A model generated the notes under the pieces. It worked only from the letters and a program-made list of their open reading frames with translations, ran no database searches and was not told the DNA's origin. Positions 1 through 64,000 of a DNA stretch of 64,000 nucleotides are shown in pieces. This DNA is from an uncultured Thermococci archaeon. GTDB lineage: Archaea; Methanobacteriota_B; Thermococci; Methanofastidiosales; B48-G16. The stretch lies in contig CAZQQT010000003.1 of assembly GCA_964595645.1 (NCBI GenBank), positions 1 through 64,000 of the forward strand. The letters are read 5' to 3'. The position numbers and the translations under genes are program-made. The first letter of the stretch is position 1. Every line of letters starts with the position of its first letter.

Positions 1-302
1 TTCTGGTTGGTTCTTATAGGTTTATAAACTTATCGGTCAAATGGTTCCAAAGCCGATTGATGTTATATTGAAAGGACAATTTTTTTATAAATGGAATTCC
101 CAAACACTACATGAGAGACATGAATGATGATCTTAGTCTAGATGAATGGGAAGATATTTTTCAGAAAATTGCGAATCCCTCTATGGATCCTTGATTCAGA
201 TTATAACATCTTAAAAATTAACAGAGCAGCAGTTGACGTTATAGAAATCCGGTGAATCTAGGACATGATTTGTCTACTATCTATATCTCTTCTTTTTTAT
301 CC

Positions 303-890
303 TTACTGTGAGACATACGGGTTATTTTCGATAAAAAATCTCCACTTTTTGTGTTTGTACTCTTCTGCATAATCGATGTTTATCCTCGTTGACGATTTGA
401 TTGTGTATTTTTGTGAATTATCTAAAATATACAAGTTATTTTTCTTGCCAAGCCTTTTCCCATTCAATTGCACATCAATTTTTAGGGCCTCACAGAGCTT
501 GCCAGGACCATTGTTTAATTCAACATCATTGTGTATCTTTTTCTTCCTATTTTGTTTCAGGTATTCTACGTTATTTAACGGTTCAACAGCTCGTATTAAG
601 ACTGCTTCTGGTTTTCCTTTTTTGTTCGCAACGATGTTTAGACAATGGTACATTCCATAAATCAAGTATACGTACATATGGCCGCCTTCATAGAACATAG
701 GTTTTGTTCTTTTCGTTTTTTTGTTGTTGTATGCGTGACACCCTTTATCTTTTGGTCCGATATACGCTTCAGTTTCCACGATTTTTGTTTCGATCACATG
801 TTTATCAACATTTCTCACGAGAGTCTTCCCCACTAACGCTCTACTGAGTGATACCCCGTCCTGTTGATAGAATTGCTTTGGTAACATCAT
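303..890 (-). CDS. DNA-3-methyladenine glycosylase (MPG/AAG family)
   Basis: 195-aa ORF. Segments ETEAYIGPKDKGCHAY and GGHMYVYLIYGMYHCLNIV are characteristic of the 3-methyladenine DNA glycosylase (MPG) family. Confidence 0.75.
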   Translation of the reverse strand: MMLPKQFYQQDGVSLSRALVGKTLVRNVDKHVIETKIVETEAYIGPKDKGCHAYNNKKTKRTKPMFYEGGHMYVYLIYGMYHCLNIVANKKGKPEAVLIRAVEPLNNVEYLKQNRKKKIHNDVELNNGPGKLCEALKIDVQLNGKRLGKKNNLYILDNSQKYTIKSSTRINIDYAEEYKHKKWRFFIENNPYVSQ

Positions 891-908
891 ACCTCTCCGT
901 TCATACGG

Positions 909-1103
909 TTACTTCTCTTTTTTCCTCTCCTTCACTATCATATAAATATAAGGTGGTACTCCCGCCGCGACTAAAGGTGCTCCCACCTGTATCCACACAG
1001 ATTCGTCGGCATATACTCCAACGGCAATGAGTAGCCAGCCAAATATCATCGTTACTATGCAAATACCTTTATATATTGCCCTTTTCGACTTTTCGTTCGC
1101 CAT
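909..1103 (-). CDS. small membrane protein (2 predicted TM helices)
   Basis: 64-aa ORF immediately upstream of the glycosylase gene on the same strand (19-nt gap). It has two hydrophobic stretches. No recognisable family. Confidence 0.35.
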   Translation of the reverse strand: MANEKSKRAIYKGICIVTMIFGWLLIAVGVYADESVWIQVGAPLVAAGVPPYIYMIVKERKKEK

Positions 1104-1290
1104 ATACCGGAGTATTCTTCAAGAATTATAAATAGTTTAGGGGCACGTTTGCAGCGATCTTTTACCCGATCGAGTAGGCTGCTCGTTCATGGGACCTACT
1201 AATTTTCAACGCTTTTGATGATCCCCCACTTTCTCTGGATTGCGAGATAAGACGATGAATTTTACTTTAAAAAATAAATGGGGTGTAGGG

Positions 1291-1530
1291 AAGTAACTGT
1301 AACAACATAGTACACTTCCATGGGGATTTATCACACAAACAAGACACTGAGAAATTTGTAAGCGTATTAGCAGGGTAAAGGCCCAAAATATGCGATTTTC
1401 ACATACTTATTTTTTATGTATTTTATGAGTGTTAGTTAAATCGTAAATAGAGCCATTTTTATCCTGTAGATCTCACCACTTTTCTCTACGGCGATCGGAT
1501 CTTAATTACTATGAATTGTAGTAATTTCTT
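1291..1530 (+). repeat. IR-A copy 1: ~240-bp noncoding element; inverted copy at 61708..61950
   Basis: By-eye alignment to the reverse complement of 61708..61950 gives about 80% identity, with blocks identical over 20-30 nt (aagtaactgtaacaacatagtac; gcgattttcacatactt; gtattttatgagtgttagttaaatcgtaaata; cctgtagatctcac). Both copies end in a hairpin, aattacta-N7-tagtaatt, with different loops. No ORF lies in it. Confidence 0.7.
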
Positions 1531-1600
1531 AAAGATAAGCTTCACAAAGTCCATGAAACCTTAAGAAAAATAAGAGCGTTGAATAAGCTATTAGAAAAGA

Positions 1601-1807
1601 AAAAACTATTTATAGAATGAAAAGAATAGTATAACGATCAGGATGAGTAAAAAAGAGGAAGAAGGCATACGAGAGTTATACACATATCTTACTGACAACA
1701 AAGATAAGATGAGTGAGGAAGAGTACAGGGAGTTACAGGCGGATCTAAAAAAGACATTACTCCATGCACATAAAGAGAATAACATCTCAGATGAGTTTTT
1801 TGAAGAA
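1601..1807 (+). repeat. IR-B copy 1: 5' region plus first ~55 codons of the 1643..2500 gene; inverted copy at 56078..56283
   Basis: Near-identical DNA (about 95% by eye) from about 42 nt upstream of the ATG (aaaactatttatagaatgaaaagaatagtataacgatcaggATG) through codon ~55, ending at gatgagttttttgaaga. Confidence 0.8.
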
Positions 1808-2500
1808 TATCATGGAAAGCTAAAGAAGTTGGAAGAGAAAACGGAAATAAAAATCTGTCCACAGTGTTGGCATGATAATAAGCGAGATTCTGTGTATTGT
1901 GAAAACTGTGGATACAAGTTTGAAGAAATAAAAGAGGAGAATAAAAGGATCTCTTTGAAAAAAATCCTTCCTGTGGCCACCATTATAGTACTTATAGGGG
2001 TAGCGCTATACTTTACGTTACCTTGGGGCGAGACTCCCGAAACAACAATACCAACGACCACAGCACCTACCACCACATCAGTATCAATATGGACGACAGC
2101 TCCAACAACACCCGCCATTACGACTGCAAAGCATGATGATTTAGCATTCGTAAACTGGATGGACAGGATAAGTAGTCCGATAATAGCAGATCTTGAAAAT
2201 ATAAGTTACGCAGCAAACATGGAAAGTTTTAATTTACTGAATGAGTACGGCCTTGATCTGTATAATGATTGTAGCGATGCTTTGGATGAGATCGATGAAT
2301 ATGATGTATCACCAAAGTTAGGACCGGTACAACGAGAGTTTAGATTGGCTCTTTTAAATTATAAAAATGCTGGTGCAATATTGGCCGATGTGGGACCATA
2401 TGACACTAAAAAAATGGAAAGGGCTACAGACTACATGGAAACTGGAATGACACATATCAATGTAGCAAATGAATATATTGAAGAACATTATGAAGGGTAG
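1643..2500 (+). CDS. zinc-ribbon / single-TM / Thr-Pro-stalk surface protein (family member 1, carries the N-terminal module)
   Basis: 285 aa. N-terminal ~60-aa module MSKKEEEGIRELYTYLTDNKDK..., zinc ribbon CPQCW-x11-CENCGY, TM helice ILPVATIIVLIGVALYF, stalk TTIPTTTAPTTTSVSIWTTAPTTPAITT, then a C-terminal ~130-aa domain. Confidence 0.7.
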   Translation: MSKKEEEGIRELYTYLTDNKDKMSEEEYRELQADLKKTLLHAHKENNISDEFFEEYHGKLKKLEEKTEIKICPQCWHDNKRDSVYCENCGYKFEEIKEENKRISLKKILPVATIIVLIGVALYFTLPWGETPETTIPTTTAPTTTSVSIWTTAPTTPAITTAKHDDLAFVNWMDRISSPIIADLENISYAANMESFNLLNEYGLDLYNDCSDALDEIDEYDVSPKLGPVQREFRLALLNYKNAGAILADVGPYDTKKMERATDYMETGMTHINVANEYIEEHYEG

Positions 2501-2575
2501 AAATAAAAGAAATTCCCTCTAACTATTCGTTTAAACTCCCAAATCTATATAAAGACGAACTTTAAAAAACATATC

Positions 2576-2767
2576 ATGGCTGAAAAATATTGTAGGAACT
2601 GTAAGCAGATGGTGACTCCCACACAGGGAACAAACCTGATTGTGTTCATCATTTTGCTTTTCTTCTTTCTTGTTCCTGCATTTATTTACCTTTTTTGGGC
2701 GGAAGGAAAGGCAGGAAAATGTCCGATCTGTGGGAGTAAAAATTGGGGAACACCACCAAAAGAGTAA
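2576..2767 (+). CDS. small zinc-ribbon membrane protein
   Basis: 63 aa. CRNC ... CPICG pairs flank a TM helix (LIVFIILLFFFLVPAFIYLFW). Confidence 0.45.
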   Translation: MAEKYCRNCKQMVTPTQGTNLIVFIILLFFFLVPAFIYLFWAEGKAGKCPICGSKNWGTPPKE

Positions 2768-2906
2768 CATCATGCAGTGTAGAAACTCAAGAATGCGCAA
2801 AATCAAAAGCTTTATTAAGGATCATATTCATAGTAACATGGAGATAGAGGGTATTTTCTAAAATAGAAACTTTAAAAAATCGTAAGAACTGAACCGAGGG
2901 TAAATA

Positions 2907-2991
2907 TGCGGGGGAGGGGATTCGAACCCCCGAACTCCTACGAGAATGGATCTTGAGTCCATCGCCTTTAACCTGGCTCGGCAACCCCCGC
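2907..2991 (-). tRNA. tRNA-Leu (anticodon CAA)
   Basis: Reverse complement reads GCGGGGGTTGCCGAGCCAGGTTAAAGGCGATGGACTCAAGATCCATTCTCGTAGGAGTTCGGGGGTTCGAATCCCCTCCCCCGC. It has a 7-bp acceptor stem, anticodon stem ATGGA/TCCAT with loop CTCAAGA (anticodon CAA), a long variable arm and a GTTCGAATC T-loop. No CCA is encoded. Confidence 0.85.
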
Positions 2992-3071
2992 AGGGGATAG
3001 TATTAGTGTGTATGCAGAGTTAAAAAATCTTGCGTTGTGAAAATGGATAAATAAAAAAGAGAAATATAACC

Positions 3072-4289
3072 TTACACCGCAGTGTACGTGGCAGTCGTGG
3101 TAGTGTTTGCTGCTGTAACGGTGATGGTGTACGAGGCTTCGGGGGTAATATCAGGAACGCTGACTGTGATATGGCCTTCGTGGTAAAACGTAGTCTCTCC
3201 ACCGAGGAACATCGCATCTCCAGATTCTGTGACGAGTTGGTTTACTATCGTGTGGTGTGAGCTGTTTTTGATCACCACTCGTACCTCAGATGTAGAAGTA
3301 TTACTGCCCACATCCATCGTGCCGTTCCCGTTATCCGTGACAAGGGTGTATCCTGTGTTGTTGTAGATCATGATATAAAATTTCTTGTCATCATTTGTAA
3401 CGTTCACTATGTGGAGTTCACCTGAGACCTGTTCTTCAGATGTTTCTCCACCGTAAGTAGACATAAAGTCCTCCCAGTCCTTTGCGAACTTCGCATCTTC
3501 CGGCATATCGATAACTACCTCTGCGTTGTAGCTTGACATGGAGGTAGTCAGCGTGAGCGTTCCATCTGTAGTTGCACCCTGCGCACCAGGGATCTCTGTC
3601 ATCTCGAGGTCCATAGTGACAACGGACTTGACGATCCGATGCGTCGTTTTTGAGATCCAGTACTCGACCGTATAGTCCTTTATCGACTTCTCAAGCTGCG
3701 CAATGTTGAGCTGTCCCTCCGCTGTACCGAGCTGTTGAGAGATCGTCTGTGTTTCCTTGTACATCTTCAGCAGCTGACTCAGTGTGGACTGGAGGGTGAG
3801 ATGATAGGCATCCTTTCCGTCCAGTGTTGTTTCCTCCAGCATGAGGATTTCAGCCGATGTAAGGAGGTCCTCGAGTGCCTTCGTTTGATTCAGCGCCGAT
3901 GCATCCTCCAGCTCTTTTTTGTACCAGTCGCCGAGCATTTTCATGTAGAATGTATTCCCTTCAATGTACGTCTCGCCGTCAAGCGTATAGTTCATATCGG
4001 TGTCTTTGACGTTCACGTTCATAGAGAAATCGCTTTTTTGCTTGGCGTGCTGTTCATCCACGGCACTATCCATCTTCATTACCATCGTCATCGAGGTTTC
4101 CTCTCCCTGCATTTGCATGGTCATATCCATCTGCATGTGTGTCTGGATTTTGTATGTCGTTACTGTGGTATACGCATCAGCAACATGCTGCCCTATATTC
4201 TCTTTGGTAATTTCATCTTGTTCCTCCTGACACATCGTTGTGCATACGAGGATCCCGATGAGCATCCCCACCAGCAGTATTTTTTTCAT
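3072..4289 (-). CDS. secreted or surface-anchored protein (signal peptide, Thr-rich C-terminus)
   Basis: 405 aa. N-terminal MKKILLVGMLIGILVCTTMCQ signal or lipobox-like segment; C-terminus TVTAANTTTTATYTAV. No catalytic motif seen. Confidence 0.6.
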   Translation of the reverse strand: MKKILLVGMLIGILVCTTMCQEEQDEITKENIGQHVADAYTTVTTYKIQTHMQMDMTMQMQGEETSMTMVMKMDSAVDEQHAKQKSDFSMNVNVKDTDMNYTLDGETYIEGNTFYMKMLGDWYKKELEDASALNQTKALEDLLTSAEILMLEETTLDGKDAYHLTLQSTLSQLLKMYKETQTISQQLGTAEGQLNIAQLEKSIKDYTVEYWISKTTHRIVKSVVTMDLEMTEIPGAQGATTDGTLTLTTSMSSYNAEVVIDMPEDAKFAKDWEDFMSTYGGETSEEQVSGELHIVNVTNDDKKFYIMIYNNTGYTLVTDNGNGTMDVGSNTSTSEVRVVIKNSSHHTIVNQLVTESGDAMFLGGETTFYHEGHITVSVPDITPEASYTITVTAANTTTTATYTAV

Positions 4290-4309
4290 GACAACCTCTT
4301 TTTACTTAT

Positions 4310-5650
4310 TCACTCTGGAGGAGCTTTGATGAATCCCTCTTTCATGAGGAATTTTGTCTCGTCCCGGGCTCGCTTAATGATTTCCTCAGCGGATTCGAGG
4401 AGTTCCTGTCGTGACTTTTTGACCCGTGCGACACCGTCTTTTACCGCCTGGCGGCCTACGGCCGCAGCTTCTCGTGGGAAAACCTCCCATTCATCCATAG
4501 TGGGTACGATGTACTCTTCTGTCAACCCGTTATCTTCCGCCGTTTTGGCGAGTTCTTCTGCAGCCGCGATACACATCTCATCTGTGATTGTTCTTGCCTT
4601 TACATCTAGTGTCCCTCTGAATATTCCGGGGAATCCGAGAGAGTTGTTTATCTGATTGGGGAAGTCTGACCGTCCCGTGGCCACAACACGTGCACCGGCT
4701 TCTTTTGCCTCCCACGGCCAGATCTCCGGCACGGGGTTGGCAGTGGCAAACACGATGGCATCATCGGCCATTTCTGCAACCTCTTCTTTTGTAATTACAC
4801 CGGGACCGGGTTTCGATGCAGCGATAACGATATCAGCACCTTTCAACGCTTCTTTCGTGTCACCTTCTCTGTCCTCCTTGTTCGCATTCACGCACATGTC
4901 CCATTTGTAGGGATTGACATCTTTTTTCGCTTCGAGATCTTTTCGATGCGAGTTAAGAATTCCAGTGGAGTCCACCATGATAATGTTTCCTTTTTTTGCG
5001 CCTGCCTTTGTGAGAACTCGCGAGATTGCGATGTTTGCTGCTCCAGCACCCACCATCGCAATTGATGCCTCACTCATCTTTTTTCCAACGAGTTTTAGCG
5101 CGTTGATCGCACCGGCAACCTCAATCGCCGCAGTCCCCTGCTGATCATCATGCCAGACGGGAATATCCATCTCTTCCCGCAGTCTATCGAGAATGTAGAA
5201 ACACTTCGGTTTCGCGATGTCCTCAAGGTTGATCCCGCCAAATGATGGCTTGAGGAGTTTCACCGTTTCAATAAACTTGTCGGGGTCCTTGGTGTCCAGA
5301 CATATGGGGAAGGCATCGACTCCTCCAAGATACTTAAACAGAAGCGCTTTTCCTTCCATCACAGGGAGTCCCGCTTCAGGTCCAATATCACCGAGGCCGA
5401 GCACTCTCGTCCCATCTGAGACGACGGCAACAGTATTCCATCTATTCGTGTACTCAAATGATTTTTCTTTATCTTCGGCAATTTTTTTACACGGTTCTGC
5501 AACGCCAGGAGTGTACCATATCGCAAAATCATCAAAATCTCGAATCGTACATTTGGCTGTAATCTCTATCTTCCCCTTGTAGAAGGGATGCAGTTTCATG
5601 GCGTCCTTTCCAGGCTTCTCAGCCTTCTTCAAAAGATCTTCTTTCTTCAT
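4310..5650 (-). CDS. NAD(P)-dependent malic enzyme
   Basis: 446 aa. Malic-enzyme N-terminal domain (FAIWYTPGVAEPC, VVSDGTRVLGLGDIGPEAGLPVMEGK) and NAD(P)-binding domain (MVGAGAANIAISRVL). Confidence 0.9.
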   Translation of the reverse strand: MKKEDLLKKAEKPGKDAMKLHPFYKGKIEITAKCTIRDFDDFAIWYTPGVAEPCKKIAEDKEKSFEYTNRWNTVAVVSDGTRVLGLGDIGPEAGLPVMEGKALLFKYLGGVDAFPICLDTKDPDKFIETVKLLKPSFGGINLEDIAKPKCFYILDRLREEMDIPVWHDDQQGTAAIEVAGAINALKLVGKKMSEASIAMVGAGAANIAISRVLTKAGAKKGNIIMVDSTGILNSHRKDLEAKKDVNPYKWDMCVNANKEDREGDTKEALKGADIVIAASKPGPGVITKEEVAEMADDAIVFATANPVPEIWPWEAKEAGARVVATGRSDFPNQINNSLGFPGIFRGTLDVKARTITDEMCIAAAEELAKTAEDNGLTEEYIVPTMDEWEVFPREAAAVGRQAVKDGVARVKKSRQELLESAEEIIKRARDETKFLMKEGFIKAPPE

Positions 5651-5724
5651 GCATTGTGTTCTGATCAGATATTAAAAAACCTTTGTTAGTTACTTTTTAA
5701 TATACAAAAACACAACTAAGAGTA

Positions 5725-7326
5725 ATGACAAAACTGCAGGAAAAACGAATGCTTCTGGACAAGTATTTCAAGGTAAATAAAAAAACAGAGCATCTACTAA
5801 GGAAACGATTAAATTTAGGATTGAACTTGAATAATATTCGGCATGTAACAGATGAAGAACTCTCTGACCTTTTTTCTATCTTAAAAGAATATAAAAAGCC
5901 TGAAGATACCTTTTATGGTAATTACTATACTGTAGAGGATGGGGATCTCAGTGTAACGTCTTCATGGGATGATATGAGGGAAAAGCTCCTTGAATGTCTA
6001 TACAGTGAAGAAGGAGATAAAGCATATAAAATCCTGAAGATGTTAGAGAAAAAAACGGAGTATGCTCGCATAAAGACAGAAGTGTTCAACTGTCGAACGG
6101 CACTGGACATGCTCCTTGGACGGGATATCATAAAGAAGGAAATTTCTCAGGGAAGAACAGTCTACTATGTACGTGAGGAGATTAAGCCGCTTGTGAAACA
6201 AACGTTGAACCGTGTAAATCTCACAGAAAAGACAAAAATAAAGTCTAAACTGGCAAAAGAGGAATTGTCAGAGATGAGAAGAATGGATAGGAGATTTGAG
6301 GGGCATCTCTCAAGTATTTCAGACTATGACGGTGTTGATCTCGATTTTCTTCTGACATATCTAAAAGAAAGCTTTGGAAAGCTTTATTTTGACATTTTTT
6401 TGAGTATCGTACAGCAATACTCTCTCACCGATGTGGACATTGTTAACGCCTCCCATGAAACTGTAATAAAAACGGGATTCAACCTGGCGTTCTTCGGCGA
6501 TCCGGGAACAGGAAAAACTTTTGCCATCGATACGATCATTCGAGGAGATGAGAGAAAGAATATTCCACCTCACGGACTCCCCGGAAGGAACAGGTACTGC
6601 GGTGGCATGACGGCGGCGCGGTTTATCCGGATCGGTGAAGCCTACCAGAACAGGAAATTCAATTTTATCATCCCTGAGTTCAATGATTGGTTTAAGTATC
6701 GGGGGATGGTGGAGCCGCTGAAACTGGCCATGGAACAGAAGGAGATCAAGTACGAGATAAAAAACGAGGTCGTCGGTCCGTACCGGTTTGAATCGTTTTT
6801 TGCCGTGAACTACAACACGAAGGTCTCTGAGAAAGGGTACAAAACAACGGTACAGGATCCAAACTTCAACGCAATTGAGGACAGAATGCTTTGCAGACTC
6901 CACAGACTCACACAGGAACGGTACAGAGCGATTGCGGAGAGTCAGAAAAATCTGGCACTGGGAAGAATAGACCTCTCAAAAAGTCAACAGATACGGGATC
7001 ATCTCACCTACGTGTATGCGTGCGGTCAGGGCTATAAAGAATTTTACAAGCCGGTGCTTCTTGAAGAACGAGTGTATAAAGGGATAGAGAAGCTACGGGA
7101 TAAGATTCTCGATGAGGTGGATGATATATCCTTCTCACCTCGACTTGAGAGCAGAGCAATTCAGCTGGCGTGTTCAATCTCGCTGCTGAACTACATGGAG
7201 TACGACTCCGTGGTGGAAATCGATGAGAAGGCGCTGGATTTAGCGCTTCGATTCCTACTGGAAGAGGTGTGGATACGGAGCGGTGAGTCCTTCGATCTCA
7301 CGACATTCTCTGAGTATCTTGTGTGA
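5725..7326 (+). CDS. P-loop NTPase domain protein, function unknown
   Basis: 533 aa. Walker A FFGDPGTGKTF, candidate Walker B FNFIIPEFND, long N-terminal alpha-helical region. Not assignable by eye. Confidence 0.55.
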   Translation: MTKLQEKRMLLDKYFKVNKKTEHLLRKRLNLGLNLNNIRHVTDEELSDLFSILKEYKKPEDTFYGNYYTVEDGDLSVTSSWDDMREKLLECLYSEEGDKAYKILKMLEKKTEYARIKTEVFNCRTALDMLLGRDIIKKEISQGRTVYYVREEIKPLVKQTLNRVNLTEKTKIKSKLAKEELSEMRRMDRRFEGHLSSISDYDGVDLDFLLTYLKESFGKLYFDIFLSIVQQYSLTDVDIVNASHETVIKTGFNLAFFGDPGTGKTFAIDTIIRGDERKNIPPHGLPGRNRYCGGMTAARFIRIGEAYQNRKFNFIIPEFNDWFKYRGMVEPLKLAMEQKEIKYEIKNEVVGPYRFESFFAVNYNTKVSEKGYKTTVQDPNFNAIEDRMLCRLHRLTQERYRAIAESQKNLALGRIDLSKSQQIRDHLTYVYACGQGYKEFYKPVLLEERVYKGIEKLRDKILDEVDDISFSPRLESRAIQLACSISLLNYMEYDSVVEIDEKALDLALRFLLEEVWIRSGESFDLTTFSEYLV

Positions 7327-8568
7327 TCATCTGACTACTAGGTCTTTTGCTACTTTTTCCGCTTTTTCCACTATTTTTTCCTCGTTGAGTGTAAGTATTT
7401 TCCTATTCTTCATGATGAATTTTCCATCCACCATTACGTCCTTTATACTCTCTGGATTCATCGCATACACTATATTTGAGAGGAGATTGTGGTGTGGATT
7501 CATGGCGGCTGAACCGAGATCGACAAATATGAGATCGGCTAGGTACCCTTCCTCTATTTTTCCGACAGGAAGATTCAGTGCCTTTCCACCGTTTTCTGTG
7601 GCGATTTTAAAGGAAGTTTCTGCATTGAGGTTTCGGGGATCCTTCAGTTTATGGATTAATGCCATTGTCTTCAGATCGTCCCACATATCGAGTGAGTTGT
7701 TGGAGGCCGCACCATCTGTACCCAGTGATACTGTCATATTGTTCTCCAATAGCTGAGGAATAGGAGCAATACCCGAGGAAAGCTTGAGATTTGAGACGGG
7801 ATTATGCGAGATTTTCACGTTCTTTTTTTTGAGGATTTGGATTTCTTTGTCTGTGAGGAGGACTGTATGTGCGGCTAGGACGTTCTCACCCAAGAAATCT
7901 TCGAGGTACTCCACAGGACGCATTCCATGCTTTTCGTTGATGTCTTCTACCTCTCCCTTCGTTTCAGAGATATGAATGTGTATCTGCTTGTTGTATTTCT
8001 CTGCGAGTTCTTTTATTTTCATTAAAAACCCCTTAGAACAGGTGTACGGAGCGTGAGGACCGAACATGAATTCTGTTCTCTCGTGATTCTCGCACACCTC
8101 CATGACGCGGAGCGTCTCCTCTATTTCTTCTTCCCACTTATCTGACTTCCCGAGTTCTATTGCTCCATGACTTAACACGCCCCGAATTCCTGACGCTTCA
8201 ACAGCATCCGCAACCCTATCCATAAAAAAGTACATATCGTTGAAACACGTCGTCCCACTCTTTATCATCTCAACCATACCCAGAAGACTCCCATAGTAGA
8301 CATCATTTCCTGTTAAACTAGACTCTGCGGGCCAGATGTACTCTTCGAGCCATGTGTTCAACGGCATATCGTCTGCATATCCTCGCAGTAATGTCATTGC
8401 AAGATGTGTGTGCGTGTTCACCAAGCCCGGCAGGATGAGCTTGTTCTCTGCGTCGTACTCTTCACCCCCCAGGTTCTTCCCTATTTTTACAATTTTGTTA
8501 CCGTCTACCTCGATATCTCTTTTGAGAATTTCTCCTTTGTAATACACAAGGCCGTTTCTGAGTATCAT
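7327..8568 (-). CDS. mtaD: amidohydrolase of the MTA/SAH (5'-deoxyadenosine) deaminase / chlorohydrolase family
   Basis: 413 aa. LPGLVNTHTHLAMTLLRGYADDMPLNTWLEEYIWPAE metal-binding signature and C-terminal HGM...D motifs typical of MtaD/DadD-type deaminases. Confidence 0.8.
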   Translation of the reverse strand: MILRNGLVYYKGEILKRDIEVDGNKIVKIGKNLGGEEYDAENKLILPGLVNTHTHLAMTLLRGYADDMPLNTWLEEYIWPAESSLTGNDVYYGSLLGMVEMIKSGTTCFNDMYFFMDRVADAVEASGIRGVLSHGAIELGKSDKWEEEIEETLRVMEVCENHERTEFMFGPHAPYTCSKGFLMKIKELAEKYNKQIHIHISETKGEVEDINEKHGMRPVEYLEDFLGENVLAAHTVLLTDKEIQILKKKNVKISHNPVSNLKLSSGIAPIPQLLENNMTVSLGTDGAASNNSLDMWDDLKTMALIHKLKDPRNLNAETSFKIATENGGKALNLPVGKIEEGYLADLIFVDLGSAAMNPHHNLLSNIVYAMNPESIKDVMVDGKFIMKNRKILTLNEEKIVEKAEKVAKDLVVR

Positions 8569-8647
8569 GCGTTTTGTAACAATGGAATTTATAAATAGGT
8601 TGGCGATCGTGTGGCTTTACAGGTTTACAAATGAAAAAGTATTTTAG

Positions 8648-8905
8648 GTGAAAATCGGAGAGTATAGTATGAACAATAACGCTCGATGGATGGAGACACT
8701 GAGTATAGTGGTGGTACTCCTTGGGTTCTTCGTTCTCGGTAGCGGGACAGGATTTTTCTCGAGGTTAGCCGCAGCTATTTCCCCTACAGCTCGTGTACCG
8801 CATCCAGAGATCAATATTACAGTTGTAGGAGCAGGAATTGCGTTCACTGCTATTGGGAGTGTACTATGGTTGCGTACACTTCATAAAAAAAGGAAAGAAA
8901 ATTAA
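8648..8905 (+). CDS. small membrane protein
   Basis: 85-aa ORF with two hydrophobic helices, intergenic between convergent genes. Start may be the internal Met at 8669. Confidence 0.3.
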   Translation: MKIGEYSMNNNARWMETLSIVVVLLGFFVLGSGTGFFSRLAAAISPTARVPHPEINITVVGAGIAFTAIGSVLWLRTLHKKRKEN

Positions 8906-8908
8906 AAA

Positions 8909-10888
8909 TTAAAAGAGCGGAGCGAAAATAATTGCCACAATAGACATCAACTTAATGAGGATGTTTAGCGACGGTCCTGAAGTATCCTTGAACGGATCTC
9001 CCAGCGTATCACCAACAACTGACGCCTTGTGGGCGTCACTGCCTTTTCCTCCGAAGTTTCCTTCTTCAATGTACTTCTTCGCGTTGTCCATTGCACCTCC
9101 AGCATTTGCCATGAATACAGCGAGCAGGAATCCGGTGACTACCGCACCGCCTAGGAGTCCGCCGAGGGCTTCAGGTCCAAGGAGAAGTCCAACGGCAATG
9201 GGCACTACAACGGCTAACGTTCCCGGAAGTATCATCTCTCGCAGTGCAGCACTTGTGGAGATCTCAATACATCTTTCGTAGTCCGGTTTTGTTTCTCCTT
9301 CCATGATGCCGGTAATCTCTTTGAACTGTCGTCGTACCTCGTTTACCATTTTATACCCTGTTCTTCCCACGGCTCGCATCGTGAATGCCGAGAAGAGGAA
9401 TGGCAGTAATCCACCTATGAAGAGTCCTGCCATTACGTACGGGTCTGTAATCGAGAGTTCTGCTGTTTCTGCGACCTTTGCGGTATATGCGGAGAATAAT
9501 GCCAATGCCGTTAACGCAGCGGATCCTATAGCGAATCCCTTCCCTATTGCAGCTGTAGTGTTCCCTACTGCATCAAGTGCTTCCGTTCGTTCTCTCACTT
9601 CGCTTCCAAGACCTGCCATCTCCGATATTCCCGCAGCATTGTCTGCTACGGGTCCGTAGGTATCCGTGGCGAGGGTGATTCCCAGCGTGGAGAGCATTCC
9701 AACAGCAGCGATTGCAATTCCGTACAGATCTGCGAAATGGTATGCGACAATAATCGCTGCCGAGACAGTAAGTATTGGTATCAGTGTAGAGAGCATTCCA
9801 ACAGCTATCCCTTCTATAATAGTGGTAGCAGCTCCCGTCTTGGCGGCTTCAGAGATGCCTCGTGTCGGCGAGTAATTATGTGAGGTGTAGTACTCTGTGA
9901 CGAGGCCTATTACAATTCCCACAACGAGTCCTGCCAAGGCAGCGTAGAATATCTCCAGAACTCCTGTGAGATAGTAAATCGCTACCCCTGAAAAGATCGC
10001 AGTGAGTAATGAAGATGAGAATATCCCCATGTTTAACGAGGTGTGTAGCTTTTCTTTTTCTCCTCCCCTCACAAAGAACGTTCCAATAATCGCACAGATA
10101 ATTCCTATTCCTGCGATGAGCATTGGGAGGATGACGAGTTCGTCACTCAAATACTTTCCCCCAATAGTCAGTCCTGAGACACCGATGGCCATAGAGACAA
10201 TGATGGAATCCACGTAACTCTCAAACAGATCAGCACCCATTCCTGCAACGTCTCCCACATTATCTCCTACGTTATCCGCAATTACTGCAGGATTTCGCGG
10301 ATCGTCTTCAGGAATACCCGCTTCTACCTTGCCAACGAGATCGGCCCCAACATCGGCACCCTTCGTGTAGATTCCTCCTCCGACTCGTGCAAAAAGTGCG
10401 ATCGATGATGCTCCAAATCCAAATCCATAAACTAAGTCTGGATCTCCAAGTACTATGTACAGCACTGAGACACCGAGAAGACCGAGGCTCACGACGGAGA
10501 GTCCCATCACAGCACCACTGGAGAACGCAATGGTCAGTCCCTTTCCTATTTTTTCCTTTGCAGCCTGAGCAGTTCGTGCATTGGACGCAGTGGCGATTCT
10601 CATCCCTATGTTCCCTGCAAGTGCTGAAAACACTGCACCGACTATGAATGCCCCCGCAATCCTCGGATCTATCGCAATGGCCAGCGCGACACAAACCACG
10701 AGGACAAAGAACACAAGTACCCTGTACTCCTTGTTCAAAAAGGTCATTGCTCCTTTGTGAATCGCATCAGAAATCTCTTTCATCTTTTCAGTACCTTTAT
10801 CATACTTATACACTTTTCTAGTTAGGTATCCAGCAAATAGAAGACCTATAAAACTAATTACTGGTCCTAGTATCAATAAGTTGTCCAT
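8909..10888 (-). CDS. hppA: membrane-bound proton/sodium-translocating pyrophosphatase
   Basis: 659 aa, polytopic. Diagnostic [55 protein letters not shown] and C-terminal [22 protein letters not shown]. Confidence 0.95.
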
Positions 10889-10946
10889 GGTATCATCTCC
10901 TTGTCATTACTTCCTTGGTTATTTTAAAAAAGTTTTCCACACCCTA

Positions 10947-12779
10947 TCACGATTTTTTCTTTATTCGTGATCTTCCTGACGGGAGCACTTGGATAATCTC
11001 ATCAAGGTTGTGGTGATCAATAGCCTCTGAAATCTGTTTTGCGAGGGCTTCCTTCCTTTTTCCCCCTTGTGATATCTCAACGTAATTCTCACAGTGCTTT
11101 TTTACAGCAGAAGGAGGACCACACATCACTTTATCTTTATATTTTCCAATAGCTAGTGATAATGGCATTTTGGTGAGGAAATTTTTCTCACCTTCGATAA
11201 AAAATGCTCCCGTAGGGAGATACTCTCCAGCGGGCGGAGACTTTGTTACCTGTTCTGGGTACACCCAGTACACATCGAGGCCGGCAATCTTCTCCTTCCA
11301 TCCCTTGGAGAAGGAAACTGCGAAGATAGCAGCCTCATCCACTGTATTTTCGGAGGCCTCCTGCCCATCTTTTATAATGACATGGGGAGCACCATGGATA
11401 TCCGCGTGGAGGTAGAGATCCGTTGATTCCATATAATTTTTTACCAGCATTTCATTTGTTTTTGTGTCTTTTCCTCCAAGTATGAGATGGTTGTCGCTGG
11501 AGAAGCACCATCTGAATTTTTCATACCATTCTCTTTTTCTTCTTTTCTTCACTTCTACCTCTTTTTCAAGAATTTCTCCTTCTTTAAGAGATTTTATTTT
11601 CTTTTTTGTATTTTTTAGAGCTTTTTTAGCACCTTCCAGCTTTTCTTTCGCCTTCTTCGATTGTTCATAGTATATTTCTGCGTTTTCCGGTATCGTTTTG
11701 GTGAGATCGATGATGAATGTTTTTTCAAAAGTGAGTGTCAATTTTTTTGGAGTCAGATCGTCGATGTATTTGTTTTCTTTCGCCTTTTCTCGGATCTCCT
11801 CCCAACTATGATTGTTCTCTCGGGCCTTTGCTATTGCGTCCAAAATTGTCTCGATTTCCTGATAATGAAGGTAGATCAGATCCCCAATCCTTTTATTTGT
11901 TGTGATCGCATCTTCGAATCCTTTAATGGCGTTTTTTTGAGATGACGCGATCCTCTCGTATTTTCCTATTTTTTTTTCTAATTTTCTTTTTTCAGAACTT
12001 TTCTCTTTTTTAAGCTCTTTTTTTGCATAAATTTCATCAAAAGCTTCATTTAAACTATCGTAATATTCCCTAGTCTCCCCCTCAACCGTTGATAGTTCAT
12101 ATGGGTAGATCGTTCCATTCACCACAGTGACCTTTTTTTCAAGTGACTCGAGTTTTTGTATTCCTTCCCTCAATGTTTTCCTGTCAACCTCCTTTGCGGG
12201 AGTGTGTTTATCGATATCTGCAAGCCGGCACAGTTCTTCGGCGTAGATGCTGCCGAGGTTATAGTCTGACGCCAAAACTCTCACGATCTCTCTGTCCGTC
12301 TCCTCCAGCTCGAATCCTGTGAAAATGTCGTTACTCTCCGGAAACTCGTAATGATCCCCCACGTATATCTCCCGTTTGTGGTGTTTCTTCCACGATGTAA
12401 GAATTTCATATTCCGGATCTGTCAAAATGAGGTTTCCCTCTCCAAAAAGTTCTGCGATAAGATGGTATATTGTGTCGTCGAGACCGATATCCACTTCCAC
12501 AATTCGGTCGAAGTTTATCTGTCTGAGATCAAGTATTTTTAAGTTTTGTAGCTTCTTTCTCAGGTACATTGCCAGACCAGAGGGATTTCTTGGGCCCGGC
12601 TTCGGATATCGTGTTAGATGGATACGTTCTCCCGCTTTAATGATCAGGTCTTTTCTTCCACCTCCGTGTAATTTAAATCTAAATTCTGAGTTTCTCTGAT
12701 ATACCTTCTGTATTCTCATATTTATTATGGAGGCGTCCTTCATTTCTTGGACAATAACCTTAATATCAAAGGAATACAT
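10947..12779 (-). CDS. NFACT-family protein (archaeal RqcH/NEMF/FbpA homolog, ribosome quality control)
   Basis: 610 aa. NFACT-N-like N-terminus, central coiled coils, NFACT-R/DUF814 segment (WYEKFRWCFSSDNHLILGGKDTKTNEMLVKNYMESTDLYLHADIHGAPHVIIK). Confidence 0.8.
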   Translation of the reverse strand: MYSFDIKVIVQEMKDASIINMRIQKVYQRNSEFRFKLHGGGRKDLIIKAGERIHLTRYPKPGPRNPSGLAMYLRKKLQNLKILDLRQINFDRIVEVDIGLDDTIYHLIAELFGEGNLILTDPEYEILTSWKKHHKREIYVGDHYEFPESNDIFTGFELEETDREIVRVLASDYNLGSIYAEELCRLADIDKHTPAKEVDRKTLREGIQKLESLEKKVTVVNGTIYPYELSTVEGETREYYDSLNEAFDEIYAKKELKKEKSSEKRKLEKKIGKYERIASSQKNAIKGFEDAITTNKRIGDLIYLHYQEIETILDAIAKARENNHSWEEIREKAKENKYIDDLTPKKLTLTFEKTFIIDLTKTIPENAEIYYEQSKKAKEKLEGAKKALKNTKKKIKSLKEGEILEKEVEVKKRRKREWYEKFRWCFSSDNHLILGGKDTKTNEMLVKNYMESTDLYLHADIHGAPHVIIKDGQEASENTVDEAAIFAVSFSKGWKEKIAGLDVYWVYPEQVTKSPPAGEYLPTGAFFIEGEKNFLTKMPLSLAIGKYKDKVMCGPPSAVKKHCENYVEISQGGKRKEALAKQISEAIDHHNLDEIIQVLPSGRSRIKKKS

Positions 12780-12838
12780 ACAGATTCTACATACAAAACC
12801 TTTTTAAAGATTGTCATGAAGAATGATTCGGTGAGATA

Positions 12839-13105
12839 ATGAATGACAAAAACAAATCCTCATTAATTTTCTGCGCAACAGGGATACTCACAGGTATTAT
12901 TTCAGGCGTTGTGTTAAAAGGGATGTCGAGTTATCTGATTCTCGTAGTAGCGGTAGGAATTTTCTACGCTACTTCATATCTCGTCCCTCTTGTCGGTGTG
13001 AATGTCGAAAGACTTGGAGGAAAAACTAGTGTAATCAAAGGAGGAGTATTTTCGTTCCTTATGTGGTGGCTTTTCTGCTGGTTTTTAACTTACAACATTG
13101 CTTAA
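12839..13105 (+). CDS. small membrane protein
   Basis: 88 aa, 3 hydrophobic helices. Confidence 0.35.
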   Translation: MNDKNKSSLIFCATGILTGIISGVVLKGMSSYLILVVAVGIFYATSYLVPLVGVNVERLGGKTSVIKGGVFSFLMWWLFCWFLTYNIA

Positions 13106-13177
13106 CAATAATAATAACTAATGTTATAGAAAACTTTTTATAGTAGTTTCTATAGTATTGGTATAAAGAGGATTCCT

Positions 13178-14053
13178 ATGGCAGAAGAAAAGAAAGAAAA
13201 TTATTGGAAAAAGATCGCGAAAAAACAGAGAGAAGAGATAGAGAAACTGAAAGGGAAGTCGTCGAAGGGCAACGATATATGGCCAATTATATCCATTATA
13301 CTTTCGATATTCCTTGTCGCCTCACTCTTTGGAGCAGCATATCTTGCCATGCGTTACTCTGATGTCAATTCCAATTACCAATCATTGAAAACAAGCTTCG
13401 AAAGTCTTGAAGACCAGAAGGATTCTCTTCTTCTGGAACGAAAGACGCTTACGGATCAAATATCTACGCTCAATAGTCAAATAGAAGGACTTCAGACAGA
13501 AAAGACACAGCTTTCTTCTCAGGTAACAGATCTTCAAACAGAGGTCAGTACGCTGGAAGAGGAGAAGAAGGAGAAAGAAGACGAACTGACACAAAAGAAC
13601 GCTGAGATAGACGATCTCGAAGCGGAGGTCGCCTCGCTCAATAACTCAGTAGAGAAGTATAAAACGTGGATAGATCAGTACAAAAGTACAATCGATGAAC
13701 TGAACGCACAGCTTGGACAGACAAGTGAAGAGGTAAAAGATCTGGAGGATGTAATCGCCCAGTGTATCGGCTGCGGTATCAGCTGTGTGGATATCGAAGC
13801 TAGTGGCGATCCAACGTACAATGCCAGTACAAACGCCACGACGCAGTACTACAACCTGTTCATCTACTTTGATACAGACTGCACTACGTGTGGTTCGAGC
13901 AGCACCTGCACTAGTTCTTCATGTGGTCCCTGCTACGACCCCTGCTGTTCTACCTACTGTTGCCCCCACATGCGGGTGAGGCTGAGAGTTGTCTACGATC
14001 TGGACACAGACACCTTCTCCACGACCGTTCTAAGCTGGTACTGGTGCAATTAA
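13178..14053 (+). CDS. membrane-anchored coiled-coil protein with Cys-rich C-terminal domain
   Basis: 291 aa. TM at IWPIISIILSIFLVASLFGAAYLAM, then ~120-aa heptad coiled coil (LQTEKTQLSSQVTDLQTEV...). C-terminal 90 aa hold 16 Cys (CIGCGISC ... CTTCGSSSTCTSSSCGPCYDPCCSTYCCPH). Confidence 0.6.
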   Translation: MAEEKKENYWKKIAKKQREEIEKLKGKSSKGNDIWPIISIILSIFLVASLFGAAYLAMRYSDVNSNYQSLKTSFESLEDQKDSLLLERKTLTDQISTLNSQIEGLQTEKTQLSSQVTDLQTEVSTLEEEKKEKEDELTQKNAEIDDLEAEVASLNNSVEKYKTWIDQYKSTIDELNAQLGQTSEEVKDLEDVIAQCIGCGISCVDIEASGDPTYNASTNATTQYYNLFIYFDTDCTTCGSSSTCTSSSCGPCYDPCCSTYCCPHMRVRLRVVYDLDTDTFSTTVLSWYWCN

Positions 14054-14081
14054 TTCTTTTTTTCTTTTTTTAGGTGGGGTT

Positions 14082-15848
14082 ATGAGGATTGCTGTTATCA
14101 ATTTTGACAAGTGTAAACCAGAAAAATGCGATTATATGTGTATAAAGTACTGTCCTCGAGTTAGAATGGGCGATGAAACAATTACTGTCAATGAAGAAAC
14201 GAAAAAACCGGTAATATCTGAGGAGCTCTGTGTGGGATGCGGTATCTGCGTACACAAATGTCCCTTTGACGCAATCCATATTGAAAACCTTCCCGAGGAA
14301 TTGGAAGAGCCTGTTCACCAGTACGGCAAGAACGCTTTCAGACTCTACAGGCTCCCAATCCCAAAGGAACACCAGGTACTTGGAATTATAGGGAGCAACG
14401 GCATCGGAAAAACTACAGCGCTGCAGATTCTCTCCTCAAAAATTGTGCCGAACTTCGGCGACTGGAATACCACAACTCTCGACGAAGAGAAGGTACGTGA
14501 GTACTTCAGAGGGAGTGAGTTACAGGCATACTTTGAGAAACTGGAAAGTGGAATCAACGCTGTAGTGAAACCTCAGTATATCGATAAGACCCCAAAAATG
14601 GTATCAGGTACTGCAGAGGAGATATTAGAACGGACAGACGAGAGGGGAGTCTCCGAAGTACTCATAAAAAAACTTGATATGGAAAGCTGCCTGAACAGGG
14701 AGATAGAGAAGCTTTCAGGGGGTGAACTTCAGCGGCTTGCTATCATTGCTGCCATTTCACGGGAGGGAGAGGTGTACTACTTCGACGAACCTTCGTCATA
14801 TCTGGATATATATCAGCGGCTTAATGTAGCGAGGAGTATTCGTGATCTCGCTGAGGAGAAAACCGTGATTGTTGTGGAGCACGATCTGGCGGTACTTGAT
14901 TATCTAAGTGATTATGTACATATTTTCTATGGGAAACCCGGTGTCTATGGCGTTGTTTCCTCGCCGATGAGTGTACGGGTGGGGATCAACGCCTATCTCA
15001 GGGGCTATCTTAAAGATGAAAATGTACGGTTTAGATCGCAAGGCATCGATTTCGACCTCCGAGGAGAAAGTAGAACACCCATAGGAAAAGAAATTTTAAC
15101 GTATCCTGAACTCGTAAAGGCGTTTGAGGGGTTTTCACTGAAGGTGGACAGCGGTGCGCTGCACAAAAAGGAAATCATTGGAATCATTGGTCCAAACGCC
15201 ACAGGAAAATCTACATTTATAAAAATGCTTGCCGGTGTAGAAAAACCCGACAACACTGACATGGATACGACACTGACTGTCTCTTATAAACCCCAGTATA
15301 TCAAGAGAGATTTTGACGGCACGGTGAGACAGCTTCTCCGATCCGTCTCAGGGACGGACTCTGGCTACTTTCAACATGAGATCATGGAGCCTCTGAGTCT
15401 TGAAGAGGTGCTGGACAGTCATATTGAGGAGATATCTGGCGGTGAACTGCAGAGGGTAGCGATAGCAGTGTGTCTTGCACAGGAGGCTGACATCTATCTC
15501 CTGGACGAGCCATCTGCGTACCTCGATATAGAACAACGACTGTCGATGACGAATATCGTGCGAAAAAGGATAGAAAATGCTGAAAAATGTGCGATGGTGG
15601 TGGAACATGATATTGTCAGCGTGGACTATATCTCTGATAGAACAATCGTGTTCGCTGGTGAACCCGGGACCGACGGTCACGCCTCCCCACCCCTCGCGAT
15701 GAGAGAGGGAATGAACAGATTTCTGAAGGATGTGGGTATTACCTTCCGACGAGATCCCGATACCAAACGACCTAGAGCAAATAAGCAGGAATCACGACTG
15801 GACAGGAAACAAAAAAATACAGGAGAGTTCTATTACATTAGTGAGTAA
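14082..15848 (+). CDS. abce1: ABCE1 / RNase L inhibitor-type ribosome recycling ATPase
   Basis: 588 aa. N-terminal two 4Fe-4S cluster domain (CKPEKCDYMCIKYCP ... CVGCGICVHKCP) followed by two ABC ATPase domains (GIIGSNGIGKTT, LSGGELQR twice, GIIGPNATGKST). Confidence 0.95.
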   Translation: MRIAVINFDKCKPEKCDYMCIKYCPRVRMGDETITVNEETKKPVISEELCVGCGICVHKCPFDAIHIENLPEELEEPVHQYGKNAFRLYRLPIPKEHQVLGIIGSNGIGKTTALQILSSKIVPNFGDWNTTTLDEEKVREYFRGSELQAYFEKLESGINAVVKPQYIDKTPKMVSGTAEEILERTDERGVSEVLIKKLDMESCLNREIEKLSGGELQRLAIIAAISREGEVYYFDEPSSYLDIYQRLNVARSIRDLAEEKTVIVVEHDLAVLDYLSDYVHIFYGKPGVYGVVSSPMSVRVGINAYLRGYLKDENVRFRSQGIDFDLRGESRTPIGKEILTYPELVKAFEGFSLKVDSGALHKKEIIGIIGPNATGKSTFIKMLAGVEKPDNTDMDTTLTVSYKPQYIKRDFDGTVRQLLRSVSGTDSGYFQHEIMEPLSLEEVLDSHIEEISGGELQRVAIAVCLAQEADIYLLDEPSAYLDIEQRLSMTNIVRKRIENAEKCAMVVEHDIVSVDYISDRTIVFAGEPGTDGHASPPLAMREGMNRFLKDVGITFRRDPDTKRPRANKQESRLDRKQKNTGEFYYISE

Positions 15849-15890
15849 CCGTACCGGAACATTTTAAAAGAAAAGCATCTGAGAGTATCT

Positions 15891-16514
15891 ATGAAGTTCT
15901 TTAAAAAGAACGTACTCATGAGCATCATCCGAAGAAACAGAAATTTTGTCCTGGTAGGTGTTATTCTTTTTATTCTCGGTTCTATTGTGGGATACGTCAC
16001 ATATCTCCAGGATCCCGCTATAGGAGAGCCCGATGAGTCTCCGCTTCTTCATGCACTGGAAGAAAAGTTTTCCCTTTTTGAAAATTTGAATGTTCCCGGA
16101 AAAATTCTTTTTGTCTTCCTTAACAATCTTCTCGTATCGTTTCTTTCCATCTTTTTAGGTGCTGTTCTCGGCTTATTCCCCATATTTGCTGCTTTAGTAA
16201 ACGGATTTATGGTGGGCATTGTTGCAGGAACCACGATAGAGAGTGAGGGTGCTGGCTATCTCATCGCCGGGATTGCGCCTCATGGAATTGTGGAACTTCC
16301 CGCGATTTTCCTTTCAATAGGGCTCGGATTAAAGTTTGGATATCTGATTATCGGGACGATTGTGTCAATATTCAAGGGAGGGTCTACAGAAGACGCAAAA
16401 TTCAAAGCGTTCTTTCTTGAGGTGAAAAGAATACTCCCGTTTATTGCGGCGTTACTCTTGATAGCCGCCTTTATTGAGGTTTTAATCACAGGAACGATTG
16501 TCGGAGGAGGATAA
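15891..16514 (+). CDS. SpoIIM/DUF95-family membrane protein
   Basis: 207 aa, polytopic, with PHGIVELPAIF motif typical of stage II sporulation protein M-like (DUF95) proteins. Its C-terminal GGG codons (ggaggagga) form the SD of the next gene. Confidence 0.55.
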   Translation: MKFFKKNVLMSIIRRNRNFVLVGVILFILGSIVGYVTYLQDPAIGEPDESPLLHALEEKFSLFENLNVPGKILFVFLNNLLVSFLSIFLGAVLGLFPIFAALVNGFMVGIVAGTTIESEGAGYLIAGIAPHGIVELPAIFLSIGLGLKFGYLIIGTIVSIFKGGSTEDAKFKAFFLEVKRILPFIAALLLIAAFIEVLITGTIVGGG

Positions 16515-16515
16515 A

Positions 16516-16680
16516 ATGAAGAAAGAGCTGATAGATATTCTGGCGTGCCCTGTTTGCAAGGGAGACGTCCATCTCGATGAGAAGGAAAATAAAATTGTGT
16601 GCAACGAGTGTGGACGAAAATATCGGATTGAGGAGGGAATACCGATCATGCTGGAAGAGGAAGCAGAACTGGAGGAATAA
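16516..16680 (+). CDS. Trm112-like small zinc-finger protein
   Basis: 54 aa from ATG 16516 (the listed ORF uses an upstream TTG). LACPVCKG ... CNECGRKYRIEEGIPIML matches the Trm112p/UPF0434 pattern. Confidence 0.7.
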   Translation: MKKELIDILACPVCKGDVHLDEKENKIVCNECGRKYRIEEGIPIMLEEEAELEE

Positions 16681-16718
16681 CTACCTCTCCTGAACTAGCG
16701 TACAACCCATTCCTCTAC

Positions 16719-18203
16719 TCAATGTCTGGTCTTCCCTTCTTCAAAAACAATCTCCCCGTTAAAAATCGTAGTGTCTATACGTACGTTCTGTATGTTCTCA
16801 GATGCAATATTTCCTGAGAGAATAACGAGATCTGCAAGTTTCCCCTGTTCGATCGTTCCAAGATCGTGCTCTCTGTATGCGAGGTACGCACTTCCTTCAG
16901 TGTAGTACTGTATTGCATCTTCCACGGATATTCCTTCTCCGTAGGGATCGTTCACTGCCCACTGTATGCCGAAGAGCGGTGAGAATGGCATACAGTCTGA
17001 TCCAAACCCCATTGCAATTCCTTTTTCTTTCATCGCTTTTATTCGGTTGTTCAGTCGGGCTTTCTCCCCGAGTCTTTTAATGTACATGTTTTCGGACCAT
17101 TTGAGGAAATTTGGTTGTATGGAGCAGGGAATATTCAATGTTTTGATTCTTTCACGGATTTTTTCCGTAGTGATTTCGACGTGTTCTATTTTGTGTCTCA
17201 TCGTTCCTGCTACACGTTCCACAGCATCGAGTACGTGCATAATCGCTCTATCGCCGATACAGTGGATCATCGCCTGGAGTTCGTGCTCCTCGGCTTTCTG
17301 TACCAATGCTGTGAGTTCTTCGGACGTGTAGAGAAGATCTCCATTTTTCTCAGAATCTTTGTAGCGAAATGAGAGCGCAGCTGTTTTCGCTCCCAAGGAT
17401 CCATCGGTAAATATTTTAATCCCATTAAACCGTAGTTTTTCCGATCCTATCCGTGAAAGGCCTGTACGTACTACATCATCGATATACTTTGCCTTCATGT
17501 AGAGATGGGCACGTACTCCAAGGGTTCCTGCGTTTTCCACTCGCTGGTACGTCCTGAAGACATGAGGATTCACCGTGTCTACAACACTTGTCACACCGAG
17601 TGAGTACGCCTGTTCTGTGGCATGTTCTATCCCCGTCGCGTAGTCGGCAACTGTTTTCGGAAAAATTTTCGAGATTGCAGAGAGGGTATCCTCTCTGAAC
17701 CTTCCTGTCTCAAGGTTGTAGAATGCTGGATCGAGCTCGTCTACATCGATCTTTTCTATTGCTGCAGAGTTCAGTACGGCCAGATGTCCACAGACTCTGT
17801 ACGCGATCACGGGGAAGTCAAATACGTCCAGATCTTTTCGGTGGATGTATCGATCTTCCCCCAATGACGTTTCATCCCAGCCGTGAACAGCATTGAGTCC
17901 TTTCTCGTCTATTAGCCCAAGTATCTCGTCGATACTTTCACACTCCGAGACATCCGCCTCCATCCTCGTCCCCATGGCCGCAAAATGTGTATGCGCATCG
18001 AAAAATCCTGGAATAACCGTTTTTTCCTCCGCATCTATCACTACTGTATCATTTTCGATGAGTTTTTCCACGTTCCCCACTTTTTTTATCCTGCCGTTCT
18101 CTACGTACAGTGCTGTCTCACTCGTACCAAATATATCTCCATTGATAATCGCGAGCGACATAGTACTATAGTATGGCGAGATCGTTATATAGGTAACTCC
18201 CAA
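16719..18203 (-). CDS. amidohydrolase-3 family metal-dependent hydrolase
   Basis: 494 aa. PGFFDAHTHF metal-ligand motif, C-terminal GSDCMPFSP and D...GKLADLVIL features. Confidence 0.8.
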   Translation of the reverse strand: MGVTYITISPYYSTMSLAIINGDIFGTSETALYVENGRIKKVGNVEKLIENDTVVIDAEEKTVIPGFFDAHTHFAAMGTRMEADVSECESIDEILGLIDEKGLNAVHGWDETSLGEDRYIHRKDLDVFDFPVIAYRVCGHLAVLNSAAIEKIDVDELDPAFYNLETGRFREDTLSAISKIFPKTVADYATGIEHATEQAYSLGVTSVVDTVNPHVFRTYQRVENAGTLGVRAHLYMKAKYIDDVVRTGLSRIGSEKLRFNGIKIFTDGSLGAKTAALSFRYKDSEKNGDLLYTSEELTALVQKAEEHELQAMIHCIGDRAIMHVLDAVERVAGTMRHKIEHVEITTEKIRERIKTLNIPCSIQPNFLKWSENMYIKRLGEKARLNNRIKAMKEKGIAMGFGSDCMPFSPLFGIQWAVNDPYGEGISVEDAIQYYTEGSAYLAYREHDLGTIEQGKLADLVILSGNIASENIQNVRIDTTIFNGEIVFEEGKTRH

Positions 18204-18248
18204 AAATGAGTACTCAGACCTACTTTTATAAATGTTCTATCCAATTCT

Positions 18249-19085
18249 GTGTACATGATACGGTTTCAGAATGTTTCATTCCGGTATTCAAAAAGCGAGG
18301 ATTACGCGCTTCAGGACCTCACCTTCACCGTAGAAGAGGGAGAATTTCTCGGCATTTCGGGCCCCTCTGGTTCCGGCAAATCTACGCTGTGCTTGATGAT
18401 GGAGGGGATCATTCCCAAAACGATTCAGGGAGAGTTGTCTGGGGAGATATATATCGATGGAGAGAATATCGAAGAGAAAGAAGTTCATGAACTTTCAGAA
18501 AAAGTAGGGCTGATTCTCCAAAATCCGGAATCACAGCTCTTTTCCATGACCGTCGAGGAGGAGCTGGCCTTCGGCCCTGAAAATCTCGGTATCTCGCGGG
18601 AGGAGATAGGTACGAGAATTTCATGGGCGCTGGAGCTGGTGGGAATGGAACAGTTTCGGGGGGCATTTCCGCACAAGCTCTCCGGCGGTGAGAAGCAGAA
18701 GGTCGCCATTGCCTCTCTCCTCACCATGAAACCGGAGATATTGGTACTTGATGAGCCCACGAGTAATTTAGATCCTCGGAGCAGAGTGGAGATATTCAAG
18801 ATTATCCAAAAACTGAACAGAGAGGGAATGACTGTCGTCGTGGTAGAACACGAAACGAACTATATCAGCGCTGCAGATAGGATCATGATTCTTCACGAAG
18901 GGCAGATTGCGAATTACGGTACGCCAAAGGAAGTATTTAGGGAGTCAGAGGCACTAAAAGAGATGGGTGTGAGAGTCCCTGGACTTGTGGAGTTTTCCAA
19001 CCGTCTTATCCAGGATGGATACACCGATGATATTTTTCTCTCGGTCACAGAGGCATTGGAGGCATTGAATGTTGAACGTAGTTGA
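18249..19085 (+). CDS. ecfA1: ECF transporter ATPase subunit A1
   Basis: 278 aa. Walker A GPSGSGKST, signature LSGGEKQKVAIA, Walker B ILVLDEPTSNLD. First of a tandem ATPase pair followed by a T component. Confidence 0.85.
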   Translation: MYMIRFQNVSFRYSKSEDYALQDLTFTVEEGEFLGISGPSGSGKSTLCLMMEGIIPKTIQGELSGEIYIDGENIEEKEVHELSEKVGLILQNPESQLFSMTVEEELAFGPENLGISREEIGTRISWALELVGMEQFRGAFPHKLSGGEKQKVAIASLLTMKPEILVLDEPTSNLDPRSRVEIFKIIQKLNREGMTVVVVEHETNYISAADRIMILHEGQIANYGTPKEVFRESEALKEMGVRVPGLVEFSNRLIQDGYTDDIFLSVTEALEALNVERS

Positions 19086-19863
19086 TCTCTGCTATGCGTA
19101 TGAAGACGCAGGATTCAGCCTGAGCCATATCCACCTAGAGATCCGTAGCGGTGAATCTGTGGGAATTCTCGGTGAGAATGGATCGGGGAAAACGACGCTC
19201 GTGAAGAATGTGATGGGGCTTCTGCGACCCAAATCGGGAAAAATACGCCTCAATGGACAGGACACCGCCGAGATGAGCGTCGCTGAGATTGCTCGGACTG
19301 TGGGGTTTGTGTTCCAGAATCCAGAGCATCAGATATTCGCAGCGAGCGTTGAGGAGGAGGTACGGTTCGGTCCCGAGAACTTGCAGATGGACAATATTGA
19401 TGAGAGAGTGACGGATGTGTTGAACCAGACGGATCTTGCGAAGTACAGAGATACCCACCCGTTCAACCTCTCAGGGGGAGAGAAACAGCGACTGGCGTTG
19501 GCATCGGTTCTCGTCATGGATCCGCAGATACTCATCCTCGATGAGCCCACGTCGGGTCTCGATCTCAAAAATGCGAGAAAACTCATGGAGATCGTGAAGG
19601 ATCTTCAGGCTCAGGGGAAGACACTGATCGCGATCTCACACGATATGGAGTTGATCGCGGATCTCTGCGAGCGGTTCGTGTTGATGAAATCGGGAGAAAT
19701 TATCGCCAATGGCACTGCACAGGAGATATTTCGCAATGAGGAACTGCTTGAGGAGACACGACTCGAACTTCCGGAGATCGCAAAACTCTCCAAGATACTG
19801 GGGCTCGGTGTGGTATTCGATCCGGATGAACTCTACAGAAAATGGGGGGGTATGCGTGATTAA
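19069..19863 (+). CDS. ecfA2: ECF transporter ATPase subunit A2
   Basis: 264 aa. GENGSGKTT, LSGGEKQRLALA, ILILDEPTSGLD. Overlaps ecfA1 by 17 nt. Confidence 0.85.
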   Translation: MLNVVDLCYAYEDAGFSLSHIHLEIRSGESVGILGENGSGKTTLVKNVMGLLRPKSGKIRLNGQDTAEMSVAEIARTVGFVFQNPEHQIFAASVEEEVRFGPENLQMDNIDERVTDVLNQTDLAKYRDTHPFNLSGGEKQRLALASVLVMDPQILILDEPTSGLDLKNARKLMEIVKDLQAQGKTLIAISHDMELIADLCERFVLMKSGEIIANGTAQEIFRNEELLEETRLELPEIAKLSKILGLGVVFDPDELYRKWGGMRD

Positions 19864-19870
19864 CTACACG

Positions 19871-20647
19871 ATGTTTCTTCCACGGGACTCACTGCTCCAC
19901 AGGCTCGATCCACGACCCAAAATCGTCCTCTCATTGGTACTCTTCGTCGTCTGTATCCTTTTCAACCACCCACTTGTTCTCGGCGTACTGTTCTTCTCGC
20001 TTCTCCTCTTGCTCAGAGTAGGTGGGAAGATAGAAGTGAAACGAGTGCTCTCGCTACTCAGACCTATGGTACCCTTCGTGCTCATGATCATGCTTCTCTG
20101 GATCCTTCTAGGGAGTGAGAAGGGAATTGTCCTCTATCAGGTATGGAAACTCAAGATCAAGGATGTGAATATCATGATGGCGCTTGCCATGGGGTTTCGT
20201 GTGCTTGCCATGATCCTCTCGACCTTCTTACTGCTCATGACCACGGAACAGCGAGATCTCGTGCTCGCACTGGTAAAAATGAAACTCCCCTATGAGTACG
20301 GACTCACCATCACTATTGCACTACGATATGTGCCTACACTCGCGAGTCTTGCGAAATCTATTACCGATGCCCAGAAAGCTCGTGGACTTGAGCTGGAGAA
20401 GGGTAACATTCTTGAGAAGATGCGGAAGTACATTCCTATCCTCGTGCCGCTAATTGTGAAATCAATACAGCTGGCACAGGAGCTCGCTATTGCTATCGAG
20501 ACGAGAGCCTTCGGCAGACCATACAGAACCTTTTATCGCGACCTGAAGTTCAGCGTGAAAGATGGCGTGTTTCTTTCTCTGACGCTCGTATTTTTTGTAG
20601 GAATTGTGTATCTGAGACTGAGGGGGTATGGTGTACTGGAAGTGTAG
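19871..20647 (+). CDS. ecfT: ECF transporter transmembrane T component (CbiQ family)
   Basis: Starts at internal ATG 19871 (MFLPRDSLLHRLDPRPKIV...). The longer listed ORF begins inside ecfA2. Polytopic, with the ALRYVP and ARG motifs of EcfT. Confidence 0.8.
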   Translation: MFLPRDSLLHRLDPRPKIVLSLVLFVVCILFNHPLVLGVLFFSLLLLLRVGGKIEVKRVLSLLRPMVPFVLMIMLLWILLGSEKGIVLYQVWKLKIKDVNIMMALAMGFRVLAMILSTFLLLMTTEQRDLVLALVKMKLPYEYGLTITIALRYVPTLASLAKSITDAQKARGLELEKGNILEKMRKYIPILVPLIVKSIQLAQELAIAIETRAFGRPYRTFYRDLKFSVKDGVFLSLTLVFFVGIVYLRLRGYGVLEV

Positions 20648-20659
20648 TATATCTCGGTA

Positions 20660-21178
20660 TTACTCAAAAACTTTTTCCAGTACGTCCTTATAACATTTAT
20701 ACATCTCTTCCCCGAAACAGACAAATACGACTTTCTCCATTTCGTTGTTCCTTTCTAAAAATTTTTTTGCTTCTTCAAGTGCGATTCTAGCTGCTTTTTT
20801 GAGAGGGAAGTTGTAAGTACCTGTACTGATGGCTGGAAATGCAATCGTTTTGAGGTTATACCTTCCTGCAAGGGAGAAGGAGTTCCTGTAGCATCGTGCC
20901 AACGCTTCACTTTCACCGTTGTTACCACCATCCCATACAGGACCAACCGTATGAATCACATGTTTTGCGGGCAGTTCATACCCCTTTGTGATTTCTGCTT
21001 CGCCGGTACCGCATCCATTGAGCTCTCTGCACTCTTCACGAAGTCCAGGACCTGCAGCACGGTGGATCGCCTCGTTTATCCCCCCATTTTCTTGGAGGGA
21101 TCTGTCTGCTGCGTTTACTATGGCGTCTACTTCCTGTTGTGTGATGTCCCCCTGGACGATCTCTATCCGTTGTCTCAT
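20660..21178 (-). CDS. macro-domain protein (ADP-ribose / O-acetyl-ADP-ribose processing)
   Basis: 172 aa. VQGDITQQEVDAIVNAA..SL..GGGINEAIHRAAGP and HTVGPVW motifs of Af1521/YmdB-type macro domains. Confidence 0.85.
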   Translation of the reverse strand: MRQRIEIVQGDITQQEVDAIVNAADRSLQENGGINEAIHRAAGPGLREECRELNGCGTGEAEITKGYELPAKHVIHTVGPVWDGGNNGESEALARCYRNSFSLAGRYNLKTIAFPAISTGTYNFPLKKAARIALEEAKKFLERNNEMEKVVFVCFGEEMYKCYKDVLEKVFE

Positions 21179-21643
21179 GTCGGTATCTGAGAAACACTCC
21201 TTTTTAATAGTTTCTGTTCATTTTCCCCGGCACATCGGTCCAACGTTCAAGGGTATATAGGACGGATTACTCTACACAATGTCCTTCTGGAGGGTTCATG
21301 TTGCCTATGGGATGATCTACCCACCTAGCAGTATCAAGATACTTAGCATTGTGGGGATTACCAAGAGTATCAGTCCTGCTCCTGCCACACATTCAAGAAT
21401 TGCATCCACTATGAGAAGTTCCTTATCAGATGTAAGAGCGGCCATGGGGGATAGATCTATATAAATAATGTAGGTACCAACAACAATTGCACCTTTCTTT
21501 ACATTACCATTTGTATTTTTGATCAATACCTACCACATGTATATTGATTATGTAACGTACGAGGAAAAGGAGAAAGAGAGTTACTGGCATCGGGCCACCT
21601 CACAACCTTTTTATTGTATCGAGCACATACCCCTCTTATAATG

Positions 21644-22594
21644 TTCAGAAATATTCCAATAATTAAAAGAGAAGAAATAATAAATAAAGCCTTTAGAAGA
21701 GCATCACGTGTCAATTTCCCAAAAAGAAATCTCCCCGTTGGAATCAAAGTGAGAAATAAAGAGATGACACGGGTAAATGTAGCTTCGCAGGTAATCAACT
21801 CCATGCTGGAGAAGGTGGTAGAGAGGTATCCCACCTTTGATCATCTCACCCCCTTTTATCAGGAAATGATCGACGCAACTGTCGGACTGGATGAGTTGAA
21901 ACACAACATAGGAGCGCTCAGCTGGGCGATGAGGACGATAAAAAAAGTACGAGGTGAGATACTACGAAAGATGAAGAGAACAAGGGATGTCGATAGATTA
22001 GACAGTCTCAGGAGGCAAGCGTATGGACGGTACAACTCCATACTAAAACGAATTGAAGACAATATGGAGTTTCTCAACTCGGCGAGAGAGGCGCTCAAGA
22101 CACTACCCCAGGTAAAATCCTGCTACACAATTGTTATCGCCGGCATGCCCAATGTGGGGAAATCGACACTTCTGTACCATCTTACTGGCTCACAGCCTGA
22201 GGTCCAGAGTTACCCCTTTACCACAAAGGGAATCAACCTTGGATACTTTGAGTACAGACATACGAAAATACAAGTGATCGACACGCCTGGCCTGTTGGAC
22301 AGACCGTTCGATGAGCGGAATAGGATAGAACTGAAGGCCGCGTTGTCACTGCGACATCTCGCCGATTTAATTGTCTTCATGGTAGATCCCTCGGAAACAT
22401 GCGGCTATCCTCTTGAAGAGCAGCGTCATTTACTAGAAGATATAAAAACAATGGAAATCCCGATAATTGTATGCCAGAACAAGACGGATCTAGCATCAGC
22501 CTCCGATATCCCACTGAAGATCTCTGCAGAAAATGGGGAGATTGCTCCTCTCAAAAGAGAAATTTTTAAAAGGCTCGATACAGAGGTAAGGTAG
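21644..22594 (+). CDS. Nog1-family GTPase
   Basis: NOG1 N-terminal helical domain followed by G-domain GMPNVGKST ... DTPGLLDRP ... CQNKTDL. Start taken at MFRNIPI (21644). Confidence 0.8.
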   Translation, partial: FRNIPIIKREEIINKAFRRASRVNFPKRNLPVGIKVRNKEMTRVNVASQVINSMLEKVVERYPTFDHLTPFYQEMIDATVGLDELKHNIGALSWAMRTIKKVRGEILRKMKRTRDVDRLDSLRRQAYGRYNSILKRIEDNMEFLNSAREALKTLPQVKSCYTIVIAGMPNVGKSTLLYHLTGSQPEVQSYPFTTKGINLGYFEYRHTKIQVIDTPGLLDRPFDERNRIELKAALSLRHLADLIVFMVDPSETCGYPLEEQRHLLEDIKTMEIPIIVCQNKTDLASASDIPLKISAENGEIAPLKREIFKRLDTEVR

Positions 22595-22601
22595 TGGTCA
22601 C

Positions 22602-22985
22602 ATGTATAAGAAGATACTTGTCGCAATGGATAATTCTGATCTTGCAAAAAAAGCATTGAATAAAGCCATAGAGCTCGCAAAACTCGCGAATTCGGAAGTA
22701 TACGTGGTGACGGTCATAGAAAAAGAGACCCCCCACAACAAAGCTGAGGCAGAGAAACTACTCACACACGCAGAGGAACAGGCAGAGGATCAGGGGGTCA
22801 TGATAAACCCCTTTATTCGTGTCGGTGAGCCTCCTGACGAAGTGGTATTTTTGGCAATGGATGAGCGGATCGATCTCATCGTCTTGGGAGAACATGGTGA
22901 GACAGGCGTGAGACGGTTATTGTTGGGAAGTACCGCTCAGGAAGTGATACGGTTTGCGAAATGTTCGATTCTCGTGGTGAAATGA
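22602..22985 (+). CDS. universal stress protein (UspA family)
   Basis: 127 aa. KKILVAMDNSDLAKKAL ... DLIVLGEHGETGVRRLLLGSTAQEV pattern. Confidence 0.8.
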   Translation: MYKKILVAMDNSDLAKKALNKAIELAKLANSEVYVVTVIEKETPHNKAEAEKLLTHAEEQAEDQGVMINPFIRVGEPPDEVVFLAMDERIDLIVLGEHGETGVRRLLLGSTAQEVIRFAKCSILVVK

Positions 22986-22996
22986 CAGGTGCCGAT

Positions 22997-23599
22997 ATGA
23001 TTGTGGGTATTGTTCCTTCCGGTATGGGTGTGATTCGACGAAACAGGATGTTATTCATTGAGAAGGTGATGGACGGTATAGAAAAATCCTTTAAAAAGGC
23101 GAACGTGAATCTTTCCTGTCAACTTATACCAGAAAAGCCGCTAACCATCCCGCATCAGGCGTACAATGAGAACGTGGGGAAGTATGCCACAGGTCCCTTC
23201 TTCGATCTTGGGAGGGAGATGAAGAGTAAGGTGAAACGAGTCTCGGGTAAAGATATTGGGAAGGTACTGGTCTTGACGGATGTCGACATCTTCGATCCAC
23301 CATACGTCGAGCTGTACGGGCAGGCAGATAACTCTATTGCCGTGGTTTCTATCTGCAGACTAAAGCGATATCGGGCCCGATCCGTCAAACTCCTCGAGCG
23401 AACGATAAAAGAAGCTGTTCATGAACTGGGGCACACCTTTGGACTCGATCATTGTAAAAAAAGAGATTGCGTGATGAACTTCTCTTCAGACCAACATGAT
23501 ATCGATAATAAACGGCAGTTTTTCTGCGGGCGATGTACCAATACCCTCGAGACTAATGGACGGGAGACCTGGGCATCGTGGGACTGGGTGGAGGATTGA
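22997..23599 (+). CDS. amzA: archaemetzincin (zinc metalloprotease)
   Basis: Extended zinc motif HELGHTFGLDHC followed by CVMNFS and CGRC cysteines. Start taken at MIVGIVPSG (22997). Confidence 0.85.
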   Translation: MIVGIVPSGMGVIRRNRMLFIEKVMDGIEKSFKKANVNLSCQLIPEKPLTIPHQAYNENVGKYATGPFFDLGREMKSKVKRVSGKDIGKVLVLTDVDIFDPPYVELYGQADNSIAVVSICRLKRYRARSVKLLERTIKEAVHELGHTFGLDHCKKRDCVMNFSSDQHDIDNKRQFFCGRCTNTLETNGRETWASWDWVED

Positions 23600-23647
23600 G
23601 GCAGCAACGATACATTTTTATCATTCTATGAGTAGTACTGTATCACA

Positions 23648-24916
23648 ATGAAGTTTGCCAAAAAAGTTGTGCAAAAAAATGAATTAATCAGTAAAAATAA
23701 AAAATTACAAAAGAATAAGTGTGTTCTATGCAAAGGAAGCAGAATGCTTTGCGGCAAATCAAAATGTCCCATTCTTGTCAATCTCAACTTCCACTCTAAA
23801 TATAAATTAATGGACAAAAAAGATATCGATGGGAGCTCACCGCCGAGCGTCTTTGTGGGGCGAATTGGATATCCTAACGTGTACATTGGCCCGATGCTTC
23901 CACCAGAGCGAGGAGATACTTCTATTATTGACTCCCCTGAACGGTGGTTTGGCAAGAGTATCGAAGAAATTGCGGATTTTAGAATCAAGCTCATTCGAGG
24001 GATGCACAGAGTAAACGTGAAGGATAGGAACAACTTAGTGGAAAAAACGAGGGAAATCGCACTCGCCGATAAATCGGTGGATTCGGAGATGAACCTCTCA
24101 AAGAAACCAAAACGTGCAACGATCATGAGCGATGAAGTGCAACCCTTCGGTGCCTCGGCACCAATGAGAGATTTCAGCATCGATAACACGTACTGGAACA
24201 GGAAGATGGAGAAATGCCACTATGACACGGATTTGAAGTCAAAGGATGCAGTGCGTATGCTGTATGAACGTGGAGTTCCGGTATCCTCAATCCAGAAAGC
24301 ATTCAGCCTTGGATCCTTCGGCGTTGATAAGAACAGAAAGCTTGTACCCACGCGATGGAGTATCACAGCGGTAGATGACATGCTCAGCAAGGATCTACGG
24401 GAAGAAGTGAAAGGATACCCCCTAATCAACGAGTACCGTGTATACGAGTCTGAGTTTCTCGATAACCGATTTGAGATTCTCATGATCCCCGATGCGTGGA
24501 GCTACGAGTCAATGGAAACCTGGTATCCGGGGACACTATGGAACAAGAGTCAGTCGAACTTTGTCCTTTACTCGGACTATGAACACCACAATGGAAGGAC
24601 CACCTACGCGAAAATTGGGGGATGCTACTACTCGGCACGACTGGCCACACTGGAGCGGCTGAGGAAGGAACGGCGACAGGCTACTGTCATCGTGATGAGA
24701 GAGGCACATCCAGGCTATATCATGCCAATAGGCGTGTGGCACGTCCGCGAGAACGTGAGAAATGCTATGAAACAGGAACCATTGACGTTTGATACCCTTG
24801 AAAAAGCACTTGAAAGGGTTGCTGAACGATTTGAGATCCCGTTGGAGTTCTGGATGAGAAATTCGGACTTGTTGCAGGAACAGCGTACACAAAAAAAGCT
24901 TACTGACTGGACTTAA
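23648..24916 (+). CDS. nreA: NreA-like archaeal DNA repair protein (DUF650/DUF651 architecture)
   Basis: 422 aa. N-terminal CVLCKGSRMLCGKSKCP zinc motif and SPPSVFVGRIGYPNVYIGP segment as in Nre proteins. C-terminal QKKLTDWT resembles a PCNA-interacting PIP box. Confidence 0.55.
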   Translation: MKFAKKVVQKNELISKNKKLQKNKCVLCKGSRMLCGKSKCPILVNLNFHSKYKLMDKKDIDGSSPPSVFVGRIGYPNVYIGPMLPPERGDTSIIDSPERWFGKSIEEIADFRIKLIRGMHRVNVKDRNNLVEKTREIALADKSVDSEMNLSKKPKRATIMSDEVQPFGASAPMRDFSIDNTYWNRKMEKCHYDTDLKSKDAVRMLYERGVPVSSIQKAFSLGSFGVDKNRKLVPTRWSITAVDDMLSKDLREEVKGYPLINEYRVYESEFLDNRFEILMIPDAWSYESMETWYPGTLWNKSQSNFVLYSDYEHHNGRTTYAKIGGCYYSARLATLERLRKERRQATVIVMREAHPGYIMPIGVWHVRENVRNAMKQEPLTFDTLEKALERVAERFEIPLEFWMRNSDLLQEQRTQKKLTDWT

Positions 24917-26147
24917 TTATTCGCACCTGTACGATCTTTTTTTCTTCCATTCTCTCAATAATAAACATATTCCCATCATACTCTATCTCTTCTCCCTCTT
25001 CAGGCACCTTATCGAGGTTTTCCATCATGAATCCTGCCAACGTATCAACGGGCTCTGTCGGAAGGGCTAATCTCATCTCCTCGTTCAACTCATCCATGGG
25101 GATACGCGCATCCACGATGGCAGTATTTTCATCCAGGTGGAGTATCTCCTCCTCTGCGATATCGTACTCGTCAAATATCTCTCCCACAATCTCTTCGAGG
25201 AGGTCTTCCAGGGTTACCAGTCCTGTAACTCCACCGTACTCTCCGATGACAATTGCCATATGCACTCTTTCTCTCTGCATTTCTTTAAGAAGATCATCGG
25301 CTCTTTTTGTTTCTGGTATAAAATACGCCTTTCTTTTAATTTTTCCTGCACATACACCGGAATTTCCGTTTTGCAGATGTTTCAATAGGTCTTTTATGTA
25401 TAGTATTCCTATGACATTGTCTATCTTCTTTTTATAAACGGGAAGCCTGGAATAGCCCGCATCTATTGCTCTGGTCAAGATCTCATCCAGTGTTTCATCG
25501 GCCTCCACACACACCATATCAACTCGGGGGATCATGATCTCCTTCACTCTCGTGTCCTCCAGCTCGAATATGCTCGTTATCATCTCTTTTTCATCTTCCT
25601 CAATAGCTCCCTGCTCCTCACTCACATTAATAAGTGTTTTAATCTCCTCTTCAGTAAAAATAGTATCTTTTCTGGCACTTTTTCCTAAAAAAATGTTAGA
25701 TAATCCTGTAAATGCCAAAAGTATTGGATAAAAAATTTTTGAAAGGATATTGAGAAGAGGAGATACAAAGAGGATGAGTTTTTCTGCATTTCGTATTGCG
25801 TAGTTTTTTGGAGTGATCTCACCGAAGACAAGAATGAGAAATGTCATTACTCCTACGGCGATTCCCACTCCTTTCTGTCCAAAGATATCTATTGCCAGTG
25901 CGGTTGCTATTGATGAAGCAGAGACATTGACCAGATTATTACCTATCAAAATTGTCGTTATTGTTTTTTCGGGATCTTTTTTTAGTTTTTCAAGTGTTTT
26001 AGCTCTTTTATCCCCCCCTGCAGCTAAATGTTTGATTCTTAAAAGACTAATATGAGTAAATGCTGTTTCAGAACTCGAAAATAGCCCTGAGAGGAATAGA
26101 AGGATTATCAGAGACACAATTTCTAACACTATTTTTTCGTCAATCAA
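24900..26147 (-). CDS. CorC/HlyC-family (DUF21-CBS-CorC) putative Mg/Co efflux protein
   Basis: 415 aa. N-terminal 4-TM DUF21, CBS pair (IMIPRVDMVCVEADE ... VHMAIVIGEYGGVTGLVTLEDLLEEIVGEI), C-terminal CorC_HlyC domain. Confidence 0.85.
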   Translation of the reverse strand: MIDEKIVLEIVSLIILLFLSGLFSSSETAFTHISLLRIKHLAAGGDKRAKTLEKLKKDPEKTITTILIGNNLVNVSASSIATALAIDIFGQKGVGIAVGVMTFLILVFGEITPKNYAIRNAEKLILFVSPLLNILSKIFYPILLAFTGLSNIFLGKSARKDTIFTEEEIKTLINVSEEQGAIEEDEKEMITSIFELEDTRVKEIMIPRVDMVCVEADETLDEILTRAIDAGYSRLPVYKKKIDNVIGILYIKDLLKHLQNGNSGVCAGKIKRKAYFIPETKRADDLLKEMQRERVHMAIVIGEYGGVTGLVTLEDLLEEIVGEIFDEYDIAEEEILHLDENTAIVDARIPMDELNEEMRLALPTEPVDTLAGFMMENLDKVPEEGEEIEYDGNMFIIERMEEKKIVQVRIIKSSQ

Positions 26148-26489
26148 TTGAGATCAGACCCCGATTACTACTTTTTCTTTCCCTTTCTTCTTTAAAAGCT
26201 TTTTGGTTTTTACGTTACAATAGGACACCATTGAAAAAAAGGAGGGTAGCCACCTCTTTAGAACATTTCAATGCACTGCACACTAAAAGGTCTTGAGAAT
26301 ACTAAGAGATAGAAATACTCATATTTACCTTTTAAAATGGGAAATAGTGTATAAAAATATATAAATTTACTTTTTTTTCTTGATTTTTCTTTTTATTTAA
26401 CACTATTTAGTTACTTTAATTCCATATTAACATTAATCCTCTTAATTCTCTCAGAAAATTATATAAATACACGAATGAGAAAATAGAGT

Positions 26490-27074
26490 ATGGGGTTATT
26501 TTCTCGGAAACCGAAAATAGAGCAATTACGAAATAACGGGGATATTAGAGGATTGAATGAAGCGCTTGCTCATGAAGACACTATGATCAGATTTGAATCT
26601 TCTTTAGCGCTTGCAGATCTTGCTGAAAAAGGGATAGGAAGCAGTTCTTCTATACCGCCTCTCAACCGTGCACTGAATGATACAGATCCGTATGTGAGGA
26701 GCAATGCCGCTCTTACACTTGTACGGCTTGTGCAAATAGGTGTGGGAGATTCCTCGTCTATTCCGTATCTGCACAAAGTATTGCAGAATAACTATGCACA
26801 TTCGCCAGCAAACATGTATGCACGAGGATTTGCCATTGATACGCTTCGATTCTTGGCGCAGAAAGGGATAGTAGATCGTTCTTCACTTTCTGTTCTTGAT
26901 ACCGTATATAAAGAAGATCCTGAGTATGAAATAGCAAGAGCTGCTCGAAATGCCTTTAAGGAGATCCAAAAAATAATGGGATCTTCTTCCCAAGAAAAAG
27001 GCGAATGCCCGTCTTGCGGACATGAGAATCCTCCAGATTCGATGTACTGCAGTAGCTGTGGAAATAAATTGTGA
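26490..27074 (+). CDS. HEAT (PBS-lyase-like) repeat protein with C-terminal zinc ribbon
   Basis: 194 aa. Repeated DxxVRxxAAxALxxL units; C-terminal CPSCGHENPPDSMYCSSCGNKL. Confidence 0.7.
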   Translation: MGLFSRKPKIEQLRNNGDIRGLNEALAHEDTMIRFESSLALADLAEKGIGSSSSIPPLNRALNDTDPYVRSNAALTLVRLVQIGVGDSSSIPYLHKVLQNNYAHSPANMYARGFAIDTLRFLAQKGIVDRSSLSVLDTVYKEDPEYEIARAARNAFKEIQKIMGSSSQEKGECPSCGHENPPDSMYCSSCGNKL

Positions 27075-27091
27075 AAACAGAGGATTTCGCT

Positions 27092-28216
27092 ATGAAACAA
27101 TCAGATATCAGAAAAATGAGAAATAATAGAGATATTTGTGGATTAAATGCTTTAATAACTCACAACGATCTAGAAACAAGAATACAGGCTATGGTAGCGC
27201 TTGCAGATCTTGCAAAGAAAGGCATCGCAGATTCATCGTCGTTACCGTATTTGAACAATGCATTGAGCGATACAGAGGAAGGTGTACGGATCAACGCAGC
27301 GTATGTGCTTGCATCCCTCGCAGAAAATGACATCAAGGACGAATCCTCGATTGCTCCTTTGAAAAAGGCTCTCGAAGACCGCAATGTATATGTACGGATA
27401 AATGCACGAGGAGCACTGAGAAGAATGGGCGTTCAGGCGAAAAAATCCGTCCGAGATTCCATACCCCTAGGCAATCCATTGGCAGAGCTTCTAAAGAGGG
27501 CCGAAAACATAGAGAAATTAAACGTTATACTCGAAACCGGCACCGATAAAGAAAAGACCAATGCTGCCTACGCGCTTGGACAGCTTGCCGATGCTGGAAA
27601 AGGAGATAAATCCTCGATACCTCTTCTTAACAATGCATTAGAAGAGGATAACAAGTATCTCCAATCAGCAGCTGCCTACGCACTGAGTTTTCTCGCAGGG
27701 ATAGGAGTAGGCGATGTTTCCTCACTGCCATCACTGAAAAGAGTATTACAAGAAGGAGACGATTCTGCAAAGAACATGGCTGCACACGCAGTCGCAAACC
27801 TTGTCAAAATGGGCATCGTTGATACATCGCTTATCACACCTTTAAACAGAGCTCTTACCACGGGGGACGAGTCCGTACGCTCTGCATCTGCCCATGCTCT
27901 AGCTTCTCTTGCCGAAAAGCAAGTAGGTGATCCATCGTCGATCACTCCTCTCAACGCTCTTGTACAAACTGACGATCTCATGGGGAAGATATACGGAATC
28001 TACGCGATCCAGTGTCTTGCAGAAATGGGCATCGGCGATCCGTCCTCAATACCATACGTAACAGAAGCCTTAGGAGACGAAGAGGTAGCAGAATCTGCAC
28101 GAAAAGCGTGTAATGCTCTCCAAGCACTCCTTCAGAAAAAGACATGCTCAAACTGCGGAGAAAAATTCCCTATAAATTCAATATACTGTTCCAACTGCGG
28201 AAAGAAGTTACAGTGA
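27092..28216 (+). CDS. HEAT repeat protein with C-terminal zinc ribbon (larger paralog)
   Basis: About 374 aa from ATG 27092, with at least 8 HEAT-like units (D.SSIP.L..AL.D....VR..AA.AL..LA). C-terminal CSNCGEKFPINSIYCSNCGKKLQ. Stop codon of the upstream HEAT gene lies 17 nt before the start. Confidence 0.7.
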   Translation: MKQSDIRKMRNNRDICGLNALITHNDLETRIQAMVALADLAKKGIADSSSLPYLNNALSDTEEGVRINAAYVLASLAENDIKDESSIAPLKKALEDRNVYVRINARGALRRMGVQAKKSVRDSIPLGNPLAELLKRAENIEKLNVILETGTDKEKTNAAYALGQLADAGKGDKSSIPLLNNALEEDNKYLQSAAAYALSFLAGIGVGDVSSLPSLKRVLQEGDDSAKNMAAHAVANLVKMGIVDTSLITPLNRALTTGDESVRSASAHALASLAEKQVGDPSSITPLNALVQTDDLMGKIYGIYAIQCLAEMGIGDPSSIPYVTEALGDEEVAESARKACNALQALLQKKTCSNCGEKFPINSIYCSNCGKKLQ

Positions 28217-29374
28217 GTGTATTTCTTTTAGTATGGGGGGTATAGGAAGTTCTGCTTTCTCAAGACTTCGTTTGTATCCCCTCAGTGCCTGAAGACCTTG
28301 AGGTGTGAGGTACCATCGGATGGATGTAGGACGACGTGGTGCCCGCGAAGGACTGAAGATTGACTCGGCAATGGAATGGGCTGTTTTCGAAAGCGAGGAT
28401 CGTTCTTCGTTTGTTATCGTATCTCCCCACGGATGGTTGTAGTATCCTCTGTTTTTGAGGCCTCTGATTGTTACTTTTGGGAATGTTTCCTTGTATGTGA
28501 TTTCTCCCTTAATACGCTGGTACCAGTAGGAGGACTGCGTCGCATGTTGTCCATGCCAGACCTGTGCACATGTGAGGGGTAAATCTTCGACACCTGTATC
28601 AAAGTCCACCGCTCCCTTTTTCGCGAGTGCGGTAGCAACAATAAGCTCATTTTGTTTTATTTTATTGTCAATTGCGACGAGGATCGGACCTGCAGAGATA
28701 AGTACAGGCCCCGGACCGTCCCTCACCATTACTTTCACGGGGTATCCGTAGTAGGATGCAATGATCTGGGCAATCTCAGACGCACGAGAAAATATTTCCC
28801 GATGGAAAAGACATAACCCAAGGGCATGCAATTCTCGGTACGTTCCTGTGGAAAATCCTGAGAGTTCGGTGTACTCACTGAGGTATTGTATACCACCATT
28901 TTCACTGGCAAAATGAAGTGATACTTCCTGCAGCCGAAACTTCATCTTGATATACTCACGCACAATCTCCTCAAAGTCTGGAATACTCTCGAAGGAAGGA
29001 ACGTTTTTTCTCTCGGTGTATTCCCGGAGTTTTTTCATTTTGTGCTCTCGTATCTCCTTTGCAAGAGGATTAGCCTCTTTGTCTACCATTGCGTAGAGCC
29101 CTAAAAGCGTCTCTTTCATTGCAGCAACACGATCGTATACAATGTTCGTTGCACCACAGTAGTCGCAGGCAATGACTTCCTTCATATTTCCCCGGTATTC
29201 CATCGGTGCACCGCACTGCTGGCAGGTTACCAGATCGAAGATAAGCGAGGATTCCATCGTTTCAACAGTTTTCGTGGCGGCTTGCGGCGTTAATGCTGTT
29301 CCGCAGAAAGAGCAGTACTGTGAATCTGAGGGAGTTTTCGCACTGCAGTTGGGGCATACGAGTCGTTCTGCCAT
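28208..29374 (-). CDS. double zinc-ribbon protein with uncharacterised C-terminal domain (last gene of the rSAM/SPFH operon)
   Basis: Start taken at MAERLV (29374, SD gaggt 7 nt upstream). CPNCSAKTPSDSQYCSFCG and CQQCGAP ... CDYCG ribbons, then a ~300-aa domain with no recognised motif. Confidence 0.6.
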   Translation of the reverse strand: MAERLVCPNCSAKTPSDSQYCSFCGTALTPQAATKTVETMESSLIFDLVTCQQCGAPMEYRGNMKEVIACDYCGATNIVYDRVAAMKETLLGLYAMVDKEANPLAKEIREHKMKKLREYTERKNVPSFESIPDFEEIVREYIKMKFRLQEVSLHFASENGGIQYLSEYTELSGFSTGTYRELHALGLCLFHREIFSRASEIAQIIASYYGYPVKVMVRDGPGPVLISAGPILVAIDNKIKQNELIVATALAKKGAVDFDTGVEDLPLTCAQVWHGQHATQSSYWYQRIKGEITYKETFPKVTIRGLKNRGYYNHPWGDTITNEERSSLSKTAHSIAESIFSPSRAPRRPTSIRWYLTPQGLQALRGYKRSLEKAELPIPPILKEIHSL

Positions 29375-29403
29375 GTAATACCTCGATAATAAAAAAAGAA
29401 GCT

Positions 29404-30372
29404 CTAAAGTTTTTCTCCACACTCCGGACAGAATTTACTTCCCGTTGGAATCTCAGCGCCGCATTTTTTACATTTCAATTTTGTTTTCGGCATCGAAAGT
29501 TCATTCCCACAGTTGGGGCAGAACTTTGAGCTTCGTGGCACCTGATAGTTACATTTTGGGCAGATAACTGTTGCCACACCAGCACCTTGTGGCGCCAGAA
29601 GATTTGTCGCGCCCTGCATTGCATAGGGAACTGCCATGAACCCCGCACCTAATGCGGCACCACCTCCTTTCGTCTCCTTAATAGCATCTGCAAACTTTTC
29701 TGCTACTTCCTTCCCTACCAACTGTTCAGCAGTAACGCCGCGCTGTAAATAGAATAGCTTGTTTTTGTATTCGTCGGGGATTGTAACTCCTTCAATTTTT
29801 AAGTCCACCATATCGATACCGAATCTGTCAAAATCACCTCGTAGCCGCGCTTTGATAAATATTGATGTTTCTTCTGTTTGTTGGTAGACATTGTAAGATG
29901 TCTGCTCGGCGAGGTTGTCGATGAACTTCTCGATAATAAACGCTTCTACAAAGTTCCTCACATCTTCCTTGGTGAATTTCCCAAGATTTCCGACGATCTC
30001 GACAATAAACAGTTTCGGATCCTCAATCTGCACAAAACATCTCCCAAAGGCACCACAAGGCACCATGTCCCTTAGCATGACCTTCTGTTTCGTGCCGAAT
30101 TTGAACTCCACCTTCGAAGTGTTCACAAAGACTACTTCTGCGGTGAAGGGAGTTCTCCCCTGGAAGAGTATTTTATATGCGTTGAAAATCAGAGGGATGT
30201 TCATCGTTGTCAGTGTGTGTCTTCCTGGACCCAGTACATCGTACGCCTTCCCGTCTCGGAAGAAAACCGCCTGTTGATTCTCTCGTACTACCAGCTGGTC
30301 TCCCATAGTAACCTCCCCTCTGTATGCGTAGGCGAGGTCATTTTCCGTTCCTCTCCAATCGATAACTCTCAT
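29404..30372 (-). CDS. SPFH/Band-7 (Band_7_1 type) protein with C-terminal double zinc ribbon
   Basis: 322 aa. MRVIDWRGTEND ... LVVRENQQAVFFRDGKAYDVLGPGRH ... VVFVN ... fits the Band_7_1 SPFH pattern (B. subtilis YdjI-like). C-terminal CPKCNYQVPRSSKFCPNCG and CKKCGAEIPTGSKFCPECG. Confidence 0.65.
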   Translation of the reverse strand: MRVIDWRGTENDLAYAYRGEVTMGDQLVVRENQQAVFFRDGKAYDVLGPGRHTLTTMNIPLIFNAYKILFQGRTPFTAEVVFVNTSKVEFKFGTKQKVMLRDMVPCGAFGRCFVQIEDPKLFIVEIVGNLGKFTKEDVRNFVEAFIIEKFIDNLAEQTSYNVYQQTEETSIFIKARLRGDFDRFGIDMVDLKIEGVTIPDEYKNKLFYLQRGVTAEQLVGKEVAEKFADAIKETKGGGAALGAGFMAVPYAMQGATNLLAPQGAGVATVICPKCNYQVPRSSKFCPNCGNELSMPKTKLKCKKCGAEIPTGSKFCPECGEKL

Positions 30373-30836
30373 TCATTCACCTTTTCATCGCCCTCACTCA
30401 CATCCGTCATTATATCTTCTCTTTTTTCAAACTCGTCCTCTATAACTCTGAGATGTTTCAGGATGTTTTTTGGGTCTTCTCTCTCTTTTATTTCTTCAAT
30501 CCTTTTTAATATTTTCTCATCGTACTTGTAGAGTCTCTCAAGCTCTTCTTCATCAATATGTATTGGATCAAAAAATCCTGCATAGCCGTAATCTGCGTGT
30601 TCTATCTTATCGATCATCTTCTGGATCTGCTGGATGATTTCCTCGCAGTGTTTCAACTCATCCATTTCTTTGACTCCCTCTTCCATGTACTCAAAATCCT
30701 TTTTAATATACTTTAATTCGTCACATATTTTCTCTCGCAGATGTTTATCACTTTCTCTTCTCAGCTCTTTTTTCTTGTAGCCCTTAAACCCCGGTATTAA
30801 CAACTCTATTTTTTCCAATATTCTACGTTTTTCCAT
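30369..30836 (-). CDS. coiled-coil protein (possible PspA/ESCRT-III-like helper; unverified)
   Basis: 155 aa, highly charged, heptad-rich. Its last 4 nt overlap the SPFH gene start. Confidence 0.5.
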   Translation of the reverse strand: MEKRRILEKIELLIPGFKGYKKKELRRESDKHLREKICDELKYIKKDFEYMEEGVKEMDELKHCEEIIQQIQKMIDKIEHADYGYAGFFDPIHIDEEELERLYKYDEKILKRIEEIKEREDPKNILKHLRVIEDEFEKREDIMTDVSEGDEKVNE

Positions 30837-30844
30837 AAAAACAC

Positions 30845-32098
30845 CTACCTACAGTATGTATCAAGAGGACACCCGGCAGTACATTCTTTGTCTTTGTACA
30901 TCTCACACTCCTTGCAGTCCTCCGGCATGTACTCTCTCTGCCGTATGTATTTGGCCAATTTTGAGTTCCATATTACCTCCCACGGATCGGTCAGCATGTT
31001 TCCCATAGGCTCGAACCAGCTCTGACAGGGGATTACATCTCCATTTGGCTCTACGGTAACGTTGATCCGTGCAGCAGAACAGACCTTCAATCCGAGTCCG
31101 TACTCCACAGGATCGATCTTACATCGCTCTGTGGGCGTGTACCAGATCAGTTCCAGCCCGAGCTCATCACAGGTCGTCACGACTCTTTCGAGTGTCTCTT
31201 TCAGTTGCTCTACAGAAAGAGCATGTTCTCTCTTTGCTTTTCCAGAGTAAATAATGGAGTTAAATGCAACTCTCTCCAGACCTAAATCGCTCAAAAAATG
31301 GATAAAATCTTCTACATCCTTATAGTTATACTCCATCAATGTCGTGTTCGTGAGAGTGAATACAGAGGAGTCTATAGCTTTTTTGATTCCCTCCACGGTT
31401 TCTTTCCACGCATTCGCTCCGACGATTTTATTGTGGACATCTTCAAATCCCTCGATGGTAATCTGCACGTGATCGAGTTCCGCCTGTTCCAGTGCATCCA
31501 TTTGTTGTGAGAGGAGTCTTCCATTGGTGATGAGGCCGGTGACCAGTTCATTACTGTATGCTACCAAATCCACAAGATCATCCCGCAGTAACGGTTCTCC
31601 ACCGGTGAAGACGATGGCGTTACTCAGTTCAGAAATTTTTTCAATGATTACCTTCCATTTCTTTGTGCTGAGCTCCTCTTTCTCCCGTGGAGACGCTGCG
31701 TAACAGTGGATACATTTATTATTGCATCGGTACGTGAGTGCAAGATCGAACCTGTGCGGCGCCGAGAGATCATACTCCTTTGAAAAGGGAGAGATACGTT
31801 CTATATCAAGCGAAGAGAAGGGACAGAGATCTGTGGATGATGCCAGCCCAATGATATTGAAGTATACCTTCTCGTAGTCCTTTTCCACCTTTTCTTTCTC
31901 CACTGTGTATTCTTTTGTCATGATGTCCACTATCTCTTCTCTCGTGTTCTCGTCCATGATATGTTTTACATATTCTGCAGCTGTGTTGTTGAGATAGAGG
32001 ATATGAGCGCCGTTTATATTCAACACAGAGAAATCTTTTTCCTCTCGTAAGCTCAGCCGTATTTTTCCTTCTTCAAATTTTAGTGTCTTTCTACGCAT
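30845..32098 (-). CDS. radical SAM / SPASM-domain enzyme with N-terminal PqqD-like (RRE) domain
   Basis: Start MRRKTLKF at 32098 (ATGA overlap with upstream stop; SD GGAGGAGGTGG 7 nt upstream). Residues ~15-90 (SVLNINGAHILYLNNTAAEYVKHIMDENTREEIVDIMTKEYTVEKEKVEKDYEKVYFNI) resemble a PqqD/RRE winged helix. CNNKCIHC is a CX3CX2C radical SAM motif. C-terminal SPASM cysteines are C-x13-GDVIPC and CKECEMYKDKECTAGCP. Confidence 0.8.
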   Translation of the reverse strand: MRRKTLKFEEGKIRLSLREEKDFSVLNINGAHILYLNNTAAEYVKHIMDENTREEIVDIMTKEYTVEKEKVEKDYEKVYFNIIGLASSTDLCPFSSLDIERISPFSKEYDLSAPHRFDLALTYRCNNKCIHCYAASPREKEELSTKKWKVIIEKISELSNAIVFTGGEPLLRDDLVDLVAYSNELVTGLITNGRLLSQQMDALEQAELDHVQITIEGFEDVHNKIVGANAWKETVEGIKKAIDSSVFTLTNTTLMEYNYKDVEDFIHFLSDLGLERVAFNSIIYSGKAKREHALSVEQLKETLERVVTTCDELGLELIWYTPTERCKIDPVEYGLGLKVCSAARINVTVEPNGDVIPCQSWFEPMGNMLTDPWEVIWNSKLAKYIRQREYMPEDCKECEMYKDKECTAGCPLDTYCR

Positions 32099-33684
32099 CA
32101 GAATCCACCTCCTCCTGCACAGGCACACGCGCAGGATACACAGGCACACGCGCAGGCACAGGATGCACATGCACAGACACAGGCTTTCTCGGAGTGTCCC
32201 ACTTCCTTTCCCGCGATGATTCCTGCGAATGTCTTCTCACTGAGGCCCGGGTTTTTCTCAACACTTTGTTTCCCTTTGTTGAACTCCTCTGCAAACTTCT
32301 CTCCAGAGTACTCCCCCTTCGGAAGATGGTACCAGAGCCACCACGACGTGGGCGTGAAAGCGGTATCAACATCTTTAAATGTTGTTCTTGCCCGGCCGTC
32401 AAACTTCTCATCGATCATCAGCCATCCAGCCTTCTTGCCGAAGAGTCTATATTTCTCCTCAGGAGATATAGTTTTGAGTTCTCCCCAGTACGCTTCAATC
32501 TCGTCTGTATAGTATTTTTCTGTATCTTTTCTACAGTATCCCTTCATTTTTCTATTCACTGCATTATTCAGGCCCTTCAGGACCAGTTTCATACCTTTTT
32601 CATCGAATGTCCCATCCTTCTTCATCCCTTTGAGGAGGAACTGATTTTCGTAGTAGAAGGTTTTTCCTTCGAAGGTAACCTCACAACCGCAGTACTCACA
32701 GAACTCTCTTTCAGATTCTCCTGTCATAGGTGCACCGCAGTTTGGACAGTGATATGCTTTCTCTTCCTCTCGTGACGGGAGTATCTCAACTTTTACAGGG
32801 CTCCATTCCTGTATTCTTATTTTTCCTTTTTTCACCAATCCGTAGAGAAGAATGTTAATTATTTTAAAGGGATGCGCACCCAAAAGTACAGCAGCTTCAA
32901 TATTATCAAGATCCTTCCTTACACCAAGTGATTCCATATGCATTTTTGGGTCTATATACTCTTTCGCCTTTTTTGCTGCTTTGTAGATACCATAACCTAT
33001 GAATATAACAACTACTAGAATAATTGCTACACCTATGAGTATTGAAGACGTATCCGGACCGGGTTTTTCCTCCGTCACATTTGTTACGTACCCTTCCGGG
33101 AATGAGATTCCGCATCTAAATTTTTCTCCTTCTCCAAGTGTTCTTTCCCAGTAGGCAAATGCCCAGCCGTTCTCTTCATCGAAGGTGTCTGCAGGTGCCG
33201 GCTCACATCCAAGCTCGTTCAGCGTTACACCCTCGGGTGCAATTAGTTTTACCCGCAGTACTTTTACCTCTTGATAGTCCCACCAGGCAGGATAAAATTC
33301 TACCCCCACCCTCCCTTCCTCATCTTTGTATACCATTTTTGGAACAATAAGATGGATTTTCATTCGTGTGACATCGCCCGTCTCGGCAACACGGGGGAAG
33401 TAGATCTTCAATCTCGTCCCTTGTTTCTCCACATCCAGCATTCTTCCATCGGATGTGACTGTGTAATCAATAATTTCTTCCTTTGGAATTCCAAAATAGA
33501 TCCCTTGCTGAGGTCCTTCTGTCGTTTTTATCGTTAGAAAGTACCATATGTCTAGAGAAGAGTCTTTTTGTACTGTAACTTCTACATTTTCCTCTTCTAT
33601 AAGAAATTCTGGTCCATCAGCAGAAAATGCACCAAGAAACAAAAAAAATGTCAGGATAAGAACAAGTCCATAGCATTGTTTCAT
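32098..33684 (-). CDS. type I membrane protein with cytoplasmic zinc ribbon and C-terminal (Cys-Ala)n-GGGGF tail
   Basis: 528 aa from MKQCYGLVLILTFFLFLGAFSA (ATG 33684, SD aggag upstream). ~230-aa ectodomain, TM ILIGVAIILVVVIFIGYGIY, cytoplasmic region with CPNCGAPMTGESEREFCEYCGC. Tail is KACVCACASCACACACVSCACACAGGGGF, followed by a TGA that overlaps the rSAM ATG. Confidence 0.7.
   Translation of the reverse strand: MKQCYGLVLILTFFLFLGAFSADGPEFLIEEENVEVTVQKDSSLDIWYFLTIKTTEGPQQGIYFGIPKEEIIDYTVTSDGRMLDVEKQGTRLKIYFPRVAETGDVTRMKIHLIVPKMVYKDEEGRVGVEFYPAWWDYQEVKVLRVKLIAPEGVTLNELGCEPAPADTFDEENGWAFAYWERTLGEGEKFRCGISFPEGYVTNVTEEKPGPDTSSILIGVAIILVVVIFIGYGIYKAAKKAKEYIDPKMHMESLGVRKDLDNIEAAVLLGAHPFKIINILLYGLVKKGKIRIQEWSPVKVEILPSREEEKAYHCPNCGAPMTGESEREFCEYCGCEVTFEGKTFYYENQFLLKGMKKDGTFDEKGMKLVLKGLNNAVNRKMKGYCRKDTEKYYTDEIEAYWGELKTISPEEKYRLFGKKAGWLMIDEKFDGRARTTFKDVDTAFTPTSWWLWYHLPKGEYSGEKFAEEFNKGKQSVEKNPGLSEKTFAGIIAGKEVGHSEKACVCACASCACACACVSCACACAGGGGF
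32104..32115 (-). promoter_or_regulatory. Shine-Dalgarno site of the rSAM gene, embedded in the Gly codons of the upstream gene
   Basis: Minus strand reads gcaGGAGGAGGTGGAttctgATG. The GGGGF-stop codons of the upstream gene double as the SD. Confidence 0.6.
32116..32185. repeat. imperfect tandem repeat (~21-nt unit, TGT-GCN alternation) encoding the Cys-Ala tail
   Basis: Plus strand: cacaggcacacgcgcagg-ataca-caggcacacgcgcagg-cacaggatgcacatgcacagacacagg. It causes the shadow ORFs 32083..32775 (+) and the MCILCLRVCLC extension of the rSAM ORF. Confidence 0.7.
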
Positions 33685-33747
33685 GCAATCTCCTCTTTCT
33701 ATTCTCTTCATGGAGAACTTTTTAAACTTTGCCATTGTAGCGTATAT

Positions 33748-34161
33748 ATGGATGATCGTTTTTTTGTGTATATCGGGCATGAACTCGCGCATGTAAATGA
33801 TCATCTCCCGGAAAAAAAGATTTCCTTAAAAGAACTGGCAGCCCAGAAGGTGCCCCAGGTAAAAACAAAGGCCGGAGAGCACTATTTTGATCGTAAAGAC
33901 ATAAATTTCCTAAAGACCTTTGTTCCAAAGGAATTTTGGAGAAAGATATCGCTCCCATTGATAATTTTTAGAAAAAGGGAAGCGTACGCCTTTGAAGGAA
34001 ACACGTATGAATGTTTTCTCATTAAGAAATTATTGGAAGGGGAAGAGTACACCAGCGAGGCTGTGATAGAGACTGAAAGGACGTTGACGCTCTATACACC
34101 CCAGGTGACAGAATTAAAGAGAAAGTATAAAAGTCTCTTTGTGATAGGATTTAGTGTGTGA
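33748..34161 (+). CDS. hypothetical protein
   Basis: 137 aa from internal ATG 33748 (MDDRFFVYIGHELAHVNDH...). No motif recognised. Divergent from the Cys-tail gene. Confidence 0.3.
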   Translation: MDDRFFVYIGHELAHVNDHLPEKKISLKELAAQKVPQVKTKAGEHYFDRKDINFLKTFVPKEFWRKISLPLIIFRKREAYAFEGNTYECFLIKKLLEGEEYTSEAVIETERTLTLYTPQVTELKRKYKSLFVIGFSV

Positions 34162-34254
34162 TGAATGAATCCAATGCTGACGTATGGATGATGAGACTTA
34201 TGAGCGCTGATCCTTCTTTTTCTTTTTTTAATAAAACCAAGGTTTTTATACACA

Positions 34255-35154
34255 GTGGGACAATACAACTCAATGGAATCCGATACTCTCGCTCCCGAAA
34301 TCAAAAGGAAGCTTCTTACCGCCCAGAAAAATGAGATCACAGAGTATCATATCTATAAAAAGCTGTCAAAATCTACGAAAGATCCCCACAATAGAGACGT
34401 GCTCTCCCGTATTGGTGACGAGGAACTGGAACATTATCATTTCTGGAAAGAGTATACTCACGAGGAAATCACACCCAACCGATTAAAAACATGGCTATAC
34501 TACCTCATTGCACGGATATTTGGAATAACATTCAGCGTAAAGTTAATGGAAAAAGGAGAAGAGGATGCACAAATCACGTACGAAAAGATCGCGGAGACGA
34601 TTCCTGAGGCCAGTAAAATCGTTGAAGATGAGGATGAACACGAGGAGGAACTTATTGCACTAATCGATGAAGAACGTCTCAGATACGTTGGTTCTATCGT
34701 ACTTGGATTGAACGATGCCTTAGTTGAACTAACCGGTGCCCTCGCAGGATTCACCCTTGCACTTCAGAACACCGAGCTTATTGCAATCACAGGACTCATT
34801 ACTGGCATCGCTGCGTCACTTTCTATGGGGACTTCGGAGTATCTTTCTACAAAATCGGAGGAAAGCGAACAGAGTCCCGTAAAGGCGTCTATTTACACAG
34901 GTAGTGCATATATCCTTACAGTCTTTTTCTTGATTTTTCCCTTTCTACTTTTTGCAAATCTCTATCTCTGTCTTGGCGTGACAATTTTTAATGCAATTGT
35001 GGTGATTTTTATATTCACATTCTACATCTCCGTCGCCAAAGACGCTCCTTTTAAAAAACGATTTTCCGAGATGGCGTCGATGAGTCTCGGTATTGCGGCT
35101 ATCACGTTTGTGATAGGCTTTGCTATACGGCAGTTTTTGGGCGTAAGTGTGTGA
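34255..35154 (+). CDS. VIT1/CCC1-family Fe/Mn transporter with N-terminal ferritin-like (rubrerythrin-type) domain
   Basis: 299 aa. N-terminal diiron-like helices (EITEYHIYKKLSK ... EELEHYHFWKEY), C-terminal VIT1 membrane core (LGLNDALVELTGALAGFTLA ... SLSMGTSEYLS). Confidence 0.8.
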   Translation: MGQYNSMESDTLAPEIKRKLLTAQKNEITEYHIYKKLSKSTKDPHNRDVLSRIGDEELEHYHFWKEYTHEEITPNRLKTWLYYLIARIFGITFSVKLMEKGEEDAQITYEKIAETIPEASKIVEDEDEHEEELIALIDEERLRYVGSIVLGLNDALVELTGALAGFTLALQNTELIAITGLITGIAASLSMGTSEYLSTKSEESEQSPVKASIYTGSAYILTVFFLIFPFLLFANLYLCLGVTIFNAIVVIFIFTFYISVAKDAPFKKRFSEMASMSLGIAAITFVIGFAIRQFLGVSV

Positions 35155-35191
35155 CCGAAACTTATTTTTATCGTGCCTTGTGTGATAAAGT

Positions 35192-36391
35192 ATGAAGGAG
35201 TATCTCCACGATCCCTACACGACACAATTTGAGGCTAACGTAGTGAGCATTGACGAGAATGCGGTGATACTGGATAGAACGTACTTTCATCCCGAAGGAG
35301 GAGGACAACCCGCAGACAGAGGATATATTGGCGGCGCTGAGGTACAGGATGTCCAGGAAAAGGAGGATACTGTTGTTCATTATCTCTCGGAGATTCCCTT
35401 TTCTGAAGGGCAGAAGGTGTTTTGTGACATCGATGAGGAGTTCCGACGATACTGTATGCGGTCCCACACTGGTGCACACATTGTTTTTGGTGCGGCCCGG
35501 ACACTTTTTGACGATGTTTCGTATGCTGGATTTGGGATAGGCGAGACGTCCACGAGGATAGATTTCGGTACGGAAACCACGGTTGACGACGATCTTCTTC
35601 TCCAGCTTGAATACCTCTCAAACAAGATCGTGCTGGAAGGAAAAGAGATCTTGCACTACTTCTCGGATGAAGTAGACGATGAACGGCTAAAAAAACTTGT
35701 GTACGCGAAGGAGATGCCTTCTGGGAGAATGAGGGTGGTAGAAATTGAAGATTGGGATGTCGCCGCGTGCAGCGGTACGCATTTCACAAATACTCGCGAA
35801 ATCGGACTTATCACGGTACTTGGAAAATCGAAGTTGCAGGAGGGTGTTACACGGATAGAGTTTACCGTGGGAGACCATGCGCTCGATAGATATATGGATG
35901 AAAAAAAGGAGCTTCATGAGGCTGCGTCTCTGCTGCATACGTCGACGAACGAGGTCTCTCAAAAGATTGCCAAACTCTTTGAGGAGTTGGATGCCAAAAA
36001 GAAAGAAAATAAGGAGCTGAAAGAGCGTCTTGTCGGTCAGGAAATCGAAAAACTGCAGCGTTCTCCCATAAATATAGGAGATTATCAGCTGCATATGGGA
36101 AAAATTTCGAGTAATGATCCAAATAACCTCGGTATTCTCTCAAAAAAAATGGTAGAAACGAAAGAAAAGTCGGTTGCTGTGTTACTATCAGAGATCCATG
36201 GAAAGATGACACTTGCAGCAAGTTGCACACCAGACATTCCGATTAATCTCAGCGATGCCTTGCAAGATGTTGTGAGAAAGCTCGGAGGGGGTGGAGGAGG
36301 CGGTCCCCGCTTTTTCCAGGCGGGTGGGATTACTGCACCATGTGAGAAGTTGCAAATGAGTGTGAAGAAGGAATTTTCGAAAAAATTATAA
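35192..36391 (+). CDS. alaX: AlaX-L-type alanyl-tRNA editing protein
   Basis: 399 aa. AlaRS second-additional/editing domain motifs HTGAHIV and CSGTHF, plus a C-terminal DHHA1-like domain with GGGGGGGP. Confidence 0.85.
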   Translation: MKEYLHDPYTTQFEANVVSIDENAVILDRTYFHPEGGGQPADRGYIGGAEVQDVQEKEDTVVHYLSEIPFSEGQKVFCDIDEEFRRYCMRSHTGAHIVFGAARTLFDDVSYAGFGIGETSTRIDFGTETTVDDDLLLQLEYLSNKIVLEGKEILHYFSDEVDDERLKKLVYAKEMPSGRMRVVEIEDWDVAACSGTHFTNTREIGLITVLGKSKLQEGVTRIEFTVGDHALDRYMDEKKELHEAASLLHTSTNEVSQKIAKLFEELDAKKKENKELKERLVGQEIEKLQRSPINIGDYQLHMGKISSNDPNNLGILSKKMVETKEKSVAVLLSEIHGKMTLAASCTPDIPINLSDALQDVVRKLGGGGGGGPRFFQAGGITAPCEKLQMSVKKEFSKKL

Positions 36392-36414
36392 GGAACGAAA
36401 ATGGAGGAAATACT

Positions 36415-37158
36415 ATGTTAGAAATAAACATCCTAGGAATCTCAGCAAGTCCACGAGAAGGAAATAGTATGTACTTGTTACAAGAAGCACTAAACGCTGC
36501 GAAAGAAGTTAATCTCTCCCATGTTGAAGCTGAAACATATTCTATCAAAGGAAAAACCTTCAAGCCATGTATACACTGTTATGCTTGTCAAGACAAACTT
36601 AATGGGGAATGCGCAATTAAAGATGATTTTCAGGAACTAAGAAACAAATGGGTAGAGGCAGATGTTATTATTTATTCAGTACCGGTTTATCATATGAGTA
36701 TTCCAGGACAATTGAAATGTTTCATTGATAGGTTAGGCAATAGTCTAAATACATACTATAATCATAAATATGAGGAAAAAGGGATAATGAGATCAATGAA
36801 AGTGATTGGTTCAATAGCACAGGGTAGGCATATTTTTTCAGGACAAGAACATACTCTCACTGATTTAATTAATCATACTATCCTTATGGGAAGTGTTCCC
36901 CTTTCTGCAGATTTATGGGAGGCATATATAGGTGTAGGAGGATGGACAGCTAACAAAAGAGACAAAAACTCTATAAAAAAACTCAACAATAAAAAAGACT
37001 TCGATGCATCAATCACCGTAAAGGCATGTAGAAATTTAGGAAAGAGATCAGTCGAACTTGCATCAATACTTATAGGGGGAGCGCTTGAATATAGAAGTTA
37101 TCTCGAAAAAGATCCTTCTTACGCTCCGTTACTTCGTAGATCAGAAAGATTCACTTAA
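36415..37158 (+). CDS. iron-sulfur flavoprotein (Isf / NADPH-dependent FMN reductase-like)
   Basis: 247 aa. Flavodoxin-like start (INILGISASPREGNS) and compact cysteine cluster CIHCYACQDKLNGEC. Confidence 0.7.
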   Translation: MLEINILGISASPREGNSMYLLQEALNAAKEVNLSHVEAETYSIKGKTFKPCIHCYACQDKLNGECAIKDDFQELRNKWVEADVIIYSVPVYHMSIPGQLKCFIDRLGNSLNTYYNHKYEEKGIMRSMKVIGSIAQGRHIFSGQEHTLTDLINHTILMGSVPLSADLWEAYIGVGGWTANKRDKNSIKKLNNKKDFDASITVKACRNLGKRSVELASILIGGALEYRSYLEKDPSYAPLLRRSERFT

Positions 37159-37701
37159 TTGCAAAGTAATTGTAAAAAACTCTGTAGTGAGAGAAACTTT
37201 ACAGTTATGGTTAAGATCTTCAAAAAAGTTAACAAAGTATTTGGAAAGTATCTCTGAATAATGGTAACCCATATAATGATAGAATGTTAATGTTACATCA
37301 CCACTAATGGGATACTCAACAGTAATTCTTTCAAACCAATTGTTGGCTTTATAATTAAATGCGAGATGTTTCACTATTTTTTCCAAGGGTAGGTCTTCTA
37401 AGGATTCTTTTGTTATTATTTCTAGAGCTCTTCTGCAGCTTTTTTTATCCGAAAAATTTTCTATTTTTCCTTCTAATAAGTAATTAAAAGACTTTTTACT
37501 AAGAAATACTGCGTTATGATCTTTCATCCGCAACCAGTAAGAGTCTTCATCGGAGACTTCTTTAAGATTAATTTTTTCATCAAGTGCATCCAATGCTATT
37601 TCTATAACTTTCTTCTGTGTTTTAAAGTATTTTGCGAAAAATTTTAATTTATCATAATACTCTATGCTTAGGGTGGTATGTATTTGTTTAGTTTCTACCA
37701 T
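37141..37701 (-). CDS. hypothetical protein (AT-rich gene)
   Basis: 186 aa, no motif. Convergent with the Isf gene; the 3' ends overlap. Confidence 0.4.
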   Translation of the reverse strand: MVETKQIHTTLSIEYYDKLKFFAKYFKTQKKVIEIALDALDEKINLKEVSDEDSYWLRMKDHNAVFLSKKSFNYLLEGKIENFSDKKSCRRALEIITKESLEDLPLEKIVKHLAFNYKANNWFERITVEYPISGDVTLTFYHYMGYHYSEILSKYFVNFFEDLNHNCKVSLTTEFFTITLQLSESF

Positions 37702-37836
37702 ATTTGTCCACTAATCCATGTACATAAATATCTCTTTTGTGTACACAAGTTCTTATATACATGTACACGCATATAAACTTTTGGTAGACAAAGAATAAAT
37801 CTTTGTCTATAACAAAAAATTGAAGGAGGAAAAAAA

Positions 37837-37995
37837 ATGGCTTGGGGATTTCCAACGACGACTTTTTGGATGCTTATACTGACAGTGTTCGTAGGATTGC
37901 TACCGCTTTTGATATATATCTATGACATTGTGGCATATAGTAAAGTTGCTCCCGCAAAGCGTGCTAAGGAAGTAAGATCCAAGGAGGAGGAGTAA
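37837..37995 (+). CDS. small membrane protein, likely accessory subunit of the downstream symporter (not in the ORF track because under 60 aa)
   Basis: ATG 37837 follows SD aaggagga. Encodes MAWGFPTTTFWMLILTVFVGLLPLLIYIYDIVAYSKVAPAKRAKEVRSKEEE (52 aa, one TM). TAA stop lies 1 nt before the ATG of the SSS transporter, and its KEEE codons (aaggaggaggag) form that gene's SD. Confidence 0.5.
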   Translation: MAWGFPTTTFWMLILTVFVGLLPLLIYIYDIVAYSKVAPAKRAKEVRSKEEE

Positions 37996-37996
37996 A

Positions 37997-39454
37997 ATGG
38001 ACATAAAACTGATATTGTTTGGGGTCTACTGCATTGGAATATTGTTAGTGGGCTATCTAGGATACCTAAAAACAAAAACGTTGGGCGATTTCTATCTTGC
38101 AGGGCGGAAAATAAACAAATGGATCGGTGCCGGTACCTTTGCAGCTACTTTTGTAAGTGCAATTACCTTCGTATCGTGGATTGGCTTCGGCTGGCAATTT
38201 GGTACTGCATTAGTGCCAGTGTATATCTTTGGATGCTTGGTCGGGTTTTTCCTTTATGCTATCGTTGCTCCAAAGATAAATATCATTGCACATAGAAATG
38301 AGACGTATACACCATCGGATTATTATGAGGGACGGTTTGATAGCAGTTTTCTTAAGCTATGGGCCACTACGTTTACTATAGTAGGCTTTTGTGTCTATCT
38401 CGTAATACAGTTGATAGGAACTGGTGTACTCTTTGAAGTAATTGTAGGAATACCATTTGCTCAAGCTCTGATCATTCTTGGAATTGTGTATACTATTTAT
38501 ACACTGCTTGGCGGGATGAAATCTGTTGCGTGGACAGATACAATACAATTTTCAGTATTTGTACTCGCAACAATAATTGCTTTCATCTACGTACTGCCAG
38601 AAGTAGGTGGATTTAGTGGACTGACGACAACCATAAAATCGATTAATCCAAGCTTGTTGACACTGACATCTGGAGGCACGTTTAGCCCCTTGTGGATTTT
38701 TGGAATAGCATTTGCAGTTGCAGTAGTTATACCTCTCCACTACGGTTATTTCTCGCGGGCAATGGCAGCCAAAAGTCCTCGTGAAGCTCGTGCAATGGTC
38801 GGTATCGGTTCGACGGGATTATTGATATTTTACCTTGCTATAGCCGTATTGGCCCTTGCCGCAAGAGCCTATATTCCTGATACAAGCGCTATTGCAACAG
38901 ATGAAGCATTCCCTACAATGGTATTGGAACACTTTCCGACGTTACTAGCTGCGTTTATCCTCGCATCGTTAGGTGCTGCAGTGATGTCTACCACAGATTC
39001 GATTCTGTTACAGGTCGGTGCAAATGTTTCGAACGATATTTACGCCAAATTTATAAATCCCGATGCATCAGACAAGAAGACACTTATGGTAGCCCGAGTA
39101 CTCGTTATTGTATTTGCCATAATAACGATTCTTCTAGGGCTTACAAAGCCAGCTGTGCTATGGGAGATCTATAACTTCTTTATCGTATTCCTCGTAGCAC
39201 CGTACTTTGCAATCTTTTTCTTGGGACTGTACTGGAAAAAAGCTACAAAGGCTGGAGCGATTGTCGGTGCCGTATCCGGTGGAGTAATTGGATGTGCAAT
39301 CAATGGATGGCAAGTACTTGGAGGAGTACCAGAAGTTCTTTCGTACCATCCAACACTGTATGCCGTTCCAATCTCAGTGGTACTGATGATAATCGTCTCT
39401 TATATGACGAAGCCACTACCAAAAGAAGTTGTCGAAAAATGGTACAAAATTTAA
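37997..39454 (+). CDS. sodium:solute symporter (SSS) family transporter
   Basis: 485 aa, ~13 TM. N-terminal FYLAGRKINKWIGAGTFAATFVSAITFVS and a GG..S.AWTDTIQ segment, as in PutP/PanF-type SSS transporters. Confidence 0.85.
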   Translation: MDIKLILFGVYCIGILLVGYLGYLKTKTLGDFYLAGRKINKWIGAGTFAATFVSAITFVSWIGFGWQFGTALVPVYIFGCLVGFFLYAIVAPKINIIAHRNETYTPSDYYEGRFDSSFLKLWATTFTIVGFCVYLVIQLIGTGVLFEVIVGIPFAQALIILGIVYTIYTLLGGMKSVAWTDTIQFSVFVLATIIAFIYVLPEVGGFSGLTTTIKSINPSLLTLTSGGTFSPLWIFGIAFAVAVVIPLHYGYFSRAMAAKSPREARAMVGIGSTGLLIFYLAIAVLALAARAYIPDTSAIATDEAFPTMVLEHFPTLLAAFILASLGAAVMSTTDSILLQVGANVSNDIYAKFINPDASDKKTLMVARVLVIVFAIITILLGLTKPAVLWEIYNFFIVFLVAPYFAIFFLGLYWKKATKAGAIVGAVSGGVIGCAINGWQVLGGVPEVLSYHPTLYAVPISVVLMIIVSYMTKPLPKEVVEKWYKI

Positions 39455-39510
39455 AAAATCTCCTTTTTTTTTATTTGTCATTTTTTTTGGTCCACAAAGT
39501 CGTGATATTA

Positions 39511-40181
39511 TGGGTATAAAGGATAAAATAAAGTGTGGTGTTACAGGGTGCCCAAACGAGGTGATAGGTGAGTGCGATTATTGTGGCATACCTTTGTGCG
39601 AAGATCATGCTCAAAAATTAGAGACGAATAAGAGTACGGAGCTTTATTGCGCCGGATGTTTTCTTTATGTTTCAGTTTCTGGATTAAAAGAGAGAGATCT
39701 AGATCGTAGACTCATCCCAAATGTGTTATTCGTAAATAGTAGGAAATGCACAGGATGCAGAACCTGTGAACTTGTATGTTCGTTTGAGCATTTTGGAGTG
39801 TTTAGTTATGACAAGTCTGCTGTAGAATTAAAAAAGGATGAAGAATACGGCAAAACTGAAATTGTGCTATGCAGACACTGTGATGATCCAAAATGCGTTG
39901 AAATTTGTCCTACTGATGCGTTAAAAAAAGACAAAAATACTGGACTTGTTTCATTGAATAGAGAAAAATGTATTCAGTGTATGCGTTGCGTAGAAGAATG
40001 TCCTTATGATGCCATCTTTAGTTCCAAAGACAAAAAAATAATTAAATGTGATTTGTGCGGAGGAGATCCGATGTGTGCAAAATATTGTCCTGCAGAGGCT
40101 ATAGAATGGGTGAAAAAACATAAAATTGGAGAAAGAAAGAAACTTACTTATTTTATTTATCCAGAAGAGGAGGAAAGATGA
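39511..40181 (+). CDS. 4x[4Fe-4S] ferredoxin-type protein (electron partner of AOR)
   Basis: Start MGIKDKI at 39511. Four CxxCxxCxxxCP clusters (CTGCRTCELVC, CRHCDDPKCVEICP, CIQCMRCVEECP, CDLCGGDPMCAKYCP). Its PEEEER codons hold the SD of the AOR gene. Confidence 0.8.
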
Positions 40182-40182
40182 T

Positions 40183-42063
40183 ATGTCACTTAATAAAAAA
40201 ATCATAAAAGTGGATCTCACAAAGAAAAAAATAAACAAAGAGAGACTACCAAAGAAATTTTTCGAAAATTATCTTGGTGGAAGAGGGATGGGTGCAAAAA
40301 TTCTTTTCGAGGGAGTCAGTGAGACTACAGAACCTCTTTCTCCAGAAAATATAGTGATTGTGTCTACCGGGACGCTGGCAGGTACATTTGCTCCAGCATC
40401 AGCTAGACTCACGATCACATCTAAATCTCCCGAAACGGGTATCTACTGCAAAAGTAGCGTAGGTGGTCATTTTTCTCCAGAATTAAAATTTGCAGGGTAT
40501 GATGGCATTGTGATTTCTGGAGCTTCTGAAAATCCTGTTTATCTTAATATAAGAGATGATCTGGTTGAGATAAAAGATGCAACACATCTGTGGGGCAAGG
40601 ATGTACGCAAAACGAATGCTATACTGAAAAGAGAACTTGAAGATAAAAAAATCAATGTGCTCTCAATTGGTCCTGCAGGCGAAAATCTTGTGAAATATTC
40701 CTCGATCGTAAGTAATATATATAGACAAGCTGCAAGAGGGGGAATGGGCACTATTTGGGGATTTAAAAAACTTAAAGCTATAGCAGTAAGGGGTACAACA
40801 CCTTTGAAAGTTGCAAATCCCTCTCAATTCAAAAAAATAGCGTTGAAAGCAAGGAGGTCAGTGAAAAATGATCAGGATAGATTCTATCGCTATTTTTATT
40901 TTGGAGCAAACAGGGGACTTGTAGGGGCAAACGAGGTGGGATTTAACCCAACTAAAAATTTCCAGACTACTTACATGAAAAATGCTTATCCTACAGGAGG
41001 GGAATATATCCGCGAAAAATATATAGTACGAGAGAATGGATGTGGGTCGTGCGTTCTCTGTTGCGGACAGTCTTATGAAATTGATGATGGCCCCTTTGTC
41101 GGCACACATTCTGAAGGTCCAGAATGGGAAGCAGGAAGTTCATTCGGCGCGAGGATTTTCAATAACGATCCAGAAGTAGTCCTAAAAGCTAATGAGATAT
41201 GCAATATTAATGGTCTTGACCTCTCTTCAGCAATGAGTGTGATAGCGTTTGCAATGGAATGCTACGAGAACGAATTGTTGACTAAAAAGGATACAGAGGG
41301 ATTTTCCTTAGAATGGGGTAATACGGACACTGTACTAGAGCTCTTAAGAAAAATAGCGGAGAGAGAAGGTTTTGGAGATTTTCTCGCAGATTCAATTAAA
41401 GAAGTTTCAGGAAAGATAGGCAAAGAATCAGAAAAATATGCAATCCAAATCAAAGGACTGGGGCTTACAAGTGTTGATTTAAGATCAACTGTCCCATACG
41501 CTCTTGCCTTTGCGGTCAATCCTCGAGGAGGAGATCACTTACACACAGAAATAATTTGCCAGTTTGGTGGAACACCAGAGCATGAAGAAATCGCAAATAG
41601 AATAAGTGAAAGCTCCAAAGGAGCAGATCGTTTCTCCTTTAAAGGAAAGGCAAAAATGGTGAAGTATCACGAAGAAATTTGTTGCGCTTCAGATTGTTTA
41701 GGCATCTGTTTCATGCACACTCTTTCTTCACATAGAGTAAGTCCTGAACTTCTCTCAGGCATGTTTGAGAGTGCTACAGGTATTCCAATGAGCACAGGAA
41801 AGCTTCATAGAGCATGTGAAAGGATAGTGAATATAGAGAGGATGTTCAATGTGCGAGAAGGTTTGGGGAAGAAGGACGATACATTACCAAGGCGATTTTT
41901 CGATGAATCAGTGCCAAATGGGCCAGCAGAAGGATACAGAATACCTAAAAATAAATTTGATGAACTGCTTCAACAATATTACAGGATACATAGGTGGAAT
42001 TCTAGTGGAGTCCCCAAAGAAGAGACGTTAAAGAAACTCGAACTCGAAGAGTTAGTAAAGTAA
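40183..42063 (+). CDS. aor: tungsten-type aldehyde:ferredoxin oxidoreductase (AOR family)
   Basis: ~626 aa from ATG 40183. AOR N-terminal domain (FFENYLGGRGMGAKILFEGV), cluster-ligand region CGSCVLCCGQ, C-terminal pterin-binding domains. Confidence 0.9.
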   Translation: MSLNKKIIKVDLTKKKINKERLPKKFFENYLGGRGMGAKILFEGVSETTEPLSPENIVIVSTGTLAGTFAPASARLTITSKSPETGIYCKSSVGGHFSPELKFAGYDGIVISGASENPVYLNIRDDLVEIKDATHLWGKDVRKTNAILKRELEDKKINVLSIGPAGENLVKYSSIVSNIYRQAARGGMGTIWGFKKLKAIAVRGTTPLKVANPSQFKKIALKARRSVKNDQDRFYRYFYFGANRGLVGANEVGFNPTKNFQTTYMKNAYPTGGEYIREKYIVRENGCGSCVLCCGQSYEIDDGPFVGTHSEGPEWEAGSSFGARIFNNDPEVVLKANEICNINGLDLSSAMSVIAFAMECYENELLTKKDTEGFSLEWGNTDTVLELLRKIAEREGFGDFLADSIKEVSGKIGKESEKYAIQIKGLGLTSVDLRSTVPYALAFAVNPRGGDHLHTEIICQFGGTPEHEEIANRISESSKGADRFSFKGKAKMVKYHEEICCASDCLGICFMHTLSSHRVSPELLSGMFESATGIPMSTGKLHRACERIVNIERMFNVREGLGKKDDTLPRRFFDESVPNGPAEGYRIPKNKFDELLQQYYRIHRWNSSGVPKEETLKKLELEELVK

Positions 42064-42076
42064 AAAGGTGATCAAT

Positions 42077-42787
42077 ATGAGAATAAAAATTGTATTGCCG
42101 GTACCACATAATATGTGGAATGATCAAATACTTGCGAGCTGCAAGGAGGCTGCAAGTCAAAAGGCTGAAATTGAATTAGTGAACACTCAACATGGGGCAG
42201 AAACGTTAGAAGGATTTTATCACGCTAGTTTTGCTGAAAGAGACACGATTAATGAGATAATACAGGCTGAAAAAGACGGGTACGATGTTGTAGTGGTATG
42301 GTGCACTGCTAATGTAGGGGTAGAAGCAGCAAGGGAAGTAGTAAAAATACCTGTTGTTGGTATTATGGAGGCTGCACACTTATTGGCGATGTTACTCGGA
42401 CGAAGATTCTCAGAACTAGTTTCAGTAAAAAATGTAGTGGTGAGGCATGAAAGGAACGCAGAAATTCTCGGTTCCAATTCGAAACTTGCTTCTGTAAGAG
42501 AAATTGCGCTGCCAGTTAAAAAATTCCATGAAAATTTGGATTTAACTTATAAAAAGATGTTTGAAGCGGGAAAAAAAGCGATCGATGAGGACAATGCAGA
42601 TGTACTTGTACTTGGCTGTGGCGCAATGCTCGGAATAACTGATAAATTGAGTAAGGAGCTCGGCGTTCCAGTTATTGAACCTGGCAGTGCAGGCGTACAA
42701 ATGGCCGAAATGCTTGTGCATTTACATAAAGCTCACAGTAAAAAAGCGTATCCACTCCCCCTTGATGATATAAAGGTGATTAAATGA
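42077..42787 (+). CDS. Asp/Glu/hydantoin racemase superfamily protein
   Basis: ~236 aa from ATG 42077. Two-domain pattern (VVVWCTANVG ... IPVVG and VLVLGCGAM ... GVPVIEP), as in hydantoin racemase / EutA / maleate isomerase relatives. Confidence 0.55.
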   Translation: MRIKIVLPVPHNMWNDQILASCKEAASQKAEIELVNTQHGAETLEGFYHASFAERDTINEIIQAEKDGYDVVVVWCTANVGVEAAREVVKIPVVGIMEAAHLLAMLLGRRFSELVSVKNVVVRHERNAEILGSNSKLASVREIALPVKKFHENLDLTYKKMFEAGKKAIDEDNADVLVLGCGAMLGITDKLSKELGVPVIEPGSAGVQMAEMLVHLHKAHSKKAYPLPLDDIKVIK

Positions 42788-43779
42788 CAATACTAAAATA
42801 TGCAAAACTTGGAAGTTATGTAGTAAAAAAGTTGGCGAATATAGCTCCTAATGAAACTGTATTACTTTTAGGAGATACAGGAAGTAACAAATCAATGATG
42901 GATGCCATAATGTCTGCATCTATAGGGTTAGGTGTGGAAGTACAAATGCTCATGTATCCTGAGAGAAACACCACCAATGTCGAACCGTCAAGAGCAATTG
43001 CCGAAGCAATGAAAAATTCGGATGTCATAATTGATCTCTCAGTAAACTATTTTATTCATACCCAAGCGTATGATGATGCTCGCACAGCGGGTGCTCGGGC
43101 ACTTGTTACGATACCGCCAGGAATAGAAGAGTATATAAATGCAGGAGTTGTGGGGATAAATTATGAAAAAATGGTTAAAGAAGGCCAGATAATTGCCGAT
43201 CTATTTGAAAAGTCTAAAAAATGTAAAGTAATATCAGAAGAAGGAACTCATTTAGAAATGAACCTTGGTGAGAGACCTGCAGTGCTGAGAGATGGAATGG
43301 TGGTGAGCAGTGGTGAGATAGATTACTTCCCCGGAGCCCAAGTTTCACTGGCCCCTCTAGAGGATTCAATGAATGGTAAAATTGTCGCGAACGGGTCGAT
43401 ATATCCTCCGATCGGAAAACTTAGCGGAAACGTAGAAATTCAAGTAGAGGAGGGTACTATAGTTGAAATAAGTGGTTCTACAGATGCACAGGAATGGAAA
43501 AAATGGTTAAAGAGTCTAGAAGATAGAGAAATGTACAATATTGCACATTTTAGCATTGGATTCAACCCTAATGCAAATTTGAGAGGATATATCATCGAAG
43601 ATGAGAGAATTAGAGGCTCTGTGACTTGCGGATTTGGTTCTCAGATGATTGATTTCAAAGGAAAGTACGGAAAGGCAAAATCACATACAGATGTTGTTTC
43701 ACTCTTTAACACTGTTTTTTTGGATGATAAAAAGATTGTTGAAAATGGCAACATTCTTGTAGATGATAAAGATGAATAA
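42784..43779 (+). CDS. M29 aminopeptidase-like (AmpS / 2,5-dihydroxypyridine dioxygenase-like) protein
   Basis: 331 aa. N-terminal YVVKKLANIAPNETVLLLGD and C-terminal HFSIGFNPNA segments resemble peptidase family M29. Assigned by eye only. Confidence 0.45.
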   Translation: MTILKYAKLGSYVVKKLANIAPNETVLLLGDTGSNKSMMDAIMSASIGLGVEVQMLMYPERNTTNVEPSRAIAEAMKNSDVIIDLSVNYFIHTQAYDDARTAGARALVTIPPGIEEYINAGVVGINYEKMVKEGQIIADLFEKSKKCKVISEEGTHLEMNLGERPAVLRDGMVVSSGEIDYFPGAQVSLAPLEDSMNGKIVANGSIYPPIGKLSGNVEIQVEEGTIVEISGSTDAQEWKKWLKSLEDREMYNIAHFSIGFNPNANLRGYIIEDERIRGSVTCGFGSQMIDFKGKYGKAKSHTDVVSLFNTVFLDDKKIVENGNILVDDKDE

Positions 43780-44965
43780 GATACGATTGATCGAGAAGGA
43801 GGTAAATAGAAATAAAAATAGAATTATTGGATTAATACAAAAATTAGTAAAAATTCCAAGCTTTTCAGGAGACAAAAAAGGACTATCAGAAATAGCCCAG
43901 ATACTTTCTGACGAGATGAATAAGATTGGTCTTTCTGTGGAATTTATTGAAGCAGAAAAAGGATTACCTAATGTCGTGGGAAGGTTCAATAGCACTGATA
44001 GTAGCAGTCCATGGATTTTATTCAATGGCCATACAGATGTTGTGCCTGTTCAGAACGAAGAGAAATGGATCGTAGATCCATTCAAAGCCGAGATAAAGGA
44101 TGGAAAGATGTACGGTAGAGGCGCATGTGATATGAAGGGAGGGCTTGGAGCGATGGTAGCTGCTTCAAGAATAGTTTTGGATCTTTTCCCTGAATACAAT
44201 GGTAATTTTGTACTTACCGGCACGGTAGATGAAGAAATTGGAGGGGCCATAGGTATGCAATATATCCTGAAGAAAGGAGTGAGGGCAAATATGGGCATTG
44301 TGTGCGAACCGTCAGACCTCATGATTACCAATGTGTGTAAGGGACTTGTGTGGACGAAACTTAAGACTATTGGAAAGAGTGCCCATGGTAGCATGCCTGA
44401 AAATGGTATCAACGCTGTATATAAGATGTCGAAAATTCTTCATGTGTTAGAAGGATATACTTTCGATCGCCCACCTCATGAGATGCTGGGAAGTCCTACT
44501 ATAAATGTTGGAACGGTAAGGGGAGGATCAAAGCCCAACTTAATCCCTGATTTATGCGAAGTAGAGCTCGATATAAGATACTTACCTGATCAGACATATA
44601 AAGAAGTCATGAATGATTTAGAACGTATAATCAACGAACTGAAGGAGGAAGATCCAGAAATAAAGACTGAAATGGATATGATCCGTTATCGTTCCTCTGT
44701 AGAAGTACAAAAACATGAAAAAATAATACAAACTATCGTAGATGCAACAAAAAAGGTTAAAGACGCCCATCCTGGCTTCAAGGGCATGCCTTCACCAGGA
44801 GACAGTGAACATTTAGTTAAAGCTGGCATCCCTAGTGTAATGTTTGGTCCAGGCTCTGAAGATCTATGTCATGTAGACAATGAGTGGATTGCGGTTAATG
44901 AAATTTTGACCGCAGTAAAAATTTATGCAGCAATTATGTTGGAAGGTGAGAAAAATGGAAAATAA
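43763..44965 (+). CDS. M20-family metallopeptidase (ArgE/DapE-type deacylase)
   Basis: 400 aa. NGHTDVVPV, GRGACDMKGG, VDEEIGG and C-terminal SEHL/HVDNE motifs. The start overlaps the upstream gene. Confidence 0.8.
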   Translation: MIKMNKIRLIEKEVNRNKNRIIGLIQKLVKIPSFSGDKKGLSEIAQILSDEMNKIGLSVEFIEAEKGLPNVVGRFNSTDSSSPWILFNGHTDVVPVQNEEKWIVDPFKAEIKDGKMYGRGACDMKGGLGAMVAASRIVLDLFPEYNGNFVLTGTVDEEIGGAIGMQYILKKGVRANMGIVCEPSDLMITNVCKGLVWTKLKTIGKSAHGSMPENGINAVYKMSKILHVLEGYTFDRPPHEMLGSPTINVGTVRGGSKPNLIPDLCEVELDIRYLPDQTYKEVMNDLERIINELKEEDPEIKTEMDMIRYRSSVEVQKHEKIIQTIVDATKKVKDAHPGFKGMPSPGDSEHLVKAGIPSVMFGPGSEDLCHVDNEWIAVNEILTAVKIYAAIMLEGEKNGK

Positions 44966-45956
44966 TATAGATGTTGGTCAAGAAATACTCTATTTGACTC
45001 TAGAAGATATAGAAAGAATACAACTAAATGAAGAAAAAGTGTTTGAGATAGTGGAAGGTGCTTTGGCTGAACACGGAAGAAAAAACTGTGAAATGCCTGC
45101 AAAAATAGGATTACATCCATTGAAGGACACTCTTATGCACGCTATGCCTGCTTTCATTCCTAAATTTAAGGCGTGCGGAATAAAATGGGCGTCATGTTTT
45201 CCAGAGAACCATAAATATAATCTTGCCCAAACATCAGGATTACTTGTTCTCAATGATCAAAACACGGGCTGGCCTATCGCTGTGATGGACGCTATCTGGA
45301 TTACTGCTAAAAGAACTGCTGCTGTTACAAGAGTTGCATGCAAATACCTGGCAAGAGAAGATTCTGAGCAGCTTGGCATTATAGGTACTGGTGTTCAAGG
45401 AAACGAACATATAAAAGTGCTACCCAAAGTATTACCAAATCTTAGGACAATAAAAGCATACGATATGCGTGCCGATGCGAGAGAAGAGTTTGTGAAAAAA
45501 TACAATAACGAACTAGATTGCAATGTTGAAATAGCATCTAATTATAAAGAAGCTGTTGCAGATTCTGATGTAATAGTTTCTGCTACTGCCATTCTTCAGA
45601 AACCTGATCCGCAAATTAAAGATAAATGGATCAAGGAGAGAGGCGTGTTTATTGCCCCTGTTGATTTTGATTCGTTATGGGAGTTCGCTACCATGTCACG
45701 AATGGACAAATTCCTTGTAGACTCGATTGATGAAATGAATTATTTTGAAAGCATTGGCTATTTACCTCATGGACTTCCTCCCTCTCTCCATGGAGAAATA
45801 GGAGAGGTGGTTGCAGGATTAAAACCAGGTCGAGAAACAGATGAAGAGAACATTATGGACATGAACATAGGTATGGCAGTAGAAGACATGCCTGTGGCAA
45901 AAGAACTTTATAGACAAGCATTAAAAAATGGAATAGGCAAAAAACTTCCTCTTTAG
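44955..45956 (+). CDS. ornithine cyclodeaminase / mu-crystallin family protein
   Basis: Start MENNIDVGQEIL at 44955 (SD ggaaggtgag). OCD pattern with Rossmann GIIGTGVQG and NTGWPIAVMDA. Confidence 0.8.
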   Translation: MENNIDVGQEILYLTLEDIERIQLNEEKVFEIVEGALAEHGRKNCEMPAKIGLHPLKDTLMHAMPAFIPKFKACGIKWASCFPENHKYNLAQTSGLLVLNDQNTGWPIAVMDAIWITAKRTAAVTRVACKYLAREDSEQLGIIGTGVQGNEHIKVLPKVLPNLRTIKAYDMRADAREEFVKKYNNELDCNVEIASNYKEAVADSDVIVSATAILQKPDPQIKDKWIKERGVFIAPVDFDSLWEFATMSRMDKFLVDSIDEMNYFESIGYLPHGLPPSLHGEIGEVVAGLKPGRETDEENIMDMNIGMAVEDMPVAKELYRQALKNGIGKKLPL

Positions 45957-46232
45957 ATTTTCTTATAAAGAGCTAAAAGTTTAAATGATAAAGAATAGCA
46001 TTGTGCAGATAAAATGTATTTTAAACGAGAGATGATAAAGGTATTTGTATGCAAAACTAACGAAACGTAAGAAGACACTGTGATAATCGCCTGCCTACGT
46101 GAAACATTCTATGAGAGATATCCTATATATATCCAAGACTAAAAATTGTAGCCATACGCATCATTGATCCTATCATAGCTACTGTTATAATGATGCAGAT
46201 TCATCGTACATACAATATAGAGGGGATTTATT

Positions 46233-47150
46233 ATGTTAAAACAAGTTATGGAGATACATAAATTGTTGGATAATATTCAGGTTAGTGGAGAAAAAGTAGC
46301 GACATTTCTTAAACACAGAGGAGCAGACGAAATAGAAATAAAAAAAGTAGAAGGGAAAGAGAAATCGACAGATTTTATCAAAATCCAGCTCTACGGGAAG
46401 AATAAAGATGCCCCAACACTCGGAATTATTGGACGACTCGGCGGTATCGGTGCACAACCACATAGAAAGGGGTTTGTATCAGATGCAGATGGGGCTATTA
46501 CCGCACTCGCCTGTGCGCTCAAATTAGCTGAGGTGAAGCAGGACGGAAACTTACTAAATGGCGATGTGGTTATTGCAACACATATCTGCCCAAATGCGCC
46601 GATTATTCCCCACGAACCTGTGCCATTTATGGGATCACCGGTGACAATGGAGGAAATGAACAGACACGAGGTCAATGAGCAAATGGATGCAATACTTTCC
46701 ATTGATACAACAAAGGGAAACAGGCTGCTCAATTACCGTGGATTTGCGATTACACCCACTGTGAAGGAAGGATATATCCTCAGAGTGAGCGAGGATCTTC
46801 TGAACATCATGGAATGGACCACAGGGAAACAACCACGGGTTTTTCCGATCACCACCCAAGACATCACACCCTACGGGAATGAAGTATTCCATGTAAACAG
46901 TATCCTTCAGCCTTCCACTGCAACAACAGCACCTGTCGTAGGTGTGGCGATTACTACCGAGACAGCGGTACCGGGATGTGCAACAGGAGCAACTCATGAG
47001 ACAGATATAGAAGAGGCAGCTCGGTACTGTATTGAGGTGGCGAAAGCTTTTACTGAAAGAACGTGCAGGTTCTATGACAAAAAAGAGTTTGCCAGGCTTG
47101 TGAGCATTTATGGGGAGATGCGTGCTCTCCAGACCCTCAGTGGCAAATAG
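46233..47150 (+). CDS. hypothetical protein, possibly DUF1177 family
   Basis: 305 aa, no catalytic motif recognised (GIIGRLGGIGAQPHRKGFVSDADGAITALACALKLAE). Size and context are compatible with DUF1177 (about 300 aa, found in archaea and bacteria), but this is unverified. Confidence 0.4.
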   Translation: MLKQVMEIHKLLDNIQVSGEKVATFLKHRGADEIEIKKVEGKEKSTDFIKIQLYGKNKDAPTLGIIGRLGGIGAQPHRKGFVSDADGAITALACALKLAEVKQDGNLLNGDVVIATHICPNAPIIPHEPVPFMGSPVTMEEMNRHEVNEQMDAILSIDTTKGNRLLNYRGFAITPTVKEGYILRVSEDLLNIMEWTTGKQPRVFPITTQDITPYGNEVFHVNSILQPSTATTAPVVGVAITTETAVPGCATGATHETDIEEAARYCIEVAKAFTERTCRFYDKKEFARLVSIYGEMRALQTLSGK

Positions 47151-47192
47151 ACCTAAAGCCTTTTATATGTAGAGTTTCCAGAGAGAAACGAT

Positions 47193-47912
47193 ATGCGTCT
47201 TATATTTTTCGATCTCGATAGGGTCCTGACACCCGCGTCTCACGTGCTCCTGATAGCCGAAAGAATCGGACAAAAGGAGAAGTTTGAAAAACTTTTTAAA
47301 GGAAGTGTGGAAGGCAAAACAGGATTAGAATGGATAGTAAAGCAGGGTATCACGTTTCTTGAGGGGCATGACCCTTCACTTTTTGAAGAAATCGCAAAAA
47401 ACATGAAGATTATAGAAAATGGGGTAGAAGTAGTAACGACCTTAAAGGAAAATGGGTATCACCCTATTATTATTACCAATGGATTTTACCGCGTTGCCCA
47501 AATTTTTGGTGAACGAATAGGGGTTAAGGAGGTGTATGGTAATAGAGCAGAGAAAAGAGATGGCGTCTTCACAGGGAAGATTTACTCCGATCTCCTCACT
47601 CTAAAATCGAAGGGTGACGTGGTGAGAAGGATCATCAAGAAGAAAAATCCAAGTATCTCCGTTTCCGTTGGCGATGATGAGAACGATTGGTTTATGTTCG
47701 AAGAAACAGACTTTTCTATTCTTTTTAATCCAACACCTTCGATTCTCCAGAAAGTACGATCCCTCAAAGAGAAGAAGGGAATGAGAGAGCTCACCAAATT
47801 CATCAACCTCATTGTTGCCAGGGATGATCTCAGTCTTATTCTTCCCTTTCTTGTCCCTGAGCCCGATCTTTTCCCAAAGTCAGTTACTGCAGAGCGAAAA
47901 ATTATCAGATGA
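47193..47912 (+). CDS. HAD-superfamily hydrolase (phosphoserine phosphatase-like)
   Basis: 239 aa. Motif I FFDLDRVLT, motif III K (GKIYSD), motif IV GDDENDWFMF. Confidence 0.7.
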   Translation: MRLIFFDLDRVLTPASHVLLIAERIGQKEKFEKLFKGSVEGKTGLEWIVKQGITFLEGHDPSLFEEIAKNMKIIENGVEVVTTLKENGYHPIIITNGFYRVAQIFGERIGVKEVYGNRAEKRDGVFTGKIYSDLLTLKSKGDVVRRIIKKKNPSISVSVGDDENDWFMFEETDFSILFNPTPSILQKVRSLKEKKGMRELTKFINLIVARDDLSLILPFLVPEPDLFPKSVTAERKIIR

Positions 47913-47966
47913 CCCATCTGTATTTAATGGAAACCTTTTTTTATCTCATCCCCTATTATCTATCCT

Positions 47967-48422
47967 ATGACGGATGATCTTGATATAAAGATACTCAGAG
48001 AACTGCAGGAAAACGCAAGGGCACCCTTTCGAGATCTCGCAAAAAAGTTTGGAGTCTCCGCACAGACAATCAGCGATAGAGTAAACAAAATGATGAAAAA
48101 AGGTGTTATTAAACGATTTACTGTGGACTGCGATCTACCCCTGCTCGGCTATGGGTTGACCTTCTTTGTCCACGTGAACACGAAGATTTCAAAACTAAAG
48201 AAAGTAGCGAATAAGATGAAGAACTACAATGAGCTGTACTCAGTTCATATCACGACGGGAGATCATGATATTGTTGGGATAGGTGTTGCCCGAGACACCA
48301 ACCATCTTTATGAAATCATAGAGAATAAAATATCTCAGATAAATGGCGCAGAAAAGACAATTACGTACGTATGTCTCAAAGAAATAAAAGATGTAGAAAA
48401 AGTAAGCGCGGTCACGAAGTAA
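47967..48422 (+). CDS. Lrp/AsnC-family transcriptional regulator
   Basis: 151 aa. N-terminal HTH (DIKILRELQENARAPFRDLAKKFGVSAQTISDRVNKM) and C-terminal RAM domain. Confidence 0.85.
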   Translation: MTDDLDIKILRELQENARAPFRDLAKKFGVSAQTISDRVNKMMKKGVIKRFTVDCDLPLLGYGLTFFVHVNTKISKLKKVANKMKNYNELYSVHITTGDHDIVGIGVARDTNHLYEIIENKISQINGAEKTITYVCLKEIKDVEKVSAVTK

Positions 48423-49401
48423 CGATTTTTCGTATATTTTCCTGCGTTTCTTTGGGCGGTGTTCGGGTGTTTACCATGTAGAGATCTACAAGCTTGAAGT
48501 AATTTTCGAAAAATTCTTTTCTAATTCGTATCTTTCTCTCGTTTCGTATAAGCTGGTGAGGGTTGCAAAAATCATTTTTCACAACGTAGTCAAGCGCTTC
48601 TTTCCACCCCATCTCATAATAAAGTTCTTCTTCATCGTCTCTCTTTAAAAAGAGTACCTTTTCCATAGTGGTTTCACTTTTTGTTCCTGTTTTTCCGATT
48701 ACTCGTGAAATATCCACCACAGCTCTATCTTCAGTGTCTAACTCCACATCTTTGATCAACCGCTGAAACTCTGGGTAAATATCAGCGATATCCTTGCGGA
48801 TGTAGCAATTCTTCTCGGAAGCCCGTGCCACCACCGAGTTCCCCAATATTCTCGTGTAGTACCAGTCGTCTGCCACTAATTTTGTATTATTGAGGAGGAG
48901 GAGTCCATACGAGTGTGTTGTTTTTCCCATACCTGAGGGAGCTATCATTGAGATCCCCTTGCCCTTATAATCTATTGCAGCTCCATGGACAGAGTGTCGG
49001 GAGTGAATGGAGTGATATTCTTCGAGAAAATCCCCTGCCACAGCAAGAGCGAGACTTTTCACATGACCATAGTATCGTGAGTTAAAGATAAAGCATGTTT
49101 TTGATATCGGTTCGTAAAAGACCTTCAATGGCCCTTCACTGCTCAATGTGAATACCCTCCCGTGAGGGCGGATGTACTCAAGCATATGTTTGAAATTGTC
49201 CTCCCACATGTCCTTGAAGGTATGGTTATCTGTTAAGAGTTTAATGCACATTCCGGCGAGATCTGCTTTTCTTTCGTAGAGAATCTGATCTTTGAACTCT
49301 TCGATAAGTTGATCTTTCCTGTCTGGATATATTTCTTCTACTTCGTACATGCATCTCGACAATGGAGGGGATATAAAAATGTTATGGTGGTAGTAGAACA
49401 A
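48412..49401 (-). CDS. HPr kinase/phosphorylase C-terminal-domain-like P-loop protein
   Basis: 329 aa. IAPSGMGKTTHSYGLLLLNNTKLVADDWYY resembles the HprK P-loop plus the conserved LVADD segment. Confidence 0.5.
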   Translation of the reverse strand: MFYYHHNIFISPPLSRCMYEVEEIYPDRKDQLIEEFKDQILYERKADLAGMCIKLLTDNHTFKDMWEDNFKHMLEYIRPHGRVFTLSSEGPLKVFYEPISKTCFIFNSRYYGHVKSLALAVAGDFLEEYHSIHSRHSVHGAAIDYKGKGISMIAPSGMGKTTHSYGLLLLNNTKLVADDWYYTRILGNSVVARASEKNCYIRKDIADIYPEFQRLIKDVELDTEDRAVVDISRVIGKTGTKSETTMEKVLFLKRDDEEELYYEMGWKEALDYVVKNDFCNPHQLIRNERKIRIRKEFFENYFKLVDLYMVNTRTPPKETQENIRKIVTS

Positions 49402-49433
49402 ACCTTTTTTTAAAGGAGAGATACACTATACAC

Positions 49434-50795
49434 ATGCTTAAAAAGAGTCTCATGCTGTTCGGTACCAACATCGTCAACAGAGGTGTTAACTTCCTCTTCA
49501 AGGTGTTACTCAAAAATATTCTCAGTGCAACACAATTTGGCATTTTCTCCGTGATCCTCCCTGTCCAGAGCCTGATACTGATGCTCACGTCCTATGGGGT
49601 GACACCATCCATATCAAAGTTTGTGTCAACATATAAGGCGAAACAGCGGGACTATACAAAGTCTTCATTTGGATTTGTCTTTATGGGGATAGGGCTGTTT
49701 GTGATTTTGTTTTTTCTCGCTCCTTTTTTCTCGAATTTTTTTGGCGAAGAGTTTCTCAACTCAGCGTACTACTTCAGAATCGCCGTACTCATTATTCCAT
49801 TTGGAATTATCCTCTCGATATTCACGGGTATTTTTATGGGGACAGGGCGAGTGAAAATTGTCTCGACGCTCCTGATTATCGTGCAGATGTGCAGTTTGAT
49901 ATTTGGGATTGTCATGGCGTTTTATAATTTTTCGTTGGTGTTCCTTTCCTTCGGCGTTGGATACGCTGTGAGTACTGCTGTTGGTGTATATTTCTATAAA
50001 AAATACAACATCAACGGAAAATTTGCTGTATTGGAGTTCAAGAGAATCTTCGTGTTCTCTCTTCCGATTTCTACCACGGCCATCGGGCTCGTGTTCCTTT
50101 TTAACACAGATATCGTCGTGTTAGGTCATTATTTTACCCCGATCGAGACGAGTGTCTACGGTATTGTCATGCCCACAGCACGGTTAGTACCTGCTTTCAG
50201 CATTGCTCTAGCAACCATTGTGCTTCCGGAAGTTGCCGAGAAAGTGGCACTGAAGGAGACAATTGATGAAAAGGTGACAGGGAGTTTTTCACTGGCGCTC
50301 TACATGGGTGTGCCGATGGCGGTCTCCATTTTCGCATTTTCGGAGGAAATTCTCTACGTCCTCGCAGGCGATCCCTCTGGATCCACTGCCCTCAAGGTGC
50401 TCTCTCTTGGCATGTTCGCGTACTCGTTGTACTACACATCGAACTCAATCTTTCAGGGGACGAACAGACCGTGGACACCAGCAAAGATCATCGTGATCAC
50501 GGTGATCCTCAATGTTCTCCTCAATGTCCTCTTAATCCCAGAATACTCACTACTCGGTGCAGGAATCGCCACGAGTCTCTCCTGCATTTTTGCGGCAGTA
50601 GCATCACTGATAGTGTTGAAACCCGATCTGAAATTTAACCCTCTTTATCTGAGTACACTGCTCCCATTGTTCATTTTCGAGTATGTTGTGGGATTACAGG
50701 GACGATTTTCTACATTGATACTCTACGGTCTTTTTGGCGGTGGTATTCTTCTCCTATACTTTTATTTAGTGAGGGTAGAGATACTGAAGAAATGA
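49434..50795 (+). CDS. MOP-superfamily flippase (polysaccharide biosynthesis/Wzx-like)
   Basis: 453 aa, ~14 TM, N-terminal GTNIVNRGVNFLFKVLL pattern of polysaccharide biosynthesis proteins. Confidence 0.8.
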   Translation: MLKKSLMLFGTNIVNRGVNFLFKVLLKNILSATQFGIFSVILPVQSLILMLTSYGVTPSISKFVSTYKAKQRDYTKSSFGFVFMGIGLFVILFFLAPFFSNFFGEEFLNSAYYFRIAVLIIPFGIILSIFTGIFMGTGRVKIVSTLLIIVQMCSLIFGIVMAFYNFSLVFLSFGVGYAVSTAVGVYFYKKYNINGKFAVLEFKRIFVFSLPISTTAIGLVFLFNTDIVVLGHYFTPIETSVYGIVMPTARLVPAFSIALATIVLPEVAEKVALKETIDEKVTGSFSLALYMGVPMAVSIFAFSEEILYVLAGDPSGSTALKVLSLGMFAYSLYYTSNSIFQGTNRPWTPAKIIVITVILNVLLNVLLIPEYSLLGAGIATSLSCIFAAVASLIVLKPDLKFNPLYLSTLLPLFIFEYVVGLQGRFSTLILYGLFGGGILLLYFYLVRVEILKK

Positions 50796-50841
50796 AAAGA
50801 TTTTTTAACTCGTAATACAATATAGCACACGGTGATAAGAA

Positions 50842-51717
50842 ATGGATTTTAGAACAGGAACATTAATGATACTCCTCACACTCCTCCTTGTCATTGCGGG
50901 AGGTGTTGTTGGAGTCGTTGTTGGACTCCCACTTACCATGGTGAGCATTGCGTTCATCATGGCCATCGTTGTCAATTTTATCGCGTACTGGTACTCTGAT
51001 AGAATTGTACTTTCAATGTATGGCGCAAAAGAAACGAACGAGAGCGATTATCCGGACCTCCACGCGATGGTATCGCGGGTAGCAGAGACTGCGGGTATTC
51101 CAAAGCCAAAGGTTGCGTATATTCCCAAAGACACGCCTAATGCCTTCGCCACAGGACGAAACGAAGACCATGCAGTGGTAGCAGTGACTAAAGGAGCCAT
51201 AAATACGCTTAGTGAAGAAGAACTTGAGGCGGTCATTGCTCACGAGATAGGGCATATAAAAAACAATGATATGAAAATACAAACGATTGCAGCAGTTATC
51301 GCTGCCATCATTGGCTATCTTGGATTCATGGGTCGATTCATGATGTTCAGCAGCGGCAGAAGTAGAGGAAATGCCCAGTTGATTGGTATTATCCTCCTGG
51401 CAGTCTTTCTTCCAATTGCTGCACTGCTCATTCGAATGGCGATCTCCCGAAGGCGGGAGTACGGTGCCGATGAGCGAAGTGCTCAGTTCACAAGGAAACC
51501 GGACACGCTGGGGCGTGCGTTGTTGAAAATCGAGAATGCGGTAAAGAAAACCCCGATGAAAAAAGAGAATCCAGCCACCGCGCACATGTTCATTGTCAAC
51601 CCCTTCCGAGGAGAGAGTATTCTGCGGCTCTTTTCCACGCATCCGCCCACGCAGAAACGTGTTGCACGACTCAATAAGATGGCGGACGTTATGGGAAGAC
51701 CACAGGTGAACGTATGA
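50842..51717 (+). CDS. htpX: HtpX-type M48 membrane zinc protease
   Basis: 291 aa. Two N-terminal TM, HEIGHIKNNDM zinc motif, two further TM and downstream E (REYGADERSAQF). Confidence 0.85.
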   Translation: MDFRTGTLMILLTLLLVIAGGVVGVVVGLPLTMVSIAFIMAIVVNFIAYWYSDRIVLSMYGAKETNESDYPDLHAMVSRVAETAGIPKPKVAYIPKDTPNAFATGRNEDHAVVAVTKGAINTLSEEELEAVIAHEIGHIKNNDMKIQTIAAVIAAIIGYLGFMGRFMMFSSGRSRGNAQLIGIILLAVFLPIAALLIRMAISRRREYGADERSAQFTRKPDTLGRALLKIENAVKKTPMKKENPATAHMFIVNPFRGESILRLFSTHPPTQKRVARLNKMADVMGRPQVNV

Positions 51718-52010
51718 TACTGGAGGTGACGATCTACCCCCTCGGCGAGATCAGTCTCTCAACGTATGTGGCTGAAGTGATCGATATTTTTGAGGATGCA
51801 GGACTTACCTATGAGCTCCATCCGATGGGTACGGTCATTGAAGGTGACTGGGACGAGGTGATGCCCGTGATCAAACAAGCCCATGAGCACGTCTTCGAAA
51901 TGGGCGCAGTACGGGTGAGCACTACTATTAAGATAGATGATAGGCGTGATAAAAAGGTCAAGAAAGAGGATAAAATCGAGAGCGTGCGACATAAGCTGAC
52001 GAGACGATAA
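51714..52010 (+). CDS. MTH1187/YkoF (UPF0045) family protein
   Basis: 98 aa. MILEVTIYPLG ... YELHPMGTVIEGDWDEVMPVIKQAHE matches the MTH1187/YkoF fold family. Confidence 0.75.
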   Translation: MILEVTIYPLGEISLSTYVAEVIDIFEDAGLTYELHPMGTVIEGDWDEVMPVIKQAHEHVFEMGAVRVSTTIKIDDRRDKKVKKEDKIESVRHKLTRR

Positions 52011-52076
52011 GTCCTCGACGATGGAGCCACACCCCTACGAAAGCTTTTTAAATTGATTTCTGTTAGAGGATACCAT

Positions 52077-52151
52077 GCTCCGGTAGTGTAGACCGGTCAA
52101 TCATTCCGGCCTTTCGAGCCGGTGACTCGGGTTCAAATCCCGGCCGGAGCA
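52077..52151 (+). tRNA. tRNA-Glu (anticodon UUC)
   Basis: GCTCCGGTAGTGTAGACCGGTCAATCATTCCGGCCTTTCGAGCCGGTGACTCGGGTTCAAATCCCGGCCGGAGCA. 7-bp acceptor stem, anticodon stem CCGGC/GCCGG with loop CTTTCGA (anticodon TTC), T-loop TTCAAAT, discriminator A, no CCA. Confidence 0.85.
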
Positions 52152-52470
52152 TATTTACCCTGCATTTAATGCTCTCTGCTCTTTTTTTCCTTTTTTCCAG
52201 AAAGTATTTCCTATCTGTATGTTACTATGAACATAGTCCTTGATAAAGCTTTCGATCGTGGTCATTCTTGAGTTTCTATACTTCGTGATATGTATTATCT
52301 CACTCACAGAGATCGTGTCATATTCGGGCTCTCAGCGGTTCATATGCGACCTGTAGGATCCGAGAGAAGGGATTTATGACACTCTCCAACTGTAAGGTAC
52401 CAGAAGATCAATATCGCATTATCTTGTTTCGAAATACTTGGAGATCTGAAACTAATTTTAGATCGTATTT

Positions 52471-54408
52471 TTAAAGTTTCTCTAATCCACCTTCCTTTAT
52501 CTTTTTAGAATGTATCTTATCGGTGAAATATTCTTCTCCTTTCTCCCAAATTGTACTAATAGGCCCCATTAATCCGACAATCAAGGCAATGAGGAGAGGG
52601 AGAAACGTGGCTACATTCCGAAATAAATCCCATTCTTTATTGATTATACAATATACTAGTGGCAAGGAAAAAATTAGTATATAGCAACCTTTAAAAAACA
52701 GTATATATTTTTTAGCAGATTTTTTAGATGTTTTTCTTAATCTTTTTTTAATGCTTTCAATTTTTTCGAGCCACTCTTCATCTTTTTCTTTTTCTTTTTT
52801 AGAGATCTCTTTATCCAATTGTTCCGTGAATTCTTTTTCTTTTTCTTTAACTTTGCTTTTAACCCTCTTCTCTGGTAGTTTAGAAGCTTTTTCAATTTCT
52901 TCTAAGGCAAAATCTGGAGTAATCTCATCTAAATCACTCTCATCCATACCACTTAATGCATCTTCTATATAATTTTGGTAAAATAGCATTGAAAGCTTCT
53001 TGTCGTCCACTTTTTCTTCTTTTTTTAAAGTTTGAAGAGCATTATAAAATTTATCCCAAACTCGCCTGTTGACAAAGAGATCACGAGAATAAGTTCCAAT
53101 TATTGATTTGAGAGGAGGGTTAACATTCGGATCTTTTAACCATAAAACATTTGCTAGCAACCTGTCCAGAATGATTTCACATACAGTTCCCCTTTCTTTA
53201 TGTCCCATCCCTATAAAGTTAAATCTACTAAGTTTATGATCCGAAGTCAAAAAGAATACTTTCGCATTCTCTAATTTTCTAACTGGTTCCTTTCTAAATT
53301 CTTTAATCTTTTCAATGATAGCAATATCATGATTCTGATGAAAGGTGTTTTGGGAACCCTTCCACATACTCATCCGATCTCTGAGCCCATCATTGCACGG
53401 TCTGTACGCCTTTAGGTCTACATCAGTCCGTTCTATAGCTATTTCAAGTCTACGTAAGGTATTTCCGATCTCCATTACAAATTCTCTGGCGTCTGTTTTT
53501 CTCCAGCCTTTTCTCTTTAGACTACTATAAAGCGAATTAACTTTAATACTAGCAGGATAACGGTGAGCTTTTGTAATATAACCACTGATAACTTTACAAA
53601 TTTCGTTTATAGTAAAGTCAAATATTTTAAGGCTAAATCCAAATTCCTTAAGTAAGTTAAAAAGCTCTTTTGCAGGGTCATTGAACTCTGGACTGTGAAG
53701 ACCCAATACAAAAAAGGCAAAATTAGTATCTAAGAAAACTTGGCAATGTTCAAATTTTTTGGTTCTCATTTCAGTAATATCGGAAGTGTTTTCAACATGC
53801 AAAACCACTGAGATAACTGATCCTAGAACCATATCTTGTAGGATTTTATATTTTTCAGGTTTTTGTCTCTCCGCGAGTTTGATGTATTGTATTAAGAGAC
53901 GTTCCCGATCTTTTACTTCTTTTGAGATGGACAGTTCACTTATATTGGCAGAGGGGTTCATAAATTCTATGAGAGGATCAATATTTCCACAAAGAAAGGA
54001 AAGAAGTAGATCATAGATCTGTTCTTGAGTTAAAGAAACATTTTTCTTTCTAAAAAATTTTTCTAAATCTCCAATCAACGAATTAATCCTTCTATTAACT
54101 TCCTTATCAGTTTCAAGTCTAGATAAATACTCAAATCCATTCTCAGTGGGTTTATATTTTTTTTCAGTTTCTTTTTGTGTTATAAAATCTTTTTCTATAG
54201 CCCTATCCAAAATACTCCTGAGAACATGAAGTGGTATTTTTAAATCAAACTGTTTCTTTAATTGCCTTTGAATAGTTTTTAGACCTGAAAACTTATCTTC
54301 TGAGAATGTTTTTATAGCGAATGGCCAAAAACAATCAATATAGTCTCCCCCCTGATCATAAAGAGATTTTATAAGGGCATACGTGTAAATCAACCTTGTC
54401 ATTCTCAC
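52471..54408 (-). CDS. large hypothetical protein (N-terminal alpha-helical/wHTH-like region, PIN-like motif, C-terminal TM helices)
   Basis: 645 aa, AT-rich. Central VFLDTNFAFFVLGL resembles the first acidic strand of PIN-like nucleases. Lys/Glu-rich coiled segment, then two C-terminal TM helices (YILIFSLPLVYCII, FLPLLIALIVGLMG). Confidence 0.55.
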   Translation of the reverse strand: MRMTRLIYTYALIKSLYDQGGDYIDCFWPFAIKTFSEDKFSGLKTIQRQLKKQFDLKIPLHVLRSILDRAIEKDFITQKETEKKYKPTENGFEYLSRLETDKEVNRRINSLIGDLEKFFRKKNVSLTQEQIYDLLLSFLCGNIDPLIEFMNPSANISELSISKEVKDRERLLIQYIKLAERQKPEKYKILQDMVLGSVISVVLHVENTSDITEMRTKKFEHCQVFLDTNFAFFVLGLHSPEFNDPAKELFNLLKEFGFSLKIFDFTINEICKVISGYITKAHRYPASIKVNSLYSSLKRKGWRKTDAREFVMEIGNTLRRLEIAIERTDVDLKAYRPCNDGLRDRMSMWKGSQNTFHQNHDIAIIEKIKEFRKEPVRKLENAKVFFLTSDHKLSRFNFIGMGHKERGTVCEIILDRLLANVLWLKDPNVNPPLKSIIGTYSRDLFVNRRVWDKFYNALQTLKKEEKVDDKKLSMLFYQNYIEDALSGMDESDLDEITPDFALEEIEKASKLPEKRVKSKVKEKEKEFTEQLDKEISKKEKEKDEEWLEKIESIKKRLRKTSKKSAKKYILFFKGCYILIFSLPLVYCIINKEWDLFRNVATFLPLLIALIVGLMGPISTIWEKGEEYFTDKIHSKKIKEGGLEKL

Positions 54409-54610
54409 ACCTTGTCAACTAAATTTTCTATCATGTTCCTACTATAGAGATATAGTACTTTTGGTTTTTTAATCTTTTGGTCTTGCAAATTCAGTCGTTT
54501 ATTTTTTTATTTGACCTGCCTAATTTTCCTAAGCCCAATTGAGGGAGCTTTTTCAGTTCCTCTCACTCTTCTGACTCTCATCTCCAGATCCTTTATCTAA
54601 GAAAGAGACT

Positions 54611-56056
54611 TCAATCCCCAGCGCTTCCGCTTGCTGTCGCTATCACATAGGCTCCAGAGCTTGTAGTTTCTTTGTAGAGATGCTCATCCACATATATTTT
54701 AACTGTTACTGTTCCAGATTTTCCACAGTTCTGAGCAGAGATATACAAGAACTCTCCTCGTTCTGTTTTAAATGTATACTCCCATGGGACACTCACATTG
54801 CTTTCTTGAGCTGTTCCTCCCCCTACAGATGCGTAGGTAACATCCACTTCATCAGCTGTTCCTTCCACAACATACTTTACCCTGTATTCTCCATGCCCTG
54901 GAACTTCTGGTTTCGGTTCAGGCGTTTCTCTGGTAGTGGGCGTTGCAGAAAATTCCCATGAGGCTATGGGGTTGTCTTCTAACTCTTCAATTGTATTCCA
55001 CTCCATTGCCGACGTATAAATATTGACTTTAGCATCTCTGAAATCAATATTGACAGGTACTTCTATTGGTACCCATCCCTCATTTGTTTCATTAGGTTTT
55101 ACATCCCCACCGTAGTAAATGAAATCATCGGAGGCCTGATCCTTTGCTCCATACTTTTCCTCGTAGAAAAAGAATCTATGATAAATTTTACCATCATATT
55201 CTACGGTTACATCCCAAGAGGGAGCCCTTTGTATAGTTTCGTTCTTGTTTCTTTGTTTCACATAGATAAAAAGATACTTCATCCCCTGCGTTGGCTCGAA
55301 ATCAGTACCATAATCTGATCTATACATTGTAAGCTGATCGCACTTTGTTACAGAAATTTCCCATCTTTCTGTTTGTCCTCCGTAGTTTTTCATCTCGTAT
55401 ATTGTACTCTCGCCCAGTTTTAACGTAGGGCCTTTGTTTGGCGAGGGGGTGGTGGTAGGAGCTACAGTGGTGGGGCTTTCAGGCTCTACTCTAAAAACTA
55501 CCATGTGTTCTCCTATTTCAAAATCGTGCTCACCTATCCCTTGAGCCTCAAAATGAACATAATGGTCATTATTATACCCATGAGGCACATCGCTCACATT
55601 TATTTCATCAGTGTATGTAGTACGAGAGCTCATATCTATAATTGGTTTTGTGTACGAGTATGTTAGGGTAGTATCTCCCCTTCCACCGCTATTGTACAGT
55701 TTCAAATAGATCCTAACATTTTCTCCGGGTCTAAACACTTCTTTTTTCAGATACAATCCCCTTAATTCTATATCTGGGGGAGCTGTCGTAGAAGGAGCTA
55801 CTGTGGTAGTGGGTGTGGAGGTAGTCGAGATTGATGTTGTAGGGGCTGGCGTTGTGGTAGAAAGAGTTTCTGGTGTTTCTGCTTCTTCTCCCAAAGGAAA
55901 TACAAGATACACCACTGCAACAAGCACACCGATGGCGATAATTCCCGGTACTATCTTTTTCAACGGGATTCCTTTTTTCTCTTTTACTCCTTCCTCTTTG
56001 TTTCTCTTTATTTCTTCTTTAGTCCTTTCTGTCTTTTTTCCCATCTCTCCCTCCAA
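54611..56056 (-). CDS. TM / Thr-Pro-stalk surface protein (family member 2, body)
   Basis: Likely starts at ATG 56044 (MGKKTERT; SD ggaggga upstream). The listed ORF uses an upstream TTG. TM GIIAIGVLVAVVYLVF, stalk TTTPAPTTSISTTSTPTTTVAPSTTAPP, then a ~400-aa ectodomain. Homologous to 1643..2500 downstream of that gene's zinc ribbon. Confidence 0.6.
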   Translation of the reverse strand: MEGEMGKKTERTKEEIKRNKEEGVKEKKGIPLKKIVPGIIAIGVLVAVVYLVFPLGEEAETPETLSTTTPAPTTSISTTSTPTTTVAPSTTAPPDIELRGLYLKKEVFRPGENVRIYLKLYNSGGRGDTTLTYSYTKPIIDMSSRTTYTDEINVSDVPHGYNNDHYVHFEAQGIGEHDFEIGEHMVVFRVEPESPTTVAPTTTPSPNKGPTLKLGESTIYEMKNYGGQTERWEISVTKCDQLTMYRSDYGTDFEPTQGMKYLFIYVKQRNKNETIQRAPSWDVTVEYDGKIYHRFFFYEEKYGAKDQASDDFIYYGGDVKPNETNEGWVPIEVPVNIDFRDAKVNIYTSAMEWNTIEELEDNPIASWEFSATPTTRETPEPKPEVPGHGEYRVKYVVEGTADEVDVTYASVGGGTAQESNVSVPWEYTFKTERGEFLYISAQNCGKSGTVTVKIYVDEHLYKETTSSGAYVIATASGSAGD

Positions 56057-56241
56057 GGATTTACTTTCTCATAGTACTCTTCAAAAAACTCGTCTGAGAT
56101 GTTATCCTCTTTATGGGTATTGAGTAATGTTTTTTTTAGATCCGCCTGTAACTCCCTGTACTCTTCCTCACTCATCTTATCTTTGTTGTCAGTAAGATAT
56201 GTGTATAACTCTCGTATGCCTTCTTCCTCTTTTTTACTCAT
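56008..56241 (-). CDS. stand-alone N-terminal module ORF (family member 2, head), overlapping the body gene in another frame
   Basis: 77 aa, MSKKEEEGIRELYTYLTDNKDKMSEEEYRELQADLKKTLL... First 40 residues are identical to the N-terminus of 1643..2500. Ends out of frame relative to the downstream body ORF. Confidence 0.55.
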   Translation of the reverse strand: MSKKEEEGIRELYTYLTDNKDKMSEEEYRELQADLKKTLLNTHKEDNISDEFFEEYYEKVNPWRERWEKRQKGLKKK

Positions 56242-56283
56242 CCTGATCGTTATACTATTCTTTTCATTCTATAAATAGTTTTT
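56078..56283 (-). repeat. IR-B copy 2 (inverted copy of 1601..1807)
   Basis: See IR-B copy 1. Identity includes ~42 nt of upstream sequence. Confidence 0.8.
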
Positions 56284-56412
56284 TATATTTTCGAAAAAAG
56301 TTTATAATCTCGGGAGAGATATGGGCGATATGCATCGAGGTTTTAAAGAGACACAAAAAATCTAAAAAAAAAGAAAATATTTATATTTTTTATTTATTTT
56401 ATTCAGGGAAAA

Positions 56413-57489
56413 TCACCATTGTATCTCAAATTCAAAGTCATTTATCTCTACATCCCAACTTTCAGTACTCCCTTCGAATATAAACTTTGCATGTCCCTTT
56501 TCCATATCCAATGCACTAAAAATAACTACACCAGAAGCCTCAGTTCCAGATTTTATTTTTAAAGGGATTGTAGGATAATCTATATAAAGACTCCAATCGC
56601 TAAATTTTGTCTCAAATTGTCTATTTCCCTGTATAGCTACAGCATAAATATCGTAGAATGTTATTTCTTCGTTTCTCTCATTTTTTATTGTGAGATAAAC
56701 TCTTGTCTCGTCTTCTGCCAGTTCAACATAGTCTAAAGTCATTACGTATCCTTTATGATCCAGTGTTTCTCCTACGTTTACTCTCTCCATGGTTGGGGTC
56801 AGGAACTGTTTGGGATCGATTTTTGTAACGCTGTCTGCCGAAATGATCAAATCCCCCATTATATCCTTGCCTTCTATTGTACCTTCAACTCTCACAATTT
56901 CATCGTTTTTCGGTGTATATTCTCCCTCTGTATATACTGTAACACTTAGCCATGTATCATCTTTATCCGGATGGAAATAAAACCCGTACTTACCTTCTTC
57001 ACTCGTTTCTATACCTACTATGCCCATTAAATTGACTTTTGCCCCTTTATACTTTTCAGGGTTTTTAACTGCGGTGTTTCTTAAATTTTCATTTGTAATC
57101 AATTCGATAGGGGGAGATGGTGCAGCCGTTGTCGTTGGAGCAACTGTCGTTGTTGGTGCTGCTGTCGTTGTTGGTGCTGCTGTCGTTGTAGGTTCAGGTG
57201 TGGTGGTAGGAGCCTCTGTCTCTGCTGGTGTTGTCGTTGTTGTGGTACCATTTTCTTCGGTGGGAATACTCAAACACGTGCCAACAACAATTACAAGAGC
57301 AAACAATGTGATTAAAGCCCCTTTCTTCGTTTTGAAGAGGCTACTTAATATTTTTTTGATCGTGGATGTTTTTTGGTTACTTTCAGTCCTTTCTGTCTTC
57401 TCCTTAAAGTTGTATCCACAGTTTTCACAGTACAATGCATTCTCTTCATTTTCTGATCCGCATTGCGGACAAAACTTCTTCTCTCCCAT
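56413..57489 (-). CDS. zinc-ribbon / TM / Thr-Pro-stalk surface protein (family member 3)
   Basis: 358 aa. N-terminal CPQCGSENEENALYCENCGY, TM LITLFALVIVVGTCL, stalk TTTTTPAETEAPTTTPEPTTTAAPTTTAAPTTTVAPTTTAAPSPP, ~240-aa ectodomain ending FEFEIQW. Confidence 0.7.
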   Translation of the reverse strand: MGEKKFCPQCGSENEENALYCENCGYNFKEKTERTESNQKTSTIKKILSSLFKTKKGALITLFALVIVVGTCLSIPTEENGTTTTTTPAETEAPTTTPEPTTTAAPTTTAAPTTTVAPTTTAAPSPPIELITNENLRNTAVKNPEKYKGAKVNLMGIVGIETSEEGKYGFYFHPDKDDTWLSVTVYTEGEYTPKNDEIVRVEGTIEGKDIMGDLIISADSVTKIDPKQFLTPTMERVNVGETLDHKGYVMTLDYVELAEDETRVYLTIKNERNEEITFYDIYAVAIQGNRQFETKFSDWSLYIDYPTIPLKIKSGTEASGVVIFSALDMEKGHAKFIFEGSTESWDVEINDFEFEIQW

Positions 57490-57676
57490 ACATCTTGAAT
57501 GTCTCTTTTTTTATAAATAACTTTTCCCTCTTTCTGAAAGAAACGTTTATAAACTTCAACATCTCTGGAATATTGGAGGGTCTGGAGTGGTACTGTTTTC
57601 AAAGACCTCCCACACCCCTCTCCAGATCCTCCATATCCTCTTTTCAGGGTCCTATTCACTTTTGTTTTTCAACTGA

Positions 57677-58132
57677 TCAAAAGACTAAAATAAGTATGTC
57701 GAAAACAATGAAGAGCAATATAAAAGGTAAAAAAATCAAAAATACGAAGGATGCGATTGAAGGTGAGAGCAATCGAAAAATGAAAAATAAAAAAGATGAA
57801 ATAGATAATCCTGCAAAAAACAAAGCGCATACAAAGAAGATTTTACCTGAAAAAGTTACAAAATATTTTGAGTTTTCTATTTTGTCTCGAAAGAGTTTTT
57901 CTGTTTTAGAGGACGTTATATTTCTGTAAACCTCGAATAAAAGTACAGATAAACCAAAGAAAGAGGCAAAAAGGGCTATTATTTTTTCATTACTGAGTTC
58001 AATACGGATCATATCAGTAAATGTAGTTATAAAAATCAGAGAAAGAAGGAAAGAATACATTACTATGGCCTTGGCAATATATTCTTTTAATCCTTTCCTT
58101 TTTTCATTGTCCCTTGACTTTTTTTCCTTCAT
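57677..58132 (-). CDS. membrane protein (4 predicted TM)
   Basis: 151 aa, very hydrophobic, between the R-M gene and family member 3. Confidence 0.4.
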   Translation of the reverse strand: MKEKKSRDNEKRKGLKEYIAKAIVMYSFLLSLIFITTFTDMIRIELSNEKIIALFASFFGLSVLLFEVYRNITSSKTEKLFRDKIENSKYFVTFSGKIFFVCALFFAGLSISSFLFFIFRLLSPSIASFVFLIFLPFILLFIVFDILILVF

Positions 58133-58159
58133 CTAATCTTGGTACTCACTTAACAGCAT

Positions 58160-61100
58160 TTAGTAGTTATTTACTGTCTTTTCAATTGGTAGTACTACCT
58201 CGTTAGATTTAATTTTTTGAATCTGCTCCCTGATGTCATTGTCTTCTTTAATACTATTGAAAATTTCTTTTATCACAGCTAATTTTTCGTCTTCAGATTT
58301 TAAGTTTTCAATGCCTTTTAGATAGGGCTTAACCAATTCCATAAGAGTTGTTTCGAGTTTTTCTTCGAAGTAAAGCTCATAAATGAGAGAATCGATGATT
58401 TGCTCATCGATAAAACGAATGAGCTTTTCCTCTGAGCTTCGACGTTTTTCTGTTTCATTGAGAAAGAGCATATAGGTACAGAGGGTAATAAAAGGCTGTT
58501 GATTTTGGAGGGAGATTTTTTTAACTGGAAGTCTCTTGAAGTCATTAGGATAAAAGTAATACTCTATTCTATGCCTCCTAATTGTATTGAGATAAAACTT
58601 GGCGAATTTTGAGTTTAACACAGTTAGAATGTATTTGAGGTCAAAATTGGATGATATTTTCTCCAATTCATCTCTTGGCTTGTCAGTCCATTTCGTGATA
58701 CTCATAGTGATACTTCGGTTCGAAACAGACTTGAGACTTTCGTATCTCACCATCACATTGATACTATGGTTACATATTATTCCACTCTCATCATAGGTTC
58801 CATCTACCGTAGCTCCACGAATTATTTTGGGGTAGATATACAATTCAGGAAAAGTTGGCCTCCTAATTTTGGTAGGGCATCGTTCAGTATCCCATTCCAA
58901 GTATTTGGTTTTATTAATTGTGTACCTATCAATATATTTGGCCTCTACATAAGGCTTACTATTAATTCTTGTTTCAGTATCAGAAATTAGGTCGTCCTTT
59001 TTAAATTCGCCCTTAGCTTTTTTTTCATGAGCATTTAAAACCATACCAACACTTATAAAGCAGATATTTCCCAATAGCTCTGTATTTTTAAATGCGTCTT
59101 CAAAATCCATCGTGGGAGCTATTCTAAAAATCTTATTTATATCCTCAGATGGCTCAAGCTCTTCAATATTTCCAAAAGAATTAACATGCAAAATCCGCTC
59201 TGTCTTCTCTTCCTTTTCTTTATTTTCTACGATAAGTATAACATTTTCGACGCCCACTCCTCTGAAAATTTCAATATTTTCAAAAAAATCAACTTTTTTT
59301 AAATGATAATTTCCCAAAATAAATTTTTTACTCTTTTTAGCGAATTTTGAGGTATTAAATGACTTTGAAATTATGTATGAGAAAACTCCTCCCTCTGAGA
59401 TCGATTTTAGGCTTCTTTCAATGAAGGCAATGAAAAGATCCCATTTTTCATAAAACGTTTGGTATTCTCCTGTGTCCTCTAACACTTCTCTTAGTCTCTG
59501 ATATGTTTCGTCTTCGTTATCTGCCCGTACGTAGGGTGGATTTCCAATGATGATATCGAATCCTCTACCCTCTTGCGATTTTTTCGGATCGAAAACTTCA
59601 TAAAATTCAAATCCCCAGTGAAAAGGACTGAACTCATCAAATTCTTCTTGCGGAATCTTTATATCCTTAGATCTTAACGCTCTATAAAACTCTAAATCGA
59701 GTAATTCTCTTAATTTTTTGTCTATTTTTTCTATTCTTTTTCTCAAAGGTTTAAGTTCGCTATATTTTGCTTTTTTATACGTATGAACAAGGTTTTCTCT
59801 TTCTTCCAATAATTCATACAGTGAATTTTCCTTGGTCCAGTACTCTAAATTTGAGTGATCTCTATCTTGGAACTTACTGATATCCTTATACCCGACCAGA
59901 GTGTTCCCGCGTCTGAGATTATATTCTATATTTGGCAATGGCTTGATATCTTCTGGTTTATATGAATCTACAAGCCACAGTCATAACCGTAATTTTGTTA
60001 TTTCAATAGCATTAGGATTTATGTCTACGCCATACAAATTCTCTAAAAGAATTATTTTTTTAATAACAGAATCGGGATTTTTTATGTTCAGTTTATTAGA
60101 TATTTTTTTGATTAAATCGAATAATATATGAGCCGCTGCCAGTAAAAAGGCTCCAGAACCACAGGCATTATCACAAACGTTCAGTTTTAGTATGATTTTC
60201 TTCAAAATTTCATTTAAAGTTGTTTCATGAAGTATAAAGATTTCGTCAATGTTCTCAATCAACTCTGTCTCTTTATACTCCTTTTCTTCCTTCAAAAAAG
60301 TGTTTATCCTACCTATTAGACAAGAATAAATAGCATTTTCTGCAATATATCTTGTTATATACTTTGGCGTATAATAAGCACCCGTACCTTTCCTATCGGA
60401 AGCGGTCATCGCCCTTTCGAATATATAGCCCAATATCTCCGGATCTATTGAATCTCCATTGCCAAGAGACTCTTTATGTACAAACTTGAAACTATCCAAA
60501 AAATTGACCAGTTCTCTTAAAATTTCAGCCTTGATTCTGTAATTTGGATTTTTTTTCTCTACGTTCGTCTTGAGAAATAAACTCCCATTTAAGTATGGTA
60601 TGTCCTCGAAATTAGAGTCTATATCTACTCTTTCACTTTCTGGAGTATTCAAAACTCTAAAAAATAGTTGTTTTAATCGATCGTTCATGATATCTTGGTC
60701 TTGCTCAGCCAAATAGGCCAAAATATCTTTTTCGATAATCCCTTTCGATTGGAGAAATTTTATAAAGATCAATCGATCGACAATCACCTGAGCAACTTGC
60801 TCTCTACTTCCCAAATCCTCGATATTGAGGATATTCTGTATCAAACAGTCTTCTTCAGAGATCCGTTGTGTTTTATTCTCTCTATCTTTGTATCTCCCCC
60901 CATGCAACAAAGCGTTATACCATGCGTAAAATCTCTTTGTGATTTCCTCCTCTGTCTTATCAGAGATTACTCTTTCTTTTCCACGTAAAAAATCTTCAAT
61001 TTTTTCATGATCCTCTTTTAAATCAAGTTTTGCTGTTTCCTCACCATTTTTATCTATAAATATCCACGTCAATCCATCTGTAGCTATCCCAAACTCATAG

Positions 61101-61495
61101 TTATCTCTTACTTCGGCTAATCTGAATAATCCCTTTATCTGATTCACTGCACTATCCTTTCCTTTGTACAAATCGGCATTTATCGGTTTAACTTCTGCTA
61201 AAAACATTCTTCCTTCAGAATCTTTTATCCTATAATCCGCTTTTCGTATGGTACCCCTACTTGTTCTAAAATGCCTTTCTGGCAATACTTCCAAGTCTAA
61301 CAAGTTAAAGATTTTTTTAATGATAAATTTTTTAGTAAATTCTTCGGGGTCTATTTCCTCCTCTAAAAAAACAGACAAAAGCTTCCTTTTTTCTTCAAAA
61401 ACCCTTTTTCTTCCGTTAAGAGTCATCCTTTTTCGAATACCAGCTATAATACTTACAATAACATCGTTAGTTAATAGGCTATTTTTATTTTTCAT
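58160..61495 (-). pseudogene. Type IIG restriction-modification fusion enzyme (PD-(D/E)xK nuclease + gamma-class N6-adenine MTase + target-recognition region), interrupted by one in-frame TGA at 59981..59983
   Basis: Upstream part (61495..59984) has the nuclease motif ADYRIKDSEGRMFLAEVKP and MTase motif I CDNACGSGAFLLAA, ending ...NAIEITKLRL-TGA. The same frame continues LWLVDSYKPEDIKP-LPNIEYNLRRGNTLVGYKD ... with MTase motif IV IIGNPPYV and a ~500-aa C-terminal region. The two listed ORFs are in the same frame (all codon first positions = 1 mod 3). The second listed ORF merely restarts at a TTG. Confidence 0.7.
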
Positions 61496-61707
61496 ATACT
61501 CTCAACATCTATCATTTTTCAAATTTTTAAAAGTTTCCCTTATAGCAAACCAAAGTATTCGTATTTCAAAATTCACGTGTATATCAAAGTTTTATGTAGA
61601 GGTTTTGAAATTTTTTTATTTCTACTAATACTTTTTAAAAAATATTGATAAAATTTAACACTCAAATATTTCCCAAGGTCTCAAGGATTTCCATAGGACC
61701 GATCCTA

Positions 61708-61950
61708 AAGAAATTACTACATACCGTAGTAATTAGATACCGATCCCCTTTCAAGGAAAAATCAGTGAGATCTACAGGACAGAAACGGCTTTATTTACGA
61801 TTTAACTAACACTCATAAAATACATGAAAAAGAAGTATGTGAAAATCGCATGTTTTGGGCGTTTACCCTACCTATCACGCTTACGCATTTCTCAGGTTTC
61901 GCTTGTGTGGCAAGGTCTCCCTGGAAGTACTATGTTGTTACAGTTACTTG
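61708..61950 (-). repeat. IR-A copy 2 (inverted copy of 1291..1530)
   Basis: See IR-A copy 1. This copy carries an extra perfect palindrome AGTTACT-TG-AGTAACT at 61942..61957. Confidence 0.7.
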
Positions 61951-62347
61951 AGTAACTTAAATCTTAGATGGTATTTTTTTGTCAAAGATTGTCAGTAATT
62001 ATAAGACATTGGGATCGATACGCTCCAGTGAGGGGGCATACTTCTCTTTACAGTCCCTTTATTCAGAGGAAGGGAACTCTCCGATACGGGCATCTCACAG
62101 CATTCGGGGGCAGTATGCCCTTATTCATCGATACTTTGAGGCAAAGTGTTCAATATTGTAAAGTAGTACTCTTTCTCCAGAAGTGATTTTTTGTCAGTAA
62201 TAGCAGGTCTCAGTAATAGTTTACTTACAAATTAAGCATTTTGGTAGTTTTTTTCCATGGAATTTCAGAGTTTTTGTAAGTGGATTTGTCAGTGAACGAC
62301 CATTTTTGTAAGTTATTAGTAAGTTGTTTTACAAAGTTTGTACAATG

Positions 62348-63271
62348 TTATTCTAACTTTGGCACCATGGCAATGAGCTTTCTCACTACTACCCTGTCTG
62401 GAATCATCTCTCCATTGGGCCATGAGAACTTCCTCTCCACTCTCAGTGCAGGATAACTCGCCATGCGTTTACTGTACACGTTGATGGTATTGTTGTTCCC
62501 GCTGAGCTTCATTTTTATGTTCTCTATACGGTTTTTGTTAATGCCTATGTAATCTGCATTGAGTTCGAGTCTGTTGATACACGTCGATCTTGGGAGATTT
62601 TTGAGGAGCCTATAGAACTCCAAGATGGAGAGGGGATTTTCCGTACAGTGGAGGTAGGAGGTAACCGTCTCTTCTCCCCTGCTGTTCTCGGGAAGTTTTA
62701 CCTCTCGGTTTTGCCCGATCTCTACCCCGAAAAAGGTAGTATCTGTGAGGTGTTCGGGGGGGGGACTCACCCCCCATTCTTTCGTGGTATGGGTCATCAT
62801 GAGATTGTGGAATCCCAGTACTACATCTCCAGAGTGATAATGTTCTACATGCAGATCAAAGACGTGTAAGTACTGGTACATCCCATGGCCCCACGGAATC
62901 AGGAACCCTTCATCTCTTAACGCATATATGTACTTTCTTACCGTATTCTTGGAACGATTGAGATCTTTTGAAATTTCTTTGATAGTGAAAGCACTTTCCT
63001 TTTCTTTTATTTTTTTGAGGTACTTCTCCATGGTAACTGACTGTGTATTTCCAAAAATTTTTGTGAGGTCCTCTCGATCTCTTTCCTCCAGCATCTCGGG
63101 ATTGGTAACGATGCTTTCGGTTCCCCACGGATTTTCGAGATTGGATTCCCTTGTTACTGCCGAGTCACTCATCTTTGTTTCCTCCCACTTCAAGAACCGC
63201 CAGTGCCATGGCTCGTACGATGGGATCACCTGACTGAGCAAGTTTCTGGAGCCACTCCTTATTTTCTTCAT
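62348..63271 (-). CDS. hypothetical protein with winged-helix HTH
   Basis: 307 aa. Central FTIKEISKDLNRSKNTVRKYIYALRDEGFLI helix-turn-helix. Rest unassigned. Confidence 0.5.
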   Translation of the reverse strand: MKKIRSGSRNLLSQVIPSYEPWHWRFLKWEETKMSDSAVTRESNLENPWGTESIVTNPEMLEERDREDLTKIFGNTQSVTMEKYLKKIKEKESAFTIKEISKDLNRSKNTVRKYIYALRDEGFLIPWGHGMYQYLHVFDLHVEHYHSGDVVLGFHNLMMTHTTKEWGVSPPPEHLTDTTFFGVEIGQNREVKLPENSRGEETVTSYLHCTENPLSILEFYRLLKNLPRSTCINRLELNADYIGINKNRIENIKMKLSGNNNTINVYSKRMASYPALRVERKFSWPNGEMIPDRVVVRKLIAMVPKLE

Positions 63272-63438
63272 AGTACTTTTTAATAGATTTCATAAAACTA
63301 ATTTTAGCCCTTTATTTAAATAATATATAGATTATTAAACTATTTTTGGAAATTGAACAGGTTTAATCAAGTGATCTAATTAAACCGATAGCTTGAAGGA
63401 TCGAAAGATTAATAATTACAAGAGAAAACTTTTGTTAA

Positions 63439-64000
63439 GTGGTTTATTTGAATGAGAGAGACACCCCACAGCATGAACAATATATTGAAAATTTCTTCGA
63501 TACATCAGACCAAAGAAAAATTGGAGGATACATTGGTAAGGTCAACGTTTTGATTAGCATAAAAAAGTTTTATGAGAAAAAAGGAAAATGGCCTGTACAA
63601 AAAGAATTGAGTGAGATGGCCGGAATCGAAAAGAGCACGATCTCTAATATTGTAAAGGAACTCCATAACAACGAACTCATAAAAAGGAGCCCTCGACCCA
63701 GTGGAGGTCTTTATTGCTGTATCTTATCTTCCTTTCTATCTAACTTTCGAGCTATTGAGGACCTCATAACATTCTCATTTAACCAAAAACGATATGGATT
63801 AATTTATGGTCTCATTAAATATTTTGATTACGTGGAACTCTTGAGTGAGTTTTATGACAAAAGTGATCGGGGGAGGGAAGAGTTCATTCACAGGATCCCC
63901 GATGAACTTTTTGACATTGCCCCAGTTGCCGAGTTACTTTCTGAGAAGATCTGCTCCAGTAAGGGATTCAGAGAGGAGTGTACTCGGTTATGTGAGTTTC
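63439..64000 (+). CDS. partial ORF running off the window end; HTH (MarR/ArsR-like) protein
   Basis: Open frame from the TAA at 63436..63438 to the window end with no stop. Candidate GTG/TTG starts at 63439/63448 and an internal ATG at 63605. The ORF contains an HTH segment: SEMAGIEKSTISNIVKELHNNELIKRS. Absent from the ORF track because it lacks a stop within the window. Confidence 0.35.
   Translation, partial: MVYLNERDTPQHEQYIENFFDTSDQRKIGGYIGKVNVLISIKKFYEKKGKWPVQKELSEMAGIEKSTISNIVKELHNNELIKRSPRPSGGLYCCILSSFLSNFRAIEDLITFSFNQKRYGLIYGLIKYFDYVELLSEFYDKSDRGREEFIHRIPDELFDIAPVAELLSEKICSSKGFREECTRLCEF

Follow-up and report, generated by a model that had tools for sequence, protein, structure and literature searches.

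At the pRN-type origins of archaeal plasmids, conserved non-coding stem-loop regions lie beside the rep genes. Archaeal integrative elements that carry 'classical' (non-suicidal) tyrosine integrases target the 3' ends of tRNA genes (Badel et al. 2021, PMC8371274). In Thermococcales, inverted integrated elements serve as substrates for large chromosomal inversions through the pTN3 integrase (Cossu et al. 2017, PMC5495485); this enzyme is of the SSV/pTN3 'suicidal' type, and its homology-driven activity, which was demonstrated experimentally, is reported to recombine DNA segments as short as 104 bp. Here we analyzed a stretch of 64,000 nucleotides from an uncultured archaeon (contig CAZQQT010000003.1, positions 1 to 64,000; hereafter the window), in which a sequence that we call IR-A occurs twice in inverted orientation. 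What had the appearance of a free-standing conserved repeat, a candidate RNA family or an inversion substrate is in all probability the shared backbone of two islands adjacent to tRNA genes, and deserves to be annotated accordingly.

When the window was compared with itself by blastn, positions 1291-1584 (+) were matched to 61949-61653 (-) in an alignment of 301 columns with 79.7% identity (E = 1.3e-62), and a MAFFT alignment of the two copies gave 230 identical columns out of 299 (77%). The inverted match of ~80% between 1291..1530 and 61708..61950 that was reported in a preliminary description of this DNA is thus confirmed, and blastn carries it approximately 55 nt further in the 3' direction, to 1584/61653. 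Copy 1 (1291..1584, +; blastn) is non-coding and lies at the tRNA-distal edge of a left island, and copy 2 (61653..61949, -; blastn and nhmmer) is internal to an integrative element of ~14 kb on the right. When an nhmmer profile built from the two copies was searched against the window, a 9-kb extension of it and all fetched loci, only these two copies were found.

The four identical blocks quoted in the preliminary description were all recovered, namely 1291-1313 (23 nt), 1390-1408 (19 nt), 1416-1449 (34 nt) and CCTGTAGATCTCAC, which falls within an identical run of 15 nt. The longest perfect runs, of 34, 23, 19 and 15 nt, are separated within 300 bp by stretches of only ~65-70% identity. A central conserved core of 60 nt (1390..1449, +; equivalent to ~61851-61792 in copy 2) carries 2 mismatches, and an AT-rich core is located at 1404-1427. 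Of 20,000 permutations of the string of matches and mismatches, 0.5% contained a run of 34 or more, and 0.005% attained the observed total of 91 for their four longest runs, indicating that identity between the copies is clustered rather than uniform, and that the clustering is not due to chance. In terms of sequence, this clustered conservation argues for some constraint on IR-A. The absence of a plausible ORF, also noted previously, was borne out, with stops in six of six frames and no ORF that could be considered common to the copies. A 12-codon candidate (MRFSHT...) does occur in both, but was rejected in light of the fact that both of its differences are non-synonymous; the remaining small ORFs are not common to the two copies.

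The inverted-repeat pair is real but not solitary, since self-comparison identified IR-A as the first of three collinear inverted blocks. Block 2 pairs 1600-1824 (+) with 56284-56060 (-) at 95% identity over 226 nt; its left copy is made up of a consensus promoter (AAACTATTTATA, 1603-1614) followed by the opening ~60 codons of a gene for a 285-aa protein, and its right copy of a promoter and a 77-aa ORF (56241-56008). Block 3 pairs 2769-2929 (+) with 52289-52129 (-) at 73% identity, and reaches at its end into the 3' end of a tRNA gene, which is a different one in each island. On the left, where it forms the tRNA-proximal end of the island, it ends ...AGGGTAAATA against the 3' end of tRNA-Leu(CAA), which flanks the left island (2906..2992, -; identified by ARAGORN and by Rfam at 53.7 bits). 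On the right, it begins TATTTACCCT immediately after tRNA-Glu(TTC), the integration target of the right element (52076..52152, +; ARAGORN and Rfam). The same ten bases, TATTTACCCT, start both islands directly against the tRNA 3' end.

The islands also differ from their surroundings in composition, with a GC content of 33-38% versus 44-49% for the flanking host genes; the values for 52153-61652 (0.348) and 1585-2905 (0.364) are both distinct from the host composition. In both islands, all genes between IR-A and the tRNA lie on one strand. From this architecture, IR-A is very probably a non-coding backbone segment of two related integrative elements adjacent to tRNA genes, and its copies are inverted and 60 kb apart because the two tRNA genes point in opposite directions. 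The islands exchanged sequence after their divergence, since the identities of the blocks differ and the homology of block 2 stops in the middle of a gene. On the right, the 77-aa ORF (-) overlaps a 481-aa ORF (54611-56056, -), an arrangement that is a recombination or frameshift chimera, and the left counterpart is an intact 285-aa zinc-ribbon gene. Block 3 holds a small ORF in both islands (2772-2861, +, and 52155-52307, -; ...RNSRM..I.SFIKD..HSN..I...), whose coding status is doubtful, because identity is ~85% at the nucleotide level but ~59% at the amino-acid level. Archaeal RqcH, RLI/ABCE1 and NreA genes are also present in the window, and mark the host as an archaeon.

The right island was followed past the end of the window on a short-read contig (Logan SRR7048220_21662, hereafter L004), which overlaps 61796-64000 at 100% identity and extends 9.3 kb further. 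A 13-nt direct repeat, CCCGGCCGGAGCA, corresponding to the 3' end of tRNA-Glu, is found at 52139-52151 (attL core) and again at L004 7153-7165 (window-equivalent 66107-66119), beside the integrase gene. These repeats place the element between 52152 and window-equivalent ~66119, a span of ~13,970 bp. The second copy is followed by a T-rich tRNA trailer and lies 63 nt upstream of the start of an integrase gene located shortly beyond the window (L004 7228-8448). The gene is intact and encodes a tyrosine integrase of 406 aa (Pfam Phage_integrase, 1.9e-24), which carries SAM-like N-terminal domains and a C-terminal zinc ribbon. To judge from these features, the right island is a complete integrative element, with the 13-nt repeats as its predicted att sites.

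Read on its own strand, the element consists of attR, the integrase, a 460-aa gene on the opposite strand, a 307-aa HTH_11 gene, ~6 iteron-like repeats and IR-A, followed by an MmeI-like restriction-modification (R-M) gene, membrane and zinc-ribbon proteins, block 2, a 645-aa gene, block 3 and attL/tRNA-Glu. A cargo of 5.4 kb, present in the right island only, is situated between IR-A and block 2 (56285..61652, -), and encodes the MmeI-like type IIG/IIL R-M protein (58160-61495, -), a 151-aa membrane protein and a 358-aa zinc-ribbon protein. The R-M gene occupies one frame with a single in-frame TGA (...AIEITKLRL*LWLVDSYKPEDIKPLPNIEY...), with methyltransferase motif I before the TGA and NPPY after it, and the TGA is probably an inactivating nonsense mutation. 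The 645-aa protein (gene at 52471-54408, -) has no Pfam domain and belongs to a large uncharacterised family, with >280 matches at 40-56% identity; members of this family are found in bacterial and archaeal mobile elements, as well as beside DISARM-like defence genes.

The left island (1291-2905, 1.6 kb) has retained no more than IR-A, the promoter and gene that follow it, and the end that adjoins the tRNA. Its gene (1643-2500) encodes a 285-aa zinc-ribbon membrane protein. Between the end of IR-A (1584) and block 2 there is a gap of ~15 nt, at the place where the right island has its 5.4 kb of cargo, and in a three-way alignment the left sequence passes from the IR-A side to the block-2 side of the right island within ~10 nt. 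This difference at the junction reflects cargo that was either carried on the right or lost from the left. No integrase is in view for the left island within the window, and a repeat of the tRNA-Leu end, which would represent a second att, was not found in 1-1300, where the best local alignment was no better than those of shuffles. The sequence to the left of 1291 shows no similarity to the right element, and is likewise low in GC (0.36 for an MPG glycosylase gene). The left island may thus be a short relative or a remnant, or part of a larger island. We note that positions 100-260 hold short fragments that resemble the start of a PAS-type sensor (...WILDSDYNILKINRAAVDV...), without a full gene. 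In addition, a 1.4-kb short-read contig that covers 26-1445 ends near window position 26, which hints at another repeat or a rearrangement just left of the window.

The surroundings of IR-A were analyzed with a 12-nt BRE/TATA matrix trained on the upstream regions of 27 window genes. The promoter motif of the window, AAAC(C/T)TTT(T/A)TA(A/T)A, is in most cases located 33-35 nt ahead of the ATG, and at this distance from the start codons host mRNAs should be mostly leaderless or carry very short leaders. The matrix also recovered the promoters of the two tRNA genes, neither of which had been used for training, with scores of 13.6 and 11.4 at the expected distance upstream. It gave a score of 13.1 at 1603 (AAACTATTTATA), 19 nt past the end of IR-A copy 1, and of 10.1-10.4 at 61646-61645, at the end of copy 2, so that in both copies IR-A ends within ~20 nt of a promoter-like site directed toward the tRNA. 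Inside IR-A, no score above 6.5 was obtained on either strand, and the best scores upstream of the two copies were 5.3 and 2.6, with no conserved site there. A promoter within the AT-rich core was considered and rejected, as both core mismatches hit the best TATA-like stretch and matrix scores are low. As a separate observation, the 12-mer AAACTATTTATA serves as the promoter of both divergent genes that flank copy 1, at 1138 (-) and 1603 (+).

Both copies of IR-A also contain a palindrome, AATTACTA-TGAATTG-TAGTAATT at 1504..1526 and AATTACTA-N7-TAGTAATT at 61712..61734, with identical arms and different spacers. A pattern search returned exactly 2 matches to AATTACTA-N7-TAGTAATT in the window, both in IR-A, with 0 expected in shuffles, in agreement with the identical 8-bp stems and different loops of the preliminary description. 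A ninth pair is U.G in one copy and C-G in the other, and a small GGGU-AAAN-GCCC hairpin is likewise kept in both. The 'perfect palindrome' AGTTACTTGAGTAACT attributed to copy 2, on the other hand, turned out to be a 7+2+7 inverted repeat, in which two 7-bp arms surround a non-symmetric 2-nt spacer. The AU-rich hairpin of 8-9 bp is the only robust structural element of IR-A, and can be read equally well as a dyad-symmetric DNA site.

Three identities had been proposed for IR-A, and of these only the shared leader or regulatory element survives, as a candidate, on the grounds of position and conservation. It had also been considered that the similarity might be explained by IR-A being the upstream part of a duplicated gene block; this is largely what we found, since the left IR-A runs into the promoter and 5' end of the duplicated gene. 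Overall, IR-A is best explained as the shared backbone of two integrative elements plus a cis-acting control region, a combined reading to which we give about an even chance. The more specific proposal that IR-A acts in cis as control-region DNA bound by element-encoded proteins is put forward tentatively, and falls short of an even chance. According to this proposal, IR-A would be an upstream control region placed directly before the promoter that heads the tRNA-ward gene array, and its conserved blocks, together with the AATTACTA-N7-TAGTAATT palindrome, would be candidate binding sites for element-encoded DNA-binding proteins. We favour it because of the promoter-like sites, the co-directional gene array, the dyad with fixed arms, the adjacent winged-helix genes and the repeats that share ATTACT.

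Further observations speak for and against a control region. The arms of the palindrome are invariant, its spacer is free and it is found only in the two copies. With two copies only, conservation may date from the active past of both elements and says nothing about a present function. The palindrome centre is ~95 bp upstream of the 1603 promoter, beyond typical archaeal operator or activator sites, and the identical runs, at 19-34 nt, are longer than one would expect of simple transcription-factor sites. Two winged-helix genes adjoin IR-A in the right element and could encode the proteins that bind it. The promoter-like site at 61646, which falls within sequence very rich in AT, could be spurious. 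Adjacency to the block-2 promoter is not essential, because the right island tolerates 5.4 kb inserted at that point.

A role in maintenance at the DNA level, with IR-A as all or part of a replication origin, partition or packaging site that would function with the iteron-like repeats and the winged-helix proteins, seems to us rather unlikely. Such a role would be in keeping with the 852 nt of gene-free sequence at 61496-62347, where ~6 iteron-like direct repeats (61975..62320, -; ATTACTGACAAAAA / ACTTACAAAAA, or TTTTTGTCAGTAAT / TTTTTGTAAGT when read on the + strand) occupy the interval that separates the orphan gene for the 307-aa HTH protein from IR-A copy 2, itself with an AT-rich core and a stem-loop. 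An ATTACT core is common to these repeats and to the dyad arms of IR-A, and motifs of this type are locally enriched, with 5 in ~500 bp versus ~0.8 per kb window-wide in a post hoc count. Iterons are absent within IR-A, however, and are equally absent beside copy 1 in the left island, which has no candidate initiator either.

The 307-aa HTH_11 gene (62348..63271, -; Pfam HTH_11, 5.9e-07), an orphan located upstream of the iteron-like repeats and IR-A, gave an AlphaFold model that is unusable (pLDDT 32). The 460-aa winged-helix (MarR/DnaD_N-like) protein, whose gene has its 5' part at 63439..64000 (+) and is complete at L004 8451-9833, shows in its N-terminal winged helix a weak resemblance to DnaD_N, phage replication protein O and 'replication initiation' PHROGs, but these matches are all below curated cut-offs. 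PDB sequence searches with the two winged-helix proteins gave no significant match, nor could a helicase, primase or Rep domain be recognised in the right element.

It is also unlikely, in our estimation, that IR-A is the functional core (an origin or maintenance site, or a regulatory RNA with a non-canonical promoter) of an archaeal integrative-element family that has not been described before. In that case, the left island of 1.6 kb would be a non-autonomous derivative that keeps IR-A as a target of the trans-acting proteins of the element. If IR-A were indeed an origin or a regulatory switch, it would offer a handle on a lineage without genetic tools.

The small structured ncRNA family put forward in the preliminary description found no support, and we consider it improbable that IR-A gives rise to a small ncRNA, from one strand or the other, or to a long 5' leader, in which the hairpin would serve for structure or for termination. 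The stem that is kept with a free loop and one U.G to C-G change, the conserved GGGU-AAAN-GCCC hairpin, the clustered conservation without coding potential, and the T6/T7 runs found on the reverse strand just outside the 1291/61949 boundary in both copies would all suit an RNA. Yet Rfam 15 identified only the two tRNAs at gathering score, and only noise at E values up to 10 on 1100-1700. Folding was no better than that of dinucleotide shuffles, with z values of -1.03, -1.23, -0.71 and +0.82 for the whole of IR-A (two copies, both strands) and of -1.2 to +0.85 for six sub-regions on both strands, and the MFE structures differ between the copies. In RNAalifold, run on two sequences only, the pairs are almost all invariant, and double changes amount to 2 in 50 predicted pairs on one strand and 0 in 46 on the other, which yields no usable covariation. 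A host-type BRE/TATA is neither present inside IR-A nor conserved upstream. Rfam, folding and the promoter matrix thus provide no positive evidence for an independent IR-A transcript. As for a leader, the left-island gene downstream of IR-A does not need one, because it has its own consensus promoter ~30 nt from the ATG.

Finally, IR-A could be devoid of function at present, as the surviving backbone of diverged elements in which the identical runs are short patches of gene conversion. Exchange between the islands is clear, with block 2 at 95% identity versus 73-80% for its neighbours and homology that ends mid-gene, and the left island has a degraded appearance, with neither an integrase nor another att in view. 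We still hold this to be distinctly improbable, since four perfect runs of 15-34 nt within 300 bp would be an unusual pattern for conversion tracts, and the runs include a palindrome that keeps its arms but not its spacer. The remaining proposal of the preliminary description, a MITE-like relic of a non-autonomous transposon, can be dismissed as extremely improbable: a short non-coding sequence that occurs more than once would suit such a relic, but neither in 1291-1584 nor in 61653-61949 are the two ends inverted repeats of each other, there are no flanking target duplications, and the only two copies detected by nhmmer in the window and fetched loci are both in register with two further homologous blocks.

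The additional copies in relatives that the preliminary description suggested looking for were not found in the plasmid, phage, viral, genome and metagenome collections searched. Distant blastn searches of PLSDB plasmids and INPHARED phages with IR-A gave no match. In IMG/VR, exact 17-21-mers of the conserved blocks and the hairpin pattern returned either nothing or seed-only matches without flanking similarity, and the 19-mer IR-A core had no match in GTDB genomes, a set that does not include the source genome; scans of this kind, with exact seeds, have little power to detect non-coding DNA that has diverged. Three JGI metagenome contigs that match the 19-mer core were rejected as chance, with a common sequence of just 21 nt. 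At the protein level, the 307-aa and 285-aa proteins matched only themselves among 5.8 billion proteins. The nearest integrases, at 63-64% identity, are encoded on two short MAG contigs (L007 and L008), one of which is labelled Methanomicrobia, and no IR-A adjoins either of them; the next nearest, ~40% identical, are on haloarchaeal plasmids. The 645-aa cargo protein was rejected as a route to related elements, being widespread but in unrelated defence islands and mobile elements.

The inverted copies of IR-A (80%) and of block 2 (95%, 226 nt) could in principle mediate an inversion of 54-60 kb. Logan short-read contigs end inside the repeats, at 61796, 61821, 56255 and 1445, with 61796, 61821 and 1445 located in or at the edge of the 34-nt run; ends within the repeats are expected, because de Bruijn assembly breaks there. 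IR-A is an ordinary kind of object, a shared mobile-element backbone at tRNA genes in a poorly sampled archaeal lineage. What is documented along with it is a complete integrative element of ~14 kb from an uncultured archaeon, with defined att sites, a zinc-ribbon-tailed integrase, an interrupted R-M gene and several orphan genes.

When compared to pRN-type origins, IR-A is similar in being a conserved intergenic stem-loop segment, downstream of a gene for a DNA-binding protein in an integrative element. It differs in that the right element has no recognisable Rep protein and there is no sequence similarity, and an origin function would here be putative. The situation described for pTN3 in Thermococcales (PMC5495485) resembles the present one in that two related elements lie inverted at tRNA genes, here with common segments of 225-300 bp; the difference is that the integrase of the right element is classical, and that the copies of IR-A are only 80% identical, without a perfect run above 34 nt. 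Likeness to the classical archaeal elements (PMC8371274) comes with the following differences: an integrase with a C-terminal zinc ribbon and relatives at only 63-64% and ~40% identity, 307-aa and 285-aa backbone proteins without homologues, and no recognised replication or virion module. As in those elements, the right element has an intact tyrosine recombinase gene at one end and is bordered on either side by a short direct repeat taken from the tRNA 3' end, and it is low in GC, rich in orphan genes and equipped with R-M defence cargo, with relatives at different tRNA genes (PMC8371274).

Follow-up and report, generated by a model that had tools for sequence, protein, structure and literature searches.

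Recent exchange between paralogues as the probable origin of a perfect inverted repeat at the constant front of a mosaic archaeal gene family in tRNA-linked islands

The 64 000-nucleotide stretch of DNA from an uncultured Thermococci archaeon analysed here (the window) contains, near its left end, a promoter and gene start that recur base for base on the opposite strand some 54 kb away, in front of a gene with an unrelated C-terminal ectodomain. This inverted repeat, IR-B, raises the question of what the shared segment encodes and of how its two copies came to be identical. On the reading preferred here, IR-B forms the invariant front of a family of mosaic genes, and its perfect tract probably stems from a recent exchange between paralogues lying in tRNA-linked islands.

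Base-by-base extension delimits a perfect tract of 153/153 nt, which runs from 1600 to 1752 on the forward strand and, as the reverse complement, from 56284 to 56132 on the reverse strand. It comprises 43 nt upstream of the ATG (at 1643 in the left copy and 56241 in the right copy) and the first 110 nt of coding sequence, and thereby holds the promoter with its TTTATA motif (1609–1614), a short leader and codons 1–36 of an N-terminal domain, the head. The repeat finder places the tract in arms of 256 nt that are 89% complementary (1595–1850 and 56034–56289), and local alignment, the repeat finder and BLAST together give 89–91% identity over 256–258 nt (1595–1850 versus 56289–56034), with a BLAST core of 95% over 226 nt (1600–1824 versus 56284–56060). 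An inverted duplicate of a 5′ region and an N-terminal coding module, as described in the first-pass annotation, is confirmed by all three methods. The identity is neither lower than it had appeared by eye nor a product of low complexity, as the tract is perfect over 153 nt and its sequence is not low-complexity; at the background of ∼80% identity observed in the neighbouring homologous blocks, the chance of a perfect run of this length is ∼0.8^153, far below 1e-10. Only one assembly covers IR-B; the Logan contig described below, which is independent, ends at 61796. Exactly two copies of the head, and no third, degenerate one (for example 5′ of the 358-residue gene described below), came out of a six-frame HMM search that took in the window and a further 9 kb.

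Identity decays on one side of the tract and ends on the other. Counted by region, there are no substitutions in the 43 nt upstream of the ATG or in the first 110 nt of coding sequence and nine in the next 62 nt (∼85% identity). Codons 37–62 of the left and right heads show five synonymous and eight nonsynonymous codon differences, and the encoded modules agree over residues 1–40, as had been noted, the first difference being H41/N41. The sharp divergence previously described beyond the repeat does not hold: homology instead runs on at ∼61% identity, with indels, through the pre-transmembrane segment, the transmembrane (TM) helix and the Thr/Pro linker (1911–2104 versus 56004–55816), and only the C-terminal ectodomains of the two genes are unrelated. 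Upstream of 1600, no homology between the two window loci was detectable.

The left copy opens an intact gene (1643–2500, forward strand) for a 285-residue protein that consists of the head (residues 1–65), a CxxC...CxxC zinc ribbon (residues 72–92; below the Pfam cut-offs, clear in the sequence), a TM helix (residues ∼108–126), a Thr/Pro linker and a helical C-terminal body. The small gene at 2576–2767 (forward strand) encodes a 63-residue zinc-ribbon/TM-hairpin protein, which is fused behind the head in two relatives (P0008 and P0014). The right head copy, contrary to the earlier reading, is not an intact gene. It lies in a head-only open reading frame of 77 residues (P0001; 56008–56241, reverse strand) with a 1-nt deletion in GTAAA-T at 56064–56059, and this frame is overlapped, in another frame, by a 481-residue body frame (54611–56056, reverse strand) that encodes a TM helix, a Thr/Pro linker and beta-rich ectodomains. 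Insertion of one A into GTAAA-T restores a 543-residue head–TM–body protein, the junction of which (...FFEEYYEKVKSLEGEMGKK...) fits the family consensus YYEK(I/V)..LEGE. Thus, the right copy is a family member lacking the zinc ribbon that has been split by a 1-nt deletion. The likely start of the body frame is the ATG at 56044, which is preceded by GGAGGGAGAG at 56054–56045, so that its independent translation is conceivable. The right locus also holds a head-less paralogue of 358 residues (56413–57489, reverse strand) with a zinc ribbon, a TM helix, a Thr/Pro linker and an ectodomain, which is a homologue of P0017 and the zinc-ribbon DNA of which resembles 1843–1947. The tRNA genes at both loci, a third homology block, an integrase-bearing element and the frameshift in the right copy are all absent from the first-pass annotation.

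Three colinear, inverted blocks of homology link the two loci, and IR-B lies between the other two. The first, IR-A, is non-coding; its left copy (1291–1590, forward strand) is 77–83% identical to 61949–61650, the right copy (61650–61949, reverse strand), and the alignment of 1291–1627 with 61949–61610 gives 77% identity over 346 nt and 83% over the best 252 nt. The right copy of IR-A is followed on its 3′ side by a diverged, promoter-like copy (61642–61610) with ∼68% identity to the same promoter. The third block is proximal to tRNA genes (2769–2929 versus 52289–52129, 73–82% identity). Its left arm (2769–2905, reverse strand; 73–82% identical to 52153–52289) begins with TATTTACCC right at the 3′ end of tRNA-Leu(CAA) (2906–2992, reverse strand), which forms the boundary of the left island, and its right arm, the P′ arm of the right-hand element (52153–52289, forward strand), begins with TATTTACCC right at the 3′ end of tRNA-Glu(UUC) (52076–52152, forward strand).

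The left and right islands face each other in the window; at 35.7%, the GC content of both is lower than that of the intervening 49 kb (43.2%). The left island spans 1.6 kb (∼1291–2905) and adjoins tRNA-Leu. It looks like a reduced relative or remnant of a right-type element. No integrase gene was found in 1–3000, nor does the tRNA-Leu 3′ end recur as a distal att site, with up to three mismatches, in 1–2900, matches to this end across the whole window being at chance expectation; what marks the left island as a remnant is therefore confined to the shared tRNA-proximal arm, IR-A and the low GC content. Rfam searches returned only tRNAs, both for the whole window at the gathering threshold and for 1150–3000 at E ≤ 1. 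A placement of the islands on either side of a replication origin near the GC-skew turn at 34–38 kb was considered and rejected; the genes there encode a solute symporter, an FMN reductase and AlaX.

The earlier annotation had taken IR-A and the head for one duplicated unit, later split at the right locus by an insertion of ∼5 kb. A single recent duplication would then have produced IR-A, promoter and head together, and the right unit would have been opened by the ∼5.3 kb that now hold the restriction–modification (R-M) gene and two membrane-protein genes. The layout suits this account, with IR-A and IR-B abutting within ∼10–15 nt at the left locus and lying 5.3 kb apart at the right locus in unchanged order and orientation. 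However, the blocks have diverged to different degrees (77–83% identity for IR-A, 73–82% for the tRNA-proximal arm and 100% over 153 nt for IR-B), so that IR-A and IR-B do not share a common age. The left layout would follow equally well from a deletion between the two promoter copies in a right-like ancestor, the spacing not deciding between the two, and a left island without other element genes fits such a reduction. A single duplication followed by insertion is thus unlikely.

A Logan contig (L001; run SRR7048220) that is 100% identical to 61796–64000 extends past the window end and carries the remainder of the right-hand element. The part of the window at 62348–64000 (reverse strand) encodes a 307-residue HTH protein and the start of a 460-residue wHTH/DnaD-like protein; beyond the window, read from the contig, are an integrase gene, equivalent to 64824–66044, and attR, at 66107–66119. 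The integrase has 406 residues and matches Phage_integrase (1.9e-24), with a SAM-like N-terminal domain and a catalytic domain, the domains of classical archaeal integrases (PMC8371274), and a C-terminal zinc ribbon. Its relatives in archaeal MAGs number 2816, the closest of which is 70% identical and is assigned to a `Methanomicrobia archaeon'; those labelled `Theionarchaea archaeon' are 57–59% identical. The last 13 nt of tRNA-Glu, CCCGGCCGGAGCA (52139–52151, attL), recur as a direct repeat ∼14 kb away, 63 nt from the start of the integrase gene. A 13-mer is expected ∼3e-4 times per 10 kb by chance, and archaeal att cores are as short as 8–13 bp (PMC8371274). The integrase and the 13-nt repeat place the right locus inside a ∼14-kb integrated element at tRNA-Glu, for which the predicted empty site is CCCGGCCGGAGCACTTTTTTATAC.

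The cargo of this element consists of an R-M gene and membrane proteins. The R-M gene is of type IIG and MmeI/Eco57I-like (58160–61495, reverse strand) and lies in one frame that is interrupted by an in-frame TGA at 59983–59981 (..KLRL*LWLVDS..). Together with the adjacent frameshifted head copy, this nonsense mutation suggests decay of the element. No replication or virion genes were recognized in the element, and a search of viral contigs with the head and the 460-residue protein returned nothing, leaving a viral origin without support. Exact look-ups of P0001, the 285-residue gene, HtpX and MPG in the contig collection gave no match.

With a tyrosine integrase 8.6 kb from its right copy, the perfect 153-nt inverted repeat could itself be a pair of recombination sites for DNA inversion, either as a programmed switch or through an integrase-driven flip of 54 kb, and the pTN3 integrase of Thermococcales is known to catalyse chromosomal inversions between homologous segments down to 104 bp (Cossu et al., 2017; PMC5495485). 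However, the integrase here is of the classical SAM-domain type and not of the pTN3/SSV type, and an exchange inside the tract would change neither product, since neither the promoter nor codons 1–36 differ between the copies; no expression switch is therefore possible. In shufflons and invertible promoters inversion changes the joined coding sequence, and it does not do so here. Inversion as an incidental by-product is possible but would leave the existence of the repeat unexplained, and as an explanation of IR-B a recombination-site pair is very unlikely.

The exchange between paralogues, as the preferred reading, requires a family in which the head is a unit of its own. AlphaFold2, run on a ten-sequence alignment, predicts the head to be a three-helix bundle (helices at residues 2–18, 25–44 and 50–65; mean pLDDT 90). 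Neither the 77-residue frame nor residues 1–65 of the 285-residue protein match a Pfam family. A Foldseek search of the PDB returned nothing significant (best E = 0.34, to YlaN; MIT domains ∼1.2–3.6), the similarity to YlaN and MIT domains being no more than that of three-helix bundles in general. A word-indexed protein search retrieved only the window's own frame and short head frames; the family became apparent in an exhaustive phmmer search of 1.84 billion representatives, which yielded 15 representative relatives, all from uncultured archaea and, where named, from `Thermococci archaeon' MAGs. Single-sequence and alignment queries of the GTDB representative genomes found no relatives of the head.

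At least nine different types of body stand behind the head among these 15 relatives. They include a zinc ribbon with several TM helices (P0005), a TM helix only (P0006), a zinc ribbon and TM helix with either a CARDB-like domain (P0007) or DUF4352 (P0011), the small zinc-ribbon/TM-hairpin protein that is a separate gene in the window (P0008 and P0014), a soluble body (P0009), a TM helix with ectodomains (P0010 and P0012), a PMT_2 glycosyltransferase with an F5/8C domain (P0013), a TM helix with a coiled coil (P0018) and a zinc ribbon–TM–ectodomain body (P0017, a layout judged from sequence only). The only Pfam matches of the bodies are to zinc ribbons, DUF4352, DUF1616 (below the Pfam cut-off), PMT_2 and F5/8C. 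The part of P0017 behind the head is homologous to the 358-residue window protein, showing that bodies also occur without the head. The suggestion of a portable head, made from the two window copies, is thus borne out outside the window, and the head is a genuine, portable and undescribed domain. Most likely, these genes encode membrane proteins that have the N-terminus inside the cell and a variable domain exposed outside, for which the head may serve as a common cytoplasmic docking or oligomerization domain.

The head-only frame of the right locus might alternatively be a regulated on/off or two-product device that works through homopolymer slippage or programmed frameshifting. Head-only, frameshifted reading frames recur in relatives, at T7 in P0016 (contig L002), at an A run in P0015 and at the poly-A tract coding LKK in P0020, and the window body frame has GGAGG and an ATG overlapping the head frame. 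However, the frameshift in the window lies in a run of only three A, and the adjacent R-M gene is also inactivated, which fits general decay. The head-only frames were detected with a bias, because the head was the search query, and errors in metagenome consensus sequences may account for the frameshifts. Such a device is highly improbable.

For the exchange reading, the surroundings of the head genes in relatives are informative. In all members examined, a TATA box lies ∼30–37 nt 5′ of the ATG behind an A-rich BRE-like stretch, and by this arrangement the upstream part of IR-B would be an archaeal BRE/TATA promoter; a scan for sigma-70 promoters and terminators, which is irrelevant for an archaeon, gave nothing above chance. 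In L003, L004, L005, L006, L009, L011, L013 and L014 the head gene is convergent to a tRNA gene and ends 150–180 nt from the tRNA 3′ end, the adjoining gene being tRNA-Glu(CUC) in L003, L004 and L011 and tRNA-Arg(CCU) in L005, L006, L009, L013 and L014. The left window gene is likewise convergent to its tRNA, ∼400 nt off and behind the small zinc-ribbon/TM gene, and in the right element a 645-residue gene lies between the head gene and the tRNA. The TATTTACCC arm follows three different tRNAs. L003, L004 and L011, two of which (L004 and L011) come from one metagenome, represent mosaic alleles of a single locus (Ogg glycosylase, head gene, tRNA-Glu), and the TATTTACCC arm adjoins the tRNA in the L004 allele and is absent from L003 and L011; the arm thus belongs to particular alleles and is no general trailer of tRNA genes.

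Register-correct identity profiles of these relatives show where identity begins and ends. Between L002 and L015a, identity extends from −150 to +117 and is then lost, and L011 and L004 are identical up to ∼+105. L003 and L015b, which occupy different chromosomal loci, have the module in common from ∼−65 to beyond +190 and are unrelated upstream, and the identity of L005 and L006 begins 63 nt 5′ of the ATG. The break in identity thus recurs at nucleotides +104 to +118, a pattern into which the window pair, with its identity from −43 to +110, also falls. Unexchanged paralogous heads have a DNA identity of only ∼80% (78–82%), for example 80% in the L015 tandem pair, and a range of 77–82% is seen among L010, L002, L003 and L004. 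Many family members lie on contigs of 1–2 kb, as is expected for, and fits, loci that are multi-allelic in the population.

That the identity of IR-B is kept by selection on the nucleotides themselves (as a regulatory RNA, a leader or a protein-binding DNA site) with no recent exchange is the least probable of the readings considered, for although the tract takes in the promoter and the start of translation and begins shortly before the BRE/TATA elements, and although the family conserves the promoter layout, no Rfam family matches, other paralogous heads differ at many synonymous sites, their ∼80% identity arguing against such selection, and the changes just 3′ of the tract in the window pair include synonymous ones at the background rate.

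The exchange between paralogues accounts for these observations as follows. Two related tRNA-integrating elements, or their remnants, would each have brought one family member. Homologous recombination between the two paralogues would recently have homogenized the promoter and the first 36 codons non-reciprocally, through gene conversion or a crossover patch. The homogenized segment would take in the BRE/TATA promoter, a leader only a few nucleotides long and helices one and two of a ∼65-residue cytoplasmic head. The body behind this head would typically have a single TM helix, with or without a zinc ribbon before it, and a Thr/Pro linker that leads to an extracellular domain of variable type. 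The 3′ edge of the homogenized segment falls at the poly-A tract coding LKK, where conservation of the head drops and where alleles and paralogues of related archaea likewise pass from identity into divergence; this is possibly the last point at which a heteroduplex of diverged copies could be resolved. The 5′ edge, just upstream of the promoter, marks the limit of synteny. The 1-nt deletion would later have split the right copy as the element decayed.

The identity of the tract (153/153 nt) is far above that of its flanks (∼85% in the adjoining coding sequence, ∼61% further into the genes and 73–83% in the flanking blocks), and a completely identical segment between blocks of 73–83% identity points to a recent patch of gene conversion or recombination and not to the relic of a single duplication. 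Homology flanks the tract on its 3′ side and ends at the synteny break on its 5′ side. Since classical conversion needs homology on both flanks, two-sided conversion would be no likelier than an event that used one flank only, for example a crossover accompanied by a deletion or a break-induced copy. Of the earlier proposal of a recent duplication or gene conversion, a recent exchange by conversion or recombination is retained, and one duplication shared by all blocks is not, the blocks differing in age.

A more tentative extension, which is possible although rather doubtful, is that element-borne and chromosomal head genes together form a system of cassette exchange in which tRNA-targeting integrative elements would deliver the former, the promoter-plus-head module and the adjacent tRNA gene would serve as homology handles, and homopolymer frameshifts right behind the head would switch members on and off. 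The breakpoints at +104 to +118 and −43 to −65, the occurrence of several alleles of the same locus in one metagenome, the presence of the TATTTACCC arm in only one allele and the repeated frameshifted copies all fit such a system. If this were so, it would represent an archaeal surface-variation system fed by mobile elements, in which the expression signal and the docking head are kept and the exposed body is swapped.

IR-B reveals no new recombination mechanism or new kind of system. Its interest lies in an unannotated module, made up of a cytoplasmic three-helix head and the conserved promoter that belongs to it, which has been joined repeatedly to different membrane or surface domains in uncultured archaea. 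Exchange between paralogues, including copies on tRNA-integrating elements, would keep the front end identical while the exposed part varies, and the locus offers a concrete and testable case of how archaeal surface-gene diversity arises and how mobile elements feed into it. In addition, a chromosomal inversion of 54 kb could arise through the 153-nt perfect inverted repeat.

The duplicated tuf genes of enterobacteria are the textbook case of concerted evolution by gene conversion between dispersed paralogues. As in tuf-type conversion, the window pair shows a perfect tract within diverged paralogues and an identity that decays away from the tract. In contrast to tuf, what is identical here is limited to the promoter and 36 codons, a synteny break marks the 5′ limit of the tract, and each gene continues with sequence encoding a different ectodomain. 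The Rhs/CdiA polymorphic toxins with their orphan cassettes, the mycobacterial PE/PPE proteins and pilE/pilS are families with a constant N-terminus and a variable C-terminus. The head family resembles these in having a conserved 5′ module as a homology handle, bodies exchanged as modules and several alleles at one locus in a population. It differs in that its hosts are archaea, that what stays constant is a three-helix bundle on the cytoplasmic side of a TM helix, that its bodies are CARDB-like, DUF4352 or zinc-ribbon/TM modules and that there are no silent cassette arrays and no toxin or immunity domains; the Pfam matches of the bodies (zinc ribbon, DUF, PMT_2 and F5/8C, or none) include no C-terminal toxin domain of the kind that a cognate immunity gene follows in polymorphic toxin systems.

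The right-hand element agrees with the classical archaeal tyrosine-integrase elements (XerA/XerC/pNOB8/SNJ2-like; PMC8371274) in its integration at a tRNA 3′ end, its 13-nt direct att repeat, the intact integrase beside attR, its low GC content and its cargo of R-M and membrane-protein genes. Unlike these, it has an integrase with a C-terminal zinc ribbon and no recognized replication or virion genes, and it looks decayed; IR-B itself is a segment of a cargo gene and not part of the att sites or the integrase machinery. The inversions in Thermococcales (PMC5495485) share with this locus inverted homologous segments of more than 104 bp, elements integrated at tRNA genes and an archaeal chromosome. 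The integrase there is the suicidal pTN3 enzyme, whereas the one here is classical; moreover, inversion in Thermococcales is a consequence of the repeats and gives no account of their origin. Several bodies of the family and the 358-residue protein resemble zinc-ribbon/TM/DUF4352 membrane proteins (PF13240 and PF11611); the head in front of the family bodies matches no Pfam family and has no significant similarity to a solved structure. Set beside these systems, the feature is an unannotated constant-front, variable-body family that evolves by recombination in tRNA-linked islands.

The left head gene, which opens with the 65-residue three-helix N-terminal module (the head), is adjoined on the forward strand by a gene for a 63-residue protein (window positions 2576–2767) with two CxxC pairs around a transmembrane hairpin. 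In two head-carrying relatives, P0008 and P0014, the counterpart of this Zn-ribbon/transmembrane-hairpin protein is fused behind the head, a Rosetta-stone-type link which suggests that the two work together. A 358-residue protein encoded on the reverse strand at 56413–57489 (Zn ribbon, transmembrane segment, Thr/Pro linker and ectodomain) is a homologue of the head-bearing relative P0017, without the head, and a 33-nt stretch of the DNA for its Zn ribbon shares 91% identity with the Zn-ribbon DNA of the left head gene (1893–1925).

Several metagenomic relatives have head-only ORFs that arose by frameshifts in runs of a single base (T7 or poly-A), namely at 10001–10162 of contig L002 and in P0015 and P0020, with the frameshift site differing in each and lying within the head or just behind it. 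Another chromosomal locus, on contig L015, has a tandem pair of head genes (9306–9722 and 10070–11011) behind an ABC transporter; the second of the pair shares its promoter-plus-head module with the Ogg/tRNA-Glu locus on contig L003.

The inverted block pair IR-A (1291–1590 and 61650–61949) is non-coding, about 300 nt long and 77–83% identical between the islands, and gave no match in Rfam. Both copies keep an 8-bp stem, AATTACTA-N7-TAGTAATT, at 1504–1526 and 61712–61734, with loops that differ; at the right locus IR-A is followed by a diverged copy of the head promoter (∼68%). The independent Logan assembly L001 ends within IR-A, at window position 61796, at a 34-nt exact repeat common to both copies, and this break is consistent with ambiguity in the k-mer graph rather than with a real discontinuity.

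A conserved arm starting TATTTACCC lies directly 3′ of three different tRNA genes (window 2769–2905 and 52153–52289; contig L004 1283–1462). It holds a short stretch in which the substitutions look codon-like (SFIKD(H/Y)(I/V)HSN). Possibly the arm is a very small gene, or else the P′ arm common to a family of integrating elements. The 46 nt 3′ of tRNA-Arg and tRNA-Ser on a single contig, L005 (11157–11202 and 20834–20879), are 93% identical, a further case of different tRNA genes with common sequence right behind them.

Elsewhere in the window, a radical SAM/SPASM protein with a PqqD-like domain at its N-terminus adjoins a 568-residue protein for which no Pfam match was found (30845–33804, reverse strand); this may be a peptide-modification locus.

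The type IIG restriction–modification gene of the right element (58160–61495, reverse strand), which is MmeI/Eco57I-like, is a nonsense pseudogene rather than two genes: a single reading frame is broken by an in-frame TGA at 59983–59981 (EITKLRL*LWLVDS). The integrase, which carries a C-terminal Zn ribbon, is encoded at 7228–8448 of L001, equivalent to window positions 64824–66044. Its family is large, with 2816 hits at E ≤ 1e-10, and extends across MAGs that carry the labels Methanomicrobia, Theionarchaea, Hadarchaeales, Syntropharchaeia and Aenigmarchaeota.

Follow-up and report, generated by a model that had tools for sequence, protein, structure and literature searches.

A membrane protein with a conserved Cys-Ala tail and its adjacent radical SAM-SPASM enzyme: a probable and apparently undescribed RiPP-like maturation system

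An uncultured Thermococci archaeon (GCA_964595645.1) contained a gene for a radical SAM enzyme directly downstream of a gene for a membrane protein that ends in alternating Cys and Ala residues, which raises the question of what this enzyme modifies, and whether the tail of its neighbor is the substrate. The window that was analyzed is a stretch of 64,000 nucleotides (CAZQQT010000003.1:1-64000). A five-gene minus-strand cluster had been proposed at 28208-33684 in a first-pass annotation, and five tightly packed ORFs were indeed found there, all on that strand (Table 1). The gene junctions agreed with that annotation in their tight packing, but the ATGA overlap that it had assigned to genes 1 and 2 belongs to genes 3 and 4 (4 nt), whereas genes 1 and 2 meet at TGATG with an overlap of 1 nt. 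Gene 2 is coupled to gene 1 in translation. Genes 2 and 3 are separated by 8 nt, genes 4 and 5 overlap by 19 nt given a GTG start for gene 5, and gene 1 starts with MKQ, with a Shine-Dalgarno-like GGAGA located 6 nt upstream. Anti-phage defense models (PADLOC) gave only generic viperin-like radical SAM matches for gene 2 and none for the other four proteins, and none of the ORFs of the window resembled a PqqA or MftA peptide.

Table 1. Coordinates of the five genes and their predicted features in the 64,000-nt window
Feature	Coordinates	Strand	Basis or remark
Gene 1, type I membrane protein with C-terminal (Cys-Ala)n tail, proposed substrate	32098..33684	-	528 aa, ORF
Extracellular beta-sandwich domain, residues 27-196, after signal peptide (residues 1-23)	33097..33606	-	
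Single transmembrane helix, residues 213-241	32962..33048	-	AF2 helix; followed by Lys-rich KAAKKAKE
Zinc ribbon CPNCGAP...CEYCGC, clade-specific insertion	32686..32748	-	Alignment A2; homologues with precomputed PF24460 match
Core tail, residues 502-528, CVCACASCACACACVSCACACAGGGGF, 10 Cys	32101..32181	-	Columns invariant over two domains of life
Gene 2, RRE-radical SAM-SPASM maturase (predicted), 417 aa	30845..32098	-	Pfam, AF2, Foldseek
PqqD-like RiPP recognition element (RRE), residues 1-87	31838..32098	-	PF05402, residues 25-77; AF2 fold
Radical SAM core, CX3CX2C (C125, C129, C132)	31292..31738	-	PF04055, residues 121-269
SPASM auxiliary-cluster region (C326, C340, C358, C395, C398, C406, C410)	30869..31123	-	PF13186, residues 340-399
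Gene 3, 155-aa helical/coiled-coil protein, facultative neighbor	30369..30836	-	Predicted helical
Gene 4, soluble SPFH (Band_7_1) protein, two C-terminal zinc ribbons, YdjI-like, facultative neighbor	29404..30372	-	PF13421
Gene 5, 404 aa, N-terminal double zinc ribbon and C-terminal domain	28208..29422	-	PF12773

Gene 2 had been described as carrying a CX3CX2C motif, a complete set of SPASM cysteines, and an N-terminal extension resembling an RRE, and each of these assignments held. Pfam matches were obtained for PqqD (E 3e-7, 31.1 bits against a cut-off of 23.4), Radical_SAM (E 5e-24, above its cut-off), and SPASM (E 5e-11, 43.2 bits against 21.5), with PqqD matched in 21 of 25 members of the enzyme family. 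The three Cys residues of the radical SAM motif were invariant in 25 homologues (alignment A1), as were the seven SPASM Cys residues, which form a set for two auxiliary clusters; an eighth Cys followed them in 77% of the homologues. The N-terminus of the AF2 model (pLDDT 85, pTM 0.86) consisted of four strands and then three helices, and the full-length model, N-terminus included, was best aligned by Foldseek to SkfB, CteB, and SuiB, all maturases that carry an RRE, with the radical SAM epimerase EpeE and anSME also among its structural neighbors. SkfB and PqqE were the best sequence matches in the PDB. From its domains and its co-conserved neighbor, gene 2 is predicted to belong to the architecture class of RRE-dependent radical SAM-SPASM peptide maturases.

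No curated NCBIfam family cut-off was reached by gene 2. Assignment as a sactisynthase or ranthisynthase equivalog was rejected (AlbA 68 vs. 850, SkfB 71.6 vs. 300, StsB 83.5 vs. 625, and PapB 58.9 vs. 340 bits), as was assignment to the cofactor maturases PqqE (115 vs. 381) and MftC (94.5 vs. 265), which matched gene 2 as well as the sactisynthases did. The enzyme was not assigned to anSME either, given that the tail lacks C/S-x-P/A-x-R, the enzyme carries an RRE, and the window has no sulfatase gene next to the enzyme gene. NirJ2, AhbC, AhbD, and MoaA were among the top NCBIfam matches, as would be expected if gene 2 encoded a housekeeping SPASM enzyme of heme or molybdenum-cofactor biosynthesis and its location beside gene 1 had no functional meaning. 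However, these matches reached only 90-122 bits against cut-offs of 325-650, such enzymes generally lack an RRE, and 70 of 75 loci, spread over many phyla, retained the pair. The conservation of the pair effectively refutes this explanation and leaves it a negligible probability. The earlier view that the enzyme is not a housekeeping radical SAM protein was upheld.

The ORF of gene 1 confirmed the proposed membrane protein of type I topology, 528 aa long and with a Cys-Ala tail, the exact C-terminal end being KACVCACASCACACACVSCACACAGGGGF. Ten alternating Cys residues could equally make a metal-binding motif. The AF2 model of the protein had a pLDDT of 79. Beyond the transmembrane helix lie a winged-helix-like segment and a helical domain, after which the protein closes with an amphipathic, conserved helix and a flexible linker that leads into the (Cys-Ala)n-Gly3 core; the conserved leader-like helix lies 25-60 aa ahead of the core. 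The C-terminal half, including the tail, is modeled as cytoplasmic because the Lys-rich KAAKKAKE segment follows the transmembrane helix (positive-inside rule), and the tail, predicted by AF2 to be disordered, would thus be reachable by the enzyme. The gene 1 protein matched no family in Pfam or NCBIfam. DUF2207 was rejected as a candidate, since the window protein had no Pfam match and the best of five homologues matched DUF2207_C at only E 0.066 (13 bits against a cut-off of 33). The zinc ribbon noted earlier in the C-terminal part is present, but it was missing from bacterial, Asgard, and Bathyarchaeia homologues (alignment A2) and is specific to the Methanofastidiosa/Theionarchaea clade.

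The adjacency of the radical SAM gene to a gene for a Cys-tailed protein, which was expected in related genomes, extended over many archaeal and bacterial phyla. A homologous membrane protein of ~550 aa with a (Cys-Ala)n-GGG tail, encoded by an ORF that ends right at the enzyme start, was found at 70 of 75 informative enzyme loci, including those of Methanofastidiosa, Bathyarchaeia, Asgard archaea, Thermoplasmatota, Methanocella, Anaerolineae, Nitrospirales, Planctomycetota, and others. The five exceptions comprised four loci without a partner gene (L028, L036, L044, and L077) and one with a frameshifted tail (L063). The cassette was confined to anaerobic archaea and bacteria that are rich in Fe-S proteins. 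Some relatives (L083/L084) had no more than the membrane protein gene and the enzyme gene; therefore, the substrate must be part of the membrane protein or be encoded at another place in the genome. Genes 1 and 2 together form the conserved unit, a two-gene cassette. Neither the membrane protein nor its pairing with the enzyme is covered by a Pfam or NCBIfam family or by a paper, in agreement with the earlier statement that no described system with this arrangement is known, and the pair is real, apparently undescribed, and probably a RiPP-like maturation system.

The tail was the most conserved part of the membrane protein, the remainder of which was 20-30% identical between lineages. It was nearly invariant in 24 full-length gene 1 homologues with an overall identity of 29-76%, and when the 150 best cluster representatives were taken from the membrane-protein family (about 920 clusters at 50% identity), 123 of them carried it, the others being mostly fragments. 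The Ala residues between the tail Cys residues were strictly conserved. This conservation far exceeds chance. Furthermore, the last CACACA had 63 distinct DNA spellings among 77 loci, with codons varying synonymously, so the tail is selected as a peptide at the amino-acid level. We consider it likely that the Cys-Ala tail is the substrate of the enzyme. The tail might instead be a metallothionein-like or Fe-S metal site, with the enzyme acting elsewhere or only exchanging clusters or electrons with it, as ten Cys in CxC spacing look like metal-thiolate motifs, the cassette occurs in Fe-S-rich anaerobes, and the partner gene is missing at a few enzyme loci. Such a metal site is improbable, however, because the RRE, a peptide-binding domain, is kept across the enzyme family, a nearly obligate adjacency combined with translational coupling is what enzyme-substrate pairs typically show, and a strictly conserved Ala between Cys residues is unnecessary for metal binding.

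The explanation that appears probable on balance is that gene 2 radically modifies the cytoplasmic tail of the gene 1 protein, with thioethers as the candidate product, and that this product stays anchored in the membrane. The RRE would dock onto the leader-like helix that directly precedes the tail, and the radical SAM cluster would cleave SAM to a 5'-deoxyadenosyl radical that takes hydrogen from backbone or side-chain carbons of the repeat. Cys thiolates at an auxiliary SPASM cluster would then form several intramolecular thioethers (sactionine- or ranthionine-type) by iterative modification, and the flexible tail would become a compact knob held together by cross-links. Thioether cross-links are a tentative assignment, somewhat short of an even chance, and one based on analogy because the enzyme reaches no curated sactisynthase or ranthisynthase cut-off. 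The thioether acceptors known so far are rarely Ala, which counts against this product.

The same enzyme could modify the tail by other radical chemistry, such as epimerization of alternate residues (D/L), conversion of Cys to formylglycine or dehydroalanine, C-C cross-links, or further methylation where a methyltransferase is present. The strict alternation of the tail fits a register-dependent reaction, EpeE and anSME are among the structural neighbors of gene 2, and the C-C bond-forming enzymes PqqE and MftC equal the sactisynthases in NCBIfam score. In most of the bacteria and Asgard archaea, a methyltransferase gene is also conserved downstream of the cassette; it is absent from the window, so the chemistry may differ by lineage. 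On the other hand, the thioether-forming SkfB and CteB are the best full-length structural matches, the Cys-rich substrates of RRE-SPASM enzymes have so far mostly yielded thioethers, and the lack of a C-x-[PA]-x-R motif in the tail argues against chemistry of the formylglycine (anSME) type. These alternative reactions are thus unlikely, although they retain an appreciable chance.

With no protease or exporter conserved in the neighborhood, the cross-linked knob would stay on the membrane protein. Release of the modified tail as a RiPP or cofactor precursor, as for PQQ, mycofactocin, and borosins, would make the large protein a mere carrier; PqqE and MftC rank high among the NCBIfam matches of gene 2, and borosins show that a core peptide can form the end of a large protein. 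However, no conserved protease, transporter, or further tailoring enzyme was found across 82 loci, the body of the membrane protein (~550 aa) has also been conserved in both archaea and bacteria, and the core is internal in two lineages, in which a domain of ~100 aa follows it. Release is accordingly very improbable. Borosins resemble gene 1 in that a RiPP-like core lies at the C-terminus of a carrier of several hundred residues, but they methylate themselves, are soluble, are freed by a protease, and have neither a radical SAM enzyme nor a membrane anchor, unlike the proposed system.

Membrane retention would also separate this system from its closest known counterparts. The sactipeptide and ranthipeptide maturases SkfB, AlbA, CteB/SCIFF, and PapB share with gene 2 the architecture of an RRE, a radical SAM domain, and an auxiliary cluster (SPASM or Twitch), with a Cys-rich substrate encoded directly upstream. 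However, they act on small, free peptides (30-60 aa) that usually undergo cleavage and export, whereas here the core ends a membrane protein of ~550 aa. In QhpD/QhpC and in anSME with its sulfatases, the modified protein remains functional and, as in the proposed system, retains the product of the SPASM enzyme, and QhpD installs several Cys thioethers, as proposed here. In contrast, neither has a comparable membrane-protein partner, and anSME lacks an RRE and requires the C/S-x-P/A-x-R motif that is missing here. The repeat-peptide SPASM systems of Haft (ACGX-repeat, His-Xaa-Ser HxsBCD, SCIFF, and GeoRSP) likewise join a short repeated or Cys-rich motif to a dedicated enzyme, and these pairings were reportedly recognized through genomic co-occurrence. 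They differ in that gene 2 falls below the NCBIfam cut-offs for rSAM_ACGX (64 vs. 400 bits), HxsC (62.7 vs. 268), and GeoRSP (79 vs. 400), and both their repeat unit and carrier protein are unlike the Cys-Ala-tailed membrane protein. DUF2207 proteins resemble gene 1 in overall layout only (signal peptide, beta-rich ectodomain, transmembrane helix, post-helix motif, and Gly-rich C-terminal tail). Neither they nor the Ydj proteins of Bacillus subtilis have a Cys-Ala repeat or a radical SAM partner, unlike the cassette.

Genes 3-5 of the proposed SPFH-containing operon are present, but the SPFH module falls outside the conserved unit; it adjoins the core pair only in the window and at L085, L001, L006, and L008. 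Gene 4 matched PF13421 (E 2e-37, 129 bits against a cut-off of 24), with two additional Zn_Ribbon_1/DZR matches, and it resembles YdjI in this domain, in the lack of a membrane anchor, and in its C-terminal zinc finger. Gene 3 had a weak NCBIfam match to LIMLP_15305 (41 bits against 210), and its homologues always accompanied the Band_7_1 gene (L001, L006, L008, and L085). Gene 5 occurred in no operon but that of the window: its C-terminal domain had no homologue in the other loci, and gene 5 was missing from the operon of the closest relative (L085). In another lineage (L088), a PspA_IM30 gene adjoins the cassette in the SPFH position. SPFH or PspA neighbors occurred in a minority of loci only. 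In the PspA-YdjGHI system of B. subtilis, to which gene 4 and the PspA gene of L088 may be compared, the soluble zinc-finger Band_7_1 protein YdjI depends on membrane partners, as its localization requires the membrane proteins YdjG and YdjH (PMC8581546). The adjacency of SPFH and coiled-coil genes in distant lineages and of PspA_IM30 in L088 is a point in favor of a link to membrane maintenance, which is possible but doubtful. In this genome, the modified protein would probably work with the YdjI-like SPFH protein and its coiled-coil partner, and it may be the membrane anchor of this pair or a sensor in membrane maintenance.

The window contained five tightly packed minus-strand ORFs, bearing out the operon listed in the first-pass annotation; they encode a membrane protein with a (Cys-Ala)n C-terminal segment (the CA tail, or core), an RRE-radical SAM-SPASM enzyme, a helical protein, an SPFH protein, and a zinc-ribbon protein. 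The MKQ start of gene 1 was preceded by a GGAGA motif 6 nt upstream, and its product ended in KACVCACASCACACACVSCACACAGGGGF. An ATGA overlap had been placed at the gene 1/2 junction; the sequence there reads TGATG with a 1-nt overlap, and ATGA is located at the gene 3/4 junction instead. The operon is bounded upstream by a divergent VIT-family gene. Both HEAT-repeat proteins encoded at its downstream end terminate in a zinc ribbon (CxxC...CxxCG) of the same type as those of genes 4 and 5. The second zinc ribbon of gene 5, CQQCGAPMEYRGNMKEVIACDYCGAT, was the only window sequence that matched the HMM of a small zinc-ribbon protein from related loci, and this match was weak (E 4e-4 in a very small database). 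The longest enzyme ORF carried a 24-codon upstream extension, MCILCLRVCLCILRVCLCRRRWIL, which was rejected as an N-terminus because it is an out-of-frame reading of the gene 1 Cys-Ala codons; a frameshift at L063, one of the homologous loci, yielded a similar false tail. Between window positions 36001 and 48000, GC content was lower (0.35-0.42) and GC skew was strongly positive relative to the rest of the window.

Features of the operon, of the gene 1 product, and of homologous loci (L-numbers)
Feature	Location	Strand	Remarks
Gene 1, CA-tail membrane protein	32098-33684	-	528 aa read from MKQ start
Gene 2, enzyme	30845-32098	-	417 aa; PqqD, Radical_SAM, SPASM (Pfam)
Gene 3, helical protein	30369-30836	-	155 aa
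Gene 4, SPFH protein	29404-30372	-	Band_7_1, two zinc ribbons (Pfam)
Gene 5, zinc-ribbon protein	28208-29422	-	Double zinc ribbon at N-terminus (Pfam); second ribbon at residues 62-92
HEAT-repeat proteins	26490-27074 and 27071-28216	+	Overlapping pair, converging on downstream end of operon
Rejected enzyme extension	32099-32170	-	
Gene 1 signal peptide	N-terminal		AlphaFold2-based layout
Gene 1 beta-sandwich	Residues 27-196		Confident (AlphaFold2)
Gene 1 single transmembrane helix, then Lys-rich stretch	Residues 213-241		AlphaFold2
Gene 1 small helix-and-strand domain	Residues 261-301		AlphaFold2
Gene 1 zinc ribbon	Between domains 261-301 and 344-477		
Gene 1 helical domain	Residues 344-477		AlphaFold2
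Gene 1 disordered C-terminal end	Residues 494-528		AlphaFold2
Small 2-TM zinc-ribbon gene (examples)	L002:6031-6378; L073:5760-6146		
Methyltransferase gene	L021:9232-10026; L034:9058-10026; L044:7694-8470; L073:10350-11222		
PspA_IM30 gene and small 2-TM protein gene	L088:9462-10615; L086:9612-10757		After enzyme

The enzyme combined three Pfam domains, including PqqD (residues 25-77, 31.1 bits against a cut-off of 23.4), Radical_SAM (residues 121-269, E 5e-24), and SPASM (residues 340-399, E 5e-11). Its AlphaFold2 model (pLDDT 85, pTM 0.86) showed an N-terminal region of four strands and three helices, which is the fold expected of an RRE; both the domain match and this fold support the earlier description of the N-terminal extension as PqqD/RRE-like. 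The SPASM cysteine set was complete, as had been proposed, since the CX3CX2C motif and seven SPASM cysteines were invariant, and an eighth cysteine came next in 77% of the homologues. A Foldseek search of the model against PDB structure libraries returned SkfB as the top match (E 3e-19, TM 0.67), followed by CteB and SuiB, with alignments over the full length, and next by PqqE and anSME. SkfB and PqqE were also the nearest solved structures by sequence. A housekeeping function is effectively excluded; although the enzyme matched 73 NCBIfam families, none of these matches was near its cut-off, and this places it as a family of its own among the peptide maturases of the SPASM group. By its sequence matches, it does not belong to the haem, molybdenum-cofactor, PQQ, or mycofactocin enzymes.

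The layout of the membrane protein was derived from an AlphaFold2 model (pLDDT 79). No Pfam or NCBIfam family matched this protein from any lineage, the sole trace being DUF2207_C (E 0.066), which it resembles in overall layout only. In the cross-phylum alignment, the zinc ribbon was an insertion confined to the Methanofastidiosa clade. Its origin by fusion of the small 2-TM zinc-ribbon gene found upstream in other loci was unsupported; the HMM of that ribbon missed the membrane proteins. A helix with the pattern PG-x-[DE]-F-A-...-E-x-T-...-N-[IV]-E-x-F was conserved 25-60 residues before the core in both archaea and bacteria, with TNPxP and then a Gly/Ser linker behind it in bacterial homologues. 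This helix looks like a RiPP leader.

The tail itself was highly conserved. The 24 full-length close homologues, from Methanofastidiosia and Theionarchaea metagenomes, were 29-76% identical overall and shared virtually the same last 27 residues. Three tail types were distinguished, namely CxCACxxCACACACVSCACACA-GGG in Methanofastidiosa and Bathyarchaeia, (CA)6-GGGR in Asgard archaea and Thermoplasmatota, and (CA)3-5-G-(CA)3-GGGR in most bacteria. The proteins in the cross-phylum alignment were 20-30% identical, and the tail columns were among the few invariant ones. The last CACACA was written in 63 DNA spellings across 77 loci, with every synonymous Cys and Ala codon used, thereby indicating that selection acts on the peptide rather than on a DNA repeat and ruling out a microsatellite, an RNA structure, or a similar cause at the DNA level. 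A search with the cross-phylum alignment added nothing to the 27 proteins that earlier homologue searches had given; the family census rests on a profile run exhaustively against 1.84 billion cluster representatives, which yielded 920 members at E<=1e-3, or about 920 clusters at 50% identity, across both prokaryotic domains. The tail was terminal in 123 of the 150 best census members, and most of the others were fragments. Two homologues that seemed tail-less (P0163 and P0180) have an internal CA core and an enzyme gene downstream, and two tail-less paralogues (P0161 and P0190) lie on contigs too short or ambiguous to judge enzyme loss.

Full-length homologues of the enzyme were found at 45-48% identity in unrelated phyla. 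Scanning the enzyme alignment against one genome per species gave 80 loci, including archaea (Bathyarchaeia, Heimdall-, Hod-, Hermod-, and Promethearchaeota, Thermoplasmatota, Methanocella, Thermococci, and Nanoarchaeia) and bacteria (Anaerolineae, including the cultured Ornatilinea apprima, Nitrospirales, Planctomycetota, Zixibacteria, Coatesbacteria, Aminicenantes, Hydrogenedentes, and Clostridia). An ORF with a terminal Cys-Ala repeat stopped right at the enzyme start in 70 of the 75 loci that had enough upstream DNA, and the upstream proteins were homologous to gene 1 (phmmer E 1e-12 to 1e-145); the pair predicted from the window alone is thus conserved in archaea and bacteria. One of the five exceptions, L063, had a frameshifted tail, and L074, which had too little upstream DNA to be counted, carried the partner downstream of the enzyme. 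Four enzymes of about 40-43% identity (L028, L036, L044, and L077) had no CA-tail gene upstream, though upstream DNA was present, and may form a sub-family with another substrate; L036 and L044 retained a methyltransferase despite the missing CA-tail gene. One further Methanofastidiosa clade possessed the two core genes alone.

The minimal conserved unit is the membrane protein and the enzyme. The tail is predicted to be cytoplasmic and disordered, this invariant segment comes after a leader-like helix, and the enzyme brings a peptide-binding RRE. The simplest reading, which is quite probable, is that the tail is the substrate of the enzyme. A competing explanation is that the Cys-rich tail binds metal and that the role of the enzyme is unrelated, a view that has to be set against the adjacency of the two genes across phyla. 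The nearest structural relatives and other Cys-rich substrates suggest by analogy that several thioether cross-links would be the likeliest product, an assignment that is plausible but falls somewhat short of an even chance; modification by other radical chemistry, such as epimerisation or formylglycine formation, is the rival here. The modified product probably remains on the protein because no protease or exporter was conserved among the cassette loci, whereas release of the tail as a RiPP or cofactor is the alternative.

Clustering of all ORFs of 82 loci revealed other recurrent cassette genes. A small protein (about 115-140 aa) with two TM helices and a C-terminal zinc ribbon ending in EEP[KT]W, for which no family match was found, was encoded directly upstream of the membrane protein gene in 56 archaeal and bacterial loci. 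Bacterial and Asgard cassettes encode, downstream of the enzyme, a generic class I SAM methyltransferase (Methyltransf_11; AEPDYGG-IDYP motif), and these lineages may perform extra tailoring chemistry. No homologue of either protein was found anywhere in the window. The first-pass annotation had placed the CA-tail pair inside an SPFH module. This holds for the window, for L085 (a close relative), and for L001, L006 (Bathyarchaeia), and L008 (Nitrospirales), the only other loci in which the SPFH and coiled-coil genes adjoin the cassette; the association is facultative. In another lineage, the enzyme gene is followed by a PspA_IM30 gene of the ESCRT-III type, and the CA core is internal, with an extra C-terminal domain of ~100 aa behind it. 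Because SPFH and PspA genes are repeated, though facultative, neighbours of the cassette, the CA-tail protein may function at the membrane-maintenance interface. In Bacillus subtilis, localisation of the soluble Band_7_1 protein YdjI requires the membrane proteins YdjG and YdjH, and YdjI recruits PspA (PMC8581546). Translated reverse primers indicate that YdjG ends in MGGGF and YdjH in GAGAVF (PMC8581546), and the window protein ends in GGGGF, a hint that Gly-rich C-termini could be common to these membrane anchors.

Taken jointly, these observations allow a tentative and rather unlikely reading, in which many anaerobic archaea, including Asgard archaea, and bacteria would carry a RiPP that stays permanently attached to a protein. 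In a ribophorin-like membrane protein, the (Cys-Ala)n end would be converted by the radical SAM enzyme into a polycyclic thioether or some other non-proteinogenic structure; serving as a built-in cofactor, metal site, or interaction knob, this structure would couple an extracellular sensor domain to the ESCRT-III/PspA and SPFH membrane-maintenance machinery. No account of the membrane protein family, of its tail, or of the pairing was found among the roughly 8 million papers searched, a set without about 1.4 million PubMed Central author manuscripts, and PADLOC gave no defence-system assignment; the original impression that no described system has this arrangement therefore stands for curated families, defence-system models, and the searched literature. 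Enzymes of this type have been described before; such a substrate class and such a system apparently have not. So far, radical SAM-SPASM maturases have been associated chiefly with small secreted peptides, besides a few cofactors, and the one in this pair would be devoted to the tail of a membrane protein that is both large and conserved. The new substrate class is easily testable because the core comprises only 15-27 almost invariant residues, and approachable carriers include the cultured O. apprima and the complete MAG-derived genome of Ca. Heimdallarchaeum aukensis. Asgard archaea are relatives of eukaryotes. If the joint reading is true, a membrane protein family that is ancient and widespread would carry a post-translational modification of a new class. 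The product on alternating Cys-Ala residues may involve new chemistry, and the pairing may offer the first functional handle on an uncharacterised family that repeatedly adjoins SPFH and PspA membrane-maintenance genes.

Follow-up and report, generated by a model that had tools for sequence, protein, structure and literature searches.

A conserved two-gene module of a helical-bundle protein and a Band_7_1 SPFH protein, joined to a radical SAM gene pair in a Thermococci archaeon

Background

Among the described systems in which an SPFH protein is encoded together with a dedicated partner, the SPFH-NfeD operons (stomatin/QmcA with NfeD/YbbJ) are widespread two-gene units, in which a beta-rich OB-fold protein tethered to the membrane, NfeD, is paired with membrane-anchored SPFH proteins of the stomatin type. 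The PspA-YdjG-YdjH-YdjI (SamGHI) system of Bacillus subtilis is built around YdjI, in which a soluble Band_7_1 domain is followed by a low-complexity linker and a C-terminal zinc ribbon (PMC8581546, PMC11237479), while YdjG comprises two zinc ribbons, an NTF2-like YpeB-related domain and a transmembrane segment (PMC11237479). YdjI/SamI is recruited by its membrane partners and scaffolds or restrains them (PMC8581546; bioRxiv 10.64898/2026.02.06.704340). In Archaea, an SPFH protein that also contains a coiled coil and a zinc ribbon has been described from the "Meth_adaptin" loci, which encode Vps4 and ESCRT-III (Makarova et al., PMC11188069).

The locus analyzed here lies in a 64-kb stretch of DNA (the window) from an uncultured Thermococci archaeon. 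The initial annotation regarded three genes downstream of a radical SAM (rSAM)/SPASM gene as a possible archaeal analog of the pspA-ydjGHI operon. All three are indeed found on the minus strand downstream of that gene, and the coordinates agree. The features discussed in this work are as follows, in the order of transcription.

32098..33684, minus strand: MEM, a 528-aa membrane protein (from hydrophobic segments and orthologue lengths)
32101..32181, minus strand: C-terminal tail of MEM, CVCACASCACACACVSCACACAGGGGF (from alignment A2 and metagenome loci)
30845..32098, minus strand: rSAM/SPASM enzyme with an N-terminal PqqD-like (RRE) domain (Pfam)
30369..30836, minus strand: HEL, a helical-bundle protein of 155 aa, encoded by the first gene of the pair (unnamed family, distant kin of NCBIfam LIMLP_15305)
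30777..30794, minus strand: N-terminal motif of HEL, PGFKGY, residues 15-20 (alignment of 25 homologues)
30567..30590, minus strand: central motif of HEL, YGYAGFFD, residues 83-90, in the loop that joins helices 3 and 4 (alignment of 25 homologues)
29404..30372, minus strand: SPFH protein, 322 aa, second gene of the pair, with Band_7_1 (residues 17-207), a Gly/Ala-rich linker and two C-terminal zinc ribbons (Pfam)
29407..29571, minus strand: C-terminal double zinc ribbon of the SPFH protein, residues ~268-322 (DZR, Zn_Ribbon_1)
29391..29397, minus strand: T7 tract, 7 nt beyond the SPFH stop codon (read directly from the sequence)
28208..29374, minus strand: 388-aa protein with two N-terminal zinc ribbons and a remainder of ~310 aa (Pfam DZR)

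Results

The HEL-SPFH module

Along the minus strand the genes are ordered MEM, rSAM, HEL, SPFH and the 388-aa gene, and the first four are tightly packed: the stop of MEM and the start of rSAM have one base in common, 8 nt separate rSAM from HEL, and the stop of HEL overlaps the start of SPFH by 4 nt. The 388-aa gene follows the SPFH gene at a distance of 29 nt, within which the T7 tract is located. Since oligo-T tracts are a termination signal for archaeal RNA polymerase, this tract is possibly an oligo-T terminator that closes the conserved four-gene unit.

At the core of the flagged region, HEL and an SPFH gene of the YdjI type immediately 3' of it make up a conserved module of two translationally coupled genes, the SPFH product usually ending in zinc ribbons carried by a flexible linker. 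Among 80 species-level genome loci with a HEL relative, 74 have a Band_7_1 gene downstream on the same strand; among the six loci in which none was found, four have sequence that ends too soon after HEL to judge. The gap between the two genes falls between -83 and +64 nt in 69 of the 74 loci, and overlaps of 1-4 nt are frequent. In an independent sample, of MEM-anchored loci, all Band_7_1 genes (6/6) have HEL directly upstream. The pair is found across Archaea and in some Bacteria, with Band_7_1 directly 3' of HEL in Theionarchaea, Bathyarchaeia and a Flp-pilus bacterium; in Bathyarchaeia its context is a stable, syntenic set of housekeeping genes, e.g. those for exosome Csl4, RNA polymerase L, PCNA and primase.

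The annotation of the SPFH protein as a Band_7_1 member with a C-terminal double zinc ribbon is borne out by the Pfam searches (Band_7_1, PF13421: E 2.1e-37, 129.2 bits, cut-off 24; DZR: E 2.8e-11; Zn_Ribbon_1: E 1.2e-15, in two stretches, residues ~268-289 and 299-322). The translation reveals a Gly/Ala-rich stretch at residues ~235-265, and no 19-residue transmembrane segment was found at a Kyte-Doolittle value of 1.6. This combination of a Band_7_1 domain with no anchor, a low-complexity linker and a C-terminal ribbon supports the assignment of the YdjI/SamI architecture to the SPFH protein. Band_7_1 is present in all 45 partner SPFH proteins sampled, zinc ribbons in 39, HTH_17 in three and SHOCT in one.

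The HEL family

HEL was initially described as a short charged coiled-coil protein; the charge (52% K/E/R/D/Q) and the helicity stand, but the AF2 model, of moderate confidence (pLDDT 74), shows a helix bundle rather than a coiled coil. The model is all-helical, with helices at residues 6-13, 17-54, 58-79, 96-118 and 122-154, so that a compact bundle of four to five helices describes HEL better. The short helix at residues 6-13 is amphipathic (hydrophobic moment 0.71 at residues 4-14).

HEL matches no Pfam family at the cut-off. The searches recovered 157 homologues and 2151 representatives at 50% identity, of ~150-180 aa, and relatives of HEL are encoded by at least 572 species. In 25 diverse homologues P15, G16, F17, G19 and Y20 are unchanged, as are Y83, G84, Y85, G87, F89 and D90; the YGYAGFFD loop corresponds to a low-confidence region of the model. 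As judged from these alignments, HEL is a member of a large unnamed and uncharacterized family defined by the invariant PGFxGY and YGYAGFFD motifs. The sole curated model that detects members of the family is NCBIfam NF047596 ("LIMLP_15305 family protein" of Leptospira; E 1.5e-10 to 6.6e-16), with scores of 27-59 bits, far under its equivalog cut-off of 210. HEL itself scores 41.3 bits (E 1.5e-10), which by this measure places it in the same homologous superfamily and not among the equivalogs. NF047596 names a narrow Leptospira subfamily with no function assigned, and none is given either in the single paper in which the locus tag was found. Natural fusions join HEL to a zinc ribbon (P0175) or to DUF4178 (P0200). 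HEL was not found in 72,556 plasmids or 50,697 phages.

No support was obtained for the suggestion that HEL is a protein of the PspA/ESCRT-III type. The comparison of the HEL family with PspA+Vipp1 by hhalign yields a probability of 0.3%, phmmer and hmmsearch against the PDB retrieve no PspA, Vipp1 or ESCRT-III/CHMP chain at E <= 10, and 25 family members give no PspA_IM30 or Snf7 match in Pfam at E <= 1. A Foldseek search with the HEL model returns no match at E < 0.4, the best ones being designed helical bundles, and HEL does not show the ESCRT-III fold, in which further helices pack on a long alpha1-alpha2 hairpin. The invariant Gly/aromatic loop motifs of HEL are not known to have a counterpart in PspA. 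By sequence, profile and fold comparison, HEL bears no resemblance to PspA/Vipp1/ESCRT-III and is not a homologue of PspA. The PspA/Vipp1 model found nothing among all 379 ORFs of the window, nor in any of the 80 HEL loci; as a positive control, the same model recovered a real PspA in locus L100 (E 1e-21). In L100, this true PspA follows the MEM-rSAM pair, at the place where HEL-Band_7_1 stands in the window.

The MEM-rSAM pair and its link to HEL-SPFH

MEM and the rSAM enzyme form a second conserved pair, and the rSAM gene adjoins MEM in nearly all of 84 loci. The enzyme matches Radical_SAM (E 4.7e-24), SPASM (4.9e-11) and PqqD (2.4e-7), all above the Pfam cut-offs, and contains CNNKCIHC, an instance of CxxxCxxC; it thus combines a Radical SAM core, SPASM and a PqqD-like RRE. 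No NCBIfam model reaches its cut-off (the best score being 122 bits vs. 525). Its start was placed at M25 of the ORF, which is backed by the 417-aa orthologues. The start of MEM at M41 of the 568-aa ORF agrees with orthologues of 527-531 aa. MEM consists of a signal anchor, an outer domain of ~190 aa, a transmembrane helix, a cytoplasmic domain with a zinc ribbon and, at the C-terminus, a Cys-Ala repeat tail; the hydrophobic segments span residues 40-65 and 248-278 (numbered in the full ORF). The core of the tail, CACACACVSCACACA, does not vary in alignment A2, which reaches down to 32% identity overall, and is near-invariant in 80 metagenome loci at 24-49% (mostly 25-30%) identity.

In its domain composition (PqqD-like RRE, radical SAM and SPASM) and in its location next to a Cys-rich candidate substrate, the enzyme resembles RRE-dependent maturases such as PqqE, mycofactocin MftC and those of sactipeptides and ranthipeptides. 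However, these act on small precursor peptides, whereas here the candidate forms the C-terminal tail of a membrane protein of 528 aa. MEM is a candidate substrate of the rSAM enzyme, its adjacent Cys-rich tail being the putative site of modification, and possibly also a membrane anchor or client of the SPFH pair.

In this lineage the HEL-SPFH pair is joined downstream of MEM-rSAM into a four-gene unit, and the previously proposed linkage in one operon with an rSAM gene and its candidate substrate is also seen in other lineages. The order MEM-rSAM-HEL-Band_7_1 was found in six related loci (L011-L016) and the order HEL-Band_7_1-MEM-rSAM in L144 and L166; L034 begins in the latter way, but its contig breaks off inside MEM. 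A convergent arrangement of the two pairs was seen in L096 and L124, and a divergent one in L108. The linked cases span three Band_7_1 clades, 37-43% identical to one another, and the pairs adjoin in at least three deep lineages, in four arrangements. Their adjacency is limited to ~5% of the sampled loci and they are unlinked in Theionarchaea, the sister lineage; therefore, MEM is not a general partner of HEL-SPFH. The link to rSAM is real but optional.

The 388-aa zinc-ribbon protein

The two N-terminal zinc ribbons noted earlier in the 388-aa protein were confirmed (DZR, E 1.5e-7, residues 7-74), a YdjG-like feature that is not specific in this window. DZR-type ribbons occur in seven proteins of the window; hence a neighboring zinc-ribbon protein is weak evidence in this genome. 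The ~310 residues beyond the ribbons match no Pfam or NCBIfam domain, no transmembrane segment was detected by hydrophobicity, and the AF2 model (pLDDT 38) is unusable for a fold search. Among 5.8 billion (5.8e9) proteins a single homologue was found, P0122 (35% identity), in an ankyrin/beta-propeller context; the C-terminus of P0122 is hydrophobic. The 388-aa gene is absent from the L011-L016 operons of the closest relatives, in which its position is occupied by an unrelated 443-aa gene or by enolase, and from every other locus examined. By these comparisons, it is a lineage-specific neighbor, an unrelated add-on in this genome outside the conserved module. Its candidacy as the counterpart of YdjG was not supported: only generic ribbons are in common, there is no transmembrane segment, and the linkage is not conserved. 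As for the gene neighborhood, the linkage of HEL to SPFH is conserved, whereas that of the three genes is not.

Discussion

The window and the SamGHI system share the SPFH type and its encoding in an operon with partner proteins, and they likely follow the same logic, that of a soluble SPFH protein which needs its partners for localization and function. On the other hand, the window has no PspA, TPM-domain YdjH or YdjG-type protein, the neighbors of the SPFH gene being different ones; its invariant partner is an unrelated small helical-bundle protein encoded directly upstream, and the distribution of HEL-SPFH is mainly archaeal, unlike that of SamGHI. With SPFH-NfeD, HEL-SPFH has in common the widespread two-gene operon of an SPFH protein and a small dedicated partner, but neither of its two proteins has a transmembrane segment, and its small partner is all-helical.

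With respect to mechanism, we tentatively suggest, while leaning towards doubt, that the Band_7_1 protein would oligomerize under the membrane, by analogy with YdjI/SamI, and that HEL would be its fixed-ratio partner, an adaptor or a regulator. The terminal ribbons of the SPFH protein (HTH_17 or SHOCT in some lineages) could serve as docking modules, and where the two pairs are linked, MEM may be the membrane anchor or client, with a cytoplasmic tail modified by the rSAM enzyme. The binding of HEL to the SPFH protein is a predicted partnership, and membrane localization is assumed for two proteins that both lack a membrane anchor. The variants with HTH_17 suggest, if only as a hint, a regulatory role or one involving nucleic acids, for which a pure scaffold model does not account.

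The Meth_adaptin SPFH protein, like the one in the window, is archaeal, carries a C-terminal zinc ribbon and has been proposed for membrane-associated assemblies (PMC11188069). From this likeness it could be argued that the pair is a peripheral part of archaeal ESCRT-type sorting, with HEL as the equivalent of one of the small helical-bundle adaptors. Two HEAT and zinc-ribbon proteins with sub-threshold Adaptin_N matches are encoded convergently to the operon, at 26490..28216, and a gene near the operon of the relative L011 shows a faint MIT match. However, Adaptin_N matches are expected of any HEAT-repeat protein. Pfam scans of 19 window ORFs revealed no Vps4 or ESCRT-III gene, nor did ten neighbor genes sampled from the 80 HEL loci, and no adaptin-appendage gene was seen in the neighborhoods examined. 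Together with the housekeeping surroundings of the pair in Bathyarchaeia, this makes the ESCRT connection unlikely.

The original proposal, an archaeal pspA-ydjGHI counterpart with HEL as PspA, the 388-aa protein as YdjG and the Band_7_1 protein as a YdjI that recruits the PspA-like protein to the stressed membrane, fares slightly worse and is very unlikely. It draws on the Band_7_1 and zinc-ribbon architecture, which equals that of YdjI (PMC8581546, PMC11237479), on the position of HEL upstream of SPFH, like that of pspA, on the amphipathic N-terminal helix of HEL, and on the PspA of L100 at the place of HEL-Band_7_1. Against it stand the failure of HEL to match PspA+Vipp1 by hhalign or any such chain or family in the PDB and Pfam searches, its invariant loop motifs, and the 388-aa protein, with its single homologue, no transmembrane segment and absence from relatives. 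The initial annotation had named as counter-evidence to its trio a lack of similarity of these two proteins to PspA/ESCRT-III and YdjG, respectively, together with a lack of conserved three-gene linkage, and this is essentially what was found; of the trio, the coupling of HEL to SPFH survives. Homology with pspA-ydjGHI appears largely refuted, while the pair could conceivably still be analogous in function to Psp-type membrane maintenance.

A reading of HEL as an effector of the MLKL, HeLo or CC-NLR type, with a four-helix bundle that perturbs membranes and is restrained by the SPFH protein in a toxin-like or defence module, is hardly credible, given that its likeness to designed bundles looks generic, that PADLOC gives no meaningful match (only Csx1, E 0.0077), that HEL is missing from the plasmid and phage collections, and that the pair resides in stable housekeeping synteny in Bathyarchaeia.

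We are highly confident of the anatomy of the parts demonstrated here, namely the HEL-SPFH module, the family motifs, the four-gene unit and the 388-aa add-on, and the explanation as a whole, which blends this anatomy with the proposed mechanism, is on balance probable. HEL-SPFH is a previously uncharacterized pair, which extends the range of SPFH partner systems.

Organization of the gene row

Five genes form a tight row on the minus strand of the window, and Pfam searches confirmed the domains that the initial annotation had called there:

33684..32098, minus strand: MEM, a membrane protein (ORF)
32098..30845, minus strand: rSAM, an enzyme with Radical_SAM, SPASM and PqqD domains (Pfam)
30836..30369, minus strand: HEL, a highly charged helical protein of 155 aa (ORF)
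30372..29404, minus strand: SPFH protein of 322 aa, Pfam Band_7_1 (E 2.1e-37), with two C-terminal zinc ribbons
29374..28208, minus strand: 388-aa protein with a double zinc ribbon at residues 7-74 (Pfam) and no recognizable Pfam domain thereafter

Zinc ribbons of the DZR/Zn_Ribbon_1 type occur in seven proteins of the 64-kb window (within 1643..2500, 26490..28216, 28208..30372, 32098..33684 and 56413..57489), so a ribbon-bearing neighbor carries little information by itself; this density is unusually high for one window. Two proteins with HEAT repeats, encoded convergently to the operon (26490..27074 and 27071..28216, plus strand), each have a zinc ribbon at their end and sub-threshold matches to Adaptin_N. 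Near the end of the window, the ORF at 59981..61495 (minus strand) seems to be a type IIL-like restriction-modification gene, as judged from its matches to MmeI-type helicase-spacer and methyltransferase domains.

Conservation of the HEL and Band_7_1 genes

A search with HEL gave 157 homologues. Homologues were traced to their contigs in Theionarchaea, Bathyarchaeia and an Flp-pilus-bearing bacterium, and in all three the HEL gene lies directly 5' of a Band_7_1 gene, with neither an rSAM gene nor a homologue of the 388-aa protein near the two. When one genome was scanned per species, at least 572 species proved to have a HEL relative, among them members of Bathyarchaeia, Thermoproteota, Nitrososphaeria, Hadarchaeota, Freyarchaeota, Theionarchaea, Anaerolineae, Armatimonadota and WS1, the closest relatives being metagenome-assembled genomes labelled Methanomicrobia or Methanofastidiosia. 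Among the 80 best loci from these species, a Band_7_1 gene follows HEL on the same strand in 74, and in 69 of the 74 the two are separated by -83 to +64 nt, with frequent overlaps of 1-4 nt. Four of the six exceptions (L039, L065, L067 and L071) have too little downstream sequence to tell, and in the other two (L048 and L066) different genes lie 3' of HEL; in L066 the place of the SPFH gene is taken by a gene for a NACHT-HEAT protein. In three Anaerolineae loci (L029, L042 and L063) two genes are inserted between HEL and Band_7_1, of which one encodes a 145-aa SRPBCC/polyketide-cyclase-like protein and the other a protein of about 400 aa with weak PsbP-like matches. An independent sample of loci, anchored on MEM, gave the same arrangement, with HEL directly 5' of all six Band_7_1 genes encountered there.

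Outside the Bathyarchaeia no further conserved neighbor of the two genes was detected. Gene clusters common to 36-49 loci of the 80-locus sample, which is dominated by Bathyarchaeia, keep fixed positions, which local synteny would lead one to expect; the 33 loci from other lineages have variable flanks, and the ten neighbor genes sampled by Pfam vary too. The conserved unit is the pair of HEL and Band_7_1 rather than a trio.

The partner SPFH proteins are of the Band_7_1 type in all 45 cases scanned, and the SPFH protein of the window adds a new member to the YdjI type. Their C-termini carry zinc ribbons in 39 proteins, HTH_17 in three and SHOCT in one, a variation that hints at an exchangeable module for docking or nucleic acid binding. 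The HTH_17- or SHOCT-ended partners come from L007-L009 and other bacterial loci.

The HEL family and its comparison with PspA

The HEL family comprises 2151 representatives at 50% identity, mostly of 165-180 aa. It has no Pfam model, and the sole curated model to detect HEL, the narrow "LIMLP_15305 family" of NCBIfam, does so with a score well below its cut-off. The alignment contains two invariant motifs, PGFxGY (residues 15-20) and YGYAGFFD (residues 83-90), together with conserved Arg and Asp residues. In the AF2 model (pLDDT 74) a short N-terminal helix is followed by four long helices that are predicted to pack into a compact bundle, with YGYAGFFD in a poorly modelled loop. Natural variants (P0200, P0175 and P0212/P0220/P0237/P0238/P0243/P0264) include fusions with DUF4178 at the C-terminus (P0200) or with a zinc ribbon at the N-terminus (P0175), and others with long disordered tails. 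The ribbon sits on a low-complexity linker, and the tails are Pro/Gly/Ser-rich and 200-250 aa long. DUF4178 is a domain reported in PspA-CesT/polyamine operons.

According to the initial annotation, HEL, the Band_7_1 protein and the 388-aa protein resemble a Psp-like module, in which HEL would correspond to PspA or another ESCRT-III-like protein. Comparison of HEL with all sequences in the PDB, by phmmer and with the family profile, returned no PspA, Vipp1 or ESCRT-III chain at E <= 10, and hhalign gave the family a probability of 0.3% against E. coli PspA and Synechocystis Vipp1. In a Foldseek search the HEL model had no match below E 0.4, and its single ESCRT-III match was Shrub, at E 1.4 and a TM-score of 0.26. 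A PspA/Vipp1 HMM run on the ORFs of the window and of all 177 fetched loci matched one real PspA, at E 1e-21 in L100, and nothing in the window or in any HEL-anchored locus. The PspA sequence used is identical to 4WHE over residues 1-144. Because all these tests are negative, we conclude from sequence and predicted structure that HEL is not a homologue of PspA, and the HEL-Band_7_1 pairs are not linked to PspA.

Homology of HEL to the SPFH protein or to the cytoplasmic domain of MEM was rejected (hhalign probabilities of 0.4% and 0.1%, respectively), and a defence or mobile-element origin is unsupported, as HEL has no meaningful PADLOC match and was not found in the plasmids or phages searched.

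The 388-aa protein and YdjG

In the proposed trio the 388-aa protein was to be the counterpart of YdjG, which combines two zinc ribbons with an NTF2-like domain and a transmembrane segment (PMC11237479) and is described as membrane-integral (PMC8581546). Zinc ribbons are the sole recognizable feature common to both proteins. The 388-aa protein has no hydrophobic segment. Only one of 5.8 billion proteins is a homologue, at 35% identity and in an ankyrin/beta-propeller context, and the structure predicted from these two sequences alone is unusable (pLDDT 38). In the operons of the closest relatives its position is occupied by the gene of an unrelated 443-aa protein (L011) or by enolase (L014). 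In the window, a T7 tract on the minus strand (29391..29397), 7 nt 3' of the SPFH stop codon and before the ATG of the 388-aa gene, is followed by ATTAT; it may function as an archaeal terminator, as a TATA-like element of the 388-aa gene, or as both. On account of the single homologue, the missing hydrophobic segment, the other genes in relatives and the T7 tract, we conclude that the 388-aa gene is a lineage-specific neighbor. What persists of the trio is the coupling of the Band_7_1 protein to HEL, whereas the roles assigned to HEL and to the 388-aa protein do not.

The MEM-rSAM pair and its linkage

We place the start of MEM at M41 of its ORF, which yields a protein of 528 aa. In it a signal anchor is followed by an outer domain, a single transmembrane helix, a zinc-ribbon-bearing cytoplasmic domain and, finally, the tail CVCACASCACACACVSCACACAGGGGF. 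A metagenome scan (window 30845..33684, minus strand, and L094-L177) revealed that MEM and the RRE-rSAM/SPASM gene form a conserved and widespread pair of their own. The C-terminal tail, C[VA]CAC..CACxCACVSCACACA[GS]GG, is near-invariant, and its core is almost unchanged at an overall identity of only 25-30%. NCBIfam has no model covering MEM or the adjacent RRE-rSAM/SPASM protein.

About 5% of the loci of either sample have the two pairs side by side, in four arrangements:

MEM-rSAM-HEL-Band_7_1: this window and L011-L016
HEL-Band_7_1-MEM-rSAM: L144 and L166; L034 starts likewise, its contig ending inside the MEM gene
Pairs convergent: L096 and L124
Pairs divergent: L108

The linked cases fall into three Band_7_1 clades of only 37-43% mutual identity, and in Theionarchaea, the sister lineage, the two pairs are unlinked. 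With four arrangements and three clades, yet about 5% of loci and no linkage in Theionarchaea, the association is recurrent but optional. The operon link of these genes to an rSAM enzyme and its candidate substrate, pointed out in the initial annotation, is found again in other lineages.

In the Bathyarchaeial locus L034, the homologue of the MEM outer domain (2937..3679; E 1e-48 to the MEM profile) lies 319 nt 3' of the HEL-Band_7_1 pair, and the contig ends before any tail or rSAM gene. In L100 (8007..12763) the MEM-rSAM pair is followed by the genuine homologue of PspA (237 aa; the PspA/Vipp1 model matches it at E 1e-21) and a small protein with two transmembrane segments, and the Cys-Ala motif of MEM is internal, with about 100 further residues after it. 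This proximity to PspA is a single metagenome case and could be due to chance.

Proposed function and significance

The SPFH protein YdjI/SamI of B. subtilis is soluble, is recruited by membrane partners, organizes PspA foci and restrains SamGH signalling (PMC8581546; bioRxiv 10.64898/2026.02.06.704340). By analogy, the Band_7_1 protein would oligomerize beneath the membrane with HEL as a partner in fixed ratio, the modules at its terminus (ribbons, HTH or SHOCT) would dock it to its clients, and in this lineage MEM, with its putatively rSAM-modified tail, may serve as the anchor or as a client. Among SPFH partner systems such as SPFH-NfeD and PspA-YdjGHI, the pairing represents a variant. Literature on Band_7_1, PF13421, DUF4178, LIMLP_15305 and SPFH proteins with zinc ribbons yielded no description of the pair, and it is absent from the papers that treat links of band-7 proteins to PspA or ESCRT.

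In place of the Psp-like trio there is a conserved HEL-Band_7_1 pair, joined in this lineage to a MEM-rSAM pair, a result that forestalls the tempting and unsupported annotation of an "archaeal Psp module". A more far-reaching reading, which we consider speculative and rather unlikely as a whole, is that the pair may constitute an undescribed, ancient and PspA-independent SPFH system with HEL as a new family, spread over Bathyarchaeia, Thermoproteota, Asgard, Hadarchaeota and Methanofastidiosia-like archaea as well as Chloroflexota, Armatimonadota and Leptospira, and that in several lineages it may serve to scaffold or control a membrane protein with a (Cys-Ala)n tail on the cytoplasmic side, which a dedicated rSAM enzyme would cross-link. 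If true, post-translational modification of this kind would set apart a new class of membrane proteins, tied to the organization of membrane domains.

SPFH proteins are universal membrane organizers, and their soluble Band_7_1 branch has, to our knowledge, been studied only in B. subtilis, there together with PspA. Across most of the archaeal lineages sampled, and in some bacteria as well, the branch is paired with another, strictly conserved partner, and HEL and Band_7_1 offer a concrete two-protein system for studying the targeting of soluble SPFH proteins and their regulatory targets. The recurrent link to MEM and rSAM suggests an archaeal modification system that is as yet uncurated, with a full-size membrane protein rather than a small peptide as its candidate substrate.
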